Shown here piece after piece: positions 1-64,000 of a DNA stretch of 64,000 bases (position 1 is its first letter; each line of letters starts with the position of its first letter). The stretch is from an uncultured Chloroflexia bacterium (lineage in GTDB: Bacteria > Chloroflexota > Limnocylindria > Limnocylindrales > CSP1-4): contig CAVVJT010000010.1 in the NCBI GenBank assembly GCA_963748625.1, positions 1,152,001 to 1,216,000 of the forward strand, given 5' to 3'. The position numbers and the translations under genes are program-made. The notes under the pieces were generated by a model, which made no database searches, was not told the DNA's origin, and saw only the letters and a list, made by a program, of their open reading frames with translations.

Positions 1-157
1 CAGCCGGAGGGGGCAGGAGCCGGACGGCGCCAGGATGGGCGACAGGTCCCGGAACGGTGGTCCGCAGGGCCGCCGGCGAGGAGCAAGGCGGGACTCCAGG
101 GCCAGGCGCCCGCCGGCCCCGCAGGACGCCGGCCATCCGCCATCGGACGCCCAGTGC

Positions 158-958
158 TCAGGCCGGGTCGCCGCCTTCCGTCTGGGGCGGGGTCACGTGC
201 GTGGGGCCCTCGTCCTCGGCGGCATCCTCCTCGATGACGATCACGCGGAACGCCTCGCCCGCGTCGGTCGCGATCGCCTCCCCCTCCTCGCGCGCCCACT
301 CCCGGATGCGCAGCTCGAGCCGCTCGGGGTGACGGATCTGGCTCGCGTGCTCGCGGAGCGCGGCGAGCTTGCGATCCACGGTGGCACTCACGTCAACCCA
401 TGCCGACGGATGGTTCGACCAGAACAGGTAGATCCGCCGGACGACCCACGGCTCCAGGCCGTCGCGCGCGAGCCACGGGAAGGACTGCGCGTTGCGGGCC
501 GCCGGGTAGACCGCGTCGACTGCCGCCATCCCCGCGGCCCGGTGGTCGGTGTGGTTGACCCCGCCATCACCGTAGAAGAGCGTCTCCGGGTCCACCGTGA
601 GAACGGCATCGGGCTTGAAGGTCCGGATCTCGCGCACCAGGTGCTCGCGGAGGGCGAGGTCGTTGGCGAGGGCGCCGTCGGGCTGGTGGAGGAACGCGAC
701 CCCCGAGTAGCCGATGACCCTCGCCGCCGCCGTCTGCTCCGCCTCCCGGGTGGCGGCGAGCTCGAGCGGGTCGGCGCGCCAGTCGTCCGAGCCGGCATCC
801 CCGCTGGTACAGCACACGAGACGTCCCACGGACCCCTCGTCGATCCACGACGCGGCGGTCGCCGCCGGCCCGAAGTCGGCATCGTCGGGGTGGGCGACGA
901 TCACCATGAACCGCTGCGGGCGCCACGCGTGCGGGCTGGTCGGAGCGGCGTCCGCCAT
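158..958 (-). CDS. PIG-L family deacetylase (MshB/LmbE-like)
   Basis: Motifs VAHPDDADFG, TSGDAGS and NHTDH. GGAGG RBS upstream of ATG 958. Confidence 0.9.
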   Translation of the reverse strand: MADAAPTSPHAWRPQRFMVIVAHPDDADFGPAATAASWIDEGSVGRLVCCTSGDAGSDDWRADPLELAATREAEQTAAARVIGYSGVAFLHQPDGALANDLALREHLVREIRTFKPDAVLTVDPETLFYGDGGVNHTDHRAAGMAAVDAVYPAARNAQSFPWLARDGLEPWVVRRIYLFWSNHPSAWVDVSATVDRKLAALREHASQIRHPERLELRIREWAREEGEAIATDAGEAFRVIVIEEDAAEDEGPTHVTPPQTEGGDPA

Positions 959-1051
959 GCGGATGGACCTCCTTGGCGATGACCGGGCCGGTGCGCCAGG
1001 TTCATGCATTTCGACGATGTCAGCCGTTGTCGGCGAGTGCTACATTCTGCG

Positions 1052-1118
1052 CCGAGGCTTCGCTCGTATCCCCCCACGGGCGAAGCCTCACTCCATGTCC
1101 GGGACCCATCCGGACGGC
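1052..1118 (+). ncRNA. Candidate 6C-like sRNA, alternatively the terminator of bcp
   Basis: Extended -10 TGCTACATT at 1038-1046. Stem 1054-1067/1076-1089 with loop ATCCCCCC, then a second stem 1097-1115 with loop ACCCA. G-T pairs favour the + strand. Confidence 0.4.
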
Positions 1119-1122
1119 GATG

Positions 1123-1599
1123 TCAGGCCCCCCGGGCCGCCCGCAGCGCGGCCAGGACCTGGTCGGCGTGACCCTCCGCTCGCACCTTCGGCCAGGCCTT
1201 GGCGATGCGCCCATCCGGCCCCACGAGGAAGCTTGAGCGGATGATGCCCATGTAGGTGCGGCCATAGTTCTGCTTCTCGCCCCAGGCACCGTAGGCCTCG
1301 GCGACCGCGTGGTCCTCGTCGGAGAGGAGCGTGAACGGGAGGCCGAACTTGGCGCGGAAGGCGGCGTGGCTCCCGGCCCCGTCGGGGCTGACGCCCCAGA
1401 CCTGCGCATCGAGGTCCCCAAGCTCGCCGTGGAGATCCCGGAACCCGCAGGCCTCGGTGGTGCACCCGGGCGTGTCGTCCTTGGGGTAGAAGTAGACGAC
1501 GGTCCATGCGCCCTGGCGTGCGCTCAGACGGTGGACGGTGCCCTGATCGTCGGGAAGCGCGACCTCGGGGGCCAGGTCGCCGGCCTGCGGCATGCTCAT
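1123..1599 (-). CDS. bcp: Thioredoxin-dependent thiol peroxidase (Bcp/PrxQ)
   Basis: YFYPKDDTPGCTTEACGFRD signature and GIIRSSFLVGPDGRI. Confidence 0.95.
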   Translation of the reverse strand: MSMPQAGDLAPEVALPDDQGTVHRLSARQGAWTVVYFYPKDDTPGCTTEACGFRDLHGELGDLDAQVWGVSPDGAGSHAAFRAKFGLPFTLLSDEDHAVAEAYGAWGEKQNYGRTYMGIIRSSFLVGPDGRIAKAWPKVRAEGHADQVLAALRAARGA

Positions 1600-2360
1600 G
1601 GCCGCGAGGATAGCGGCGCGGGCGCCGGGGCGGGTTCGGCGTGTCCCCAGGCGCTCTCGACGAGCAGGAGCCTGCCGCTGCCGACCGTCACGGCCGCGTC
1701 CGGCGCCGTGCGCACGTTCGACAGGCCACGGGCGGGACCGGTGCGCAGCGGCTCCTGGGCCAGCGGGTAGCGCAGGCCGCTCGTGGTGATGCCCTCCGCA
1801 TCCCCACCGAGGGGGAGGAGCGACACCAGCGCCCCAACCGGACCGGGCAGCGGTCGAGTCACGGGTCGTCCGCTGGGACCGGGGGCGGTCACCAGGGAGA
1901 CCCGTGTGCGCGCGTCGAGGAGGCACACCGCAACGGCACCGAGGCCCGGGTGGGCGAGGAGCCACACGTTGGCAAGTGCATGGTCGAGGCGTGGTCCACC
2001 GAGCGCACCGACGACGGTCACCCGGGTTGCGCCCCGGCGGACCGCCTCGAGGAGGGCCAGCTCCGTGTCCGATTCGTCCTTGTCGACGCTGGAGCGCAGG
2101 ATCGGGACGCCCGCCGCCCGGACGGCGGCCACGGTCCCGGCGTCGAGCGAGTCCAGGTCACCGAGCAGGAGCGCGGGTCTGAAGTCGAGCGCCCGCGCCC
2201 GCAGCCAGCCTCCATCCGCGGCGATCACGAACGCCGCGTCATCGTCCCAGCCGGGCCACGCGGCATCGAGCGCGGCCCTGGGTGGCACATCGCCGTCGGC
2301 GACCACGATGACGTGCCGACCCTCCTGCTCGGGGAGTCGGCTTGCGTGTCCGGTGTCCAT
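1596..2360 (-). CDS. thiN: Thiamine pyrophosphokinase
   Basis: IAADGG, GDLDS, DKDESDTELAL, GGPRLDHALAN and RGLSN motifs. Confidence 0.9.
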   Translation of the reverse strand: MDTGHASRLPEQEGRHVIVVADGDVPPRAALDAAWPGWDDDAAFVIAADGGWLRARALDFRPALLLGDLDSLDAGTVAAVRAAGVPILRSSVDKDESDTELALLEAVRRGATRVTVVGALGGPRLDHALANVWLLAHPGLGAVAVCLLDARTRVSLVTAPGPSGRPVTRPLPGPVGALVSLLPLGGDAEGITTSGLRYPLAQEPLRTGPARGLSNVRTAPDAAVTVGSGRLLLVESAWGHAEPAPAPAPLSSRP

Positions 2361-2418
2361 CGGTCCAAGCCTACTCGCCGGCGGCTTCGGGCGAGCGGGT
2401 TCGTGTATGCTCGCGGGC

Positions 2419-2979
2419 GTGCCGGATTCCCCGTTTCCTCCTGCCGTCCAGCGGGTCGTTGACGCTGCCGCCCGCAAGGGCGTGACGCTCGACATCCTCC
2501 TGTCCGACGAGTCCGCGCACACGGCGGAGCAGGCAGCGGCGGCCGTCGGCGTGGAGCTCGGCCAGATCGTCAAGTCGCTGGTCTTCGTCGCTCCGGGCGA
2601 GCATGGCCTCGAACCGGTCCTCTGCCTCGTCTCCGGGCCCAACCGGGTGGACATGGCCCGCCTCGCCGCGGTGCTCGGCGAACCCGACGTCCGGCGCGCC
2701 ACCGCCAACGAGGCACGGGAGCTCACCGGGTTCTCGATCGGCGGCATCCCGCCCATCGGTCACGGGCGGGCCATCCGCGTGATCATGGATCCCGACCTCG
2801 GGCGATTCCAGGTGGTGTGGGCGGCTGCCGGCACGCCGACCGCGGTGTTCCCGGTCGCGCCGGGCACGCTGCGCATGCTGGCCAACGCCAACGTCGCCCC
2901 GGTCTGCGAGGAGCGCGACCGGCCGGTGCCCGACCTCCCTGGCTACATGGCCGCGCCGCAGCCCAATGGTGGCGCCTGA
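2419..2979 (+). CDS. YbaK/EbsC aminoacyl-tRNA editing domain protein
   Basis: HTAEQAAAAVG, QIVKSLVF, TGFSIGGIPPIGH and VWAAAGT. GTG start lies 7 nt after TATGCT. Confidence 0.9.
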   Translation: MPDSPFPPAVQRVVDAAARKGVTLDILLSDESAHTAEQAAAAVGVELGQIVKSLVFVAPGEHGLEPVLCLVSGPNRVDMARLAAVLGEPDVRRATANEARELTGFSIGGIPPIGHGRAIRVIMDPDLGRFQVVWAAAGTPTAVFPVAPGTLRMLANANVAPVCEERDRPVPDLPGYMAAPQPNGGA

Positions 2980-3010
2980 CGCCGCCTGCCGACCACGGAG
3001 CCTCCATCCG

Positions 3011-3580
3011 ATGACGATCGAACCGCGGCACGCGGTCATCACGTTCCCCGGCGGCCTCCGCGCCGCCGTTCGGTGGACAGGTTCAGGCCAGGCACCGGCG
3101 TTGTTCGCCCTCACCGAGGCCGGCGGCCCGCTCACCGACCTGGGCGAGCTCACCGGTGCGGAGCCCGACCGCCGCTGCCGGGCCGAGCTGCGGGTCGACA
3201 CGCCGGCCGGGCCTTGGACGGTGCGCCTCGCATCGCTGGTGAACGACGAGCCCGCAGCCCTGGCCTGGGACACCGAAGCCCTGCTGGTGGTCAAGTACGG
3301 GTTCCACGTCTACGCCTTCGAGGCACGCACGGGCGTGCTGCGCTGGAGCCACCGGTCGGCCACCCCGGTCCTGGTGCTCCTCGGGTCGTCGCGCCTGCCC
3401 CACGTGCTTGCCCAGGCTGAGATCGAGACGTTCGCCCTCCGCGGGGACGGCGAGGTTGCATGGCGGGTCGCCCACTCCGACGTCGTCACAGCGGCGGAGC
3501 TGGTGGGCGGCAGCCTCGTGCTGACGAGCTTCAGCGGCCAGGTGCAAGCGCTCGACCCGCTGACGGGACGGGGCAGCTGA
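3011..3580 (+). CDS. Hypothetical protein with PQQ-like beta-propeller blades
   Basis: VYAFEARTGVLRW and VQALDPLTG repeats, typical GC-rich codon pattern. Confidence 0.6.
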   Translation: MTIEPRHAVITFPGGLRAAVRWTGSGQAPALFALTEAGGPLTDLGELTGAEPDRRCRAELRVDTPAGPWTVRLASLVNDEPAALAWDTEALLVVKYGFHVYAFEARTGVLRWSHRSATPVLVLLGSSRLPHVLAQAEIETFALRGDGEVAWRVAHSDVVTAAELVGGSLVLTSFSGQVQALDPLTGRGS

Positions 3581-3590
3581 AGCCACGACG

Positions 3591-3793
3591 TTGTCCACCG
3601 CGCACGGCGACCCGAGTGCGCTTGCGCTTGCGCTGGGGGCCGAGCCTGTGGAACGACGGTGGATAAGTCACCCGGGCCGCCGCCGCAATAGGTGGACAAC
3701 CCGATTGACCCGACGCCGGCCGCACCCGTAGCGTGGAACGCGGTCCGAAGGGGCTGAGCGATGCTAACGGCCGCGATGACATCAAGGTCCACG
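3591..3793. promoter_or_regulatory. Cluster of DnaA-box-like 9-mers
   Basis: TTGTCCACC 3591(+), TTATCCACC 3658(-), TTGTCCACC 3691(-), with weaker CGTTCCACA 3647(-), CGTTCCACG 3732(-) and AGGTCCACG 3785(+), all in one intergenic gap. Confidence 0.45.
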
Positions 3794-3890
3794 CGTCGAG
3801 TAGGTTCCTTCGGATCATTGATTCCCGGCGCACGACGCCTTGACCAGCCGGTGCCCCTGTCCCGCGGACGGCATGTGCAATGATCGCGCC

Positions 3891-4607
3891 GTGATCCCCA
3901 TCGTCCTCGCCCTGATCGGCATCGGCGCGCTCGGCGCCGGCTGGCTGGTCATGCGCAGCCTCGGCCCGCGTGCCCGGATCGGCCGCATCATCGCGAGCAC
4001 CCCGGTGGTGCCGGTGGACCGCGCGGTGGCGATCGCCCGCTCCGGGAAGCCGCGGTACGTGGCCGTCGGCGGGCGCGTGGACGCCGAGGAGGAGTTTCTC
4101 GACGAGAACGAGCGGCCGCTCGTCTACCGCCGCACCAGGCTGGAGCTCAGGACCGGCAAGGACTGGGAAGCGGTTGAGGATGTCCGGGAGGCGCTGCCGT
4201 TCGAGATCGCGGGTGGCGTGGAGCGGATCGCGGTGGACCAGGACGACCTGCGCGAGGGTGTCGTCGTGGTCGTGCGCGAGTCCGTCGGCACCGCGGACGA
4301 GATCCCTGACCGGCTGCCGGCCGGCACGGATCCGGTGACACCGGTACGGCTCCAGGTGGAGCACGTGAGCACCATCGATCACGCCATGGTCCTGGGCGTT
4401 CCCACCGTGGACCCGGCGCGCGGGCCGATCATGCGCGCGGGCTACGGGCGCCCGCTCATCCTGAGCACGCTGGAGCCGGCCGAGGCGATGCGACTGCTGG
4501 CGCTTGGACGACGAGGCTCGACCCGGGCTGCGAGCCTGCTCCTCGGAACGGGTGCGGCGGTCCTGGTGACCGCTGCCGCCTGGGCGCTGGTCGATGCGAT
4601 CTCGTAG
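3891..4607 (+). CDS. Membrane protein with N- and C-terminal TM helices (possibly GIDE-like)
   Basis: Hydrophobic ends flanking a soluble beta-rich domain. Confidence 0.6.
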   Translation: MIPIVLALIGIGALGAGWLVMRSLGPRARIGRIIASTPVVPVDRAVAIARSGKPRYVAVGGRVDAEEEFLDENERPLVYRRTRLELRTGKDWEAVEDVREALPFEIAGGVERIAVDQDDLREGVVVVVRESVGTADEIPDRLPAGTDPVTPVRLQVEHVSTIDHAMVLGVPTVDPARGPIMRAGYGRPLILSTLEPAEAMRLLALGRRGSTRAASLLLGTGAAVLVTAAAWALVDAIS

Positions 4608-4611
4608 GCCG

Positions 4612-4893
4612 ATGCGGGATCGCCAGACCCGGAAGAGCGTGCGCGCCGCGGGCATGCTTCCGGTGGCACTGGCATGGGCGCTGGCCGCAGCGACAGCGCT
4701 GGCCGCGTCACCGGCCCCGTCAAGCGGTGCGGGCGCCGACCCGCGCTCGAGTGGCCAGGGACCTGGCCTCGTGGGCGATCCGATGCTGGCCATCCTGGTG
4801 GTGGCCGCGATCGGCGTGCTGAGCCTGGTCGCGACGCTGGCGTACGTGCGAGCCACCGGCGGGTCCCGGGGAGCGGGCGGCACGCGTCGGTGA
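4612..4893 (+). CDS. Small membrane protein
   Basis: Signal-like N-terminus, DPRSSGQGPGLVGDP linker, C-terminal TM helix. Confidence 0.5.
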   Translation: MRDRQTRKSVRAAGMLPVALAWALAAATALAASPAPSSGAGADPRSSGQGPGLVGDPMLAILVVAAIGVLSLVATLAYVRATGGSRGAGGTRR

Positions 4894-5009
4894 GGCGCCG
4901 GCTCGGCGCCGGGGCGGGCCCTACCCGAGACGGGGCTACCCGAGACCGGTGTGGACGATCGTCCTATTGTCAATTGCTGTAAAGCAAGCGAAAGTCTTGG
5001 CGAGCGCTG

Positions 5010-7892
5010 ATGCCTGCCAAAGCCACCATTTCCTCCACCGATCCTCGAGCCCCCCGCCCTGGTGATGCGAACCTGACCGTCACCCGGGCAGCACGTGTCC
5101 TCGGCGTGCACCCCAACACGGTCCGGGCGTGGAGTGAGGCGGGCCGCCTGCGGTACTACCGCATCAACGAGCGGGGCGACCGGCGGTACCGCCTCATCGA
5201 CCTCCAGCGGTTCCTCACGGCCGCGGAATCCCCAGTCCAGGTATCCGGCTCCGCGCAGCCCCAAGGCCGCCCCGATCGACGGAGCGCCACTCCGCCGATG
5301 CTCGAGGAGACGCCCGCGGGCCTGACGCTGCTCGCGGACCTCGCCGAGGTGGCCTCCTTCCCCAGCGGCCTCGATCCAGCGCTCGACGAGGCATGCCGCC
5401 GCATCCGCACCGCCACCGGGGCCGCCCTCGTCGGCATCTGGGAGCGTCGTCCGGGCGGCCTCGTCCCCAGGGCGACCGACGTCGAAGGCCCGGGCGTCAC
5501 CGCCACCCGCAACATCCCGCTGGCCGCCGGCCTCTTCGCCCAGGCGCTCGAGTCGGAGGTGCCCCTCCACGCCCGCCCCGGATCGAGCGGACCGATGCCC
5601 GTCCTCGGCATGGGGACCGACGAGCTGGTGGTCCGCATCCCGGGCGGTGAAGCGCCGTGGGGCCTCCTGGTCCTCGCGGGCGCCATGCAGCTGGGGCCGG
5701 ACGATGGCAGGCACCTCGCCGATGCCATCGCGCGCACCCTGGGCGTGCTGGTCCGGGGTGCCGGTGCGGCCGAGCAGGCCGCAAGCCGTCTCCGGCGCTC
5801 AGAGGCACTGCGGCGCGTCGCCACCGACCTGGCCTCGCGCCTCGACATCAACGATGTCGTACGCGACCTCTCGGACCACTGCCGCGTGCTCTTCGGCGCC
5901 GACCGCGTGGCCGTCATCCTGCGTGATGCCGAGGGCCGTGTCTCGTCGCCCGGTGGCTCCGGGTTCTCGGACACGTTCCTGTCCACCGCACGGGTGCTGG
6001 AGGAGGCCCACCTCGGCCAGCGCGAGATCCCGTCCCGGCGGCCGACGCCACTGCTGGGCCCGGACGTGCCCCGCTCCACGAGCCCGATGCGCGCCGCAGG
6101 CATCCAGGAGGGGGTGGACAGCCTGCTCATGGCCCCGCTCGTGGACGGACACGACCTGCACGGCGTGCTCTACCTCGCCCACGATCGCCCGCACCGCTGG
6201 CGCGACGTGGACCTCGATGCCGCCGATGCGCTGGCTGGCGACGCCGCGATCGCCGTCCGCTCGGCGCGGACCTTCGGCCGGATGGCGGCTTGGGCGGCCC
6301 AGCTCCAGTCGATCCAGCGCCTGGGGGCACGGCTGTCGGGCTTGTCGGACGTGCGTGAGATCGGCAGCACCATCGCCACCGAGCTGCGCCAGCTCATCAG
6401 CTACGACAACGCCCGGGTCTACCGCGTCTCCGGCCCGTCGCTGGTGCCGGTCGCCATGCAGGGCACGAGCGAGATCTACTCGGCGGAAACCGCCGAGACC
6501 CTCAAGGTCGCGATCGGCGAGGGCATCACGGGGTGGGTCGCCCGCTTCCGGGTCCCGCAGCTGGTGGACGATTCGGCGAGCGATCCGCGTGCGGTCACGA
6601 TCCCCGGGTCCGAGGACGACCTCGACGAGTCCATGCTGCTCGCCCCGATGGTCCACGAGGGCGTGTGCCTGGGCGTGGTGGTGCTGGTGAAGCTGGGCCT
6701 GCGCCAGTTCACCGAGGACGATCTGCGCCTGCTCGTCATCTATGCGTCCTTCGCGGCCCAGGCCATGGCCAACGCCGATGCCACGGCTCGCCTGCGCGAG
6801 CAGTCGTCCACGCTCGAGCGCCAGCTGCGTGCCCAGCGCGAGCTCCTGCGGATCACGGAGTCGATCCTGACCACGCTCGACCAGCGCCAGGTGCTGGAGC
6901 AGATCACCGACCGCCTCGGGACGCTGATCCGGTGCGACAACATCGCGATCGAGGTGGTGGAGCGGGACACGGGGCGTCTCCGCCCGCTCACCGCACGCGG
7001 CGTCCACGCCGATGCCTACATGCAGCCGTGGGAGCCGGGCGAGACGGGCGATCGCCACGTGGGTGGTGGAGCACAACGAGCCGGCCCTGATCGAGGACCA
7101 GGCGGAGGACGCACGGGTCAACCACTTCCGCGAGCTCGGGCCGGCCGAGGGCAGTCTGATCGTGGTCCCGCTGCGCGGTCCGCAGGGCGCAGCCGGCGTG
7201 CTGACCCTGGAGCGCCTCGGGGCGGAGAGCCGGTTCGACCGGGGTGACTTCGACCTCGTCCAGCTGTTCGCGGCCCAGGTGTCGATCGCGCTGCGCAACG
7301 CCGAGACGTTCGAGGCGGCCGAGGTCCGCGCCCGCACCGACGACCTCACCGGCCTGCTCAACCACGGCACCTTCCACGACATGCTCCGGCGGAGCGTCGC
7401 GAACCACGAGGCGTTCGGCATCGTGATGATCGACCTCGACGAGTTCAAGGCGATCAACGACACGCTCGGTCACCAGGCCGGCGACCGGCATGCTGCGCGA
7501 GATCGCGCATGCGATCCAGGGTGCCGCCCGCGACACCGACGCCGCGTTCCGCTACGGCGGCGACGAGTTCGCGGTGCTGCTGCCACACAGCGATGCCCGC
7601 GGCCTCCACCCCGTCGCCGAACGCATCCGCGCGTCGGTCGAGGCGGTCGGCGCAGCCGGCTCACCGTGGGCCAGGGAGGGCGTCAGCGTCTCGGCGTCGA
7701 TCGGCACCGCCTCCTACCCGATCGACGGTGACACGCCGGAGGCGGTGCTGCTCGCGGCGGACCGGGCATGCTTCGTGGCCAAGCGGCGCGGCCGCGGGCC
7801 GGGTGGCGACGGCGTCGGAGGGACTCGCCCTGGCGGCCGAGTTCACGCTGTCCGAGCCCACCCCGGTGGACCCGCCGACCGTCAGCGCGTAG
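5010..7892 (+). CDS. Diguanylate cyclase with N-terminal BldC/Xis-like HTH and multiple GAF domains (frameshifted at ~7050, ~7488, ~7797)
   Basis: LTVTRAARVLGVHPNTVRAW HTH, GAF repeats, TDDLTGLLNH, DLDEFKAINDTLGHQAGD and RDTD...RYGGDEF spread over consecutive frames. Confidence 0.85.
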
Positions 7893-7918
7893 GGTGGTCG
7901 CGGCGCCCCCGGAACAAG

Positions 7919-7998
7919 CACGGGCCCTCGGGCGTCCACGATCCCGGGTGCACGCGCGGCCCCTCGGGCGACCACGATCCCGGGCGCACGCGCGGCCC
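7919..7998. repeat. Tandem duplication of a ~40-bp unit
   Basis: CCCTCGGGCG(T/A)CCACGATCCCGGG(T/C)GCACGCGCGGCCC occurs twice. Confidence 0.7.
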
Positions 7999-8028
7999 AG
8001 CGCCGTCGCCCACTGCTCGGAGTACCGC

Positions 8029-8540
8029 GTGCCTTCGTCGTCCCGGACAACCGCCCGCCCCCGTCGCCCGGCCGCCATCGCGCTCGTGTGCCTCGCCCTC
8101 GCGGTCGTCGCTGGGGCCTGCCTGCCGGCCGCGATCCGGCCGACCCCCACACCCGTGGTCACGCCCACCCCGCAGCCGACCGTGCCGCCGCCCACGCCCA
8201 CGCCCGGGCCCGCCCACGCCGACGCCCGGGCCCCGAGTTCGTGCAGCACAAGGTCGTCCGCGGCGACACGCTGACCTCGCTCGCCCGCAAGTACAAGACC
8301 AACGGGCCGCTCGATCGCGTACTGGAATCGCGACGAGTATCCGTCGCTCGATCCCGAGTCGCCGGGCTACGCGCCCGGACAACCTCAAGCGGGGATGGGT
8401 GCTGCAGGATCCTGCCGGGCGAGGAGTACTCGCCCCCGCCCGACGACGGCGAGACGGACGAGGAGGTCACGCCGGAGCCCGAGGAGGACTTCGAGACCGA
8501 GGCGCCGTCGGCCGACGGGGAGGCGAGCCCGGAGGCGTAG
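8029..8540 (+). CDS. LysM-domain lipoprotein (frameshifted)
   Basis: Lipobox-like VAGAC, Pro/Thr linker, HKVVRGDTLTSLARKY LysM motif and acidic tail, in different frames. Confidence 0.7.
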
Positions 8541-8579
8541 TCCGGAGGCGACGCTGCGGAGGCGGAAAGCCTGGCCCCA

Positions 8580-8680
8580 GTGCCGTCCCGGCCGGCGGGC
8601 GTACGTGCCGCCGGCCGGCCGTACGTGCCGTCCCGGCCGGCGGGCCGTACGTGCCGTCCCGGCCGGCGGGCCGTACGTGC
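8580..8680. repeat. Tandem 26-bp repeat (~4 copies)
   Basis: Unit GTGCCGTCCCGGCCGGCGGGCCGTAC. Confidence 0.85.
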
Positions 8681-8784
8681 AGAATCTCGCACAGCACTGC
8701 CGCTGGACGGTTGTCGATGCCCTAAAGCGCCCGATTCGGGGGTGGTCTGCCCGCCCTGCGGCACAAACGTGCGGAATCCTGCAC
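8677..8784. repeat. REP/MITE-like element with 27-bp imperfect inverted repeats
   Basis: GTGCAGAATCTCGCACAGCACTGCCGC (8677-8703) versus the reverse complement of 8758-8784, GTGCAGGATTCCGCACGTTTGTGCCGC. Confidence 0.6.
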
Positions 8785-8818
8785 ACAGGGCCCGCTGGGC
8801 GGGTGGACGGGGTGGGCG

Positions 8819-8948
8819 GCAGCCGTGCGTGGCCAGCGGGCGGGCCCCTCGGCCGGCAGCCGCGTGGCCAGCGGGCGGGCTCGCTCGGCCGGCAGCCGCG
8901 TGGCCAGCGGGCGGGCTCGCTCGGCCCGCAGCCGCGTGGCCAGCGGGG
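8819..8948. repeat. Tandem ~36-bp repeat (~3.5 copies)
   Basis: Unit GCAGCCGCGTGGCCAGCGGGCGGGCTCGCTCGGCCG. Confidence 0.85.
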
Positions 8949-9019
8949 CGGCAGCGCAGCCGGGACGTGCGGGTGCGTCGTCGGAGGCGTCGTCGCGCCC
9001 GACCGCTATCCTCTCGGCC

Positions 9020-9772
9020 ATGACCATCCGCGCACCCCGCATCGTCGTAACGCTCGCGGTGCCCACGCGTGACCCCCAGCCCGCGCTTGCGGCCCGGAAG
9101 AACGCGCTGTACGTGGACTCGGTGGTGCGTCACGGCGCGACCGCGATCCCCCTGGACGCGACCACATCGGCGGCCGATCGCGCGGGCGCCTTCGCCTCGA
9201 TGGACGGGCTGCTGATCTCGGGCGGGACGGACCTCGCCCCGACGCTGTACGGCGAGCCGGACGCGGGCTCCCGCAGCGTGGAACACGACCGCGACCATCT
9301 CGAGCGCGAGGCCTACGACGTCGCCGACCGGCGCAGCCTGCCGATCCTCGGGATCTGCCGCGGGCTGCAGGCGATGAACGTGTTCGGCGGCGGGCGCCTG
9401 GTGCAGCACCTCGACGGCCACAGCGGCCCCGGCTGGGGCAACGGGCACGCGCACACGCACCCGATCCGGGTGGTGCCGGGGACGAGGTTCGCGGGGATCG
9501 TCGCCTCGATGGGCTCCGGGGCCGACGTGCTGCACGTGAACAGCTACCACCACCAGGGCGTGACCGAGGAGCACCTGGCGCCGGGGTTCGTCGCGGCGGC
9601 CTGGGCGCACAGCCCGATCGGGGACCTGGTCGAGGCGCTCGAGGCGCCCGACGGGCCGTTCAGGATCGGGGTGCAGTGCCATCCCGAGCGGACGGAGTCG
9701 TCGCCGCGCGAGATGGAGCGGCTGTTCGCGTCGTTCGTCGCGGCCTGCCGGGAGCCGCTGGCCGGCCGCTGA
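9020..9772 (+). CDS. Peptidase C26 / gamma-glutamyl-gamma-aminobutyrate hydrolase family
   Basis: GLLISGGTD, ILGICRGLQ, VNSYHHQ and GVQCHPE (Cys-His-Glu triad). Confidence 0.9.
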   Translation: MTIRAPRIVVTLAVPTRDPQPALAARKNALYVDSVVRHGATAIPLDATTSAADRAGAFASMDGLLISGGTDLAPTLYGEPDAGSRSVEHDRDHLEREAYDVADRRSLPILGICRGLQAMNVFGGGRLVQHLDGHSGPGWGNGHAHTHPIRVVPGTRFAGIVASMGSGADVLHVNSYHHQGVTEEHLAPGFVAAAWAHSPIGDLVEALEAPDGPFRIGVQCHPERTESSPREMERLFASFVAACREPLAGR

Positions 9773-9886
9773 GTTGCCCGACGGCCGCTGAGTTGCCCGA
9801 CGGCCGCTGAGTTGCCCGACGGCCGCTGAGTTGCCCGACGGCCGCTGAGTTGCCCGACGGCCGCTGAGTTGCCCGACGGCCGCTGA
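9763..9886. repeat. Perfect 19-bp tandem repeat x6.5
   Basis: Unit CGGCCGCTGAGTTGCCCGA, containing the stop codon of the upstream gene. Confidence 0.95.
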
Positions 9887-9901
9887 ACCGCTCTCCGCCG
9901 G

Positions 9902-10010
9902 CCGGTCGCCCACCGCCGCCCGGTCGCCCACCGCCGCCCGGTCGCCCACCGCCGCCCGGTCGCCCACCGCCGCCCGGTCGCCCACCGCCGCCCGGTCGCC
10001 CATCGCCGCC
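9902..10010. repeat. 18-bp tandem repeat x6
   Basis: Unit CCGGTCGCCCACCGCCGC. Confidence 0.95.
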
Positions 10011-10032
10011 CAACCCTGGGCTCGTGCGTGGA

Positions 10033-10163
10033 AGTCAACGGAAGTCCGCAAACGGGTCGTCCGCCAGCCTGGATCCGGGGCTCTGTTGCGCTGCGGTCAG
10101 CGAATGCCCGCAAACAGGCCGGGGCAGCCCGAATCGCGTCGCCGATACGGGGTTCCGTTGACT
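10033..10163. repeat. ~130-bp MITE/REPIN-like element, copy 1
   Basis: Terminal IR AGTCAACGGAA/TTCCGTTGACT. Homologous to 54655-54784 in inverted orientation. Confidence 0.65.
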
Positions 10164-10177
10164 GTGGCGCACATCCC

Positions 10178-10272
10178 GCGGGGCTCGGGGCTCGGGGCTC
10201 GGGCGCGGGGCTCGGGGTCGCTCGGCGCGGGGCTCGGGGCTCGGGCGCGGGGCTCGGGGCTCGGGCGCGGGC
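10178..10272. repeat. Low-complexity GGGGCTC tandem repeat
   Basis: Repeated GGGGCTC/GGGCGC units. Confidence 0.8.
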
Positions 10273-10309
10273 GCAGGGCTGGTAGCCGCGCCGATGAGCG
10301 AGGAGGCCG

Positions 10310-11074
10310 CTAGAGCCGGCCCGCCTCGATGATCCGGTTCAGGAACTGGCGGGTCCGGGCCTCAGCGGGGTTCGAGAAGATCTGAGCAGGACTCCCCTGC
10401 TCCAGGATCCGCCCTGCATCGAGGAAGCAGACCCGGCTGGCAACCTCCCGGGCGAAGCCCATCTCGTGGGTGGCGATGAGCATCGTCATACCGCCGTCCG
10501 CCAGCTCGCGGACCAGGCTGAGCACCTCCGCCACGAGCTCGGGATCAAGCGCGGACGTGATCTCGTCGAGGAGCAGCAGGTCCGGCTCCATCGCCAGCGC
10601 CCGCACGATCGCCACCCGTTGCTGCTGGCCGCCCGAGAGCTGGTCCGGACGGGCGCCCGCCTTGTCGGCCAGGCCGAACCGCTCGAGCAGGGCGACGCCC
10701 GCCGCCTCGGCGTCGGACCGGGAGCGCTTGAGAACCTTGCGCGGGGCGAGCGTCACGTTGTCCAGCACGCTCATATGCGGGAACAGGTTGAACGCCTGGA
10801 ACACGATCCCGATCCGGCGGCGGATCCGGTTCACGTCCACACCCCGGGCCGTGATCTCCTCGCCCTCGATGAGGATCCGGCCCGCGTCGATCGGCTCGAT
10901 CAGGTTGATGCAGCGCAGGAGCGTGGACTTGCCGCTGCCCGACGCGCCGATGAGCGCGATGACCTCGTGCTCGGCCACCTCGAGGTCGATGCCGCGCAGG
11001 ACCTCGAGCTCCCCGAAGGCCTTGTGGAGGCCGTGGATCGACAGGGCGGGCCCGTCCTCGCTGCTGCCGGTCAC
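10310..11074 (-). CDS. Polar amino-acid ABC transporter ATP-binding protein
   Basis: GASGSGKST, LSGGQQQRVAI, LLLDE and THEMGFA. Confidence 0.95.
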   Translation of the reverse strand: MTGSSEDGPALSIHGLHKAFGELEVLRGIDLEVAEHEVIALIGASGSGKSTLLRCINLIEPIDAGRILIEGEEITARGVDVNRIRRRIGIVFQAFNLFPHMSVLDNVTLAPRKVLKRSRSDAEAAGVALLERFGLADKAGARPDQLSGGQQQRVAIVRALAMEPDLLLLDEITSALDPELVAEVLSLVRELADGGMTMLIATHEMGFAREVASRVCFLDAGRILEQGSPAQIFSNPAEARTRQFLNRIIEAGRL

Positions 11075-12024
11075 GGCACGCCCCCCGCGCCGGCGCCCCC
11101 GCGACCCCGGCCCCAGCCGCCCAGCGTCAGGCCGCTCCGGTTGCCGCGCGCCACCTGCCCCTGGCCCTTGCGTTGTTCGCGGGCGATCAGCCAGTCCGTG
11201 AACCGCGCCAGCGGGATCGTGATCACCAGGAAGATCAGCGCGGTGACCACGTAGGGTGTGAAGTTGAACTTGGCCGCCGAGATGATCTGCGTCTGCTTGA
11301 ACACCTCGACAAGGCCGATGTACGAGACCAGCACCGTGTCCTTCTGCAGGCCGATGAAGTCGTTGAGGAGCGGCGGAATCACGCGCCGGATGGCCTGCGG
11401 CACGATCACGTGGCGCATCGTCTGTACCTGGGAGAGTCCCAGGGAGCGCGCGGCAGCAGACTGGCTGCCGTGGACCGACTCGATCCCTGCCCGGTACACC
11501 TCGGACACGTACGCCGAGTACACGAGTGTGAGCACGACGATCGCCCAGAAGAACTCGTCCTTGGGCACGCCCGGGATGCGCAGGGCGGGCATGCCCAGGC
11601 CCAGGGCCAGGATGATGAGGATCCCCGGGATCGCCCGGAAGATGTCCACGTAGAGCGTGGCCATGATCCGGAAAGGCGTGAAGACGGGGCCCGGAAGGCT
11701 GCGCAGGACCGCGAGCAGCAGGCCGAAGGTGAGGATCAGCACCTCGGCGATGAGGAACAGCTGGACGTTGGTCCAGAACTTCGAGACCAGCTTGGGGACT
11801 GAGTACCAGAAGATCTCAGGGTTGAGGAACGCCTCCTGGACTCGCGGCCAGCCCTCGGAGTTGACGATGACGTAGCCGAGCAGGCCGAAGACGACGACCG
11901 TGGAGACGAGGGCGATCGCTATCGAGCGACCGCCCTCCCCGCCAGTCCCGAACCGGGGCCCCCGCATGGCGCGGGGCGACGGCGCCGACCCCATGGCCGT
12001 GCCGGGGGACCCGTCGGGATCCAT
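11071..12024 (-). CDS. Polar amino-acid ABC transporter permease
   Basis: YVDIFRAIP, AYVSEVYRAGI, AARSLGLS and LQKDT. Confidence 0.95.
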   Translation of the reverse strand: MDPDGSPGTAMGSAPSPRAMRGPRFGTGGEGGRSIAIALVSTVVVFGLLGYVIVNSEGWPRVQEAFLNPEIFWYSVPKLVSKFWTNVQLFLIAEVLILTFGLLLAVLRSLPGPVFTPFRIMATLYVDIFRAIPGILIILALGLGMPALRIPGVPKDEFFWAIVVLTLVYSAYVSEVYRAGIESVHGSQSAAARSLGLSQVQTMRHVIVPQAIRRVIPPLLNDFIGLQKDTVLVSYIGLVEVFKQTQIISAAKFNFTPYVVTALIFLVITIPLARFTDWLIAREQRKGQGQVARGNRSGLTLGGWGRGRGGAGAGGVP

Positions 12025-12054
12025 CGTTCAGTCAGGCCCGCGGGCGGCCGGATG

Positions 12055-13019
12055 TCAGGGCTGGTAGACCGGGGCCTCGACGTTGTCAGACATCTCCGCC
12101 TGGGTGATGCGGTCGAGCTCGCCCGATGACTTGAGCTTGGCGACGGCCTCGTTCACGCATGCGGTGAGCGGGCTGTCCTTGTCCAGGACGACGCTGAAGT
12201 GCTCGCCGCCCTCGGGGGCCGGGAACTGGCCCACGACCTTGCCCTCGGGGAACTGCACGGCAGTGATGAACAGGGCGGTGGGCAGGTCCACCACGAGCCC
12301 GTCGATCTGGCCGTTCTTGAGGGCCTCGACCGCCTGGTCGTTGGTGTCGTAGACCTTGGCATCCTTGGACGGGGCGATCGTGCCCTCGATCAGGGCGAGG
12401 CTGGTGGTGCCGATCTGGGCGCCGAACTGGAAGTCCTTGAGCCCGGAGATGGTCGTGACGCCGGCGAGAGGGCCGTCGGCGGCGGCCACAACCGCTTGCG
12501 CGACGTCGTAGTAGCCGTCGGACAGGTCGACCGCCTGGGCGCGCTCGTCGCTGTAGCTGACCTGGGTCAGGTAGATGTCGAAGTCCTTGGGGCCCGGCCC
12601 GATCGCGTTGGTGAACGGGACCGCCACCCAATCGACGGTGTCGCCGACGAAGCCGAGGTTGCGGGCGATGTTCCACGCGACCTTGCCCTCGAAGCCCTGG
12701 CGGTTGGTCGGGTCACCCAGCTCCCAGGGGTCGGTGGCCGGATCGGACGGCTGGTAGTACGGCGGGTAGGCCGGGTTGTCGGCGCCGATGGTGAGCCTGC
12801 CTGCCGTCTTGGTGGCCAGGTTGGCCGGGATGCAGGCAGCCGACGTGTCGAGCGTGGCGGCCGCGGTCGGGGCCTCTGTGGGCGGCCGTCGTGGCCGCGG
12901 GCGCCTCGGTGGCGGCCGGGGCGCTCGGTGGCGGGAGCGGTGGTGGCCGTGCCACCGGTGCAGGCGGCCGCGAACAGGGCCGCGAGGGCGAGGGCGGTGA
13001 TGCCCTTGGCAGTGCGCAT
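12055..13019 (-). CDS. Polar amino-acid ABC transporter substrate-binding lipoprotein (frameshifts in Pro/Ala linker ~12880-12920)
   Basis: Lipobox FAAAC, PAYPPY, ERAQAVDLSDGYY, GAQIGTT and AGGAGG RBS. Confidence 0.9.
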
Positions 13020-13085
13020 GTGTGTCCTCCTCAGGATTGCGGCGTGAAGTGTACCGGGCGCCACACGCACCGATCCCAACAACGG

Positions 13086-13122
13086 CCGAAGCGACGCCGG
13101 GAGGAGGACGGCGTCGCTTCGG
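13086..13122 (-). terminator. Strong hairpin in the 5' leader of the ABC operon (possible attenuator)
   Basis: CCGAAGCGACGCCG / CGGCGTCGCTTCGG stem, followed on the - strand by CCGTTGTTG. Confidence 0.45.
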
Positions 13123-13352
13123 AGGGTCTGCCGGTTCGGGCGGGAGGAGGGAGGACCGCCGTCGCCGGACCTTGTTCAGGTTGGTCCCGCACCGTGGTGC
13201 GTTGACACAACTGTGGGGTTCCATCGTCCGGGGTGGCACTACCCACAAGTCCTATGGCACCGGGTACTTTGCGGACGCCCCGAGCGGGGTCCCGGCTCGT
13301 TCCCCTGCCGGGTCCAGATGTCGCCTGCCGGGGTGCTCGGTAGACTCCCCCT

Positions 13353-14538
13353 GTGCGCGTGCGGACGATCGAGCTCCGGATCCTGGGGGTGGCGCTGGCC
13401 GGCCTCTGGTTCGTCGCGTTCGCCCTGGTGATGGTCGGGTACCGGCCGGGCGGACCCGCCGACATCCTCGTGGGGCTCATGGCCCTCGGCCCGCTCGTGG
13501 TGGCGCTCGCCGCCATCCGCTGGCCGCCCGTGGCGCGCGGCACCTATCCCGTCATCGCCATCGCCTGGCTCGCGCTGGGCGCCGTCCTGCTCCTGGTCCC
13601 ATCGATCGGCGGGCTCGTCGCCCAGCTCACCGGCAATGGGCCGCAGACCCTCCTGCCGTCGATCGAGGCCGCCTACCCGTGGATCCTCGCGCTGCTCGCC
13701 ACCGGCATGTTCGCCGGCCTCGGCATCGCACGGCGCCGGCTGGGCGAGACGTCGCTGCGGCGCCGGCGCCTGGGCCTGGGCGCGGGCATCGGCGTGCTGC
13801 TCGCGGTCCTCGCCGGGTCGCGGGTTCGCGGCAGCGGCCATCGGCAACGAGCTCGCCCTCGCCGACCGGCCCGCGATCGCCTCGCGCTTCGGGCCCACGG
13901 ACCCGTCCCTGGATCCGCCGCCCTGTTCGGGCGCCGTGTCGATCGGCTCGACGGCGCGCGTCAAGCTCGTGATGGACTCCTCGATCGACGGGCGGTACGC
14001 GGGCTCAGTGCGGCTCGAGGGCATCCGGGACGGCGCCGACGTGGCCTGGACCGGGTTCGCGGCATCCCGGACAACCCTCGGCCAGCACGGACTGGTGCGC
14101 CTCGCGGGGACGGTGTGGGAGCAGCAACCCGGCACCCAGTGGGACCGCAGCGAGACGTTCCGCGGCGACGGCCAGGACCTCGACCGCCAGCTCGGCCTCG
14201 TCGCGCTCCAGGCGGCCAACCGGACGGCCGCCGAGGACCGCGGCCTCGCCTTCATCGAGGGGGCGCGTGCCCGCCACTGCCGGATCGCACTGGACGGTGC
14301 CACCCTCCGGTCCGCTCTGCCCCAGATCTCGCTGCTGGTCGGGACCACGGATGTGCGCCTCTGGCGTGGCTACCTGGACTTCTGGATCTTCGCCGACGGC
14401 CAGCTGGGGCAGGCCGACGGCAGGATCGAGGGCCCGGCGGCCGATCTCGACCCCGACGCGCTGCTGGCCGACATCCGCTTCCGCATGCTGGCGATCGACC
14501 GCGGCCTGCCGGTCACGGTGATGGCCCCGGCGCGATGA
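13353..14538 (+). CDS. Multi-TM membrane protein with C-terminal extracytoplasmic beta-rich domain (frameshift ~13822)
   Basis: About 5 TM helices in the 13353 frame, continuing as FAAAAIGNELALADRP in the 13636 frame. Confidence 0.7.
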
Positions 14539-14654
14539 CGGCGCCGGCCCCCGCGATGACGGAGCCGGCCCCGGCGACGGTGACCCGGAGTGGCGGCCCC
14601 CGCGCGGTGATCGCGAACGGGCATCATGCACATGAGGACGAGGAGGGACGCCGC

Positions 14655-15657
14655 ATGACAGACGAGATGCCGGGCGATGTGCGCGCGAAGCAGGACCGGA
14701 CTGCGCGCCTGCTGAACACCGTCGCGATCCTGCAGGGGTACGGCGAGGCCGGCGTGACCCCCAACGAGATCGCCGCCCGCACCGGCGTCGCCCGCCGGAC
14801 CGTCTACCGCGACCTGCAGCGCCATCGAGGGCGAGCTGCAGCTCTCGGTCTGGGCAAAGGGCGGGCGCTGGGGCGTCAACGACGAGAACTGGCTGCCGCC
14901 GCTCAAGCTCACGCTGCCCGAGGCGCTGGCGGTGTTCCTCTCGGCGCGGCTGGTCGGGCGGTTCATGGACCGCAACGACCCGACGCTGGCCTCGGCGTTC
15001 ACCAAGCTCGAGCGGGCCGTGCCCAACAAGGCGCTCGCGGCAGCGATCGAGGGCACGGTGCGGGAGATGGCGGCCCGGCCGCTGGACGCCGCGTCCGCAC
15101 GCACGCTCGAGGACCTCACGCGCGCCTGGGCGGCGCGGCGCGAGGTGGAGTTCGACTACGCGCCCGCGTTGTACGGGGCCGCCGAGCGCCCCGTGGAGCG
15201 GCGTCATGTCCGGCCCTACCAGTTGGAGCCGTCCCTCGCCACCCGCGCGCTGTACCTCATCGGGCACGACGTCGGCCGCGGCGCGACGCGGACGTTCAAG
15301 GTCGAACGCATCAGCAACCTCGTGCTGCGGCCACAGACGTTCAACGAGCCCGAGGCGGATGTCCTCGACCGGCTGCGCGGAGCCTGGGACATCATCGCCG
15401 ACCAGCCCGGCGCCGAGGTGGTGCTGCGCTTTGCGCCGACGGTCGCGGCCCGCGTGATGGAGGCGACCTGGCATCCGACCCAGGAGCTCGACGAGCTGCC
15501 CGACGGCTCGCTGGAGTGGCGCGCGACGGTGTCGGGTACGGTCGAGATCAAGCTCTGGATCCTGTCCTGGGGCGCCGACGTGGAGGTGGTTGCACCGGCC
15601 GCGCTCCGCGACGAGGTGGCGGACACGCTGCGGATGGCCGCTTCCCAGTACGAATGA
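14655..15657 (+). CDS. HTH-WYL-WCX transcriptional regulator (PafB/C-like, frameshift ~14820)
   Basis: RTARLL...IAARTGVARRTVYRDL HTH, RHVRPYQL, LYLIG, RTFKVERI and WILSWGADVEVVAPAALR. AGGAGG RBS. Confidence 0.9.
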
Positions 15658-15725
15658 GGGACGGCGGGATCGGGTGGGCTGGGGTACCCTCCGCCCGTCC
15701 GCACGGCCCGCGGACCGCACCAGGA

Positions 15726-16544
15726 ATGCCCGTGACCCGCCTCTTCCACCGCCGCGCCTTCCGCCGGCTCGCGCTGGTGCTCGCCGCGCTCGTCGTGGCC
15801 GTCTCCGCCGGCGCCGTCCGGCCCGCACCGGTGGCCGCCGACACGGCGTCGGACATGGAGGCGTTGATCCTGCGGGCGATGAACGAGGACCGGGCGGCAC
15901 GAGGGCTGGTCCCGTACCGCGGCTGGGACGCGCTTGCCGACCTGGCAGCCGGGCGGGCCGCCAACATGGCCGCCCGCAACACCCTCTCCCACACCGCCGC
16001 GGGCGGCGACCTCGGCGCAGCGCTCGAGGCGCGCGGCATCGCCTGGTTCGGGTTTGGCGAGACCATCGGCGTCAGCGGCTATCCGTGGGGTGCGGAGGCT
16101 GCGCGAGACATCTACCGCCTCTGGAAGGGCAGCAAGGCCCACGAGGCGATCATGTTCAGCAGCACCTACAACTACGCCGACGTGGGTGTGGTCCAGGGCA
16201 GCGACGGCAAGGCCTGGATCTCGGCGGTGTACGCGGAGTCGGCTGATCACACGGCCCCCGTCGCCCGCAGCGGCTCGCTGAGCCGAGACGGACGGACGGT
16301 CTGGTTCTCCTTCTCCGGCTTCGACCCACGACTCCAGACGCGCACCGCCGGCCTGCGCTCCTTCGACGTCCAACTGCGTCGGGATGACGGCGCCTGGAGG
16401 ACGGTGCGCGACGACATCACGAGGACGACGGTCCGGTTCAAGGATCGGGCCCGTGGCCACTGGTACAGCGTCCGCGTCCAGGCGGCGGACCGGCGGGGTA
16501 CGCTGTCGCCGTGGACGATCGAGAAGAGGATCTGGGTTCCCTGA
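15726..16544 (+). CDS. Secreted CAP/SCP-domain protein with C-terminal FN3-like domain
   Basis: Signal peptide, MNEDRAARGL, MAARNTLSH, GETIG, WKGSKAHEAIM and YSVRVQAADRRGTLSPW. Confidence 0.85.
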   Translation: MPVTRLFHRRAFRRLALVLAALVVAVSAGAVRPAPVAADTASDMEALILRAMNEDRAARGLVPYRGWDALADLAAGRAANMAARNTLSHTAAGGDLGAALEARGIAWFGFGETIGVSGYPWGAEAARDIYRLWKGSKAHEAIMFSSTYNYADVGVVQGSDGKAWISAVYAESADHTAPVARSGSLSRDGRTVWFSFSGFDPRLQTRTAGLRSFDVQLRRDDGAWRTVRDDITRTTVRFKDRARGHWYSVRVQAADRRGTLSPWTIEKRIWVP

Positions 16545-16552
16545 CGGACCCG

Positions 16553-18010
16553 ATGACGCCCGGCACGGACGCCGCGACCGCGACATCCGCCGCCGGGGGG
16601 CGCACGGGCCGGAGGCACACCTTCGCCGCGGTCAACCTCATCTCCGACCCGATCCACGGGTACGTCGAGCTCAGCAAGCGGCTTGCTCCTGACCAGGCGC
16701 GCGCCGCCGGCCTCGCCGAGGAGGACGTGGCCGAGGACGACCTGCTCGACACCGCCTGGCTCCAACGCCTGCGGCGGATCTCCCAGCTGCAGTCGGCCCG
16801 GTGGGTGTTCCCCACCGCGGAGCACTCGCGGTTCACGCACGGCCTGGGGGTGATGCACGAGGCCGGGCTGTGGGCACGGTCGCTGTATCCGTCGCTGCGG
16901 GCTGTGCTGCCGGCGCTTGCTCCGGGTGCCCCCGTGCCGTCCGAGGGGCTGGTCGTGGAGACGCTCCGGATCGCCGGCCTCCTGCACGACGTGGGGCACG
17001 GGCCGTTCGCGCACTTCTTCGACGACCGGTTCCTGGCGTCCTTCCCGGCGCCCGTGGACCCGCGCCGGCCGGGCGCGAAGTCGCTGTCGCACGAGGACCT
17101 CGGCCAGCTGATCATCGAGCGGGAGCTGGGGCCGCTGATCGCCGGGCTGCGGCGGGCGCCGGGCTCCGTGGCGGAGCGGGACCGGTTCGCGGACGGCGAG
17201 GCGATCGAGCCGCGCTGGGTGTCGTTCCTGATCTCGAAGCCACCGCTCGTGGACCCCTCGATGCCGGCCTGGGTCCGCCTGCTCCAGCCGCTGCTGTCGG
17301 GTGTGTTCACGGTGGACAACCTGGACTACGTGCGGCGGGACGCGTACCTGACGGGCGTGTCGATGGGCCCGGTGGACGCGGAGCGGCTGCGGCGCTACTG
17401 CTTCATCTCGGAGCGGGGCCTGACGCTGTACGAGTCCGGCGTGGGTGCGCTGGAGATGTTCCTGACCGCGCGGCTGTTCATGTACCGGCACGTGTACCTG
17501 CACCGGACGGTGCGGGCGATCGACATCGACCTGGCCGAGGTCTTCGCGCCATCGATCGTCGCAGTGTTCGGCGAGGGATCGCCGGCCGAGCGGCTGGGTG
17601 CGTTCGCGGACCTCGACGAGTACGCGCTGCTCCACCAGGCGGCGCTGTGGGTGCGCGGGGAGCGGGTGTCCGCGGCTCCGGTGCCGGGCGACGGGACCGT
17701 GCGCCAGGAGGTGGCTGATGGCTGGCGGGCGATCCTGCTGCGCAAGCCGCGCTGGCGGACCGAGCGCGAGGTGCACGCCGAGCAGGATTCGCCCGAATGG
17801 CCTCCGGCGCTGCTGGCGGAGCTGGGATCGGCGGAGCCCGGGCGGGTCGTGCTGGACCTGACCGGCGTCGATGCGCGGCCGGGGGCGGGCAGGGCGCCCA
17901 CGCTGGTGATCGAGCGGCGGGACGGCGAGGCCGGTCCGGAGCTGGATGCGGCGCTGGCGCGGGTGCCCGCGTGGTCGCTGGTGGGACGGCGGTACCGGCG
18001 GGTCGGGTAG
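16553..18010 (+). CDS. HD-domain phosphohydrolase (SAMHD1/dNTP triphosphohydrolase-like)
   Basis: DPIHGYV, QRLRRISQL, HSRFTHGLG, LLHDVGHGPFAH, DNLDYVRRD and VYLHRTVR. Confidence 0.9.
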   Translation: MTPGTDAATATSAAGGRTGRRHTFAAVNLISDPIHGYVELSKRLAPDQARAAGLAEEDVAEDDLLDTAWLQRLRRISQLQSARWVFPTAEHSRFTHGLGVMHEAGLWARSLYPSLRAVLPALAPGAPVPSEGLVVETLRIAGLLHDVGHGPFAHFFDDRFLASFPAPVDPRRPGAKSLSHEDLGQLIIERELGPLIAGLRRAPGSVAERDRFADGEAIEPRWVSFLISKPPLVDPSMPAWVRLLQPLLSGVFTVDNLDYVRRDAYLTGVSMGPVDAERLRRYCFISERGLTLYESGVGALEMFLTARLFMYRHVYLHRTVRAIDIDLAEVFAPSIVAVFGEGSPAERLGAFADLDEYALLHQAALWVRGERVSAAPVPGDGTVRQEVADGWRAILLRKPRWRTEREVHAEQDSPEWPPALLAELGSAEPGRVVLDLTGVDARPGAGRAPTLVIERRDGEAGPELDAALARVPAWSLVGRRYRRVG

Positions 18011-18064
18011 CGGTCGGCGCGGGTCAGGTCGGCGCGGGTCGGGTACCGGTCGGCGCGGGTCAGG
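17996..18064. repeat. Short tandem GGTCGGCGCGGGTC repeats between convergent genes
   Basis: Unit seen three times. Confidence 0.7.
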
Positions 18065-19061
18065 GCACCGCGGCGGGCTTCGGGCTCGCTGACGCGTCGG
18101 CCTTCGGCTTCTTCGGGGCGTTGATCCCAGCCCGTGGCGGAAGCACCTTGAGCGGATCGACCCGCGCGATCTGCTCCTTGGGGAGCTTCATCCGCTTCAC
18201 GACATCGGGCTTGATCCGGAAGGTGGCCATCTCCCACGGCGAGAACAGGCCGTAATGGAGGTGGCAGCCCGAAGCGCGCCCTGTCATCCCCTCGTTGCCA
18301 AGCAGCTGGCCGGCCTTCACGACATCGCCCTTCTTGACGGTGATCCGCCACATGTGGGCGTACATGCTCCGGTAGCCGTTGCCGTCGTCGATGACGATCA
18401 CGATCGGCAGCTGCGGCCACAGGTGCTGGCGATCCAGTCGGTTGTAGTAGGGCTCCAGGTCGCCGGTCCAGCCCATCGCGTCGTCATAGTGACGACCTGC
18501 CGCGAGCACCGTGCCCGAGTGCGCGGCCAGGATTCGGTCGTTGCAGAACGTCGCGAGGTCGACGCCGTCATGGAACGGCTCCCCGTTGACGAGGCGCGAG
18601 CCCCAGGACGTGGGCCCGAACGGCAGCGTGAGGCGAGGATGAGCGAGGGGCCAGCGGTAGCCGTCGAGGGTGTCGATCGCAGGTGCGCGGGTACCGGTCC
18701 ACTCGACCCAGGCACGCTCGGGCGGGACGCCGTGGGGCGTGCTGCCGGTGGCAGGCAGGGCAGCGGCGATGGGCGGCGGGGGTGCAGTGGGGATGGCCGG
18801 GGTGGCTATTGGATCGGCCGATGGCGCCGTCGTTGCAGCTGCGGCCACGGCGATCTCGAGCGTGGCGGGTGAGCCGGCGGGCGTGGGCTCCTGGCCGGAG
18901 ACCGCCTGGCCGACCGGTGTGGCCGACCGCGACCCGGTGACGCCGGCAGCCACGGGGATCACCAGCAGGACTGCGAGCCCAGCAGCGGCACCGAGCAGGA
19001 GGGGGCGCGCGATGATGCGGCGCTGGCGCCGGGCGTGGGGGAACCGGTCGTGACGGGGCAC
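18060..19061 (-). CDS. M23 family metallopeptidase
   Basis: HDGVD, YAH, GNEGMTGRASGCHLHYG and an N-terminal TM segment. Confidence 0.9.
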   Translation of the reverse strand: MPRHDRFPHARRQRRIIARPLLLGAAAGLAVLLVIPVAAGVTGSRSATPVGQAVSGQEPTPAGSPATLEIAVAAAATTAPSADPIATPAIPTAPPPPIAAALPATGSTPHGVPPERAWVEWTGTRAPAIDTLDGYRWPLAHPRLTLPFGPTSWGSRLVNGEPFHDGVDLATFCNDRILAAHSGTVLAAGRHYDDAMGWTGDLEPYYNRLDRQHLWPQLPIVIVIDDGNGYRSMYAHMWRITVKKGDVVKAGQLLGNEGMTGRASGCHLHYGLFSPWEMATFRIKPDVVKRMKLPKEQIARVDPLKVLPPRAGINAPKKPKADASASPKPAAVP

Positions 19062-19250
19062 TCGCGGATTGTGCCGTACATGGGTCGGGGGTGTCGGGCC
19101 GGCGCGCGAGGCAACCGAGGCTGAGCGCCGCGCAACGTGCCTGCATTTGACGGAATCGGGCCGAGGGCCGATGGTGGGGGTCCTAGTCGCCAGTTGTGCC
19201 GGGCTCTCATTCGCCGGTCCGTAGCACGCGACGGATCGGTTTCCCCGCAC

Positions 19251-19538
19251 ATGTCCCGTACCTCCTTTGCTTCCCCTGCCTCGCGCATCGTCGTGAGCAC
19301 CGACGGCTACTTCGACGTCTATGCGCCTGCCGGGCGCCCGACCGATGACAAGCCCGCATACCGCGGTGGACTGTCCGAGCTCGGCACCGGCATCCGCGGT
19401 CTCGACGACCGCCTGGCGGTCCGGCCCGACTCCGCCTTTCTCGCGAACGCCGTCCGTGACTGGTCAGCCGCCAACGGCAGCGCTGCGGTCAGGGGCGAGC
19501 TCGGCGGCGGCCGCGACGGCTCCGATCCCGTGGCGTAG
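19251..19538 (+). CDS. Hypothetical protein
   Basis: 95-aa ORF with plausible codon use. TTGACG-N17-GATGGT promoter at ~19147-19175. Confidence 0.5.
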   Translation: MSRTSFASPASRIVVSTDGYFDVYAPAGRPTDDKPAYRGGLSELGTGIRGLDDRLAVRPDSAFLANAVRDWSAANGSAAVRGELGGGRDGSDPVA

Positions 19539-19607
19539 AGCACGCGCCAGTAGGGGCCCGCGCCTGTCCGGCCCTGGCTCGAGGGCCGGGTATGATCGTG
19601 CCGTCGC

Positions 19608-19683
19608 GCGCCCGTAGCTCAGTGGATAGAGCACCTGACTTCGGATCAGGTGGTCGGGGGTTCGAATCCCTCCGGGCGCGCCA
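19608..19683 (+). tRNA. tRNA-Arg, anticodon UCG, with encoded CCA
   Basis: Acceptor GCGCCCG/CGGGCGC, D arm GCTC..GAGC, anticodon stem CCTGA-CTTCGGA-TCAGG, T loop GGTTCGAATCC. TATGAT -10 at 19591. Confidence 0.97.
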
Positions 19684-19969
19684 TGTCATGAGTCGCGACA
19701 TGTGCGACACATGAGTCGCGACATCTGCGACACATGGAGTCAGCCGGTCGCCTGGGACCCCGGCCATCGGCCGGGGTCTCTTCGCGGGCGAGGAGCCGCT
19801 GGAGGTGGCCCCGGCTGAGGTGGCACTCCGCTGCGGCGGCGGTGACGGACAGCTGCCCTGAGACGACCTTGAGGACGGCCACGCGGTGCTTCGACATGGC
19901 CGGGACTGTCACGCATGTCCCGACTCATGTGTGCCCTATCAGGTGTCACCTATGTCGTGGACTCTGACA
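19684..19969 (-). mobile_element. Internally deleted IS481-family element (MITE) inserted at the tRNA CCA end with a 15-bp target duplication
   Basis: TGT...ACA ends with imperfect IR (TGTCATGAGTCGCGACAT vs TGTCAGAGTCCACGACAT) and repeated subterminal motifs. Transposase N-terminus MSKHRVAVLKVV..LSVTAAA is fused to the C-terminus RDPGRWPGSQATG. Flanked by CCTCCGGGCGCGCCA at 19669-19683 and 19970-19984. Confidence 0.8.
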
Positions 19970-20015
19970 CCTCCGGGCGCGCCACCTCCGGGCGCGCCAC
20001 TGTCCGAGCGCGCCA
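19970..20015 (+). repeat. Tandem copies of the tRNA 3' 15-mer
   Basis: CCTCCGGGCGCGCCA at 19970 and 19985, degenerate TGTCCGAGCGCGCCA at 20001. Confidence 0.9.
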
Positions 20016-20169
20016 CACCAACCTGGGTGCGAGCCGTCGCCGGATGACGAACGGCACCGATAGGGCTTCGCTACGGCAGCGGCTGGGCGGCGCGGGAGCT
20101 CGATCCGCGGTCCGCGCTTCACAGCCGCACGGTCACCCAAGCCCCGCCGGCCCGCGGAGCATCCGGTGA

Positions 20170-21216
20170 TCAGCCGGTTAGGTACCTCGGGTGGATGGTC
20201 CGCTCTTCCCGTGCCGCCAGCGCCAGGGCGTCCAGCGCCACCATGTTCCGGATGCTGTCCTCCGGGAGAACGTCCAGGCCTTCCTCGCCCTGAACGGCCC
20301 GGGCGAAGTGCTCCACCATCAGCCGGTACTCGTCCGCGCCGGCAACCCGGTGCACCTCGCCGGCCTCCGAGTCCTGCTCCCGCCGGGTGTAGAGCGCCTC
20401 GCGCTCCCACGGGATGAAGGCGTCGTGGGGCAGCTCGATGGCGCCCATCGTCCCCGTGACGCTGAACGTCTGCTGCAGGGCGGACACGAACCCGGCCTCG
20501 ATGCCGGCGAGGGCGCCCGTCGGGAATCGCAGCGTCCCAGCAATGTGGACGTCGACGCCGTGGCGATAGACCGCCTGGGCCTGCACGCTGACGGGCTCCG
20601 CCCCCAGCAGCCACCGGGCCACGCCCACCGTGTAGCAGCCGACGTCGAGCAGCGCACCGCCGCCCATCTCCGGGCTCAGGCGGGCGCCGTCCCCCGCCTG
20701 CAGGGCCTCCTCGGCCATGGGGAACGTGAAGGCGGCGCGCACGCCCCGTGGGTCCCCCAGGCCGCCGGCGTCCACCAGCGCCTTGATCGCGCGGCTCCGG
20801 GGGTGGAACCGGTACATGAGGGCCTCCATCAGAAGCCGGCCGGAGGACGTCGCCGCCGCGGCCATCTCCATGGCCTGCTCCGCGCTGCAGGCGAGGGGCT
20901 TCTCGCACAGCACGTGCTTGCCGGCGGCGAGGGCTCGCAGCGTCCACGGATGGTGGAGGTGGTTGGGCAGCGAGACGTAGACGGCGTCCACCTCCGGGTC
21001 CTCGAGGACCTCCTCGTAGCGGCCGTAGACCCGCTCGAACTGGTGCCGGGGCGGCGGCGGCGCCTGGGGCGCGGCCGTCGCCGGAGGCGATCCTCCGGCC
21101 GAACGGGTCCCCAGGGCCTGCAGCCGGCCGTTGTCGGACACCGCGATGGCCGGGATCATGCACACGCGGGCGATCGTGGAGTGGCCGAGCACACCCCAGC
21201 CAATCCGCTCAGGCAT
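20170..21216 (-). CDS. Gfo/Idh/MocA family oxidoreductase
   Basis: WGVLG..IA, DAVYVSLPNHLH, GKHVLCEKP and GGGALLDVGCY. Confidence 0.92.
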   Translation of the reverse strand: MPERIGWGVLGHSTIARVCMIPAIAVSDNGRLQALGTRSAGGSPPATAAPQAPPPPRHQFERVYGRYEEVLEDPEVDAVYVSLPNHLHHPWTLRALAAGKHVLCEKPLACSAEQAMEMAAAATSSGRLLMEALMYRFHPRSRAIKALVDAGGLGDPRGVRAAFTFPMAEEALQAGDGARLSPEMGGGALLDVGCYTVGVARWLLGAEPVSVQAQAVYRHGVDVHIAGTLRFPTGALAGIEAGFVSALQQTFSVTGTMGAIELPHDAFIPWEREALYTRREQDSEAGEVHRVAGADEYRLMVEHFARAVQGEEGLDVLPEDSIRNMVALDALALAAREERTIHPRYLTG

Positions 21217-22855
21217 CCATCGCCTCGACGCATCCACCCTTCTCCATCGACCGTGTGGCAGCCTCCAGGATGGCGACCACCTTCACCGAATCCGCGAGGG
21301 GCGCCACCAACGGCTCACCGGTCAGGAGGTGGTCGGCCAGGTTGCGGTGGAACCCGAACGGGTCACGTGGCGGCATGGCCATCGGCATGGAGGTGACCTG
21401 CCCGTCGCGCTGCCGTCGGAGAAGGAGCAGCTCGGGCGCCATCTCGGTTGCCGGGATCGGGTCTTCGCGGTAGTGAACCAGGGGATCGGCCCGGAGAGCG
21501 ACGAGATCCCGCCAGCGACCCTCGATCGCACCCTCCGTGCCCAGGGCGTACCACTTCGGCTTGCGGACCGCCGCGATGTCCGAGTGGATGAACTCGGCCT
21601 CGAAGCCTCCCTTGAACCGGACCTGGATCCGCTCCTGGTCGGCGCTGGTCACGTCGTGCCACACGCGCTTGTGGCGGGTCCCGATCACGGCCTCCACCCG
21701 GTGCGGCATGAGGCTCACGATCCAGTCCAGGTAGTGGGCGCCCCAGTCCCAGGATGTGCCACCCGATACCGGCGAATGGGAATGCCAGAAGCCGCACGGG
21801 TGGTGGAAGCCCCCGACGAAGGTCTCGAGCTGGAAGAGCTCGCCGATGAGGTGCCCCTCGACCGCCTCCCTGACGGCGAGGTAGTCCGGGTCCCATCGTC
21901 GGTTCTGGTGGCAGCCCAGGTGGACCTGCATGGCCTGCGAGACCTCGACCATCCGATCCGTCTCGCGCCGGCCCAGCGCCAGCGGCTTCTCGCAGACCAC
22001 GTGCTTGCCGGCCGCCATGAGCTGCACGGACAGCGCGGCGTGGGTGTTCGGCGGCGTGGCCACGATGACGAGGTCGATGTCCGGGTCGTCGGCCAGCAGT
22101 TCAGGCGCCTCGTGGACCGTGACCCCAGGAAAATCGAGCGCGGCCTGGTGCCTGCGCGGGGGTGCGATGTCGCAGACGGCCCCGAGCGTGAGCCCGGTCG
22201 TCTCACCCACCCCCGTCCCGTGCATCTGCCCGAGCCAGGGCGCATAGCCGAGGATCCCGACTCGGACCTCCGGGGGCTGGGCGATCGCACCGCCGAGGCT
22301 GCGCAGCCAGCGGTAGAGGAGCTGCTGCACCACGGGATGGCCAAGGTCCCCCAGCGTGGTGCAGACGGCGCGGCCCGCGCCGTGCGAGCGGACGGTCATC
22401 ACCGGGCGGCGCCCGTACTGCCAGTCGGCGTGCAGGACCGTCGTGGTGCCCTCGTCACGTGGCCGCACCGCCAACCTGGTGCGTCCGACAAGGAAGGACC
22501 GCTGCATGCGCTGCGCCAACGGATGTCCTGGGTCCTCCCAGCTCACACGCAGCTCCGTCGCCGGCAGCAGCGGCTCGACCCCTACCCCGAACACCGACGG
22601 CGGGAGGCCTGCGTCATCGGCGACGTGCAGCCACCCCTTGCCCGCGCGCACGAGATCCGACAGGACGGTCACATCCTCCGGCGGCAGGGCCGATCCCGCG
22701 GTGAGGACGACATCGATCCCGTCCGTGGCGGCCGGCAGCGCCTCCGAGCGCTCCAGCTGCGTGTGGGAGGTCCGCGCGAGATAGCCGGCCAGCGGTTCCA
22801 GTGATGCGTCGGCCGGACCCACCCAGAGGATCCGAACCACGGAGTGCACGATCAC
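21209..22855 (-). CDS. Gfo/Idh/MocA oxidoreductase with N-terminal ThuA/GATase-like domain
   Basis: GAGRAVCTTLG, ATPPNTH, GKHVVCEKP, HQNRRWD and DWGAHYLD. Start uncertain (22855 or 22936). Confidence 0.85.
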   Translation of the reverse strand: MIVHSVVRILWVGPADASLEPLAGYLARTSHTQLERSEALPAATDGIDVVLTAGSALPPEDVTVLSDLVRAGKGWLHVADDAGLPPSVFGVGVEPLLPATELRVSWEDPGHPLAQRMQRSFLVGRTRLAVRPRDEGTTTVLHADWQYGRRPVMTVRSHGAGRAVCTTLGDLGHPVVQQLLYRWLRSLGGAIAQPPEVRVGILGYAPWLGQMHGTGVGETTGLTLGAVCDIAPPRRHQAALDFPGVTVHEAPELLADDPDIDLVIVATPPNTHAALSVQLMAAGKHVVCEKPLALGRRETDRMVEVSQAMQVHLGCHQNRRWDPDYLAVREAVEGHLIGELFQLETFVGGFHHPCGFWHSHSPVSGGTSWDWGAHYLDWIVSLMPHRVEAVIGTRHKRVWHDVTSADQERIQVRFKGGFEAEFIHSDIAAVRKPKWYALGTEGAIEGRWRDLVALRADPLVHYREDPIPATEMAPELLLLRRQRDGQVTSMPMAMPPRDPFGFHRNLADHLLTGEPLVAPLADSVKVVAILEAATRSMEKGGCVEAMDA

Positions 22856-23107
22856 GCTGACCCCTTTGTGCCCGGACCCAGGCCGGAAGCTCTCGCCCGT
22901 GGTTGCTGCAGGCGGACCCGAGTTGCCGCCAATCATGCGCCACGACGCTGGGCCCTGTCCGGGCGTCCGGATGCGATGAGGTCGCGGGCCGAGCCATTGC
23001 AGAGCGTCGCGCCAGGCTCAGGGTGGGCGCTGCCCTGCCCACCTCCCCGGTTCGGCGGGCCCCACCTGCGGTTGGCGGCGACGCGCGACACTGGCGGCGA
23101 CGGGCAC

Positions 23108-23136
23108 TTGACAGTCCCAGCCCGCTGGGCTACGGT
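23108..23136 (+). promoter_or_regulatory. Sigma70-type promoter
   Basis: TTGACA (23108-23113), 17-nt spacer, TACGGT (23131-23136). Confidence 0.7.
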
Positions 23137-23142
23137 TACTGT

Positions 23143-23230
23143 GCTCGAAGGGGCTTCGAACATCTAGTGATTTGGCCGGTGTTTACATTGGCCAGAGCAA
23201 CTAGTGATCGCGGTTCCTTCGGGCGTTTTT
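23143..23230 (+). ncRNA. Candidate 88-nt rod-like small RNA
   Basis: Starts 6 nt after the -10. The whole sequence folds into one imperfect hairpin with many G-U pairs and ends in GTTTTT. Locally AT-rich. Confidence 0.6.
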
Positions 23231-23277
23231 CGTTGGTGCCCGGCGCGGACGCGACCCGTGCACAACGCCCCCCGGCC

Positions 23278-24171
23278 TCACGGGTTGCCGCTGAACGTGT
23301 CGCACCCGTCCGGCGACTTCGCCTGGTAGCCGGCCGTGAACCACTTCTGGCGCTGGGCGGACGAGCCGTGGGTCCATGTCTCGGGGCTGACCTGCCCCTG
23401 CATCTCCTGCTGGATCCGGTCGTCGCCGACGGCCGACGCGGCATCGAGGGCATCGGCGATCTCGGCTTTTGTGAGCGGCACGAGGTAGCCCGTCGCGGCC
23501 GCGTTGCTTGCCCACACGCCGGCGTAGCAGTCGGCCTGGAGCTCAGTCCGGACCGATTGCCCTGCGGCCCCCTCCTGGCTCGTCCCGCCCGACAGCGTCC
23601 CGACCAGATCCTGGACGTGGTGGCCGTACTCGTGGGCCAGTATGTAGGCCTGGGCGAACGGACCACCCTTGGCGCCGAACTTCGAGCGCAGCTCGTCGAA
23701 GAACCCGAGGTCGATGTAGACGAACTGGTCGGCGGGACAGTAGAACGGGCCGCTGGCCGACGATGCGACGCCGCAGCCAGTGTTGACCTGGTCGGTGAAG
23801 AAGCGCGTCCTAGCCACGACGTACTGCTGTCCCGAGGCGGCGAACGCGTCGGTCCAGTAGGCCTGGATGCTGTTGACGTAGCCGACGATCCGGCAATCCT
23901 CGCTGGCGTTGGCGTCGGCCCCGGTCTCGCAGGCCGCCAGAGCGCTGCTGGCGGGACCCGGCTCCTCGGCGCCACCGCCGATCGTCTGGCCGACGAGTCC
24001 ACCGACCGTCTCGCCGGTCTGAGGGCTGCCGCCCAGGAGCACCCAGACGAGGGCGACGATGATCCCGATCCCGCCGCCCCCGCCGACCATCAGGCCTCGC
24101 CCGCCGACCCGCGAGCCGCGGACGTCCTCGACCTGCGAGGGATCGAGCTTTGCGCCCGGGTTGAACGGCAT
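23278..24171 (-). CDS. Neutral zinc metallopeptidase (YpfJ/KPN_02809-like)
   Basis: GPFYCPAD, AHEYGHHVQ, ELQADCYAG, VGDDRIQ and WTHGSSAQR. Confidence 0.92.
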   Translation of the reverse strand: MPFNPGAKLDPSQVEDVRGSRVGGRGLMVGGGGGIGIIVALVWVLLGGSPQTGETVGGLVGQTIGGGAEEPGPASSALAACETGADANASEDCRIVGYVNSIQAYWTDAFAASGQQYVVARTRFFTDQVNTGCGVASSASGPFYCPADQFVYIDLGFFDELRSKFGAKGGPFAQAYILAHEYGHHVQDLVGTLSGGTSQEGAAGQSVRTELQADCYAGVWASNAAATGYLVPLTKAEIADALDAASAVGDDRIQQEMQGQVSPETWTHGSSAQRQKWFTAGYQAKSPDGCDTFSGNP

Positions 24172-24204
24172 CTCAGAGCCTCCTGCGGGTGGAGCCCGCG
24201 GGGC

Positions 24205-24294
24205 TCAGATCTTGATGACGCCGACCAGGAAGAGGATCACCACCACGATGACGATCACGCCGATGATTCCGATGCCACCGTTTCGTCCGTTCAT
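24205..24294 (-). CDS. 29-aa single-TM small protein
   Basis: MNGRNGGIGIIGVIVIVVVILFLVGVIKI in an otherwise empty gap. Confidence 0.55.
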   Translation of the reverse strand: MNGRNGGIGIIGVIVIVVVILFLVGVIKI

Positions 24295-24361
24295 GAATCG
24301 AGGGATCGCATGGGGCCTCCGGGTCGTGACGGGAGCCGGTTGGACGGGGCTGCTGTCGAAC

Positions 24362-24733
24362 TCAGCCCGGGGCCTGCTGCGGTCCGTCGCTGCTGGCGGC
24401 GTCGACGATGATCCTGAGGGTCCCGTCCGCCTGCCGCTGGTAGACGACGACGTACTTGCTCTGGCCGCTCGGGCCGACGATCCGACCGACATCCACGACC
24501 AGCGAGCCCCCCTCGATCACCTCGTCGGTCACGAATCGCAGGTTCGCCGGCCCGCCGGCGACTATGTTGCGAAGGGCGGCGTCGACTGCCGCGCGTCCAC
24601 GGATGATCGGCTGGCCTTGGAACAGGAGTCGCGCGTCGTCGGCGTAGAACGCCGCCAGCCGCTCGCCATCCTGCGTCGCGAATGCCTCGCCGAACCCCGC
24701 GTTGATCGCATCCAGCTCGTCTTCAATCGCCAC
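24362..24733 (-). CDS. NTF2-like/DUF4440 (YybH) protein
   Basis: LAAFYADDA, IRGRAAV and KYVVVYQRQADGTLRIIVD. Confidence 0.85.
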   Translation of the reverse strand: MAIEDELDAINAGFGEAFATQDGERLAAFYADDARLLFQGQPIIRGRAAVDAALRNIVAGGPANLRFVTDEVIEGGSLVVDVGRIVGPSGQSKYVVVYQRQADGTLRIIVDAASSDGPQQAPG

Positions 24734-24895
24734 CCTGTCACCCTCTCGTTCGAACCTGGCGTCCTGAGCCGATCCGGCGAACCCCCGATCCGCAGCCGAG
24801 ACGCGAGCCAGGTGAAGATCATGCCGCCTGCGCGCGACCTGCGTTCAAGATGTGCGTTGTTGCTCCTGCGCGCCAAATGCCCTCCGGGCGCGCCA
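24729..24895 (+). repeat. Cassette-end repeat B ending in a tRNA-Arg 3' copy
   Basis: TTGTTGCTCCTGCGCGCCAAATG followed by CCCTCCGGGCGCGCCA (24880-24895). The ~165 bp are homologous to 25101-25260. Confidence 0.85.
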
Positions 24896-25100
24896 TGTCA
24901 TCTGCGACACATGTGGTCAGCCCGTCGCTCGAGACCCCGGCCATCGGCCGGGGTCTCTCCGTGTGTTGCGCCAGTACCACCTGCCAGGCTCGATCAGGTG
25001 CGTGGAGGGGATCTCGCCCGTCTCGAGGGCGACGACCGTGAACTCCTGCTCGTCGACGATGGCGAGGACCCTCCGGCACGAAAGGGCCGCGCCCACCGCT
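24896..25100 (-). mobile_element. IS481-family remnant (end plus transposase C-terminus)
   Basis: Begins TGTCA directly after the tRNA-end copy and matches 19720-19780. Encodes RVLAIVDEQEFTVVALETGEIPSTHLIEPGRWYWRN..DPGRWPG. Confidence 0.75.
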
Positions 25101-25260
25101 GCCACCCTGTCGCCTTTCTCGTGCGAAGCCGGACGCCCTGTGCGGACCCGGCGACACCCCGATCCTCGGCCGAGACCCGAGCCGAGTGTGGATCACGCCC
25201 CTTGCGGACCACGTGCGTTGCTGTTCGTGCCCGCCCGGGGGCCCTCCTGTCCGCGCCCCG
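25101..25260 (+). repeat. Diverged second copy of the cassette-end repeat
   Basis: Colinear with 24729-24895 (GCCACCCTGTC..TCTCGT.CGAA..CCCGATCC..GCCGAGAC..GTGCGTTG.TG) and ends in decayed GCCCTCCTGTCCGCGCC. Confidence 0.75.
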
Positions 25261-25299
25261 CAACTCGGCTCCGCGGGGTCGGCGCCCTCGACGACCTGC

Positions 25300-26823
25300 C
25301 TACCGGAGGAGAGCGCCCAGGTCGGCTCGAAGCAGCTTGCCGACCGAGCTCCTCGGAAGCCGGTCCAGAAACGTCACCGAGGTTGGCACCTCGTGCGCGG
25401 CGAGGCGGCCGCGAGCGAACTCGAGGAGTTCGGCCTCGGCGAGCGAGCTCCCGTTCCGCAGGACGACGATCGCCGCCCCGACCACATCGCCATCGGGGGT
25501 GGTCATCGGCACGACCCCGGCGTCGGCGACCGCCGGATGGGACATGAGCTGGCGCTCGACATCGCCGGGATAGACCGTCCGACCGGCGACATGGAAGCTG
25601 GCGGCGACGCGATCGACAATCCAGATATCGCCCTCGGCGTCCATGCGTGCCGCGTCGCCGGTACGGAGCCAGCGATCTGGGATCAGCACCTCACTGGTCT
25701 CGGCCGGTCGACGCCAGTACCCGGACATGACGTTCGGGCCACGCGCCAGCAGCTCGCCAGTCTGGCCAGGGTCGACATCGTGTCCGTCGGGATCAACGAT
25801 CCGGACGTCCACGAACAGCGGCGGTCGACCAGCCGACCCGACCTTCCGGAGCGAACGCTCGGCGTCGACAAGGAGCACGACTGGCCCCGCCTCGGATAGC
25901 CCGTAGCCCTGGACCAGGGCGACCCCGCGGTCGTGGTACGCACGGATCAACCGCTCGGGTACCGGTGCGCCCCCAGTCAGGATGAACCTGATGCTGGACA
26001 GATCGGCCACCGGCCATCGCTCGGCGTGCATCAGCTCGTCAAGCACGTCCGGGTTGCCGAAGCCGACGCTGACATGATGCCGCTCGATGGCCTCGAGGAG
26101 GCCGCCACCGGTGACGTCGTCGGGCACGATGACCGTGCCGCCGAGAAAGAGCACGGGCAGGACGTTCACGCCCGTGCCTCCTGCTCGGAAGAACGGGGCT
26201 ACAGCGACCGTCACGTCGTCGCCCCGGAAGTCAGCGCGGGAGAGCACGTTGACCACATTCCAGGTCACGTTGCCGTGGGTAAGCATCACCCCCTTGGGGG
26301 ACGCGGTCGTGCCGGAGGTGTGGGGCAGGAACAGCAGATCGTCGAGCGCGATAGCCGCGTCGAGCGCGTGCTCCGGCGACGCCGCAACGAACGCCTCGTA
26401 GCTGACGGCGCCCGCCACGGTGTCTGGGCCGACGACGAGGCGGTGGCGGACGGAGACGGGCGCGCGCGTGGGCGCCACAGCGAGATGCTCGATCAGCACG
26501 GTGGGCTCGGCGTCCTCCAAGATCAGGGCACGCACGTCCGATGCCAAGCGGTGGTTGACCGGGGCAAGGGCGGCGCCAAGCGTGCCGACCGCGAAGAACG
26601 CCTCAAGGAACGCGCCATGGTTCGGGCCAACCCAGGCGACGCGATCACCCCTGCCAACCCCGAGGCGGCTGAGGCCGCCCGCCAGTCTGCGGATCCGCTT
26701 GGCAAGCTCGGCGTAGGTAATCGCACGATCGCCGGTGATGATCGCTAGACGGTCTGGATTGACCCGCGCTCGTCGTTCGATCCACGAGCCGACACCGACG
26801 ATTGACTCCGCCTCGAAGCTCAT
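25300..26823 (-). CDS. Acyl-CoA synthetase (AMP-binding, MenE/FadD-like)
   Basis: HTSGTTASPKG, QGYGLSEAGP, GPNVMSGYW, WLRTGD and PRSSVGKL. Confidence 0.9.
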   Translation of the reverse strand: MSFEAESIVGVGSWIERRARVNPDRLAIITGDRAITYAELAKRIRRLAGGLSRLGVGRGDRVAWVGPNHGAFLEAFFAVGTLGAALAPVNHRLASDVRALILEDAEPTVLIEHLAVAPTRAPVSVRHRLVVGPDTVAGAVSYEAFVAASPEHALDAAIALDDLLFLPHTSGTTASPKGVMLTHGNVTWNVVNVLSRADFRGDDVTVAVAPFFRAGGTGVNVLPVLFLGGTVIVPDDVTGGGLLEAIERHHVSVGFGNPDVLDELMHAERWPVADLSSIRFILTGGAPVPERLIRAYHDRGVALVQGYGLSEAGPVVLLVDAERSLRKVGSAGRPPLFVDVRIVDPDGHDVDPGQTGELLARGPNVMSGYWRRPAETSEVLIPDRWLRTGDAARMDAEGDIWIVDRVAASFHVAGRTVYPGDVERQLMSHPAVADAGVVPMTTPDGDVVGAAIVVLRNGSSLAEAELLEFARGRLAAHEVPTSVTFLDRLPRSSVGKLLRADLGALLR

Positions 26824-26975
26824 CGACGCAGGATGCCAGACGACGGCAAGGGGTCGATCGCACACAGGGCCACCTTCGCCGTCTGTTGTTCCCTCGCGCC
26901 CATCGGGCCCACAGGCGTGGCCGCTCATCGGGGTCCGCCGCACGTGCGAGGACGGCGCTCGACCCGGCTCCGTGG

Positions 26976-27680
26976 TCACCGTGCGCCCGCCGCCATCATC
27001 GAGGGCTCGCTTGCAGGTGCCGTCGCACCGGCAGGTGCTGAGGCGGCCGACGACGAATTGAAGCCCTTGGCGATCAGCCACACAGCCAGGACCATCTCCT
27101 GCAGCGCGAGCGGGGCCATGAGGACATCGAGCGAGAGCTCGAACATGTTCCCAAGCGGCGGCACGATGTAGAGCACGGCCCCCACGAGCCCCCAGGCGGA
27201 CAGCCACCGGGGCACCAGCCGTGACTGGTAGAGCAGGACGTAGAACATCAGGGCGCCGAGCGCGAACGGCACGGCGATCAGCTGGTCCCACGTCACGGCC
27301 ACGGTCGTGCGCACGAGGCCGGCGAGCGGTGCCGCACCAGGTTCCGTGCTGAGCGCGATCAACAGCAGCCAGCCGAGCGCGCCGACGATGTAGATGACCG
27401 TCTCGATCGCGCCCCGGAACACGACGTACCCCATGGCCAGCGTCTCGTTGTACCGCTTGCCGACCGGCCAGAACACGACCGGAACCATCGCGAGCGCGAA
27501 GCCTGCCAGCAGGACGAGCAGGGCTCCGACGGCCAGCTGGTTCGGCTGCTCGGCGACCTGGGCCAGGTAGGCGGGCCCCGTCAGGACGCCATCCGTGACG
27601 ACCGCGCTGAGGACCAGGGTGACCGTGCCGATGATGTACAGCACGCCGATCGCGACGGCGGCCTTCCGATCCGCGCTCAT
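26976..27680 (-). CDS. DUF4386 membrane protein
   Basis: AVAIGVLYII, LAMGYVVFRG, SRLVPRWLSAWG and QEMVLAVWLIAKGF. Confidence 0.85.
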   Translation of the reverse strand: MSADRKAAVAIGVLYIIGTVTLVLSAVVTDGVLTGPAYLAQVAEQPNQLAVGALLVLLAGFALAMVPVVFWPVGKRYNETLAMGYVVFRGAIETVIYIVGALGWLLLIALSTEPGAAPLAGLVRTTVAVTWDQLIAVPFALGALMFYVLLYQSRLVPRWLSAWGLVGAVLYIVPPLGNMFELSLDVLMAPLALQEMVLAVWLIAKGFNSSSAASAPAGATAPASEPSMMAAGAR

Positions 27681-27729
27681 GCCGGGCCTCCCTGGTGCTG
27701 TCGGCGATCGTTCGGTTCGTGCTCATGCT

Positions 27730-28020
27730 CTATCTCCTGATGTGGTCGACATCGACGTGGACAAGCGTTGTCGGGGGGTCGGGCTCGTCCCGGGTGACCG
27801 AGACGAGCGGCAGGCCGAGGTCGCGCACGCGCTGGAGCAGCCCGTGAAGTGCGGCCTGGTCGGCGACCGGACCGCCGATGAGCGTGGTGCCGTCGCCTTC
27901 ACGGCTGACGGTCAGCCCGTCGAACCACGCGGCCCAGCGCGCGTCGAGGTGCCCGGCCAGCCGGATCTCGTAGCGTCCGGCCCCGGGCCGATCTCCTTCC
28001 GGGGTGTGTCGCTCGGTCAT
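27730..28020 (-). CDS. Small conserved protein of the type found beside MalT-like LuxR/DUF4386 genes
   Basis: YEIRLAGHLDARWAAWFDG...DQAALHGLLQRVRDLGLPLVSV. Confidence 0.75.
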   Translation of the reverse strand: MTERHTPEGDRPGAGRYEIRLAGHLDARWAAWFDGLTVSREGDGTTLIGGPVADQAALHGLLQRVRDLGLPLVSVTRDEPDPPTTLVHVDVDHIRR

Positions 28021-28219
28021 TCCGCTCCTCGTGCGTGTCGCCATCTGGACCTCCGACTGGCAACGCCGACCGGAGTCACTGGACACACCGTGGAGGCGGA
28101 CGTGATGAGCGCGCATCACCACACTTGATGAGCGGCGTGATGATTCGCCAGCGAGACGAATGCACCCCGGGGTCACTGTCCGTGCACGTGACGCGACCCG
28201 GGGGAGCCGGGGCAAACGA

Positions 28220-30988
28220 CTACGCCGTGGGCCGGCGGTCCCGGTTGCGCGAGAGCAGGCCGAGCTCGCCGGCACGGCGGACGGCTGCCCTCCGGCTGTT
28301 CACGCCGAGCTTGGCGTAGATGCTCCTGGTGTGCGACCGCACGGTGGCCACGGACACGGTGAGCTGGCCTGCGATTTCCGGGCCGTCGAGATCGCTCTCC
28401 AGGAGGCGCAGGACCTCGAGCTCGCGTTCGCTGAGCGGTTCGATCAGCGACTGCTTGACGGTCGCTCCTCCCTCCACCGTGACGACCGCGGCCAGGAGTC
28501 GGCGCACGTAGCCCGGAGCCATCCGCTCCTTCGCCGCCAGCTTCAGCAGCGCCGCCATGGGCGGCCCTTCGTCGATGAAGACGCGGACGTAGCCCTCCGG
28601 CTCGGCCAGGGCAACCGCGCGCGCCAGCGAGGCGAGCGCACCCGCCGGATCGTCGCTGGCGTGACGGGCGATCGCCTGCACGACGAGGATGTCGATCGCG
28701 CTCCCGCGGCGCCCACCGTCCTCCGCAGCCGCGAGCAGGCGCTCCGTGAGCTCGATCGCCGCACCGACGCCGTCGTCGGCACGGTCTCGCATTCCGTGCG
28801 CCAGGAGCAGCCTCGCCAGCGTGGCGTGCTCGAATTCGTGCAGGTAGCTGAGCTCGTCCGTGGCCGCGACACGACGCGCCTGCGCCCAGCCCCATGCCGC
28901 CGACAGGTTCCCCTGGGCGATCCACACCCTCGCCATCACGGCGGCGACAGGGCGCACATCGGGGGAGAAGTCGCTCGCATACAGGCGCTCGGCCTCCTCG
29001 AGAAGCTCGAGCGCGCCATCAGGATCCCCTTGCGCCTGTCGGATCCGGGCCGCCGCGACACGCGACCTGTACGGGTTCTGCGACAGGCCGCTCTCCTCAC
29101 CCAGTTCCCGGCTCAGCAACAGGTGCTGCGCCGCGGTCTCGAGGTCGTCGCGCTCGCGGAACAGCTCGCTCATGCCTGTGTGCATGTCCGCCGCCCCCCG
29201 CTGCGCGGGCGCGCCATGTCCGGTCGCAAGCCGCAGTCCCCGCTCGTACGTGCGCATCGCATCGCGGAGACGACCCTGGGCGATCTGGATGTCGGCCTGG
29301 GCGATTGCGCCACCGATGACGTCCGAGAGGTGACCGGCCTCCTGCAGGTTCGCCATGCTCTCGGCGTACGAACGGAGCGCTGCCTCGAGATCCCCACGTG
29401 CCCAGGCAGCGAGTCCCAGCAATCCCGCTGCCGCACCACGCCCGAGCTGATCGTCCTCGTCAACGAGGTCGAGCACGTGTTGGGCATGGGTCCTGGTGGC
29501 GGCCACGTCGCCGTGGGCCATGGCCAGGGCCGCACGGTAGAGGGCGATCGAGCCCGGCAGACGGCGAAACGCATCCTGGTCGACGACGACCATCGCAGTC
29601 GCTCGGGCCCGAGGTTCATCGGGTCCGTCGGCCGTCGTATCCAGCCAGTGTTCGGCGTCTCGCAGTCGGGCATCAACGCCCTCGACCCTGCCTCCCTCCA
29701 GGAGTGTCGCGGCATACGCGACGCTCAGCACGGGCCTGACCCGGATCAGCTCGTCGGGAAGTGCCGCAAGCCACCGGCGCGCGGTGGCCGCCTGCTCCTT
29801 CTGGAACGTCGCCGGGATCGCGAGCTCCACCAGGTCCGCCGCCCGTTCGAAATCCTCGCCGGCCAACGCGTGGCGGATCGCCTCAGACCGGTCACCGTGC
29901 TCCTCGTACCACTCGCAAGCCCGCCGGTGCAGCTCCGGCACCCGCCCGGGTTGCTCGTCCAGGAGGCGGGCCCGCAGCACGTCGGCGAAGAGGTGGTGGT
30001 AGCGGTACCACTGGCGCCGGTCGTCGAGCGAGACCAGGAACAGGTTCCCTCGATCGAGCGCCTCCAGCGTGGCCCTGCCTCCGCCCTGGCCGGTGACGGC
30101 GTCGCACAACGGGCCGCTGAGCCGGCTCAGGAGCGACGTCTCCAGCAGGAAGCTCCGGACCCGTTCGGGCAGCCGATGCAGGACCTCTTCGACCAGGTAG
30201 TCGACGATGTACCGGTCGTCCCCGGCGAAGCCCGCGATGAAGCCGGTGACATCGTCGCGCCCCTGCATCGACAACGCCGCCAATTGGAGAGCAGCGATCC
30301 AGCCTTCGGTACGCTGCGCAAGCGCGGCGACGTCTCCCGAAGCGAGATCCAGCCCCATCACCTCGTTGAGGTAGGCGGTGGCCTCGTCCGGCGTGAAGCG
30401 CAGATCGGCGGCGCGGATCTCGACGAGCTCGCCACGCGCCCGTAGACGGGCCAGCGGCAGCGCGGGATCGGCGCGCGTCGTGAGCACCAGGTGGACCTGT
30501 GGGGGCAGGCGCTCCAGCAGGAACGCCATCCCGCCGTTGATGTCGTGCGAGTCGATCACGTGGTAGTCGTCGAGCGCCAGCACGACCTCGTCCGGCACCG
30601 CGTCGAGCTCGTTGAGCAGCGTGGCGAGGATCGTCTCGATCGGCGGTGGCTGAGGCACCTGCAGGAGGGACAGCGCACGTGCGCCGATCCCCGGCACCAC
30701 CGTCTGCAACGCAGCGATCAGGTAGGTCCAGAGGGAATCCGCTTCGTTGTCTCCAGGGTCGAGGGACACCCACGCCACTGACCGTTCACCAGCAGGAGTG
30801 ACTGCCAGCCACTCGGCCAGGAGCGTCGTCTTGCCGAAGCCGGCCGGGGCGGAGATGAGCGTCAGCTTCGACTCGGCCCCCCGGTTCATGCGCTCGATGA
30901 GCCGCGGGCGTACGACCAGGGCGCGTCGCAGCCTGGGCACGTGGAGTTTGGTCTCGAGCAGCGGGCCTGCGTTGTCCGGCGTTGTCAT
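28220..30988 (-). CDS. MalT-like STAND ATPase / LuxR transcriptional regulator
   Basis: LLETKLHVP, APAGFGKTT, LDDYH, TEGWIAALQL, WYRYHHLF and a C-terminal LSERELEVL HTH. Confidence 0.95.
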   Translation of the reverse strand: MTTPDNAGPLLETKLHVPRLRRALVVRPRLIERMNRGAESKLTLISAPAGFGKTTLLAEWLAVTPAGERSVAWVSLDPGDNEADSLWTYLIAALQTVVPGIGARALSLLQVPQPPPIETILATLLNELDAVPDEVVLALDDYHVIDSHDINGGMAFLLERLPPQVHLVLTTRADPALPLARLRARGELVEIRAADLRFTPDEATAYLNEVMGLDLASGDVAALAQRTEGWIAALQLAALSMQGRDDVTGFIAGFAGDDRYIVDYLVEEVLHRLPERVRSFLLETSLLSRLSGPLCDAVTGQGGGRATLEALDRGNLFLVSLDDRRQWYRYHHLFADVLRARLLDEQPGRVPELHRRACEWYEEHGDRSEAIRHALAGEDFERAADLVELAIPATFQKEQAATARRWLAALPDELIRVRPVLSVAYAATLLEGGRVEGVDARLRDAEHWLDTTADGPDEPRARATAMVVVDQDAFRRLPGSIALYRAALAMAHGDVAATRTHAQHVLDLVDEDDQLGRGAAAGLLGLAAWARGDLEAALRSYAESMANLQEAGHLSDVIGGAIAQADIQIAQGRLRDAMRTYERGLRLATGHGAPAQRGAADMHTGMSELFRERDDLETAAQHLLLSRELGEESGLSQNPYRSRVAAARIRQAQGDPDGALELLEEAERLYASDFSPDVRPVAAVMARVWIAQGNLSAAWGWAQARRVAATDELSYLHEFEHATLARLLLAHGMRDRADDGVGAAIELTERLLAAAEDGGRRGSAIDILVVQAIARHASDDPAGALASLARAVALAEPEGYVRVFIDEGPPMAALLKLAAKERMAPGYVRRLLAAVVTVEGGATVKQSLIEPLSERELEVLRLLESDLDGPEIAGQLTVSVATVRSHTRSIYAKLGVNSRRAAVRRAGELGLLSRNRDRRPTA

Positions 30989-31162
30989 GTCTCGTGCTTC
31001 ACGGCAGCGGTTCGTGGATGCGCCGTCTGCCGATGCGATGCGCGCCCACGCATTGTGGGCTTCCTGCGGGTCATCTACGTGGACAACAGGCAACCTTCAG
31101 CACGACCGTGCTCGGGGGTCGGCATGCGCCCGATCATCGGTCAGCCCGACGCTGCCCCAACC

Positions 31163-31223
31163 TTGTTGTTCCTGCGCGTCCAACGCCCTCCGGGCGCGCC
31201 AACCTCATGCGTCGCGACATGAG
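31163..31223 (+). repeat. Cassette-end repeat C with a tRNA-Arg 3' copy and IS481-end remnant
   Basis: TTGTTGTTCCTGCGCGTCCAACG, then CCCTCCGGGCGCGCCA (31186-31201), then TCATGCGTCGCGACATG, which resembles the IS end TCATGAGTCGCGACATG. Confidence 0.85.
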
Positions 31224-31250
31224 CACGACGCCCGTTGCGGTCTTGGGCCC

Positions 31251-32255
31251 TTAGATGTTGAGCCCCACGCCGATCGCGGTTCCCAGCATGATGACCGCGT
31301 CCGCCTCCCCGGCCATCGCCGCGGCCGCGGCATCACCGTCGTTGAGGATCTGGACGGTGACCGGGTAGCCGAGCCGATCCATGAGACGGTCGGCAAGCCG
31401 TCGCGGGAGCGGGACCGTCCCGAGGGACCCGTAGAGTCCCGGCTGCCCGGCGAGCGGCTGCCCGGTCGCAGCCACGTCTGCGGCGATCGCGAGCCCGGCC
31501 GACGACACGCTCAAGCCCTGGACGACGTCGGCGGCCGCGTCGGCGAGGAAGTCGGCGAACGCACCAGCCCGTGGGCCGAGCGGTGGGGCCACCGCCGCCA
31601 TGGTCTCGAGGGTGAGGCATCGCCCACCGTGAACGCTGGCGAGTCCACGCTTGATCCCCGTGAGACCGGCATCGACGAGCACCGCCCGCCCGTCAGGCAG
31701 CCTCGTCGCGGCGCCCCGCAGGGCCAGCGATCCGGGATCGTCGGCCAGCCGGAGCTGAACCTCGCCCGCACCCAGACGGGGCAGCCAGGCGGTCGCGGAC
31801 GCGACCAGTTGTCTGCCGAGCACACCCGATGCGATCCCGCCCCCCAGCACGATCCGGCGCACGGCCGCCCAGCGCTCCCAGTGCTCGGCCGGCCAGTCGG
31901 GGCGTGCCGCGCGCGCATCCTGGGGCCCGAGAACGAGCATCGCGACGAGCCCCGCGAGCGCCACCCCGAGGTCGTCGGCTAGCGCCACGGCCGTGACGTC
32001 ACCCGCTTTGACCATGGCGTCGAGAGCCCTCGGGTACGGCGCCGCGGCGAGAATGACGTCCGACCCAAGCCCGTCGCGCACGGGGGCGAGATCGGTGCCC
32101 GGGAGCCGCTCACGGACCCGCCGGGCGATACCGACGCTCGACAGCCAGTCGAAGGCGCGCGCCCCACGGAGCCCCGCCGGCAGGTCCAGCAGGTCAGGGA
32201 TGCCCACGATGATCGAACGGTTCACGCTCGGCGTGAAGCAGCGCACTTCCGCCAT
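31251..32255 (-). CDS. Divergent ROK/actin-like-fold protein
   Basis: IVLGGGIASG, LVDAGLTGIK, ILNDGDAAA and IMLGTAIGVG. Confidence 0.6.
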   Translation of the reverse strand: MAEVRCFTPSVNRSIIVGIPDLLDLPAGLRGARAFDWLSSVGIARRVRERLPGTDLAPVRDGLGSDVILAAAPYPRALDAMVKAGDVTAVALADDLGVALAGLVAMLVLGPQDARAARPDWPAEHWERWAAVRRIVLGGGIASGVLGRQLVASATAWLPRLGAGEVQLRLADDPGSLALRGAATRLPDGRAVLVDAGLTGIKRGLASVHGGRCLTLETMAAVAPPLGPRAGAFADFLADAAADVVQGLSVSSAGLAIAADVAATGQPLAGQPGLYGSLGTVPLPRRLADRLMDRLGYPVTVQILNDGDAAAAAMAGEADAVIMLGTAIGVGLNI

Positions 32256-32277
32256 CGCTGGAGTATGCGCCGCGGAC

Positions 32278-32307
32278 TTGTCCGGTTCCTGTGCGCCCGA
32301 CGCGCCA
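32278..32307 (+). repeat. Degenerate cassette-end repeat D
   Basis: TTGTCCGGTTCCTGTGCGCCCGACGCGCCA resembles the site C motif with an internal deletion. Confidence 0.4.
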
Positions 32308-32385
32308 CTGCAGCCGGCGAGGTGCTGGGCGCCGAGGTCGGCGATCGGCCCGTCCGCGCTCCCCGCTCAGCGCATCCGCCCAGCC

Positions 32386-32661
32386 TCACGTGTTGTCGCG
32401 GCCGCCCGATCGGGGCGCTGCCGGCGAGGTACGACCCCCAGGCGAGACGATCGGCACCGACGTGATGCCGACGACCTCGTGACCGGCCAGCGCCTCGATG
32501 AACGGCTGGAAGCTGCCGCAGACCAGGCAACGCAGGATCGAGCCCTCGACGGCGACCTCGCTGACTCCCGAGGCGCGCTCGACCTGGCGGGCCGGGGGCG
32601 TGCCCACGAAGCTGACCTCCACGCGGTGGATCCGAGGCTCCTCGAACATGCCCAGCAGCAT
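32386..32661 (-). CDS. Small protein resembling the C-terminal domain of ABC-2 ATP-binding proteins
   Basis: HRVEVSFVG..GVSEVAVEGSILRCLVCGSFQPFIEALAGHEVVGITS. Confidence 0.5.
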   Translation of the reverse strand: MLLGMFEEPRIHRVEVSFVGTPPARQVERASGVSEVAVEGSILRCLVCGSFQPFIEALAGHEVVGITSVPIVSPGGRTSPAAPRSGGRDNT

Positions 32662-32786
32662 GGAGGTACTTCCGGACCTGCGCCATCCATGGAATTCGTG
32701 ACCGGAACGCGGGTCGGCCGGGTCGGGCGAGTCGGCCGGGGATCGCCCCGCCTGGGCGGCACTTCCGGTGGTCTGTCTCGGCTTCG

Positions 32787-35084
32787 CTACTCGCTCGACG
32801 CCATCCAGGCGGCGATGCGTGCGCGCGAGTCGAACCCCAGCTTGTTCATGATGGCGCGGACGTGGCTGTCGACCGTGTGCTCGGAGATGAAGAGGCGGCC
32901 CCCGATCTCCTTGTTGGTCAGCCCGTCGGCGATGAGCCGGGCCACCTCCCCTTCTCTCCTCGAGAGAAGACCGGAGTCGACGCGTTCCGGGACGTCGCCG
33001 GTGGCCTCGATGGATCCACCGAGCGCGAGGCGAACGGCGGCATCCCTGTCGAGGCGACTCCCGACGAGGAAGGCGGCGTCGAACCGGGATCGCCCGAGGG
33101 TCGCGATCGCCGACGACTCGGCCTGCTCCACGAGCGGCGCCAGGAACGGCATGACGCGCGCGCCGGCACCCGCGCCGACGGTGGCCCCTGCCCCGAGGAG
33201 CTGCGCCGCGAGCCGCGCCTGCCCCGATCCCACAGCCAGGCATGCCGATGCCTCGAGCAGGTGGAACTGCGACACCCGGTCGTCGATCAAGTGCGCGATC
33301 GGAAGCGCCTCCGCGAACAGCGGCTTCGCCTCGTCGGGCCTGCCCGCGATCAACGCGGCGATCCCCAGGTTCATGAGCCACGTGTCGAGCGTGTACTGGT
33401 CGCCCGACTCCCGGCTGAGACGTGCGCCCTCCAAGGAGGCGGATGCCACCGCCGCCAGGTCACCCGCGAGGAACCCCTCGAACGCCCGGGCCTGCAGCAC
33501 CGCGATGCGGACCTCGACATTCTCCATGCCCGCCGCCACGTCCTCCGCCTCGTCGCGCAGTCGCCGCGCGGACGGGCGGTCGCCCATCATCTCCGCCGCG
33601 ATCGAGGCCATCGCCAGTGCGTTCACCAGCGGACCCGGACGACCGGCCTCCCGTTGCGCCTGAGCCGCCCGCTCGAGGAGCGGCAGGGCCGTGACCGGGT
33701 CGACCTGAAGCAGGGCGAGGAACCCCCGCATGAAGAGGCCGCCGGCGTGTGACGCCGCGTCGTCCGGCCCAATCGCGAGGAACTCGTCCAGCCAGCGCAC
33801 GCCTTCCGTCATGGAACGCGTGATCCAGTACCAGCCCACGTCGACGGCGAGACCGGTGCCCCGCGCGGCATCCCCGCGCAGCGCGCATCGCCGGAGGACC
33901 CAGCGGATGTTGTCGACCTCCACGTCCATCCATCCGAGCCACGCGACGAGCCGGAACCGGGCCTGCACCGCGTTCCTTCGACCTTCCGAGACGTAGTGGT
34001 CGATGCAGCGCAGCTCGACGGCGTCCTCCTCGCCCGCCGCTCGCGTCTTGAGGCCGGCGAACTCGCGCATCGACTCGTGCAGTCGATAGCACGCGATGCC
34101 CTGAACGTCGTCCCTCAGCACCAGCGACTTGTCGACCAGCGATGACAGCACGTCCAGGACGGTCGCCGGCGGCACGTCGTCGAACGCGCACACCGATCCG
34201 ACGTCGTCGAGGGTGAACCGGCCGGCGAAGGCGGACAGGCGCCGGAAGAGCGCCCGCTCGTCCGGTTTCAGCAGGTCGTGGCTCCACTCGATGGTGGTCC
34301 TCAGGGTCTGGTGGCGCGGGAGGGCCGCGCGACTCCCACCCGTGAGCAAGCCGAACCGATCCGAGAGGCGATCGCTGATCTGCTCGACGGACAGGACCCG
34401 CGTCCGGACCGCCGCCAGCTCGATCGCGAGCGGCAGACCGTCGAGCCGCCGGCAGATCTCCACGACCGCCATCCGGTTGGAGGCAGCCAGCTCGAACCGG
34501 CCCGAGGCCGCCGACGCCCGCTCGGTGAAGAGCTCGACCGACTCATTGAGGCGGAGCTGGTCGAGGGGCTCATCGCCCTGTGCGCGGGGCAGCTCCAACG
34601 GTGGGATCGGGAGGACGTGCTCGCCCGTGACCGACAGCGGCTCCCGGCTTGTGGCGACCACTCGCACGCCCGGGGCAGCCCGGAGGACGTCTGCCACGAG
34701 CAGCGCGGCTGCCTCGAGCAGGTGCTCGCAGTTGTCCACGAGGAGGAGGAGCTTCCGGTCCCGCAGGTGGGAGAGCAGGAGGGCCCGCGGCTCGGTCGCT
34801 GCCTGATCGCGCAGGTCCAGGCCCGCGAGGACCGCGTTGCCGACCAGGTCCGGGTCCCGGACGTCCGCGAGCTCGACCAGCCATGCGCCGTCCGGGAAGG
34901 CGCGGGAAAGATCGGTCCCGATCCGGATCGCGAGGCGGGTCTTGCCGACGCCGCCTGGGCCGACGAGGGTGACCAGGCGATCCGTGGCGAGCTTCTTCCG
35001 GAGCTCCGCGAGCTCGCGGCGGCGGCCGACGAAGCTGGTCGCCTCGGCCGGCAGGTTGCCCCGGCGACGGGTGGGTCTGGCCAT
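32787..35084 (-). CDS. Predicted ATPase (NB-ARC-like) + TPR + LuxR HTH regulator
   Basis: GNLPAEATSFVGR, GPGGVGKTRLA, DNCEH, LDGLPLAIELAA and LSRREGEVARLIADGLTNKEI. Confidence 0.95.
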   Translation of the reverse strand: MARPTRRRGNLPAEATSFVGRRRELAELRKKLATDRLVTLVGPGGVGKTRLAIRIGTDLSRAFPDGAWLVELADVRDPDLVGNAVLAGLDLRDQAATEPRALLLSHLRDRKLLLLVDNCEHLLEAAALLVADVLRAAPGVRVVATSREPLSVTGEHVLPIPPLELPRAQGDEPLDQLRLNESVELFTERASAASGRFELAASNRMAVVEICRRLDGLPLAIELAAVRTRVLSVEQISDRLSDRFGLLTGGSRAALPRHQTLRTTIEWSHDLLKPDERALFRRLSAFAGRFTLDDVGSVCAFDDVPPATVLDVLSSLVDKSLVLRDDVQGIACYRLHESMREFAGLKTRAAGEEDAVELRCIDHYVSEGRRNAVQARFRLVAWLGWMDVEVDNIRWVLRRCALRGDAARGTGLAVDVGWYWITRSMTEGVRWLDEFLAIGPDDAASHAGGLFMRGFLALLQVDPVTALPLLERAAQAQREAGRPGPLVNALAMASIAAEMMGDRPSARRLRDEAEDVAAGMENVEVRIAVLQARAFEGFLAGDLAAVASASLEGARLSRESGDQYTLDTWLMNLGIAALIAGRPDEAKPLFAEALPIAHLIDDRVSQFHLLEASACLAVGSGQARLAAQLLGAGATVGAGAGARVMPFLAPLVEQAESSAIATLGRSRFDAAFLVGSRLDRDAAVRLALGGSIEATGDVPERVDSGLLSRREGEVARLIADGLTNKEIGGRLFISEHTVDSHVRAIMNKLGFDSRARIAAWMASSE

Positions 35085-35258
35085 GGTGCACCCCACGTTA
35101 CTCCGGCCGTCGGCGGCCCGGGGCCGCGTCTGTCGTTGCCGGTGGCCGGCTCGCTCATGACCGAATCACGAAACCCATCGATGCCGTCGTACGCCGCCGC
35201 GCCCCAGGCTGGCGTCACCAACGCGGGCACAGGGTCCGCGTGATCGAAGGAGGAAGAC

Positions 35259-35984
35259 ATGAACGACCTCAGGGCCGCGCGGCTCACAGGCGTGCTGTTC
35301 ATCATCGCGACGGTGGTGAACCTGCTCGGCGCGGCGGTCCGGCCAAGCCTGACCGGCACCGACTACCTCGTCAGGTTTTCAGCGGATCCGGACCGGGTCG
35401 CGGCCAGCTCGCTGTTGCTGCTCATCGCGGCGTTCGCGTGCGCGGGGATCGCCGTCGCGATGTACCCGGTCGTCAAGCGGACGGACACGGGCCTCGCACT
35501 CGGATCGGTCGTCTTCCGGACGCTGGAGGCGGTCATGTACATGGTGGCCGTAGTGAGCCTGCTGTCCCTGTCGACACTGGGCCAGGCCTCCATCGCGGCA
35601 GGAGCCGCCGACCAGACAGCGCTGGGCGCCATCGGCGGCCTGCTCCTGAGCCTGCGTGAACACGCCACCATGGCCGGAGTATTCGCCTTCTGCCTCGGCG
35701 CGTTCCTGTACTACACCGCCTTCTTCCGGTCGCGGCTCATTCCCAGGTGGCTCTCCGGCTGGGGGATCGTGGCGATCGGCATGCTGGCTGCCGCGAACGT
35801 GCTGGCGCTGTTCGCCGGTCGCTCCGTGACGGACTACCTGCCCATGGCGCTGCCGATCTTCCTGCAGGAGATGGTCCTGGCGGTCTGGTTGATCGCCAAG
35901 GGGTTCAGCCCGGTCCACGCCGCTGCGCCTGAGGCCGACGTCGCGGTCGGCCGGACGGCCGGCACGCTCGCAGCCGCGAGGTGA
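35259..35984 (+). CDS. DUF4386 membrane protein
   Basis: Paralog of 26976-27680 (SRLIPRWLSGWG, QEMVLAVWLIAKGF). AGGAGG RBS. Confidence 0.85.
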   Translation: MNDLRAARLTGVLFIIATVVNLLGAAVRPSLTGTDYLVRFSADPDRVAASSLLLLIAAFACAGIAVAMYPVVKRTDTGLALGSVVFRTLEAVMYMVAVVSLLSLSTLGQASIAAGAADQTALGAIGGLLLSLREHATMAGVFAFCLGAFLYYTAFFRSRLIPRWLSGWGIVAIGMLAAANVLALFAGRSVTDYLPMALPIFLQEMVLAVWLIAKGFSPVHAAAPEADVAVGRTAGTLAAAR

Positions 35985-35989
35985 CCCAC

Positions 35990-36916
35990 ATGAAAGCAGC
36001 CGTGTGCGAACGCTACGGGCCCCCGGAGGTCCTCCGCATTGAAGAGGTCGAGGCGCCGGTTCCGGCGCACGACGAGATGCTCGTACGGATCCATGCGTCG
36101 ACGGTCAACTCGAGCGACTGGTACGTCCGGAGCGGCGTCCCGATGTCGCCCCTCGCGGTCCAGATCCCGTTCCGGTTCCTCGTGGGCTTCCGACGCCCGC
36201 GGCGGCGGATCATCGGCCTGATCCTCTCGGGTGAGGTTGTCGAGGCCGGGAGGAGCATCACGCGGTTCCGTCAGGGCGACCGCGTGTGGGCGTTCACCAA
36301 GCTCCGCTTCGGGGCGTACGCCGAGTACACGTGTCTGAAGGAGGCCAGCAGCGTTGCGATCGCGCCGGCCGGCATCACGTACGACGAGGCCGCCGCGATC
36401 GCCTACGGGGGAATGATGGCCCTGCACTACCTGCGGCGGGGTGGCGACCTACGCGGGCAGCGCGTGCTGGTCTACGGCGCCTCGGGGGCGGTCGGGACGG
36501 CGGCCGTCCAGCTCGCGCGCCACGCGGGCGCCCGGGTGACCGGCGTCTGCGGCCCAGACAACGTAGAGCTGGTGGCCTCCCTGGGCGCCGTCGCTGTGCT
36601 CGACTACACGACCGCGGAGGCGCCGCCGGACGGGGCGGTGTACGACTTCGTCCTCGACGCGGTCGGGAAGCGACGGAGCTCGCCGCTGAAGGTCGCGTGC
36701 CGGCAGGCCGTGGCACCGGGAGGTGCGTACGTCTCGGTGGACGATGGGACCCCCGCCTTCGCGGCGGCCGATCTCGCCATCCTGGCGGAGCTCGTGGAGT
36801 CGGGGGCGATCAGGGCGGTCATCGACCGGGTCTACCCGCTGGAACGGATCGCGGAGGCCCACCGATACGTCGAGACGGACCACAAGCGTGGCAACGTCGT
36901 CATCACCGTCGCCTGA
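35990..36916 (+). CDS. NAD(P)-dependent MDR oxidoreductase (quinone reductase-like)
   Basis: YGPPEVL, GAYAEY, VLVYGASGAVGTAAVQLA and HKRGNVVI. Confidence 0.92.
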   Translation: MKAAVCERYGPPEVLRIEEVEAPVPAHDEMLVRIHASTVNSSDWYVRSGVPMSPLAVQIPFRFLVGFRRPRRRIIGLILSGEVVEAGRSITRFRQGDRVWAFTKLRFGAYAEYTCLKEASSVAIAPAGITYDEAAAIAYGGMMALHYLRRGGDLRGQRVLVYGASGAVGTAAVQLARHAGARVTGVCGPDNVELVASLGAVAVLDYTTAEAPPDGAVYDFVLDAVGKRRSSPLKVACRQAVAPGGAYVSVDDGTPAFAAADLAILAELVESGAIRAVIDRVYPLERIAEAHRYVETDHKRGNVVITVA

Positions 36917-36949
36917 CGCGGGCACCGGCGTCGCGAGGCCCGGCGGGCG

Positions 36950-39031
36950 TCAGCTCCCCTTGGTCCCCACCACGGTGACGCCGTCGACCGCCGGGTAGTT
37001 CGAGAAGTACCGCTTGCGCCAGTGGAGCTTGCCGTGATCGTAGATCGACACGGTGACCCACACCTTGGCGCCGTCCGCCGGGGCGTTGTTGAAGAACCGG
37101 TATCCCACGGGCTTGGTCGGATCCTTCACGATCGTGCTCTTCGCGCGCGGCCCGTGCTGGATGACCACGTTGCTGACCGTGGCTTTTCGCCCGTTGGGCA
37201 CGCTCCAGATCTTGAACGTGAGCCAGCGCTTGCTGCCGGCCTGGGTGACGTTCCGCGTGATCAGGATCGGGTACTTGGTGTCGTTCCTGAAGGTCATGTT
37301 CTGCGTGGCGTTGCCGACCTTCCACACGGTGGCATCGAGGCCCGCCGGGTACCGGGTGATGTACTCGTTGTGGTTCTTCTTGGCGAGCGGCACCATGCCT
37401 GCCCGGAACGCCGCGTTGAACAGCGTCGTCGACGTCGTGCAGATGCCGCCGCCGAGGGCGCCGGTGACGGTGATCTTCCCGTTCACGATCGCGTTGCCGG
37501 GGCCAACGCCCGGGAGCTTGCTGACGTCGCCGACGGTCTTCCAGAAGTCGAACTTGGCACCTGCGGGCACGACCGTGCCGTTGATCGCCGTGGCGGGCGC
37601 CTCGATGTTGCCGCCCCAGTGGTTGTTGACGATCACCCAGTAGAAGATGCTGTAGTCGCTGATCATCTTCATCTTGGGGGCGAACGCCTTGGCATCCGCC
37701 AGCGACAGCTTGGGCTTGACGGCCTTGACGACGGCTTCGACGGGCGCCGGAGCCATGCCGGACTGGCGGGCCTGGATGTGGCTGACGACCGCGGCCTTCG
37801 TTTCCGCGACCTTGAGGGTGCGGCCCTCACGGCTGCTGCCGGTGGCGACGACGCGCCCCTTGACCAGCTTGAGGCCCGCGTCCCGCACGGTCTGCTTGAC
37901 CTTCTTGGCCATCCCCTCGAGGATCGGGTCGAGGCCCGACGCATCGAGGACCGGGGTGATGCTCCCGTCCGCCGAGGTCGAGAACGAGACCAGGGGCGCG
38001 AGGCTCGCGCCGGCGATCGTCCAGCTGTCATCGCCCCGGGCGACGACCACGTCGGCCGTCATCCGTTCCGCGGCTGCCTTGGCCTCCTCGGCCGAGACGG
38101 TGGCGACGGCGGGCGCAAGTGGCACGACCGGCACGGACATCGCGATCGACTCCGAGGTGTCGAACGCGACGAGCTGCTCGTGGAGCGCGGTCTCGAGGGC
38201 ACCCTTGTCCACGGCGCGACCGTCGGCCGCGGGAGTGACGCTGAAGATCCCGTCCTGACCGACCGACGCGGTGGCATCCACCGGGGTCTGGTCGATCGTG
38301 GCGGCGAGGGAATCAATGACAGCGACAAGCGAGTCGAGGTTGTAGACAACGGGAACGACGGCGTCGAGGGCGACGCCGTCGATAGCGGCGCGCGGAGCGC
38401 CGATGAGGTCCGCGAGCGGCTCGCCCTGGCGCCCGGCCGCGAGCGCCGCGTCGATCAGGGTCGTGGTGTCAGGGCCGCGGCCGAGGTCGGTGTAGCTGAG
38501 GGTCGTCACCTGGCCATCCGGGCCGGTGAGCGTGACCTCTCCCTCGCCCAGCCACCCGTAGGCGTTCGCGATCTCCGCCTCCGCCTGCTCACGGGTGAGC
38601 CCGCCGAGGGCCGTGCTCCCGACGCTCACGCCGGGCAGGACCCGGCCGTCGTACTGCTGGCCCCAGGCGTACAGGGCGCCGGCACCGATGCCGACGGCGA
38701 GCAGGACGCCCAGGACGAATGCGACGCCGAAGCGGAGAACGAGCGCCCTTCGGCGCCGGGGCCGTGCCGTGGGCTCGGCGGCAGTCACGGCGGCCGCGAG
38801 GGGCAGGACCGGCACGGCATCGACACCGGGCTTGGGGGTCGGCAACGTGTCCACCGGTACGGTGTCGGTCGGCTCACCCGGCGGAGGCACATCGGCAACG
38901 GTCGTGTCCGCCGCGGCTGAGGTGCCCTCGACGACGGGCTCGGTGGCATCCGCCCCGGCCTCGGGCGACTCGGTATCGGGTGTGGCGGCGTTGGCAGCCT
39001 GGTCGGCTGCAGAGTTGGGCAGGTCGGTCAT
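36950..39031 (-). CDS. VanW-like protein with putative peptidoglycan-binding repeats
   Basis: TM anchor, LPGVSVG..LGGLTREQA, INGTVVPAG, GGGICTTSTTLFNAA, YPAGLDATV and FRNDT. Confidence 0.85.
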   Translation of the reverse strand: MTDLPNSAADQAANAATPDTESPEAGADATEPVVEGTSAAADTTVADVPPPGEPTDTVPVDTLPTPKPGVDAVPVLPLAAAVTAAEPTARPRRRRALVLRFGVAFVLGVLLAVGIGAGALYAWGQQYDGRVLPGVSVGSTALGGLTREQAEAEIANAYGWLGEGEVTLTGPDGQVTTLSYTDLGRGPDTTTLIDAALAAGRQGEPLADLIGAPRAAIDGVALDAVVPVVYNLDSLVAVIDSLAATIDQTPVDATASVGQDGIFSVTPAADGRAVDKGALETALHEQLVAFDTSESIAMSVPVVPLAPAVATVSAEEAKAAAERMTADVVVARGDDSWTIAGASLAPLVSFSTSADGSITPVLDASGLDPILEGMAKKVKQTVRDAGLKLVKGRVVATGSSREGRTLKVAETKAAVVSHIQARQSGMAPAPVEAVVKAVKPKLSLADAKAFAPKMKMISDYSIFYWVIVNNHWGGNIEAPATAINGTVVPAGAKFDFWKTVGDVSKLPGVGPGNAIVNGKITVTGALGGGICTTSTTLFNAAFRAGMVPLAKKNHNEYITRYPAGLDATVWKVGNATQNMTFRNDTKYPILITRNVTQAGSKRWLTFKIWSVPNGRKATVSNVVIQHGPRAKSTIVKDPTKPVGYRFFNNAPADGAKVWVTVSIYDHGKLHWRKRYFSNYPAVDGVTVVGTKGS

Positions 39032-39257
39032 CGAAGGCTCATACGCGGTCGGCCAGCGCCGGGTCTCATCGCCGGCAGCCGCGATATCTTCGCTTGTGCA
39101 CGCGAATTTGTCAGGCGACGGTCAGCCCGGCCGGCGGGACTGGGACGCGGGACGGCCCCCGGACGTTGCGCGGCAGGACCACCGCGCGCCGATCGGCTCC
39201 TCGCCGATGGACACCACCGCCCACCCGAGGGGTGACGGGCATCCGGTTCGGGCACGC

Positions 39258-39301
39258 CAGACGGAAGCCCCCGGTCCCTGGGAACCGGGGGCTCGCGTCT
39301 G
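39258..39301 (-). terminator. Hairpin, probable terminator of the 39362-43210 gene
   Basis: AGCCCCCGGT-CCCTGGGA-ACCGGGGGCT stem extended by CAGACG/CGTCTG. Confidence 0.55.
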
Positions 39302-39361
39302 CTCGTGCGGTCAGGCCGAGGGAGTCTCGTGGCCGACCGCACCTATCCGGGCGGCAACTGG

Positions 39362-42300
39362 CTATCTCGCGCTCAGGAACGCGTCGATGTCCACCCGCCT
39401 GCTGCTGGAGCGGCTGCTCTTCGTACCCGTGACCACCACCTTGATGGTGTGCTTGCCGACACTGGCGAAGGTCTTCGTCCAGACGATCCGGCCCGCTTGC
39501 CGAGTTGCGGCGTACAGGTTGATGGTGGCCAGCTTGCGCGTGCCATCCCAGATCGTCGCCTTGCCTCGATCGGGTCCGCGCGTCGAGACGAAGGCGAAGG
39601 TCCGCGCAGTTGCGGTCCACTTCGCAGTGCGCCCCTTCACGCTTGCGTAGGCAACGTGCCCGCCGGAAGCGTTGGTCAATGACGCCCGTTTGAACGTTCC
39701 CCTGTAGTCGACCGACTTCGAGTTCTCCTGGACGATGCCCAGGCGCGTCGACTTGGCCGCGAGCCACAGGACGACGGTCCTGGTGGCCGGTTTGGAGACA
39801 TTGCCGGCGCAGTCCCGGGAGAACGCGCTGATCGTCTTGGTGCCGTCGCCGGTCGGGAGTGCGATGGTCGTCGGCGGATATGCCAGCCAGGACAGGCTGT
39901 TGGCCGACGGCGCCGATGTGCCGCTCACGACCGCGAAGGAGCAGAGGCCGGCGCCTCCGGTATCGGCCCCGGTCACCTTGACGGAGATCGCCGGCGAGGC
40001 GGACACACTGGTCGCCGACAGGGCGACGGTCGGTCGGTTCACGTCCGAGGTCGAACCCTGGATCATGATGCCCGACCAGCCCTTGTTGTTGTCCTCGTGA
40101 ACCTCGGCGATGGTGTTGGCCGGGTCCACCACCGCGTAGATTCGCTTGGTCAGACCCCGGAGGCTGGATGGAACGGTCCATTTCCACGGGCCGACTGTTG
40201 AGGAGCCCTGTGCCGCGATCGGCCCCGTGGCCTTGGCCACCCCGATCTCAGTCCCGCCGAGAGCCGGGTCACCCACGAAGAGGCGCACCGATGTCGACGG
40301 GCTGCTCGCGAGGCTGTAGTTGCGAATCCTCGCGGTGATGTCGACCACTTGGCCGACCTCAGGTTGCGGGTCGCTGATCCAGAGGCTCTTCGTCTCGTAG
40401 TTCGGGTTGCAGCCGATGGCGCCCGCCTTCGCACAGTCGAGACGCTTCGGGAGCGTGAGCGATGGATCGGGGGAATCCTTGTAGACCGAATCCCAGAAGG
40501 TCGGATCCTGGGCCGGGCCTGCCTCGTCGAGCCGCACCAGGTAGTCGAGGACCACGGCGCCGACACCGTCGAACCGGATGTAGGGCGTCACGGTGTAGTT
40601 TCGCGACGCGCCGGACTGATCGTCCTCGATCGAGGCGATCTGCACCGTCTCCTGGGTGGCGCTTCCGAGCGTGGTCGTGCGGTCCGCCGTCGCGCCGACG
40701 TCGTACTTGGTGGACGTCTTGGCCGAGGCGGAGAAGCCGAGGTACTCGCCGCTGACCTCCGCCGAGGCCTCGATGCTCGCCGCGACCGAGACCTTGGTGA
40801 TCGCCGACTGGATATCGCCCCAGCTGATCGACTTGTCTGCACCCGCACCGCTGCTCGTGACCGACCAGCCAGAGCCGAGCGCCCACGCGTTGGTCCAGCC
40901 CGGTCCGGTCGGCTTCTCCGCCGGGTAGGAGAGGAGGTTGCCGGGCTCGTCGTCCGAGAGCCAGCTCGGAAGATCGGCCCCGTCGTACCAGTCGAACGTC
41001 GGCGTGCCGACCGGCTTGATCACTTTCAGGTAGTTGCTGAGGACCAGATCATTCCCGCTTCCCTGGTAGACCGGGTACTCGAGCACGGTATAGCGGATGA
41101 CCTGCACGAGGATCCTGTCATCGGCGCGCGCGGTGATCTGCTCTTTGGCCTCGCTCATCGACGACGTCGCGGAGGTCCGGCTGAAGCCGCCGCCGGCCGT
41201 CGCCTTCAACGAGGCCTTGACGGTGACACCGAAGCCCTTTGCCCCGCCGCTCACCTCCCCGCTCACGGCCCAATCGGCATGGACCTCGAAGCTCGCCTTG
41301 GTCTCACTGTTCTGCGTGGTGCCGTATATGGCGCCGAAGCCACAGTGGGCGAAGTTGTTGATCTGGCTTGCGTCCGTCGGGCGGTAGCAGTGCGTCGGAT
41401 CGTAGACCTGGCCCCCCACCACGTCGAAGTAGGTGGGCACAGCCTTCACGATGACCGCAGGGCGGATCACGTTGCTCACCGTCCAACTGCGGGGCGCGCC
41501 GAGGCGCAGGCCGTCCCCATCGACGTCGCCGATGGCAATGGCTGCCTCCTCGAGGCCCGCGACGCCGCCCATGATGTCGAGCGAGGTCTCGAGCGAGAGG
41601 CTGGGCGTCGGGCTCGGCTCGAAGCTGAGCACATGGAGCTTCCGCCAGCCCGCTCCCGCTCCGTTGCGCCCGGCCGACACGATGATCTGCGGACGCGCGT
41701 CGCCCGGATCCGACAGGTCCGGGGTGATGCGCCCCACACCGAGCGAGATCTGCGAGTTCTCAACCAGCGCAACCCGGGGGAACGTGTACGTCGTCCAGTC
41801 TGCGACGGCCGTGGTGGTAAGGCCACGGTGGACGCTGACGGCTGCCGTCGTTCCGGCTGAGACGTTCCTGACGGTGTACGCGGCGATCGCCTCGTCGAGG
41901 GCGCCACCGTCTGACGCGAGATGCTCCTCGTCATCACGGCGATCGAGGTCCGCCGCCGCGACCCGGATGGTCTTGAGCAGGCCGGTGGTGTTGTCGACCT
42001 TCGTGAAGTCCGGGTCTTTCGCGAATTGGAGGTCCTCCTTGTCGCCTGTCATGCGCACCGAGGTCACGCGCGCGGCGTAGTTGTTCACCCAGCCGAAGAG
42101 GATCTGCTCCCGCGGTCCCACGTCGGCGGGGTCGGCGAAGCGACCGGTCGTGATCGAGACATCGGTCATCTGCCAGCCGCTCCAGCCGCCGTTTGTCGGA
42201 TCCCAGGGGCCTGCCACGGACGTGATGCCGGTGGCACCCGAGCCGGTGACCTTGAAGACCTGGATCATCACGTGGTACTTGGCCCCCGGCTCGAGCTGGT

Positions 42301-43210
42301 CCCAGATCAGGACGATCTCGTCGTCCTGCTTGTCGCCGGGATCGACGGAGCCGTCCCCCATGCCCGAGTCGACATCACCGGCGGTGACCGCCAGCGAGCC
42401 GCCGCCGAGGCCGGTTCCGGGATCCACGACGGCTCCCGTGTCCAGCGACGGTCCGGCCACCAGCCAGTTGTCGCCGGATGCCACGTCAAACACCTGGAGC
42501 TTGACGTGGGGCGCCTGCCCCGAGCCCATCCATGCGGTGTAGGCCAGCACGATCTCCGGCTTCCCGTCGGCGTCGACGTCGCCCGCGGCGAGCCGCACCC
42601 GCCCCAGGCTCGTGCTGACAGCGTTGCCATCGGGGTCGCCGTTGGGATCCGCAGTCCACAGGTCCGTGGGGTTGGCCGTCGTCCACGTCCCGTTGCGATA
42701 CAAGGCCAGGCAGACGCGCCCGCGCCCGGTCGAGGCAGCCGGGTTCCCGCAGCGGCCAGATACGGCCACCACCTCGTCCCGGCCGGAGTCCTCGTTCGTT
42801 GTCCCCGGGTCGAAGTCGGCGGTCAGCGTGTCGACGCTGCCAGCCTCCTCGAGCGTGAACGGTGTGCCCGCGGGCGAGAGACCGAGGCTCGTGTCGCCGT
42901 CGTAGACGGTTGCCTGGGCGAGCCAGGTTCCTCCGGTTGACGACCACGGGATGAAGGAGATGATCTCGTCGTCGGGGGCGATCGAGCGCCCGACGATGTC
43001 AGTTCCCGCAGGTGCGGCGCTGTTGGCCTGCACGACCGGCAGGAAGCGGGCCTGTTGTGCCGCCGACGCGGCTGCGTTGGGATCGGCTGCGGCGGTGCCG
43101 GATGCGGTCGCTCCAGCCGACGGGCTGGGTGGGCGAGCGGCGACCGGCGTCGCCATCGCCAACGTGAGCGCGAGCACCACGGCACTCACGCCGATGCTGC
43201 ACCGGGCCAT
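39362..43210 (-). CDS. Large secreted protein: FG-GAP-like repeats, Ser/Thr-rich beta core, CARDB/Ig-like and C-terminal beta domains
   Basis: Signal peptide, AAGDVDADGKPEIV-type repeats and VVDPANTIAEVHEDNN (CARDB). 1282-aa intact ORF. Confidence 0.8.
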   Translation of the reverse strand: MARCSIGVSAVVLALTLAMATPVAARPPSPSAGATASGTAAADPNAAASAAQQARFLPVVQANSAAPAGTDIVGRSIAPDDEIISFIPWSSTGGTWLAQATVYDGDTSLGLSPAGTPFTLEEAGSVDTLTADFDPGTTNEDSGRDEVVAVSGRCGNPAASTGRGRVCLALYRNGTWTTANPTDLWTADPNGDPDGNAVSTSLGRVRLAAGDVDADGKPEIVLAYTAWMGSGQAPHVKLQVFDVASGDNWLVAGPSLDTGAVVDPGTGLGGGSLAVTAGDVDSGMGDGSVDPGDKQDDEIVLIWDQLEPGAKYHVMIQVFKVTGSGATGITSVAGPWDPTNGGWSGWQMTDVSITTGRFADPADVGPREQILFGWVNNYAARVTSVRMTGDKEDLQFAKDPDFTKVDNTTGLLKTIRVAAADLDRRDDEEHLASDGGALDEAIAAYTVRNVSAGTTAAVSVHRGLTTTAVADWTTYTFPRVALVENSQISLGVGRITPDLSDPGDARPQIIVSAGRNGAGAGWRKLHVLSFEPSPTPSLSLETSLDIMGGVAGLEEAAIAIGDVDGDGLRLGAPRSWTVSNVIRPAVIVKAVPTYFDVVGGQVYDPTHCYRPTDASQINNFAHCGFGAIYGTTQNSETKASFEVHADWAVSGEVSGGAKGFGVTVKASLKATAGGGFSRTSATSSMSEAKEQITARADDRILVQVIRYTVLEYPVYQGSGNDLVLSNYLKVIKPVGTPTFDWYDGADLPSWLSDDEPGNLLSYPAEKPTGPGWTNAWALGSGWSVTSSGAGADKSISWGDIQSAITKVSVAASIEASAEVSGEYLGFSASAKTSTKYDVGATADRTTTLGSATQETVQIASIEDDQSGASRNYTVTPYIRFDGVGAVVLDYLVRLDEAGPAQDPTFWDSVYKDSPDPSLTLPKRLDCAKAGAIGCNPNYETKSLWISDPQPEVGQVVDITARIRNYSLASSPSTSVRLFVGDPALGGTEIGVAKATGPIAAQGSSTVGPWKWTVPSSLRGLTKRIYAVVDPANTIAEVHEDNNKGWSGIMIQGSTSDVNRPTVALSATSVSASPAISVKVTGADTGGAGLCSFAVVSGTSAPSANSLSWLAYPPTTIALPTGDGTKTISAFSRDCAGNVSKPATRTVVLWLAAKSTRLGIVQENSKSVDYRGTFKRASLTNASGGHVAYASVKGRTAKWTATARTFAFVSTRGPDRGKATIWDGTRKLATINLYAATRQAGRIVWTKTFASVGKHTIKVVVTGTKSSRSSSRRVDIDAFLSAR

Positions 43211-43401
43211 GGTGGACCCCTCTCACTCGGGCCTGGCAGCAGGGGCCGGACGCCTCACGTGACCGCCAAGCGCTTCGCCCAGTATTCGTGCCCCCCGTAC
43301 CAAGCCAAGTGCCGGAGGACAGGCCCGGGAGTCCTCCACGGCACCATCGCGGCGCGTGGACCCGGGTCACCACGCCGTGGCGCGCACGACGGGCCTCCCG
43401 G

Positions 43402-44175
43402 CTACGCGGCCAGTGGGCCCTCCACCAGTTCCGTGTCGGTGCTGGCTCCCTGACCGGCGGTGGCGGTGTCGTCGATGTCGAGCGTCCAGTCGTAGTCCCC
43501 GTAGCGCAGGCGCGGCGTCTCGTCCGGCCCGATGACCCCGTGGCGGCGGAGCATCGCCAGGATTCCGGCGCGGCCGCCGAAGTCGCCGCGGTACCAGCGC
43601 AGCAGGCGGGGCATCGTCAGCACGCTCCCGTCGGCGGACAGGGAGCTCTCCACGGCAAGGTAGGCACCCGTCGCCCGCTCGAGGTCGGCATCGAGCGTCG
43701 CCGGCTCCCAGGCGGCGAGCGGCGGACAGCTCCGGGCACCGCAGTTGAGGGCGAAGTGGATCCGGGGGTCCACCCGCTCGACCCGCAGGAGCCGCTCGAA
43801 CCGCGACGGGCGCGGGTTGCGCAGGTAGCCGAGACCGGCGAGGAACGCGGACCGGCGCAGGAGCCCCTGCTCGATGGCGTTCGGGCTGAGGCGTCGCCCG
43901 GCGACCGTCACCGCCGGCGTCGCGAAGAAGGGCAGGCGCCGCCGGTATGCCGCCGGGTCGGCGAGGAGCCGCGCGCGGACAGCGCCGTTGTAGACATTGA
44001 CCCAGAAGGCGATCCGGGCGGCATCGTCGGGCAGGGCGGCCGCGAGCGCGGTGGCGTCGAGCCCGGCAAGCGCTGCCCGAGCAGCGGACGTGTCGCGACC
44101 GGCGCGAGCGTCCTCGACGAAGCGGTGTGCGAGCTCGAGGGGCCGGGGGACAGCAGGGCCCATCTCAGCCGCCAT
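43402..44175 (-). CDS. DUF547 domain protein
   Basis: AFWVNVYN, SPNAIEQGLLR, DPRIHFALNCGARSCP and YDW. Confidence 0.88.
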   Translation of the reverse strand: MAAEMGPAVPRPLELAHRFVEDARAGRDTSAARAALAGLDATALAAALPDDAARIAFWVNVYNGAVRARLLADPAAYRRRLPFFATPAVTVAGRRLSPNAIEQGLLRRSAFLAGLGYLRNPRPSRFERLLRVERVDPRIHFALNCGARSCPPLAAWEPATLDADLERATGAYLAVESSLSADGSVLTMPRLLRWYRGDFGGRAGILAMLRRHGVIGPDETPRLRYGDYDWTLDIDDTATAGQGASTDTELVEGPLAA

Positions 44176-44392
44176 TCGCCATGGGCGGCAGCTTCACGCC
44201 CGACAGGCCGCCGTCCACGGCGATGACCTGTCCAGTGATCCATGCCGCGTCGGTCGAGACCAGGAACGCCGCAAGGCCGTCACGGCCCACGACCGCCACG
44301 GCCCACCCGGCGGCAACCAGACGGCGGGCGGTCGCCGAGCCGATGGCGCCCGTGGCGCCGGTGACGATCGCGACTCGGGCGCCGGGCGTCAT
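44165..44392 (-). pseudogene. Internally deleted short-chain dehydrogenase
   Basis: N-terminal VTGATGAIG joined in frame to C-terminal FLVSTDAAWITGQVIAVDGG. No YxxxK region. 75 aa. Confidence 0.75.
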
Positions 44393-44907
44393 CGCCGTTC
44401 CTCGGCAGGCGGCTCCGCCTGCAGCTGGCCGCCGCGGACGGTCCCGCCGATCACCATGGCGGCGGCCACCAGCACGAGGTTCTTGATGATGTACTGGCCT
44501 TCAAGCGTTGGGGCAATCGGGACGACCGTGAAGGTCTCCGTGGGAAAGAGCAGCAGCGGGGTCATGGTCCCCAGCATCTGCACGGCCAGCAGCAGCAGGG
44601 TCGCGCGCAGGAACCGTCCGCTCAGCAGGCCGAGCCCGATGAGGACCTCCCACAGAGCCAGCACCGGCAGCGAGACGGCCGCCGGCACCAGGCCGAAGGT
44701 CAGAACATCGATCGTGCGGGTCGCGAGGTCCTGCGCCGGGCTCAGTCCTGGGACGAGCTTGAGGGCGCCGAACCACAGGAAGACGATGCCCAGCGCGATG
44801 CGGAGCACCGGCACGGCGGCGGCGGCCAGCGCCATCGTGACCTTGCGGTCGAGGTTGTCGAACGAGGGGCGCCAGCGTGCGCCGGGGGAGGTGATCGAGT
44901 CGAGCAT
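44389..44907 (-). CDS. DoxX/YkgB-like membrane protein
   Basis: LRIALGIVFLWFGALK and PTLEGQYIIKNLV. Confidence 0.85.
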   Translation of the reverse strand: MLDSITSPGARWRPSFDNLDRKVTMALAAAAVPVLRIALGIVFLWFGALKLVPGLSPAQDLATRTIDVLTFGLVPAAVSLPVLALWEVLIGLGLLSGRFLRATLLLLAVQMLGTMTPLLLFPTETFTVVPIAPTLEGQYIIKNLVLVAAAMVIGGTVRGGQLQAEPPAEERR

Positions 44908-45150
44908 GAGCAGGATCCAAGATGCGGGTATGCACCGTTCCATTCGCGCGGAGACCCGCCGCGGATCGGGTGCATCCCCGTGCGCGCCGCAGCCCTTCCA
45001 GGCAGTACCAGACAGGTTCGAGGTCCGTCCCACAAGATTCTGGCGCGTCCCGGCACCGAAGTGGTACCAAAGGACCATGACGGCCGCGATACTCACCTCT
45101 GTCGGCTGCAGCGGACTCTTCATCACCCTGCCGCAGCCGGGAGGGAACTC

Positions 45151-46431
45151 GTGAAGCTGCGCAAGCTCAAGAAGGCCCAGGCGAAGGCGTCGCGTGACGT
45201 CCAGCCGTGGATGGGTGGCGTCCCGGTCATGGACGTGCCGGCCCACGGCGCTTCCGCCGGGACGGTTGCCATCGCGGAGGCGCTGGACACCGGGGGCGCC
45301 GGGGACGACGCCGGGGACGAGACACCGGAAGGCGCCCCGGGCGACACCCCGGGCGACGCCGTCGGGGCCGTTGATGTCGCGGATCCCGCGGATGCCGTCG
45401 ATGTCGCTGCGACAGGCGACCCGGCTGCAGTCGACGACGCCGAGCGGATCGCCTTGGCGGAGACGATGTATCGCGCCGCTCACGCGCGACTCGAGGCCGC
45501 GGAAGCCCGTGAACGAGCCGCCAGCGAGCGCCTGACGGAAGCCGCGGCGGCCGAGCAGGCGGCCGCGGAGCGCCTCGCCGCAGCAGAGCGCGGCGAGCGG
45601 ACGATCGCCGCGCGTCTCGCCGCCGCGGATGACCGCGAGCGCGCGGTTGTGGAGCGTCTCGCCGCGGCGGATGCCCGGGAGCGCGCGGCGGCAGAACGTC
45701 TCGCCGCCGCGGATGACCGCGAGCAGGCGGTCGCCAGCCGTGTCGCCGCAGCTGAGGCCCGCGAGCGCGCGGCAGCGGACCGCGATGCCGTCGCACTCCA
45801 GCGTGACCGGGTGGCCGTCGAGCGCGACGCCCTTGCGAATGAGCGTGACCGGGCGCTTGCCGAGCGCGATCGGTCACACGCCGAGCGCGGGGTCCTGTCC
45901 GTCCCGAGAACGCCGGCAGGGACGGGTGGCGGCAGCGCCGAACGCGAGCTCGAGATCGCGCGCCTCGAGGCGGAGCTGGAGCGAGCCCACCTCGACTCGC
46001 TGACTGGTGCCCTGCGGCGCGAGATCGGCCGCCTCACGCTGCACAACGAGATCGAGCGGGCTCGCCGCACCGATGGACGGTTCGTCATCGCGTTCGTCGA
46101 CGTTGACGACCTCAAGGGCATCAACGACCGTGAGGGGCATGCCGCAGGCGACCGCGTGCTGCGGACCCTGGCCGCCACGCTGCGCGCGAACCTGCGGACC
46201 TACGACCCAGTCGTCCGCTATGGCGGCGACGAGTTCGTGTGCGGCGTGACCGGAGTCGATGCCGTCGAGCTCGAGCACAGGATGACCCTCATCGACCAGT
46301 CCCTTCGCCGGGCGACGGGCGTCGGGATCTCGGCCGGCATGGCCACACTCCTCGAAGGCGAGACGCTGGACGAGATCACCGCGCGCGCCGACGCGGCGCT
46401 GCTGGAGGCGAAGCGCAACCGCGATCACTAG
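45151..46431 (+). CDS. GGDEF diguanylate cyclase with long coiled-coil repeat region
   Basis: 14-aa ERLAAADARERAAA repeats, DSLTG, DVDDLKGINDREGH and RTYD..RYGGDEF. GGAGG RBS. Confidence 0.88.
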   Translation: MKLRKLKKAQAKASRDVQPWMGGVPVMDVPAHGASAGTVAIAEALDTGGAGDDAGDETPEGAPGDTPGDAVGAVDVADPADAVDVAATGDPAAVDDAERIALAETMYRAAHARLEAAEARERAASERLTEAAAAEQAAAERLAAAERGERTIAARLAAADDRERAVVERLAAADARERAAAERLAAADDREQAVASRVAAAEARERAAADRDAVALQRDRVAVERDALANERDRALAERDRSHAERGVLSVPRTPAGTGGGSAERELEIARLEAELERAHLDSLTGALRREIGRLTLHNEIERARRTDGRFVIAFVDVDDLKGINDREGHAAGDRVLRTLAATLRANLRTYDPVVRYGGDEFVCGVTGVDAVELEHRMTLIDQSLRRATGVGISAGMATLLEGETLDEITARADAALLEAKRNRDH

Positions 46432-46476
46432 GTGCTCGCGCGTCCCGCCACTGCCTGGCGGATACCCTTCCGCGCT

Positions 46477-46571
46477 CGGTGGCGCTGCCGCTCGGTGGCG
46501 CGGTGGCGTCCGGTGGCGCCCCGGTGGCGTCCCGGTGGCGCCGCCGCTCCGTGGCGCCCCGGTGGCGCCCC
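46477..46571. repeat. Low-complexity CGGTGGCG tandem repeats
   Basis: About 8 copies after the GGDEF stop codon. Confidence 0.75.
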
Positions 46572-46831
46572 AGACATGGGAGGAATCGAGGGGCTCCGCG
46601 CTGGGCTGGAGGCCCAGACTGTCGATCCGTGGGTTGAGCCCTGTGGGTCGCGGCCTGTTGCGCCCCATGGCTGGGGGATGGAGACGTGTCCCCCCGACGG
46701 GGCGGCGAGGACGTCCCGGCAGGCGGTAGGGCCGCGGGCGAACGGCCAATCGTGACGCGAGGGGCTCGCGCGTTCCGCGGGCAGTCGCGGGGAGTCCGCC
46801 CGCCGGCGATCCGGCGAGAGCGCGCAGATCG

Positions 46832-47389
46832 CTACGACGGCTTGCGGACCCGGGCGTTCGGTCGGCCGCCGGCACTCAGGGCGAGCGCGATCACCATCTC
46901 GTCGGGTCGTGGCGCGTCGGGGATCGCGATCTCAACGGCGTCCATGTCGTCGAACACCCAGCGGTCGTCCTTGTTGCCGATCGGCATCGTGATGGACGCG
47001 CCGGGACCGGCGACCTTCTTGGTACCGGGGATGATCTCCGCTCCCCCGCCGATGGCTGCCCGCACCGGCGCTCCGAAGCGCGGATGGAGCACCGCGGCCG
47101 TGTGCTCGCGATCACCGTCGATCCCCACGATGGCGCCCTTGCCGTAGCCGCGGACGTCCATCCCGGACAGGCCGACCGATGCGAGGGCCGCAACGGCGCG
47201 CTCGACGAGCAGCGCCGCCGCCTCGCGGCCGAGCGACTCCAGCTCCGCCAGGTCGTCGAGGCGGCCTTGGCCGGCGAGGGGGTTGCGGACCACGACGGCA
47301 GCCGTGGCAACCGTGGTGGGCGGATCGACCGCAGCGCCGGCCTCGAGCAGGGTCTGCTGGACCGAGGCCACGATGAGTCGAACATGCAT
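46832..47389 (-). CDS. Amino acid synthesis family protein (DUF1185)
   Basis: VVRNPLAG, YGKGAIVG..GDREH and DAPRPDEMVIAL..GGRPNAR. Confidence 0.85.
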   Translation of the reverse strand: MHVRLIVASVQQTLLEAGAAVDPPTTVATAAVVVRNPLAGQGRLDDLAELESLGREAAALLVERAVAALASVGLSGMDVRGYGKGAIVGIDGDREHTAAVLHPRFGAPVRAAIGGGAEIIPGTKKVAGPGASITMPIGNKDDRWVFDDMDAVEIAIPDAPRPDEMVIALALSAGGRPNARVRKPS

Positions 47390-47497
47390 CGTCCTGCTCC
47401 CTCTGGGGTACGGCGACGCGGGCAGGCCGCCGCCACCGATGGTACGTCCGCCCCAAGGTCGACGGGTCGGGGTGCAGCGTGCCTCCGGCCCGAGGCG

Positions 47498-48745
47498 TCA
47501 GTCGGCGTCGAGCGGCTCGAGCAGCCGACGGGCGACGCTGGTCCAGCTCCACTGGTCCACCACGGCCCGCCGCGCCGCCGCACGGATCGCCGCCCGGTCG
47601 ACCGGGCCGAGCGCGAGGAGCTCCGCGAGCTTCACTCGCAGATCACCGGCATCGCCAGGATTGAAGGCGGCGAGATGGCGTAGCTCGCCGGGATACTCCT
47701 CCGCGAGCCCGGCGGCGATCTCTGCAAGCCCGGAGTGGCGCGCGACCAGCGGCGGGCATCCGGTGGCGGCGGCTTCGGCAGCGACCATGCCGAACGCCTC
47801 GGGGAAGATCGACGGGACGACGCACGTGTCGGCCAGGGCCAGCAGGTGCACCAGGTGCCGGTGCTCGAGCGGGCCGGTGAACAGGACGTCCGGGCCCGCC
47901 ATCCGTTCCAGCTCACCCCGCTCCTCACCGAACCCGACGATGAGCGCGCGCGCGTCGAGGCCCTCGAGCGCCTCGAGAAGCACGTGCACGCCCTTGTTGC
48001 GGATGAGCTTCCCGAAGTAGACGACCGTCGGCCGGTCACCGGATAGGAACCGCTCGAGCCGCTCGGCATTCCGCTCGTCGGGCAGCCGCTCCTCGACGTT
48101 GGCCGGGTTCGGCGGGTCGCGTCGCGCTTCGGCCAGCAGGGCCGCGAGCGCCGCCGACCGCTCCTGGGGCCTCCAGGCGTCGATGTCGACCCCAGGCGGG
48201 ACCTCGTGGATGTGATCGACGTGACCGCACACGTCCTCGAGGACGCGGCGCACGTGGGCGGAGCCGACGAAGGTCGCGGCGGCCTCCTGGAGGCAGTCGC
48301 GCCCCCATGCCGTCAGGGCCGGGTTGCCCCGCATCGAGTACTCCAGCTCCGACCCGTGCGCCTTCACCGCGAAGCGGGCACCGCTGGCCACCCCGACAGG
48401 CCCCCCGAGGAGGACGTGGTTGCAGAAGACGAGGTCGGCCGGAAGGTGCTCACGGAGGGCCACGGCATTCGCCTCGACCCATCGCTCGAGCTCGTCGGCC
48501 AGGCAGTCCTGCACGAGCTTGACCTCGTACCCGTCGTACCGGTCAAGCACGAACACCGGCAGCAGTCCCCCGACGTCGGGCCGGACAACCCGTGCGCCGC
48601 CGAGGTCGTACGCGCCGGGTCCCGGGTCCTGGCAGAACACGGTGACGTCATGTCCTGCCCGCGTCCATGCCCTGGCCAGCTGGCGCGTGTAGACGTTCGA
48701 GCCGGTGCCTCCGAGCAGGTAGCCGTGCCAGAGCAGGATTCGCAC
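47498..48745 (-). CDS. Glycosyltransferase family 4
   Basis: GTGSNVY, AHGS, VPPGVD, FGKLIRNKG and PSIFPEAFGMVAAEAAATG. Confidence 0.9.
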   Translation of the reverse strand: MRILLWHGYLLGGTGSNVYTRQLARAWTRAGHDVTVFCQDPGPGAYDLGGARVVRPDVGGLLPVFVLDRYDGYEVKLVQDCLADELERWVEANAVALREHLPADLVFCNHVLLGGPVGVASGARFAVKAHGSELEYSMRGNPALTAWGRDCLQEAAATFVGSAHVRRVLEDVCGHVDHIHEVPPGVDIDAWRPQERSAALAALLAEARRDPPNPANVEERLPDERNAERLERFLSGDRPTVVYFGKLIRNKGVHVLLEALEGLDARALIVGFGEERGELERMAGPDVLFTGPLEHRHLVHLLALADTCVVPSIFPEAFGMVAAEAAATGCPPLVARHSGLAEIAAGLAEEYPGELRHLAAFNPGDAGDLRVKLAELLALGPVDRAAIRAAARRAVVDQWSWTSVARRLLEPLDAD

Positions 48746-48807
48746 CTGTGCATCGTGCCTGAACGACGCCGGCAGGGACCGCCTCCCGCGCGCCTCCAGG
48801 CTCCTCG

Positions 48808-49254
48808 TCAGCCTGCAGGGCCGACCGCGATGGACACCACCAGTGCTGCCACGAACCCGCCGACGAAGCAGGTAATCATGACGCCGAGCGTTCTCGAGTA
48901 CCCCTTCGGCGTGATCTGGTTGGCCCGGTCGAGCCGGACGATTGCCGGGAAGAGGCGCCAGAAGAACGACAGGATCGAGAGGATCAGGGCGACGACCGCC
49001 CATGTCTTCGTGGTCTGGCTGCCTGTGACGAGAATCACCAAGAGAAGCGCCACGAAGATGAGCTTGGTGCCTGCGACCCAGTTGACGAGGTAGCGGACGA
49101 GCTCGTGCGTCTCAGGGTCCGCCTCCGACTTCCCGTAGGCGTTGAACACGCCCAGCCCGTTGCCGAGCCGCGAGCCGGGGCGGAAGTAGAGGATGCCGAT
49201 GTTGAGCGACTCGATGACGACGAAGACGATGATCGCGGCAGCAAGGATGTCCAT
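48808..49254 (-). CDS. Four-TM membrane protein
   Basis: Hydrophobic helices and AGGAG RBS. Confidence 0.7.
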   Translation of the reverse strand: MDILAAAIIVFVVIESLNIGILYFRPGSRLGNGLGVFNAYGKSEADPETHELVRYLVNWVAGTKLIFVALLLVILVTGSQTTKTWAVVALILSILSFFWRLFPAIVRLDRANQITPKGYSRTLGVMITCFVGGFVAALVVSIAVGPAG

Positions 49255-49307
49255 CGCGTACTCCTGGTGTGTCCGACGAGTATGCGGCGGCCCCTGATGA
49301 GGTCGTT

Positions 49308-49385
49308 CGGCACGCCGGGTGCGCCGGTCGGCCCGGCGCGGTGCCCCGGTCGGCCCGGCAGGGTGCGCCGGTCGGCCCTACCGGG
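49308..49385. repeat. ~20-bp tandem repeat x3
   Basis: GGTGCSCCGGTCGGCCC core repeated three times. Confidence 0.7.
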
Positions 49386-49460
49386 TTATCCCGCCTTTTG
49401 GGGCATGATCTGGCGACCACCACGGTGCACGGCCGATGCGTCCTCCGCTGCAGCATCCAT

Positions 49461-49495
49461 CACGCCCACGCCCACGCCCACGCCCACGCCCACGC
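49461..49495. repeat. CACGCC hexamer microsatellite upstream of an RBS
   Basis: (CACGCC)x5 directly before GGAGG. Confidence 0.8.
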
Positions 49496-49507
49496 TCGGA
49501 GGACCCG

Positions 49508-49909
49508 TTGCCCGCGCTCGTCGTCGCACTCCTCCTGGTCGCCCATGGCCTGATCCACGTCTCGTTCCTGAGCCCGGCACCCCCGGCGAAGGCCGGCGGA
49601 CCCCAGTGGCCGTTCGACCTCACCCGGTCCCGTCTGCTTGCGACGCTCGGGCTCGGCTCCGGCGCGGCACGCGCGATCGGCACCGCGCTGATCGTCGTCA
49701 CCGTCGCGGGGTACGTCATCGCAGCTCTCGCCTTCGTCGGGATCACACCGGCTACGTGGTTCACGGGAGCGGTGGTCGCGGGATCAGCGGCCTCGATCGT
49801 GTTGCTCGTCCTGTTCTTCCACCCCTGGCTGGTGCTCGGACTCGTCATCGACGCGGTGCTGTTGTGGGCTGTGCTCCTGAACGGCTGGACACCGACGAGT
49901 GCGGGCTGA
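49508..49909 (+). CDS. Membrane protein
   Basis: GGAGG followed by TTG start, AHGLIH motif, about 4 TM helices. Confidence 0.7.
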   Translation: MPALVVALLLVAHGLIHVSFLSPAPPAKAGGPQWPFDLTRSRLLATLGLGSGAARAIGTALIVVTVAGYVIAALAFVGITPATWFTGAVVAGSAASIVLLVLFFHPWLVLGLVIDAVLLWAVLLNGWTPTSAG

Positions 49910-49934
49910 GCCGTGCATGCCGGCTGCGTTGGGC

Positions 49935-50384
49935 ATGCCTGCTGAACCCGTCGCACCGTCCTGGTCCCGGCTTGGCGCCAGGGCGCGCGCGTGGCGGCTC
50001 GTCCATGCCGCCTGGTCGGTGGCCCAGCTCGCGTGCCTGGGCCTGATCTGGGCGCGGGTCGTCCAGCGGAGGCGAGACCCGGCCACGTGGGCAGCCGTGG
50101 TCTTCCTCGCCGCCGAGGGCAGCGGGCTGATCCTCGGGCGGGGCGACTGCCCGATGGGCCGCGTCCAGGAGTCATGGGGCGACCCGGTCCCCTTCTTCGA
50201 GCTGCTCCTGCCGCCTCGTGCTGCCAAGGCCGCCGTCCCGTCGCTCGCCGCGGTGGCCGTCGCCGGGATCGCCGGCCTCGTCCTGCGCGCACCGGGACCG
50301 GTGCGACAGTTTCCGGGACCAGTGCCCCGAATCACGTCGCCTGATCGGATCAGGAGCCGGGAGCTGTCCGCGGCTCCAGGATGA
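49935..50384 (+). CDS. Membrane protein
   Basis: LVHAAW, GRGDCPM..Q..WGDPVPFFEL and TM helices. Confidence 0.55.
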   Translation: MPAEPVAPSWSRLGARARAWRLVHAAWSVAQLACLGLIWARVVQRRRDPATWAAVVFLAAEGSGLILGRGDCPMGRVQESWGDPVPFFELLLPPRAAKAAVPSLAAVAVAGIAGLVLRAPGPVRQFPGPVPRITSPDRIRSRELSAAPG

Positions 50385-50855
50385 CGACGGCGGTCTCGCC
50401 GGACCTGCGGGCCGCGTAGGCGTCGAGGTTCCCGGACGTGTCCCAGCGGGCCCAGAGCGTCGGGCGCTCATCTGGGGTGGCAGCGCGGCCGCGCACGAGA
50501 CGGGGCCCATCCGCCAGCTCGACGACGGCGTCGGGCTGGGCCTGCAGGTTGAGCCACCAGGCCGGTTCCCCTTCGCCCCAGCCGTTCATGGCGAGGGTCA
50601 CCAGGTTCGGGCCGTCCTCGATGTAGCCCAGGATTGCGAGCCGCTCCGCCCCGGTGCGCCGGCCGACGGTGCGGAGGCGCAGCATCCCCCACTGCTCGGG
50701 GGTGGCGGGCCGGTAGCCGAGGCGGCCCCTCGTGACGCTGACGAGGGCGCGGTGGGCCACCCAGGCGGTGCGCACGACCCAGCGAGGTGGCACGGAGGCA
50801 TCGGCGGCGGCGGAGTCGGCTTGCGGCTGCGCGGGGTGGTCGGGTTCGTTGTCAT
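50350..50855 (-). CDS. Deazaflavin-dependent nitroreductase family (Ddn-like); possible frameshift near 50795
   Basis: LRTVGRRTG, EPAWWLNLQAQP and RETAVV-like C-terminus. Confidence 0.8.
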
Positions 50856-51082
50856 CGTGTTGCCTCCTGGTCGTCCGGGAACTGGAAGACCTCGTCGAGC
50901 GGCACGCGGAACACGCGCGCGATCCGGAAGGCCATCTCCAGCGTCGGCGAGTACCGGCCCTGCTCGATGGCGATGATGGTCTGGCGGGTCACCCCCACCC
51001 GCTCCGCGAGCTCCGCCTGCGTCATCTCACCTGTCGCGAACCGCAGCACACGGATGGAGTTGGTGACGCTCGTCGGCTTCAC
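50852..51082 (-). CDS. XRE/Cro-family HTH regulator
   Basis: MTQAELAERVGVTRQTIIAIEQGRYSPTLEMAFRIARVF. Confidence 0.92.
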   Translation of the reverse strand: MKPTSVTNSIRVLRFATGEMTQAELAERVGVTRQTIIAIEQGRYSPTLEMAFRIARVFRVPLDEVFQFPDDQEATR

Positions 51083-51507
51083 CACGGCTGGAATGTCCCG
51101 CGGTAGGCGGCGATCTTCGCGATGGCACTGGTCAGCGACGCGGCCATGCCCCCGATGAAGAGGGCGTTCGCGATCCAGAAGTAGGGCGCCTCGACCATTG
51201 CGAGCACCAGGGCCACGCAGGCGCCTGCGACGATCAGCCAGCTGCCGATCCACACGCCGTACTGGTTGATCTGCTGGTCGCGCAGGTCGCCCTGCTCGGC
51301 TTCGGCGGGGTTCGAGATGGCGGCCACGATGTTGCCCAGGACGTTCGCGACGATGAAGCCGACGATGGCGAAGATCATCGGTGGGACCCAGGTGATCTCG
51401 GTCACGGGTTCGCTGGTGAGCTGTGGCAGCACGAGCACCGCGTAGATGAGCAGGACCGGCACGGCGACGACCAGCACCACCCAGCTGCTCTTCTCGTGAA
51501 AGGCCAT
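51079..51507 (-). CDS. DUF2178-like membrane protein
   Basis: MAFHEK..W and DLRDQQI, 4 TM helices, translationally coupled to the XRE gene. Confidence 0.7.
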   Translation of the reverse strand: MAFHEKSSWVVLVVAVPVLLIYAVLVLPQLTSEPVTEITWVPPMIFAIVGFIVANVLGNIVAAISNPAEAEQGDLRDQQINQYGVWIGSWLIVAGACVALVLAMVEAPYFWIANALFIGGMAASLTSAIAKIAAYRGTFQPW

Positions 51508-51520
51508 CCCGCGTCTCCTG

Positions 51521-51585
51521 ATGTCAACGTTTGCTGACATCCGACTGTAAAGCGCTCTCGACATCATGTCAAGCGTATTTTACAT
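51521..51585 (-). promoter_or_regulatory. Sigma70 promoter overlapped by three palindromic operators
   Basis: TTGACA (51572-51567), N17, TACAGT (51549-51544). TGTMA-N8-YKACA palindromes at 51521, 51545 and 51566. Confidence 0.75.
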
Positions 51586-51621
51586 CTTGGAGGTCAGCCA
51601 GGAGCGTCGGGGCGAGCGGAC

Positions 51622-52716
51622 CTAGTGAACTGCCCCCGGTCGGTGCGCGTGGGAGCGTCCGTGACGTCGACCCGCCTCCAGGAAGGCCGCCACGTTCGCC
51701 CACGGCACATCAGGCTCGTCGACGTCGTAGGCGGGGCAGAGCACCAGCCCGGCCCGGCCGAGCGTGCGAAGACGTGTCCGGACCTCCGCGCGGATGTCGT
51801 CCGGGGACCCGTACGAGAACAGGGTCTGGCTGCCGACCGTGCCCCAGAGCGCCAAGCGCCGGCCGTAGCGGCGACGGATACGGACCGCGTCCATGTGCTC
51901 GGGCTGGACCGGATTGACGGCGGCCACCCCGATCTCCACCAGGTCGTCGAGGATCGGCTCGATGTGGCCGTCGCTGTGGTAGAGGACGCGGATGTCGGGC
52001 TTGACGGCACGGGCGGCGGCGATGATGCCCTCCAGCCTTGGCCGGAAGAACTCCCGCCAGGTCGCAGGCCCGATCAGCATCGTCCCGGGCATCCCCACGT
52101 CGTCGTCAAGCGAGAGGACATCGACGCCGGCGGTGGCGATCGTGGCGGCGTTGCGGCGCGCAAGCTCGGCGAGCCGGTCAAGCAGGAAGTGCGCCATGTC
52201 CTTGCGCTCGAGGAGGTCGACCAGAAACGCCTCGAGCCCGCGGAGCCGCCACGCGGCCTCGAACAGCTCGCCGCCCAAGTGCGGGGTGTTGCCGCCCGCC
52301 GCCAGCCCGGCCCGGTGGACGGCTGCAACGGCATCGGCAAGCTCAGCCACCACGCGGGGCCCGTCGAGGCGCGGGAAGGGGAACCGCTCGAGATCCTCAA
52401 GGGTGGTCGCCGCCTCGAGCGGATTGCCGTGGACGGGGTCCTCGGAGCGGTAGCCCCACAGTGCGTAGCGGGCGGCCTGCGAAGGGCTGCCGATCCGCGT
52501 GTTGCCGTCGTATGGCGTCGCCCGGCGACGCAGCTCGGCCTCCTCCGGCGAGATCGGGAACGGGACGAAGGCGACGTCCACCGCGTCGTCCCGCCACTCC
52601 CCGGACGGGGCAATCGCGGCGCCGTCGAGGGCGTAGAAGGCGAGGGCGAGCGGCACCCGGTCCGGCTCCTCCCCGTCGAGGGCGGCCAGGACGCGCTCGC
52701 GGCCGGTCATCGTCAC
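51622..52716 (-). CDS. Uroporphyrinogen decarboxylase/MtaA family protein
   Basis: MTGRERVLAAL..EEPDRVP, AWRLRGLE, DDDVG, YHSDG, NPVQPE and VPWANV. Confidence 0.88.
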   Translation of the reverse strand: MTMTGRERVLAALDGEEPDRVPLALAFYALDGAAIAPSGEWRDDAVDVAFVPFPISPEEAELRRRATPYDGNTRIGSPSQAARYALWGYRSEDPVHGNPLEAATTLEDLERFPFPRLDGPRVVAELADAVAAVHRAGLAAGGNTPHLGGELFEAAWRLRGLEAFLVDLLERKDMAHFLLDRLAELARRNAATIATAGVDVLSLDDDVGMPGTMLIGPATWREFFRPRLEGIIAAARAVKPDIRVLYHSDGHIEPILDDLVEIGVAAVNPVQPEHMDAVRIRRRYGRRLALWGTVGSQTLFSYGSPDDIRAEVRTRLRTLGRAGLVLCPAYDVDEPDVPWANVAAFLEAGRRHGRSHAHRPGAVH

Positions 52717-53055
52717 GGCGCGAGCATGGGGGTACCGCGGCGGGGCGCCCAGAGCCGAACGGCCATCCGGTGTGCGGTGATCCCGACCCGCGGAGGGGGC
52801 GCTTGCCAGGCGCCTCGGGGCACCGCGCGCCACTCGCCCTGACTCTGTACGGAGTCACCAGCGGCCACCATCCGCACGGCCCGTGCATTCAATCCGACTT
52901 CGCGGAACGAGCCCCGCGTGGAACTCCTCCAACTGACTCCCAGCCGAGTCAGCACCCGGGGCGACACGCCGGCGCAGGAAACTCCTGGCGCTGCCGCAGT
53001 GCCCTGTTCGGGACGCGCAATCCGCGTGCAGACACGATGCGCTAGCGTGGACGCC

Positions 53056-54606
53056 ATGCGACCTCACCTCCGTGTGCTCTCCGACGACCTCATCGGCCAG
53101 ATCCTCGAAGAGGCCAAACGCGTGCTGGCCGAGACCGGCTTCGAGATCCGCAGCGCGGAGATGCGGCGCCGGCTCACCGACGCCGGCCTGCCTGCCACCA
53201 GGGATGGCCGGATCCTGTTCCCGCGCGACATCGTGGAGAAGGCGATCGCCTCGGCCCCGTCGTCCTTCGTCCTCTACGATCGGGACGGCAACCCGAGGGC
53301 CGACATCGGCGGTGACCGGGTTCATTTCGTGCCGGGTTCGTCCGGCCTCAAGTGCCACGACCACCGCACGGGCGAGGTCCGCCTGGCCAACTCCACCGAC
53401 TTCGTCGAGTACGTCCGCCTGGGCGACGGCCTCGACAACCTGGCCTATCTCGCGACCGCCTTCTCCACCAACGACGACATCGAGCCCGGCGTGTCCGACG
53501 CCTGGCGCCTCTATCTCGCGCTCACCAACTCGAAGAAGCCGATCGTGTCGGGCGCGTTCACCGAGCACGGGACGCCGCGCATGGTGGAGCTGATGCAGCT
53601 GTTCCGCGCCGACGCCGCGGACCTGCGCGCCCGCCCGATGTCGATCTTCACGATCACGGCCACCGGCAACTTCCGGTACAGCGAGGACAGCTGCCAGAAC
53701 CTGATCGACTGCGTCGAGGCCGGCATCCCGGTGGAGATCGTGCCGGTGACGCTGATGGGCCTGGTCGCGCCGGTGACCACGGTGGGCGCGACGGTCTTCC
53801 ACACCGTGGACGTGCTGGCCGGGATCACGATGGCCCAGGTGATCCGCCCCGGTGCCCCGGTCCTGTTCGGCGGCGCACCGGCCACGTTCCACATGAAGGC
53901 CGCCACGTCACCGATGGCCGCCATCGAGGCCTTCCAGCTCGATGCCGCGTACACGGAGGTCGCGAAGGCCCTCGGGCTGCCCGCCCAGTCGTACATGGCG
54001 ATCTCGGACGGGCCGCTGCTCGATGCCCAGGCGGGCGCCGAGACGTTCGGGTCCGCACTGATCGCGGCGCTGGCCGGGGTCAACTCGGTGTCCGGGCCCG
54101 GGATGCTGGACTTCCTGCTGGTGTTCTCGCTGCCCAAGCTCGTGTTCGACGACGAGATGTGCGGCCAGGCGCTGCGGTTCGTGCGCGAGATCCGGGTCCA
54201 GGACGACCTGCCGGTGTCGGCACTGGTGGACCGGCTGATGACCGACCAGCACCTGATCATGGCCGACCACACCACCGCCCACTGGCCCGCGGAGCTCCAC
54301 CTGCCCTCGCCGGTCATCACGCGCGACAACCGCGAGAACTGGATGAAGGCGGGCGGCGAAGGACACCTACCAGCGCGCCTGCGACGAGGTGGACCGACGT
54401 CTTGCCGGGTACCGCCAGGTGGAGACGGATCTCTTCGTCGTCGCCGAGATGCAGCGGATCATCCGCTCGGGCCTGGTGGCCCAGACGGAGCTGCCGCTGG
54501 TGCCGCCGGCGCGCCGGAGCCCGTGGACCTGCCGATCGGCGGGGGCGCTCCTGGCGAGGGGGCGGCGCGCGGCCGGCGGGTGAACGCGCGGCGCCAGCAC
54601 GGGTAG
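53056..54606 (+). CDS. Trimethylamine methyltransferase (MttB) superfamily protein, non-pyrrolysine (frameshifts ~54360 and ~54510)
   Basis: [47 protein letters not shown] and [17 protein letters not shown]. Confidence 0.88.
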
Positions 54607-54654
54607 GGTTCGCGGGCCGGCCGCCGAGGGACGGGCACCGGGTGTTGCGTGGCA

Positions 54655-54784
54655 GTCAACGAGAACCCGCAGCGACGGGCTCCCGACGTCCGATCCGGGG
54701 TCGCTTGCAGGCGACTGCTGACTCAGACGCAACGAAGGACCTGCTCGGGGCGCCGTAGGTCGCCGTTTGCGGGGTTTCGTTGAC
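54655..54784. repeat. ~130-bp MITE/REPIN-like element, copy 2
   Basis: IR GTCAACGAGAACCCGCA / TGCGGGGTTTCGTTGAC. The reverse complement aligns with 10034-10162. Confidence 0.65.
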
Positions 54785-54844
54785 GTGGAGTCGGAGGGGC
54801 GGCGTCTCGGCCCGGCCGGGTGCCGCAACCCGCCCGGACGACGC

Positions 54845-55903
54845 TCAGCCCTTCGTGGCCAGCGCGGCGCGCACCATCAGCTGGTACGGCATCGAGCGGT
54901 GCTTGGCCTGGTTGACCGTGCCCACGACCGTCAGGCCGAGATCCGCCGCACGGAACATGACCGTCCCTGATGCCCCCGAGTGCCCGACGAACGGAGGCAC
55001 CGCCCGGAACCCCGTGAGCACCCGCGGCATCGAGAAGCGCATGATCCCCGTCCCGTACTGGAGCGGGAAGAAGATCCGGTGCCAGTCCAGCGCCATCTCC
55101 GCGAGGAGCGCCGCCGGGAACAGGCGCCCGCCGAAGAACGCGTCGAGGAACGCGAGTCCGTCGTCCAGCGTGCTCACGACACCCCCGTCGGCCTGCACCG
55201 AGGCCATCGCGAGCGGGATCCGCAGCGGCACCTCACCCCAGCGCATCGCCGCGATGCCGTCGAACCCGGCAACATTGCCCGGCCCGAAGACGTACGTCCG
55301 CGCCATCCCCAGCGGCTCCGTGATCCGTGCCGCAACGGCGTCCCTGAACGACCTCCCGTCGACCCGTTCGATCAGCGCGCCCAGCAGTTGGAAGCCCGTG
55401 TCGGAGTACAGGCCCTTGCCGGGCGTGCCCGGCTTCATCGCCCTCGTCCAGGCGATCACATCGCCCACGGTCCAGGCGAAGTCGCCCGCGATCGCGCGCT
55501 CGATCGTCGTCGGCCCGTCGGGCCGCTTGCCCTCGAAGTAGTCGGCGAGGCCGGAGGTGTGGGCCATCACCTCGCGCACGGTCATCACGCCGGAGCGGTC
55601 CGCGCCGTTGACCACGAGGATCCCGGCCAGGTCAAGGTCGGGCAGGTAGGACGCGATCGGGGCGTCCCAGGCCAGCCGTCCCTCGACCCGCAGCTGGGCC
55701 AGGATGGCCGTGACATACAGCTTGGTGGCGCTGGCGATGAAGAACTGCCGGATCGGATCGCCGTACACGAGATCGATGCGGCCGTCGTCCGAGCGCATCC
55801 GCCACAGGACCTCGCCCGACTTCGGGTCCTCGTCCACCTTGCGGATGAGCGCCTCGAGGGCAGCCGATGCCGATGCCGATGCCGACCCCGATGCGGCGGC
55901 CAT
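54845..55903 (-). CDS. Serine hydrolase, beta-lactamase/AmpC-like family
   Basis: FIASATK (SxxK), HTSGL, YSD and GHSG. Confidence 0.9.
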   Translation of the reverse strand: MAAASGSASASASAALEALIRKVDEDPKSGEVLWRMRSDDGRIDLVYGDPIRQFFIASATKLYVTAILAQLRVEGRLAWDAPIASYLPDLDLAGILVVNGADRSGVMTVREVMAHTSGLADYFEGKRPDGPTTIERAIAGDFAWTVGDVIAWTRAMKPGTPGKGLYSDTGFQLLGALIERVDGRSFRDAVAARITEPLGMARTYVFGPGNVAGFDGIAAMRWGEVPLRIPLAMASVQADGGVVSTLDDGLAFLDAFFGGRLFPAALLAEMALDWHRIFFPLQYGTGIMRFSMPRVLTGFRAVPPFVGHSGASGTVMFRAADLGLTVVGTVNQAKHRSMPYQLMVRAALATKG

Positions 55904-56577
55904 CAGAGCACCCCCAGGCCGTTGAGCCCCTTGAGCAGGAACCAGGCCCCGAACACGAGGCTCACCCCGGCCAGCAGCGGGCGACTGTAGCGCTTGAGCA
56001 TGCCCGAGAACCCGTCCAGCATCGCCTCGGCGCGGTCCGGCGCCAGGAAGGCGAGCGCAAGCATGGCGAGCTGCAGGCCATGGGCGAGCAGGACGAACAC
56101 GAGGAAGGTCGCGGCTGAGGCGGCCGATCCCATCTCCGCCCCGGCAATGGCCGCGATCGCCCCCAGCGTGAAGACCCAGTGCTTCACGCCGATCGCGAGC
56201 ACGACCATGCCCAGCAGGAACGCGCGTGCCGGCCGGATCCCGTCGAGCTTCGTCAGCCAGCGGGGCGGCGGCGCGTCGTCATCGGGAGCGTCGAGCGCCT
56301 TGCGTGCCCCCGACACCAGGAACACGATCGCCAGCACGATGAGCCCGCCGGAGATCACGGGTCCGGGCTCCCCGCCCACGGCCGCCAGCCCGGCGAAGAG
56401 CACCCCGAACAGCACCCCCTGGGCGAGGCGCACGGTCATCATCCCCGCGACCCATGCCACGGTGACGATGCGCCCGCCCGGCGAGCGGAGGAGCAGGGCC
56501 GTGACGACGAGCGGGATGGGGACGAGGGCCGTCCCGATGACGAGCGGGATGAGCGTGGTGACGAGGTCGAGGTCCAC
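55903..56577 (-). CDS. GAP family (Sap/Gap-like) membrane protein
   Basis: About 6 TM helices, ALVPIPLVV and DAPPPRWL. Confidence 0.75.
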   Translation of the reverse strand: MDLDLVTTLIPLVIGTALVPIPLVVTALLLRSPGGRIVTVAWVAGMMTVRLAQGVLFGVLFAGLAAVGGEPGPVISGGLIVLAIVFLVSGARKALDAPDDDAPPPRWLTKLDGIRPARAFLLGMVVLAIGVKHWVFTLGAIAAIAGAEMGSAASAATFLVFVLLAHGLQLAMLALAFLAPDRAEAMLDGFSGMLKRYSRPLLAGVSLVFGAWFLLKGLNGLGVL

Positions 56578-56588
56578 GGGCGCGATCG

Positions 56589-58429
56589 CTACGGGGTGAT
56601 GATCGCGAAGTCCGGGTCGGGCTGGTCCAGCAGGCCCAGGAGACGCTGCAGCACCGCGGGATCGCCTTCGAGCGCGACGCCCTCGAGGCTTCCGCCGAGG
56701 ATGCCGGGCAGGGCTGCCGCCGGCATACGCAGGACGAGATCCGCACCTGCCACCGGCGCCCGGCGATGGACGAGGACCCCGTTGCGCAGCTCCAGGTGGA
56801 ACGCGGCGCCGGTGTCGACAAGCTCAACGCCGATGCTGAGGTGCTGGTCCCAGGCGAGCGGCCCGTTCACGCGGATGGCGATCGCATCGAAGACCTGCTC
56901 GGGCGAGAGCGCCTGCATCATGTCGCCGGCCACGGACACCGGCGTCCCGAACGACCCGTGGCGCAGCTCCGCGGCCCCGGCGAGGTAGAAGTTGCGCCAG
57001 GTGCCGTTCTCGCACCCGAAGCCGAGCTGCTCCAGGGTGTCGGCCTGCAAGCGCGCGCGCCGCGGCATGCGTCGGGTCGGCGAAGATCGCGTGGTCCAGC
57101 AGCGTCGGCCGCCCAGCGCAAGTCGCCCTCGTCGAAGGCCGCCTGTGCGAGCTCGACGACCCGGTCGATGCCGCCGATCGCCGCGACGTAGCGCGTCGCC
57201 TGCGCCTCGGGCGGGTGCTGCCAGAGGCGCGCCGGGTTGCCGTCGAACCAGCCCATGTAGCGCTGGTAGATCGCCTTGACGTTGTGGCTGACCGAGCCGT
57301 AGTAGCCGCGGGCGTGCCACGCCTGCTCGAGCGCCGGCGGCATCTGGAAGATCTCGGCGATCTCGGCGCCGGTGAGGCCCTGGTTGAGCAGGCGCAGCGT
57401 CTGGTCGTGCAGGTAGGCGTAGAGGTCGCGCTGCTCGGCCAGGAAGTCGACGATGCCGCTCGCGGCCCCACGTCGGCCAGTGGTGCGAGGCGAACACGAC
57501 GTCGGTCCGGTCGCCGAACAGGTCGATCGCCTCGGTGAGGTAGCGCGACCAGATCCGTGCGGGTCGCGGACCAGCGCGCCGCGCAGCGTCAGGAGGTTGT
57601 GCAGGGTGTGGGTCGCGTTCTCGGCCATGCACAGCGCGCGGCAGCTCCGGGAAGTAGAAGTGCATCTCGGCCGGCGCCTCGGTGCCCGGGCGCCATCTGG
57701 AACTCGATCTCGACGCCGTCGACGCGTCGTGCGTCTCGCCGGTGGCGGTGATGTCGTGTCGGTCGGGACGATCAGCGCGACCGTCGCCGGTGGACGTGGT
57801 CTGCGCCGAGGCCCGCGCCGACCTGGCCCTGCGGCCCGCGCTCCAGCACGGCGCCGTACATGTAGCCCGCCCGGCGCGTCATCGCGGTGCCCGCGTAGAC
57901 GTTCTCCGCGACCGCGTGCTCCATGAACCCGTCCGGCGCGAGGATCGGCGCACCGGCCCGGCGTCCACGTCCTCCTGCGTCGTCACGCCCCGGACGCCGC
58001 CGAAGTGGTCGACGTGGCTGTGGGTGTAGATCACGGCGACGACCGGGCGATCGCCGCGGTGCTCGCGGTACAGCGCGAGCGCCGCCGCGGCCGTCTCGGT
58101 CGAGATCAGCGGGTCGATGACGATGCACGCCGGTGTCGCCCTCGATGAAGCTGATGTTCGACAGGTCGAGGCCGCGCACCTGGTAGATGCCGGGCACCAC
58201 CTCGAACAGGCCCTGTCGATCGCGTCGAGCTGCGACTGGCGCCACAGGCTCGGGTTGACCGTGGCCGGCGCGTCGCCGTCGAGGAACCGCGTAGCTCGTC
58301 GTTGTCCCAGACCACGCGCCCGTCGGCGGCGTGGACGACGCACGGGTCGAGGCGGCCGATGAACCCTCGGTCGGCATCGTCGAAGTCCGTCGTGTCGTCG
58401 AACGGCAGCGACGTGGTGGAGCTGGTCAT
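56589..58429 (-). pseudogene. Alkyl/aryl sulfatase (SdsA1/BDS1-like MBL fold), heavily frameshifted
   Basis: DFDDADRGFI, NPSLWRQS, YQVRGLDLSN, YTHSHVDHFGG, HNLLTLRGA, FASHHWP, RGYYGSVSHN and an SCP2-like C-terminus, scattered over many frames. Confidence 0.8.
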
Positions 58430-58492
58430 GATGGAGATCTCCCCTCGTGGCGGTCGGTGTCGGCACGCCCCTGTCGTGGACAGTCTGCCCTG

Positions 58493-59512
58493 TCAGGCAT
58501 CGAAGGTCACGGACATCCCCATCCCAGTGTCGGGGAGAGGCAACGTTGCGGCCTCCACCTCCACGGCGTCGCGCTCGACCGCGCTGAGCTCGCGCCAGGA
58601 CCGGATCGTCATGCGCCTCCCCGACCGGCGCCACGAGCCCGCCAACTCCCCCGCCACCATCAGGCCGCCCGGCCAGACGGTTCCCGACGGCCAGAGCTCG
58701 CGGCGGCGCGCATCGTCGGGCACCAGCAGCGCCCGGTCGTGCGCGACGAGGTAGGGGTCACCGCTCGAGAGAATGCGGGCAAGAGCGGGCGGCGAGGGCT
58801 CGAGGGCCGTCACCGCCTGTTCGTCCCGGGCGAGCAGCCAGGCGGCGCCCAGCGGCGTGCGGACTGGGACAAGCTCGTCACCCAGGGCCGCCAGGACCGC
58901 CTTCACCGCGCGCGGTGCGAGGCCCATGAACCACCCGATCCCTTCGCCGGTGGCAGGCCCGCACACGTGGAGGTACCGGCGGGCCAGCTCCAGGCGTGCC
59001 GTGAACGGGTCCATCTGCGGTTCCTCGACCGCCCACACCAGCGGCTTGCGGGCGCCGTCCCAGCGGACCAGGATCCTGCCGGTCGCACCCGTGTACCGGA
59101 GCGATCCCGGATCCACGCCAATCCGCCGCCCCGCCGTCGAGTACTCCTCCCGCCCTCCTGCCAGGTACGCCTCGAGCCGGTCAGCCAGGTCAATCGCACG
59201 GGCCCGGCGGGCTGCCTCGTCGGGCATCGTCGCGCGCGTGAACACCGGCCGATCCTCCGCCGCCACGACGAAGACGGCAAACCGCGGCCCCCAGACCTGG
59301 ACAAGGGCGGGATCGTCCCAGGCATCCGGGGCCACACCCTCGATCCGCGCGTGGAGTGCCAGCACGGCCGCGCGGGGCACGCTGTCCTGCAGGCCAGACC
59401 AGGCTGCAGTCCGGAGGGCGGCCGGCCCGTGCGGGAGGCGCTCGTCGAGCGCGCCGATCCGCCTGCGGTGGCCGAGGATGCGCGGGCGGTCGAGCCGGAG
59501 CTCAGCCGGCAT
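58493..59512 (-). CDS. Winged-helix (HTH_42) AlkZ-like DNA glycosylase
   Basis: GLQDS, LHARI, LVQVWGPR, ELARRYL..GPAT, DPYL and GELAGSWRR. Confidence 0.8.
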   Translation of the reverse strand: MPAELRLDRPRILGHRRRIGALDERLPHGPAALRTAAWSGLQDSVPRAAVLALHARIEGVAPDAWDDPALVQVWGPRFAVFVVAAEDRPVFTRATMPDEAARRARAIDLADRLEAYLAGGREEYSTAGRRIGVDPGSLRYTGATGRILVRWDGARKPLVWAVEEPQMDPFTARLELARRYLHVCGPATGEGIGWFMGLAPRAVKAVLAALGDELVPVRTPLGAAWLLARDEQAVTALEPSPPALARILSSGDPYLVAHDRALLVPDDARRRELWPSGTVWPGGLMVAGELAGSWRRSGRRMTIRSWRELSAVERDAVEVEAATLPLPDTGMGMSVTFDA

Positions 59513-61724
59513 CGGCCCCGGCACCTGCGGCTAGGGCGGCCTCGCCGGCGGGCCCGGCAGCAGCATCAGCACCATCGGCAACGGCAGCGTCGACAATGGC
59601 ACCGGCAGTGGCAGTGGCAGCACCATCGGCAACGGCAGCGTCGGTGGCCATCACGTTGAGCACCGTCCGCCACGACACGGCAACCACGCCGAGCGCAGGC
59701 ACCACCAGCAGCATGCCCAGGATGCCAGCGATCGTGGACCCGATCGGGATGGCGAGGAGGACGATGGCCGGGTGCAGGTGGACCGTCTTGCCGTACACGA
59801 TCGGGCTCACGACGTTGCCGGTCACGATGTTGAACACCAGCGTCCAGAGCGCCATGATCGCGATGTCCGTCGGTGAGCCGGTGGCGATCGTGAGCAGGAG
59901 CGCGACCCCGGTGGAGATGAACCCGCCGACGTACGGGATGAAGCACAGGAAGAACGAGAGCACGAACACGGGCAACGCCAGCGGGATGCCCAGGAGCACC
60001 ATGATCACCAGCTGGCTCGCAGCTCCGACGAAGGAGATCGCTGCAGTCCCGTACATGTAGCCACCGAGCACCTCGAAGGCGCGCGTCCCGGTCGCCTGGA
60101 CCTCGGCCGCCTGCCCGCCGCGGACGTGTCCCATGAGATGCGCCCAGAGCCTGTCGCCGTCGCGCAGGAAGTAGAAGCTGAGCAGCGTCGCCAGGACCGC
60201 GACGACCACTGCGCTTGCGATGTCCTGGGCGACGGCCGCAATGGCATACGAGCCCTCCGCGCCGATCTGGCGGATCGCCTCGACAAGGAGCGCCAGGTTG
60301 CCCCCGCTCGCCGCATCCGTGCGTTGGGCACCCTCGACGACGCCGTCCGCGAGGCGGACGGCCTCCTGCGTCAGCACGCCGACAGCCAGCAGGAGGAGGA
60401 CGAAGACGATGAGCAGCGTTCCACCGAGCGCCAGGCCGATGGCCTTGCCGCGCGCCCGTCCCCGCAGCTGCAGCCAGCGAACGATCGGCGAGAACGTCGC
60501 CGCGAGGATGACCCCAAGCACCACCGGCACCACCACGAGCGGGACGGTGACCACCATGACCACCATGAGGGCGACAAGCCCCAGGCCCGCAAGCAGCCGC
60601 CAGCTCCACTGCGCGATCCGGTCGAGCCAGGCGGGCACGAGGCCGGGCAGCTCGGGCGGGTCGTCCGGCTCCAGCACCTCAACCACGGCCGATGCCACGG
60701 CGAGCACCACGGCCAGCAGGGGCACCGCGGCGAAGAGGCCGATGATGCCGGCGACCTGGAAGCCGGCGGGCAGTGCGATCAGCACCAGTGCCGGGTGGAG
60801 GCTCACGCTGCGCCCGTACACCGACGGGCGGATCGCATACGCCATGAACACGTTGCGGACCGCGATGAGGCCGAGCATGATCACCGCGGCCGTGGTGCCC
60901 AGGGATCCGTAGGTCACGACCAGCACGATCAGCGTGGTGAGGATCCCGCCGAAGTACGGGATGTAGCCCGCGAGGAACACCAGCAGCGAGAGGGGCACCG
61001 CGAGCGGCACACCGAGCAGGACCATGAAGACCAGGTCGGTCAGGGCGACGATCGCCGAGAGCACCGTGGTCCCCACCAGGTAGCCGCCGACCCGCGAGAG
61101 TGCCTCCTCGCCCGCGCCGGTCATGTGCGCCTGCTTCTCGACCGGCATCGCCTGCAGGCACCAGGCCCAGGCGCGGTCGCCGTCACGCAGCAGGAAGAAC
61201 ACGAGGAACGTCGCCAGCACCAGGCTCGTCACCACCCCGGCGGCCGACGCGAAGGCGTTGGAAAGGACTCCGCTCACGACGGACCCGACGACTCCCGCCA
61301 GCCCCGCCACCAGGTCGCCGGTGACCGGCGGCAGGCCCAGGGCTGCGATGTCCGCCTGGAGGTCGGCCGCCGAGGCCTGGGTCTCCTCGATGACGGACAC
61401 GATGTAGGGCAGGAAGGCGATGGCGAGCACCACCAGGAGCAGGGTCACCGCCCCCATGCCGGCGGCCCACACGATCCCCGCCGCCGCCGATCGGGAGCGG
61501 CCCATCGCCCGCAGGTGCCGCGTGGCCGGCACGAGCACCGCCGACACGACCACCGCGACCGCGACCGCGGCCGTGACGGTGGCCAGCAGCGAGAGCAGGA
61601 ACCAGGCAACGCCGAGCAGGCTGGTGACGACCAGCAGGCGCCACGAGAGCGCAGCGAGGTTGGCCAGCCACGGCGGAACGAGTCCGACGTCGTCGGTCGT
61701 GCCGGTGCCCCGCGTCTGGGTCAT
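59502..61724 (-). CDS. AI-2E family transporter, tandem double-domain fusion
   Basis: Two repeats of VPxWL..A.WSWRLL / F.FL.RDGDR.W / IPY.GG / YG..V.LHPA. Confidence 0.88.
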   Translation of the reverse strand: MTQTRGTGTTDDVGLVPPWLANLAALSWRLLVVTSLLGVAWFLLSLLATVTAAVAVAVVVSAVLVPATRHLRAMGRSRSAAAGIVWAAGMGAVTLLLVVLAIAFLPYIVSVIEETQASAADLQADIAALGLPPVTGDLVAGLAGVVGSVVSGVLSNAFASAAGVVTSLVLATFLVFFLLRDGDRAWAWCLQAMPVEKQAHMTGAGEEALSRVGGYLVGTTVLSAIVALTDLVFMVLLGVPLAVPLSLLVFLAGYIPYFGGILTTLIVLVVTYGSLGTTAAVIMLGLIAVRNVFMAYAIRPSVYGRSVSLHPALVLIALPAGFQVAGIIGLFAAVPLLAVVLAVASAVVEVLEPDDPPELPGLVPAWLDRIAQWSWRLLAGLGLVALMVVMVVTVPLVVVPVVLGVILAATFSPIVRWLQLRGRARGKAIGLALGGTLLIVFVLLLLAVGVLTQEAVRLADGVVEGAQRTDAASGGNLALLVEAIRQIGAEGSYAIAAVAQDIASAVVVAVLATLLSFYFLRDGDRLWAHLMGHVRGGQAAEVQATGTRAFEVLGGYMYGTAAISFVGAASQLVIMVLLGIPLALPVFVLSFFLCFIPYVGGFISTGVALLLTIATGSPTDIAIMALWTLVFNIVTGNVVSPIVYGKTVHLHPAIVLLAIPIGSTIAGILGMLLVVPALGVVAVSWRTVLNVMATDAAVADGAATATAGAIVDAAVADGADAAAGPAGEAALAAGAGADAG

Positions 61725-61874
61725 GGGCCCTCCATCACTCGCGACTGGTCTGCCGCTGCTGCGCAGGGTATGGCACACGGCGTCCCTGCGGTAGCAGGAC
61801 CTGCACTGGCCGCGGCCGGCAGCCTGCATGCGACCCGGGTGCCCGACCCGGCCCCCGACCACCTGCGGCAGATC

Positions 61875-64000
61875 CTAGCTGCGGGTCACCTGCAGGCCGG
61901 TCTGGGACACCGAGAGGTCCACGAACCGCGCGCGCGGATTGGGGGGATCGGACGCGAGCGTGTGCTTGATCCGGCGCGCCGCCTCGTCGTCGCGGGCCAG
62001 CATCAGCAGGTAGCCGCCGCCGCCCGCGCCCAGCAGCTTGGCCGCCGCGAGCCACGGCGCGACGCGGGCGAGGATCGCCTGGACCTCGGGCGTGCTGGTA
62101 CCCGGGTCCAGCTGCTGGTTGAGAACCCAGGCGCGGTCGATCACGCGCGCGAACCGCTCGTAGTCACAGCGCTGGAACGCGTCAACGGCGGCGGCGGCGT
62201 TCGCCCCGATCGCCTGGAGCGTGTCGATGTGGGCTGGCGCGTTGAGGAAGATGCCCCGCACGACCTCCTGGAGGATTCCCTTCGCCATGCGGGTGAGCCC
62301 CGTGTAGTAGAGGAGGACCGACCGATTCGCGTAGGCCGGACCCAACAGCTCTTCGGGCAGCCAGCGCAGCAGCGGCCGCTGGGCGAGACCCGGCGACGTC
62401 TCCACCAGCTTGATCCCGCGGAAGATCCCGCCCGCCTGGTCCTGCCAGCCGCCGCCGGTGGTGACGAGCTGCTCGAGGGCGAGCGTCCGGGTGAACAGCA
62501 CACTGTGGTCCCAGCCCAGGCCGCACAGGTCGCCCAGCGCGGCCAGGAGCGTTGCCGCGAGCACGCTGCTGGTGCCCAGTCCCGATCCCTTGGGCACGGC
62601 GCTGAGCATCGAGAGCTCGATCCCCCCACCGAACGCCAGGAGCTGGTCGCGCAGGGAAGCCGCGGCGGGTCCGCCGTTGAACGCCGGCAGGAACCCGGCG
62701 AGCGCCAGCGCCGCCTTGGCCAGGCCGAACTCGCTGCCCGGCTGGGCGAACGTGCCGAGCTCCTCCCAGGTCCGGACCCGGGCCTCCACGCCCAGGTCGA
62801 TGGACCGCAGCACGATCTCGGGTGTTGCCGCCGTCCGCACGAAGACCTGGATCGGCGGCTGGCCGTTGAGGTCCACGGCGACATTGACGACGCGCCCGCC
62901 GTACTGGATGCAGTAGGGCGGCGTGTCCGTCCAGCCCCCGGCCATGTCGAGGCGCACGGGGCTGCGCGCCCACACGATCTGGTCGTCCATGATGTCGCGC
63001 CGGGGCTGGACCGGCGTCAAGCGGGCCTCACGCACGATGAGGTCGCGCAGGCGGCCGAAGGCGGCATCCTCACGCGCCTGCCAGCCCTCCTGGCCCCGGT
63101 GCCGCATGACGGCCGAGCGGAACATCTCGGAGTGGACCGGGTTGAGCGGCTCGAACGGATCGCTGCCGTCGTCGTCGGCCGGGAGTGGCAGATCGCTCTG
63201 GGCGAACAGGCCGGCAGTGGACTCGAGGTCAAGCCGGTAGAACACGCTGCGCTCGGCGTGGGCGAGCATCGGTCCCAAGGCGGCCTGCGCGAGGGCGCGG
63301 CGCTGGTCGAGGAGGCGGCGCACGTCCGCGCGCTCCCCGAGGGCGGCCGCCGAGAGCCGGTCGGACGTGCGCCACCGCTCGGTGAGCGCCGTGTCGGGGA
63401 TCGGGGGCGGCGTGCACATCCAGGCGATGAGCTCGCCCGCCCCGTCCACGGCGTCCACGACCGGGAACAGCGGCGCATCGTGGATGTCCAGCGCCGGGAT
63501 CGAGGCCGGCCGACAGGAATGTCAGACCGCGCGCCGTGAGCCAGTCCGCGACGGGCTCCCCGAACCACCCGGTCGCAGCATCGCCCAGCGCACCCGAGAA
63601 CGGGTCGTCGATGCCGTAGGGGCGCAGGCACCAGCGATCCCGATCGAGGGGCACGACGTCCAGGCAGGTGCCCGGCCGCAGGTCCAGCGCCCATGCGTTG
63701 TCCGGGATGCCGGTGAGGACATGGCTGTCGCCCAGGCGCCAGCCCGACGGGATCACGCTGTTCTCGATCCACAGCGTGTGGTTCACATCGGGGCGCAGCG
63801 GCACCTCGATACGTGCGTTCTGCTGATGGATGTCAGGGTGGTGGCGGGCCCCGGTGAGCCCCAGGCTCGGCCCATCGAACACCAGGTTCTGCAGCGCCGA
63901 CGTGGACTCGATCAGCTGGCGGCTCGACCCGAAGTGGTGGAAGGTCGCGTCCGGCAGGCGGACGACCCCGGAGGTGAGGCCGGCCAGCGCCGGGTCGGGC
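61875..64000 (-). CDS. fkp: Bifunctional fucokinase / L-fucose-1-phosphate guanylyltransferase (5' part outside window, frameshift ~63490)
   Basis: FHHFGSSRQLI, IENS, LTGIPDN, DQIVWARSPVRLDMAGGWTDTPPY, PKGSGLGTSS, GGGWQDQ and KLLGAGGGG. Confidence 0.88.

Follow-up and report, generated by a model that had tools for sequence, protein, structure and literature searches.

What do the repeated copies of a tRNA 3′ end in a bacterial chromosome delimit, and which enzyme put them there? The question is raised by a 64,000-nucleotide stretch of DNA (the window) from an uncultured soil Chloroflexota bacterium (Limnocylindrales), which lies on a 1.4-Mb contig of a genome of 4,626,308 bases. The last 16 bases of its tRNA-Arg(TCG) gene (19668–19683), termed T here, are the half-site common to the whole array that follows. 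The original prediction read this array as an integron-like set of cassettes accreted by a trans-acting recombinase.

Exact copies of T are present at 19668, 24880 and 31186, the last two as predicted. As an exact 15-mer, the tRNA end has five copies in the 4,626,308 bases of the genome, all five on the + strand of the array locus and none elsewhere. Two of them, at 19970–19984 and 19985–19999, are followed by a decayed copy at 20000–20015 and had been overlooked. Of the five exact copies, three lie beside or after a dead IS481-family element of 286 bp, and two close conserved 39-bp sites, each made of a 23-bp motif and the 16-mer T. The non-tRNA motif that the distal copies were said to share, TTGTTGYTCCTGCGCG, has exactly two copies genome-wide (24857 and 31163). 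A site profile was built from 38 sites of relatives and the window was scored by E-value, which gave 4e-15 for 31159–31210, 6e-13 for 24853–24902, 0.08 for 25215–25238 and 0.12 for 32285–32303. Both decayed copies predicted, near 25243 and at 32278–32307, are real sites (∼25215–25253 and 32278–32307); the second is confirmed by position, because in contig C18 of the relative G074 the tRNA CCA adjoins the homologue of the window from ∼32308. Two weaker candidates found no support, one at 23262 (E 17) and one at 44981–45010, where the sole profile match is on the wrong strand (E 1.9). The repeat claimed between 24729–24895 and 25101–25260 was recovered as an alignment, over a shorter span: 24729–24845 and 25101–25219 share 77% identity over 119 nt.

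Table 1. Features of the tRNA-Arg(TCG) array in window coordinates.
Feature	Position	Strand	Basis
tRNA-Arg(TCG)	19608–19683	+	ARAGORN; Rfam tRNA, 73.9 bits
IS481-family element, internally deleted, 286 bp	19684–19969	−	Sequence; halves match full copies in relatives
Tandem T copies: two exact 15-mers and one decayed 16-mer	19970–20015	+	Sequence; read as IS target-site duplication plus footprints of earlier IS visits
Block 1	20016–24856	−	Genes by Pfam
Block 1: Gfo/Idh/MocA oxidoreductase	20170–21237	−	Pfam
Block 1: ThuA-like plus Gfo	21209–22936	−	Pfam
Block 1: Zn-metallopeptidase	23278–24171	−	Pfam
Block 1: SnoaL-like	24362–24733	−	Pfam
Site 2: class I motif (23 bp) and exact T	24857–24895	+	Profile E 6e-13
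IS fragment: T-side end and last ∼35 transposase codons	24896–25078	−	Translation against 400-aa transposase of L002
Decayed second copy of arm preceding site 2, with decayed site ∼25215–25253	25101–25253	+	77%/119 nt; profile E 0.08
Block 2	25254–31162	−	Pfam
Block 2: AMP-binding acyl-CoA synthetase-like	within 25300–27726	−	Pfam
Block 2: DUF4386	26976–27680	−	Pfam
Block 2: ORF without assignment	27730–28275	−	Pfam search
Block 2: MalT-like LuxR regulator	28220–31093	−	Pfam
Site 3: class I motif and exact T	31163–31201	+	Profile E 4e-15; orthologous site and stub in G044
IS stub, ∼30 nt of T-side end	31202–31232	+	78% to 23-nt subterminal repeat of IS
Block 3: one ORF (31251–32255, 334 aa)	31233–32277	−	No Pfam family
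Site 4: decayed motif, T reduced to last bases	32278–32307	+	Junction alignment, synteny; profile E 0.12
Block 4	32308–36920		Pfam; synteny
Block 4: STAND/LuxR regulator	32787–35096	−	Pfam
Block 4: DUF4386	35259–35984	+	Pfam
Block 4: Zn-dependent dehydrogenase	35981–36916	+	Pfam

The 16-mers mark real boundaries between blocks of unrelated cargo, as predicted (Table 1). The blocks carry their own regulators and often several genes. The genes from 20170 to 35084 had been noted to point back toward the tRNA; this holds for 20170–35096, which is entirely on the − strand. Such arrays do not generally follow this pattern: 35259–36916 is on the + strand, and in 15 arrays taken together 53 ORFs lie on + and 62 on −. 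The ORF at 31251–32255 matched no Pfam family at E 0.01, and its earlier ROK-like label found no confirmation. Site 4 forms the right border of a 12.6-kb insertion relative to G074 contig C18, in which the tRNA is joined directly to the homologue of window ∼32308–32317 onward. The far end of Block 4 is motif plus T in G074 and G007 and is missing in the window.

The arrangement is widespread in the genus. Motif plus T (≤3 mismatches) was found in 30 of 70 genomes, where the sites are clustered, co-oriented and located behind tRNA-Arg(TCG); the reversed pattern used as a control gave 0 matches in every one of the 70. In the consensus of 38 sites from 15 arrays, conservation spans −22 to CCA and then ends. 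The window's genome has a sister array at tRNA-Arg(CCT), whose six sites span 20 kb and have counterparts throughout the genus, and such tRNA-end copies also occur at tRNA-Pro(CGG).

Comparison of relatives at tRNA-Arg(TCG) shows that blocks are gained and lost with breaks exactly at T and that they move horizontally between species. For example, a 4.1-kb block in G049 is inserted exactly between the tRNA and the block that is first in G053. Whole T-bounded blocks are 91–98% identical between species, compared with 78–80% for flanking core genes. A 1,480-bp amidohydrolase block shared from T to T by G049 and G053 is 97.8% identical against a core of 77.9%, and a 1.05-kb block of G059 and G076 is 92–93% identical against 80.4%. 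The latter block is present twice within G076, the copies being 98.7% identical and differing in the first ∼32 nt. In the window, 20157–23007 of Block 1 is 91.5% identical to G074 contig C19 (core flank, 76.4%) and Block 4 is 90.6% identical to contig C18 (core flank, 79.2%). As in islands built by accretion, a repeat of the tRNA 3′ part stands at each boundary in the same orientation as the tRNA, and these repeats are where the blocks that distinguish relatives begin and end. Judged from these sequences, the array of site-bounded blocks is an accretion of tandem elements.

The architecture of the site points to the type of enzyme. The far-end arm of each block is 23 bp long (consensus TTGTTGTTCcTGCGCGCCCgAnG) and is followed by T; the first bases of the blocks are GAACAAC in one class (class I) and TGMCAACC in another. 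Taken whole, the site forms an imperfect palindrome of 45 bp with its centre at CC, the first two bases of T. Class I sites have 17 of 22 arm matches at this centre (next best centre, 9) and class II sites 15 of 22 (next best, 10), with two tRNA-Pro sites at 11/21 and 10/22 (next best, 8). Attachment sites of large serine recombinases are characterized by a 40–50-bp imperfect dyad around a central dinucleotide. Class I and class II sites show such a dyad; the tRNA-Arg(CCT) family is ambiguous, with 12/22 at +1 and −1 and 11 at 0. By its sequence, the palindrome is as would be expected for a serine-recombinase site. The left ends of blocks are often ragged, and GAACAAC is kept after T at ∼9 of some 55 junctions.

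That no recombinase lies in view had been noted for the window, and this extends to its whole 1.4-Mb contig, on which Phage_integrase, Resolvase and rve gave no match. Relatives carry one at the tRNA end. On G074 contig C19, only 2 nt separate the T of tRNA-Arg(TCG) from the end of a 495-aa protein carrying Resolvase and Recombinase domains, and the next T, with a class II arm, lies 43.6 kb further. In the G084 and G053 arrays, T is followed by remnants of the C-terminus of this recombinase, and G059 has a frameshifted recombinase 280 nt after a motif site. Block 1 of the window begins with a remnant (20016–20041) that weakly resembles the recombinase-side arm of relatives. Among 20 further loci of the genus, 19 contain a recombinase homologue. 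In the 18 that could be assessed, the C-terminal end of the homologue is without exception 2–120 nt away from the 3′ end of an intact tRNA (11 loci) or from a solitary 16-nt copy of such an end (7 loci). Class I sites with the GAACAAC arm were never seen with an intact recombinase at their side, and the link is made through class II sites and other tRNAs. The single recombinase of this subfamily in the window's genome is located at tRNA-Arg(CCG) and is 44% identical to the G074 enzyme; that genome has none for tRNA-Arg(TCG). The prediction is supported in that no recombinase is nearby; the enzyme is likely a large serine recombinase that in some relatives sits in cis beside the tRNA end. Given this position in relatives, a part of the blocks, if not all, are ordinary integrative elements in decayed or satellite form.

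We therefore favour, with a probability of about 0.6, the reading that 19684–36920 is a tandem accretion array of site-specifically integrated blocks, most likely built by a serine recombinase, with the IS as a second player. The palindrome would be the attP of a large serine recombinase and the 3′ end of the tRNA gene its attB. In a circular block, the 23-bp arm, T and the block's first bases would be joined into the ∼45-bp imperfect palindrome, and crossover would occur at the CC that starts T. The incoming half-site would restore the tRNA 3′ end and displace the old end to the far side of the new block, so that repeated integration would stack blocks with the newest nearest the tRNA. Blocks of the window's genome, which lack a recombinase, would be fossils or helper-dependent satellites. 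The IS481-family element independently homes to the base after the CCA of tRNAs and T copies. From these patterns we infer four things: that a serine recombinase makes the joints, that crossover is at CC, that the enzyme can act in trans, and that the IS has eroded parts of the array. Several points weigh against this reading. Part of Block 2 (26965–31072) recurs in G041 at 85.6% identity, with no T adjoining it there; serine recombinases normally do not use junctions beside a tRNA as attB, which serial stacking would need; and neither excision nor a circular junction was observed. The lack of an intact recombinase at class I sites, the array-bearing genomes that have no Resolvase match, the ragged left ends and the ambiguous dyad of the tRNA-Arg(CCT) sites count against it as well. 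A bolder version is less likely than not: the arrays would be a working gene-capture platform, a functional equivalent of the integron made from other components. In it, a trans-supplied serine recombinase would insert, excise and shuffle single-gene circles at no fewer than three tRNA ends (Arg-TCG, Arg-CCT and Pro-CGG). The circles would be equipped only with the 45-bp palindromic site, one half of it a copy of the last 16 bases of a tRNA, and the IS481-family element would compete for the same base, split the site and lock blocks in place.

Could a recombinase of another kind, supplied in trans, have made the joints instead? Candidates are the host Xer pair, a tyrosine recombinase of a missing plasmid or phage, or an enzyme acting on the site in the form of a single-stranded hairpin, in the manner of integron integrases at attC. 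Some genomes keep their arrays yet show no Resolvase match (none at E 1e-5 in the array-bearing G049, G043 and G085, which are 90–93% complete). G076 and G059 have arrays with recent duplicates and only two tyrosine recombinases each, 48–53 kb apart on one contig, which are taken to be putative XerC and XerD. The consensus site also folds as a 9-bp GC hairpin (−20.8 kcal/mol), and changes in its left stem are mostly C to T, which would preserve G-T pairing. However, tRNA-Arg(CCT) sites fold in a different register, and neither Y1 transposase nor reverse transcriptase was found in five array genomes. Tyrosine recombinases (PF00589) are absent from the window's contig and from in or beside the arrays of five relatives, six arrays in all, and serine recombinase genes are what abut T. 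Immediately left of T, the site varies more than anywhere else and does not match the tRNA, and an identical 6–8-bp overlap would therefore be unavailable to a tyrosine recombinase. The site also bears no resemblance to a dif site. Tyrosine recombinases are thus unlikely makers of the joints, and we consider another kind of recombinase improbable.

Quite improbable, too, is an origin without site-specific recombination, in which the sites are conserved repeats and blocks are exchanged by homologous recombination after DNA uptake. Conserved anchors do flank the blocks, with the tRNA and its core genes on one side and the 39-bp sites on the other. Several arrays share Block 4, left ends are imprecise, and no circular forms were seen in public runs, in which at most 0.13 of the sampled words occur, on short contigs belonging to relatives. 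Stretches of 16–39 bp are, however, short for efficient homologous exchange. Such exchange would also leave unexplained the match of T to the resident tRNA in every block of the separate Arg(TCG), Arg(CCT) and Pro(CGG) arrays, the dyad at the start of T and the recombinase genes at T.

The IS481-family element is a separate source of tRNA ends. The 286-bp copy retains its two terminal inverted repeats (TGTCATGAG... and ...CTCTGACA), together with ∼50 codons from the start of the transposase gene and the region after the stop; its halves match full-length ∼1316-bp copies in relatives, where they lie ∼1.2 kb apart. The window has remnants only, and its genome no full copy. The fragment at 24896–25078 is 89% identical over 63 nt to 19722–19784, and a stub like that at 31202 also follows T in G044 and G074 contig C19. 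The transposase of the copy in G006 matches NF033577 (transpos_IS481) at 248.3 bits, above the cut-off of 224, with HTH, rve and LZ_Tnp_IS481 leucine zipper domains. The terminal inverted repeats end in TGT...ACA, a feature given for IS481-family elements (PMC11406308). In these respects the element resembles the known family; it differs in targeting tRNA CCA, in one orientation, with a 15–16-bp duplication, and no description of such targeting by an IS481-family element was found in a full-text literature search. Insertion is near-exclusively right after the CCA of many tRNA genes and always in one orientation: 56 of 73 IS loci are at tRNA 3′ ends, and in 40 of 50 the far IS end is directly followed by a repeat of the last 15–16 nt of the tRNA. 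Because the IS homes to tRNA 3′ ends and duplicates its target, it accounts for the tandem 15-mers of 19970–20015 and the stubs at 24896 and 31202, but not for the motif-bearing sites. It probably helped to erode the recombinase genes, since it lands exactly between T and the recombinase gene, and the left ends of blocks.

Could the IS have produced all T copies, by target-site duplication, composite transposition, recombination between IS copies and adjacent deletions? Its duplication is nearly as long as T; an IS end or stub comes after T at 19684, 24896 and 31202, as it does in many relatives; G053, G076, G059 and G084 have footprints in which two T copies are separated by some leftover IS-end bases; and the order tRNA-Val, IS, T of tRNA-Arg in G006 is a recombinant between two IS copies. 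Even so, this is very improbable: a duplicated T should follow the IS end ...GACA, yet motif sites are preceded by a conserved non-IS arm that forms a dyad with T, a symmetry that would not arise from a transposase; in G071 there are five clean sites but the IS is absent; and the transposase is found in 14 of 70 genomes against 30 of 70 for the sites.

Soil Limnocylindrales are abundant and uncultured. If the favoured reading is true, such arrays would be a main route of trade in metabolic and regulatory genes for the genus, and integrons would no longer be the only setting for the cassette principle, since a serine recombinase would stack minimal cassettes with one site each at tRNA ends. This enzyme would also provide compact, naturally orthogonal site-enzyme pairs, one per tRNA. 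An IS481-family element that reads almost any tRNA 3′ end would raise the question of how a DDE transposase recognizes its target.

Among known systems, integrons share with the array co-oriented small cassettes with one palindromic site each, a fixed primary site, and cassettes that occur in different orders across species. The integron-like label given to the locus nevertheless holds as an analogy only. No IntI or other tyrosine recombinase lies beside the array; its site is a fixed sequence with a tRNA end rather than a structure-defined attC; and in place of single-orientation promoterless cassettes there are blocks, often multi-gene, with their own regulators and mixed gene orientation. 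The attC core consensus is RYYYAAC and GTTRRRY, and the outer heptamers of the site, GTTGTTC and GAACAAC, do not match it.

In the tycheposon islands of Prochlorococcus, as a preprint describes them, older elements are displaced inward by new arrivals, past events leave behind broken integrases and stray pieces of tRNA, and a minority of elements have a large serine recombinase (bioRxiv 10.1101/2020.12.28.424599). The same preprint gives 910 of 937 elements with tyrosine recombinases, ∼40 nt of tRNA in the sites, and replication genes in many (10.1101/2020.12.28.424599). The array differs in its 16 nt of tRNA with a conserved non-tRNA palindrome arm and in blocks that are mostly cargo only.

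A further comparison is with the composite SCC/SCCmec islands. SCC integrates at the 3′ end of rlmH, its elements pile up in tandem, and some lack a recombinase. The array differs from SCC in using several tRNA targets instead of rlmH, in its Chloroflexota host, in its many single-gene blocks of 1–1.7 kb and in an activity that is predicted. The enzymes are only remotely related: the only NCBIfam match of the G074 recombinase is CcrB, at 29.7 bits, far under the cut-off of 900. The likeness is in the design, with a large serine recombinase, the 3′ end of a conserved gene as target, tandem elements each bounded by a short direct repeat that holds this 3′ end, and some members that rely on an enzyme in trans.

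The last 16 bases of tRNA-Arg(TCG), here called T, recur exactly at 24880 and 31186, as a word search of the window confirmed. Further copies, beyond those listed in the original prediction, are two exact 15-mers and one decayed copy close behind the tRNA (table). Throughout the 4.6-Mb assembly there are five occurrences of the 15-mer, always at the tRNA-Arg(TCG) locus and on the + strand, and the tRNA was the only match in an Rfam scan of 19000-37500. At 24880 and 31186, T stands behind a conserved arm of 23 bp rather than an IS end; the arm has two exact occurrences in the assembly, at 24857 and 31163. A site profile built from 38 sites of relatives was scored against the window. It recovered both decayed sites proposed earlier and neither of the candidates at 23262 and 44981. 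The prediction had also seen no recombinase in view, and none came to light: the 1.4-Mb contig carries 0 genes for tyrosine recombinases, serine recombinases or rve-type transposases.

Features of the tRNA-Arg(TCG) array in the window and related features elsewhere in the same genome
Feature	Position	Remarks
tRNA-Arg(TCG)	19608-19683	ARAGORN; sole tRNA of the window
T	19668-19683	last 16 bases of the tRNA
IS remnant	19684-19969	
Exact 15-mers of T	19970-19984, 19985-19999	
Decayed copy of T	20000-20015	
Block 1	20016-24856	
Lower-G+C intergenic stretch	23130-23215	between ThuA-Gfo and peptidase genes
Site 2	24857-24895	arm and exact T
IS fragment	24896-25078	IS end and last ~35 codons
Decayed site	~25215-25253	profile match 25215-25238, E 0.08
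Block 2	25254-31162	
DUF4386 gene	26976-27680 (-)	
Site 3	31163-31201	arm and exact T
IS stub	31202-31232	~30 nt
Block 3	31233-32277	
Site 4 (decayed)	32278-32307	profile match 32285-32303, E 0.12
Block 4	32308-36920	
DUF4386 gene	35259-35984 (+)	
Inverted repeat	27059-27113 / 35853-35907	55 nt, 85% complementary
tRNA-Arg(CCT) array	contig C4:13893-34071	outside the window; loci L123, L124
tRNA-Pro(CGG) 3'-end copies	contig C7:822779-836777	behind that tRNA
Serine recombinase frame	contig C8:27357-28927 (L127:7357-8927)	519 aa, stop to stop

Of 70 genomes of the genus (G-numbers below), 30 contain arm plus T at up to 3 mismatches, in clustered and co-oriented matches, and a reversed-pattern control gave 0 matches in all 70. 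Fifteen regions with such sites were fetched for comparison. In every fetched region that holds a tRNA, the sites come after tRNA-Arg(TCG) and divide the DNA into blocks of 1-7 kb, with the exception of one 16.5-kb block in G006. Conservation of the site spans -22 to the CCA and ends there; the 2 bases immediately left of T vary most. Geneless 'empty' units of ~60-85 nt, in which T is followed almost immediately by arm plus T, are present in G059 (contig C2:4303-4362, L023) and G044 (L014:14477-14560). No paper on arrays of this kind in Limnocylindria was found among the full texts searched.

Some copies of T are accounted for by an IS481-family element. The remnant that follows the tRNA has inverted ends (TGTCATGAG... 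and ...CTCTGACA) and joins the first ~50 codons of a transposase to the region past its stop. The two halves sit ~1.2 kb apart in the ~1316-bp element of relatives, whose 400-aa protein scores 248 bits with the NCBIfam IS481 model (cut-off 224) and contains rve and IS481 leucine-zipper domains. Among 80 public-genome loci with the IS transposase (L043-L122), sequence reaches at least 150 nt past the transposase stop in 73; a tRNA 3' end lies at a distance of ~50-90 nt from the stop in 56 of these 73, convergent every time. The adjoining tRNAs are those for Arg, Val, Gly, Ser, Asn, Glu, Gln, Pro, Ala, Asp, Tyr and Leu. Sufficient flank was available at 50 of the 56 tRNA-adjoining loci, and in 40 of them the last 15 nt of the tRNA are repeated (up to 2 mismatches) right past the far IS end. 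These results indicate that the element targets the position behind the CCA and generates a 15-16-base duplication. It takes one fixed orientation at tRNA ends, and its hosts include, beside Limnocylindrales, Actinomycetota (Microbacterium, Solirubrobacterales) at 62-66% protein identity. No description of a tRNA-end target preference in the IS481 family was found among the full texts searched. Such an insertion explains the copies of T at 19970-20015, and insertion after T explains the IS fragment behind site 2 and the stub behind site 3. Tandem copies of T with few residual IS bases between them occur in G053, G076, G059 and G084. One IS copy in G006 is flanked by tRNA-Val and, at its other end, by the T of tRNA-Arg, which indicates that recombination between IS copies also happens. 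The IS as the sole cause of the T copies was rejected, since the arm differs from an IS end and some clean arrays lack the IS: its transposase is present in only 14 of the 70 genomes, and the IS is missing from G071, which has five clean sites.

The blocks between sites behave as units that are gained, lost and transferred. On contig C18 of G074, a homologue of block 4 stands directly after the CCA of the tRNA, which indicates that 19684-32307 is an insertion with site 4 as its right border. The homologue terminates in arm plus T in G074 and G007, an end that the window lacks. For block 4, the window and G074 share 90.6% identity (core 79.2%), and in the comparison with G074 the Gfo pair of block 1 reaches 91.5% against 76.4% for the core. 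Between G049 and G053, an amidohydrolase block of 1,480 bp shows 97.8% identity over its T-to-T length, against 77.9% for the upstream core genes; it comes first in G053 and second, behind a 4.1-kb block, in G049. A 1.05-kb block shared by G059 and G076 shows 92-93% identity (core 80.4%), and its two copies within G076 are 98.7% identical. The variable bases of the arm go along with the left-hand block, placing the joint in T or at its edge. The cargo is ordinary accessory metabolism and regulation, and gene orientation is mixed overall (53 on +, 62 on -).

Several further observations concern the cargo and the data. The two DUF4386 genes are paralogues in different blocks, and the inverted repeat lies inside them. 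The lower-G+C stretch in block 1 contains a TTGACA box together with two copies of the word CTAGTGAT, and may be a promoter with an operator. Two unassigned cargo proteins of 466 and 493 aa match no Pfam family; considered as unknown recombinases, they were rejected, appearing by eye to be secreted repeat proteins. The best of 20 public sequencing runs contained 0.13 of the sampled words, and four runs compared with 19000-37500 gave only short contigs of relatives (90-99% identity), with no joint at a T site among them and no sign of present-day excision. G074 has two versions of the tRNA-Arg(TCG) locus (L013 on C18, L132 on C19) whose upstream core genes are 87.6% identical; this bin, 57% complete, may be a mixture of two related organisms.

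Where undisturbed, the bases after T are often GAACAAC, the reverse complement of GTTGTTC in the arm (class I). A second class of arm begins GGTTGC and pairs with TGMCAACC after T (class II). Left of class II sites lie 40 conserved bases, which were considered as a gene start and rejected: read from the site, frames stay open for 23-49 codons at 5 of 7 sites, and the longer ones in G076 (363 codons) and G085 (143 codons) lack the conserved peptide. When arm was scored against arm at every possible centre, the dyad reached 17/22 for class I (runner-up centre 9), 15/22 for class II (runner-up 10), and 11/21 and 10/22 for two tRNA-Pro sites (runner-up 8). For class I, class II and both tRNA-Pro sites, the centre falls on the CC at the start of T; it is ambiguous for the tRNA-Arg(CCT) family. 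Sites of large serine recombinases are imperfect dyads of ~45 bp round a two-base core. Such a layout would also account for identity to the tRNA beginning exactly at the CC. A tyrosine recombinase would need a common overlap of 6-8 bp, and the variable bases left of T provide none; no such enzyme was found near six arrays (the window and relatives), and the entire genomes of G076 and G059 contain only two apiece. Arm plus T could also mimic an acceptor stem, as a mini-tRNA hairpin to be recognised in folded DNA or RNA. The TCG site consensus folds at -20.8 kcal/mol, its left strand being identical to the 5' acceptor strand of the tRNA; the Arg(CCT) sites adopt a different folding register, and a search of five array genomes for a Y1 transposase and a reverse transcriptase found neither. 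The mimic was dropped because a double-stranded dyad site covers the same facts plus the outer heptamers, and the hairpin is kept solely as part of a rival explanation.

Serine recombinase genes are found at tRNA ends across the genus. On contig C19 of G074, the minus strand of L132 encodes at 3838-5322 a protein of 495 aa that has Resolvase and Recombinase domains and terminates 2 nt short of the T of tRNA-Arg(TCG); the next T downstream has a class II arm. C-terminal remnants of this enzyme lie behind T in the G084 and G053 arrays, and a frameshifted copy lies 280 nt past a motif site in G059. A homologue was present in 19 of 20 further fetched loci of the genus; one runs off its contig, and in 18 of the 18 remaining loci the gene end lies beside a tRNA 3' end (8 Arg-CCG, 3 Pro-CGG) or a lone 16-nt copy (7). 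In the window's genome a single such gene is present, at tRNA-Arg(CCG) and 44% identical to the G074 enzyme, with none for tRNA-Arg(TCG). This large serine recombinase, the genome's only full member of the subfamily, converges on tRNA-Arg(CCG), with its matched coding end 50 nt from the tRNA 3' end.

Behind tRNA-Arg(CCT), the same genome has six sites over 20 kb with an arm of their own, and counterparts occur genus-wide. At each of the six sites a conserved arm of ~50 bp precedes the copy of the tRNA's last 16 bases, and the cargo includes MerB-like, DUF1697, enoyl-CoA hydratase, MarR, sulfatase and LysR genes. tRNA-Pro(CGG) is likewise followed by copies of its last 16 bases, and in relatives serine recombinase genes adjoin lone tRNA-Pro(CGG) copies (L135, L136, L140, L145, L146), which points to the same kind of array at a non-Arg tRNA.

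We consider accretion by a serine recombinase the best account of the tRNA-Arg(TCG) array, with a probability of roughly 0.6, and three rivals are kept. Stacking of blocks would need the tRNA-side junction to stay a usable target. The figure is not higher because no intact recombinase was found beside any class I site, three array genomes (90-93% complete) gave no Resolvase matches, and part of block 2 is found elsewhere without T. The expected arm is lost from most left ends, some of which are ragged.

The SCC composite islands of staphylococci are among the nearest known systems. So are tycheposon islands, in which partial tRNAs lie between elements, newcomers displace older ones inward and integrase fragments persist (bioRxiv 10.1101/2020.12.28.424599). 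The likeness to integrons drawn in the original prediction is one of analogy only, since three features that define integrons are lacking here. New with respect to known systems are the 16-nt tRNA half-sites within palindromic sites, the many single-gene blocks and the involvement of several tRNAs, as are the host lineage and an IS481-family element that targets tRNA ends.
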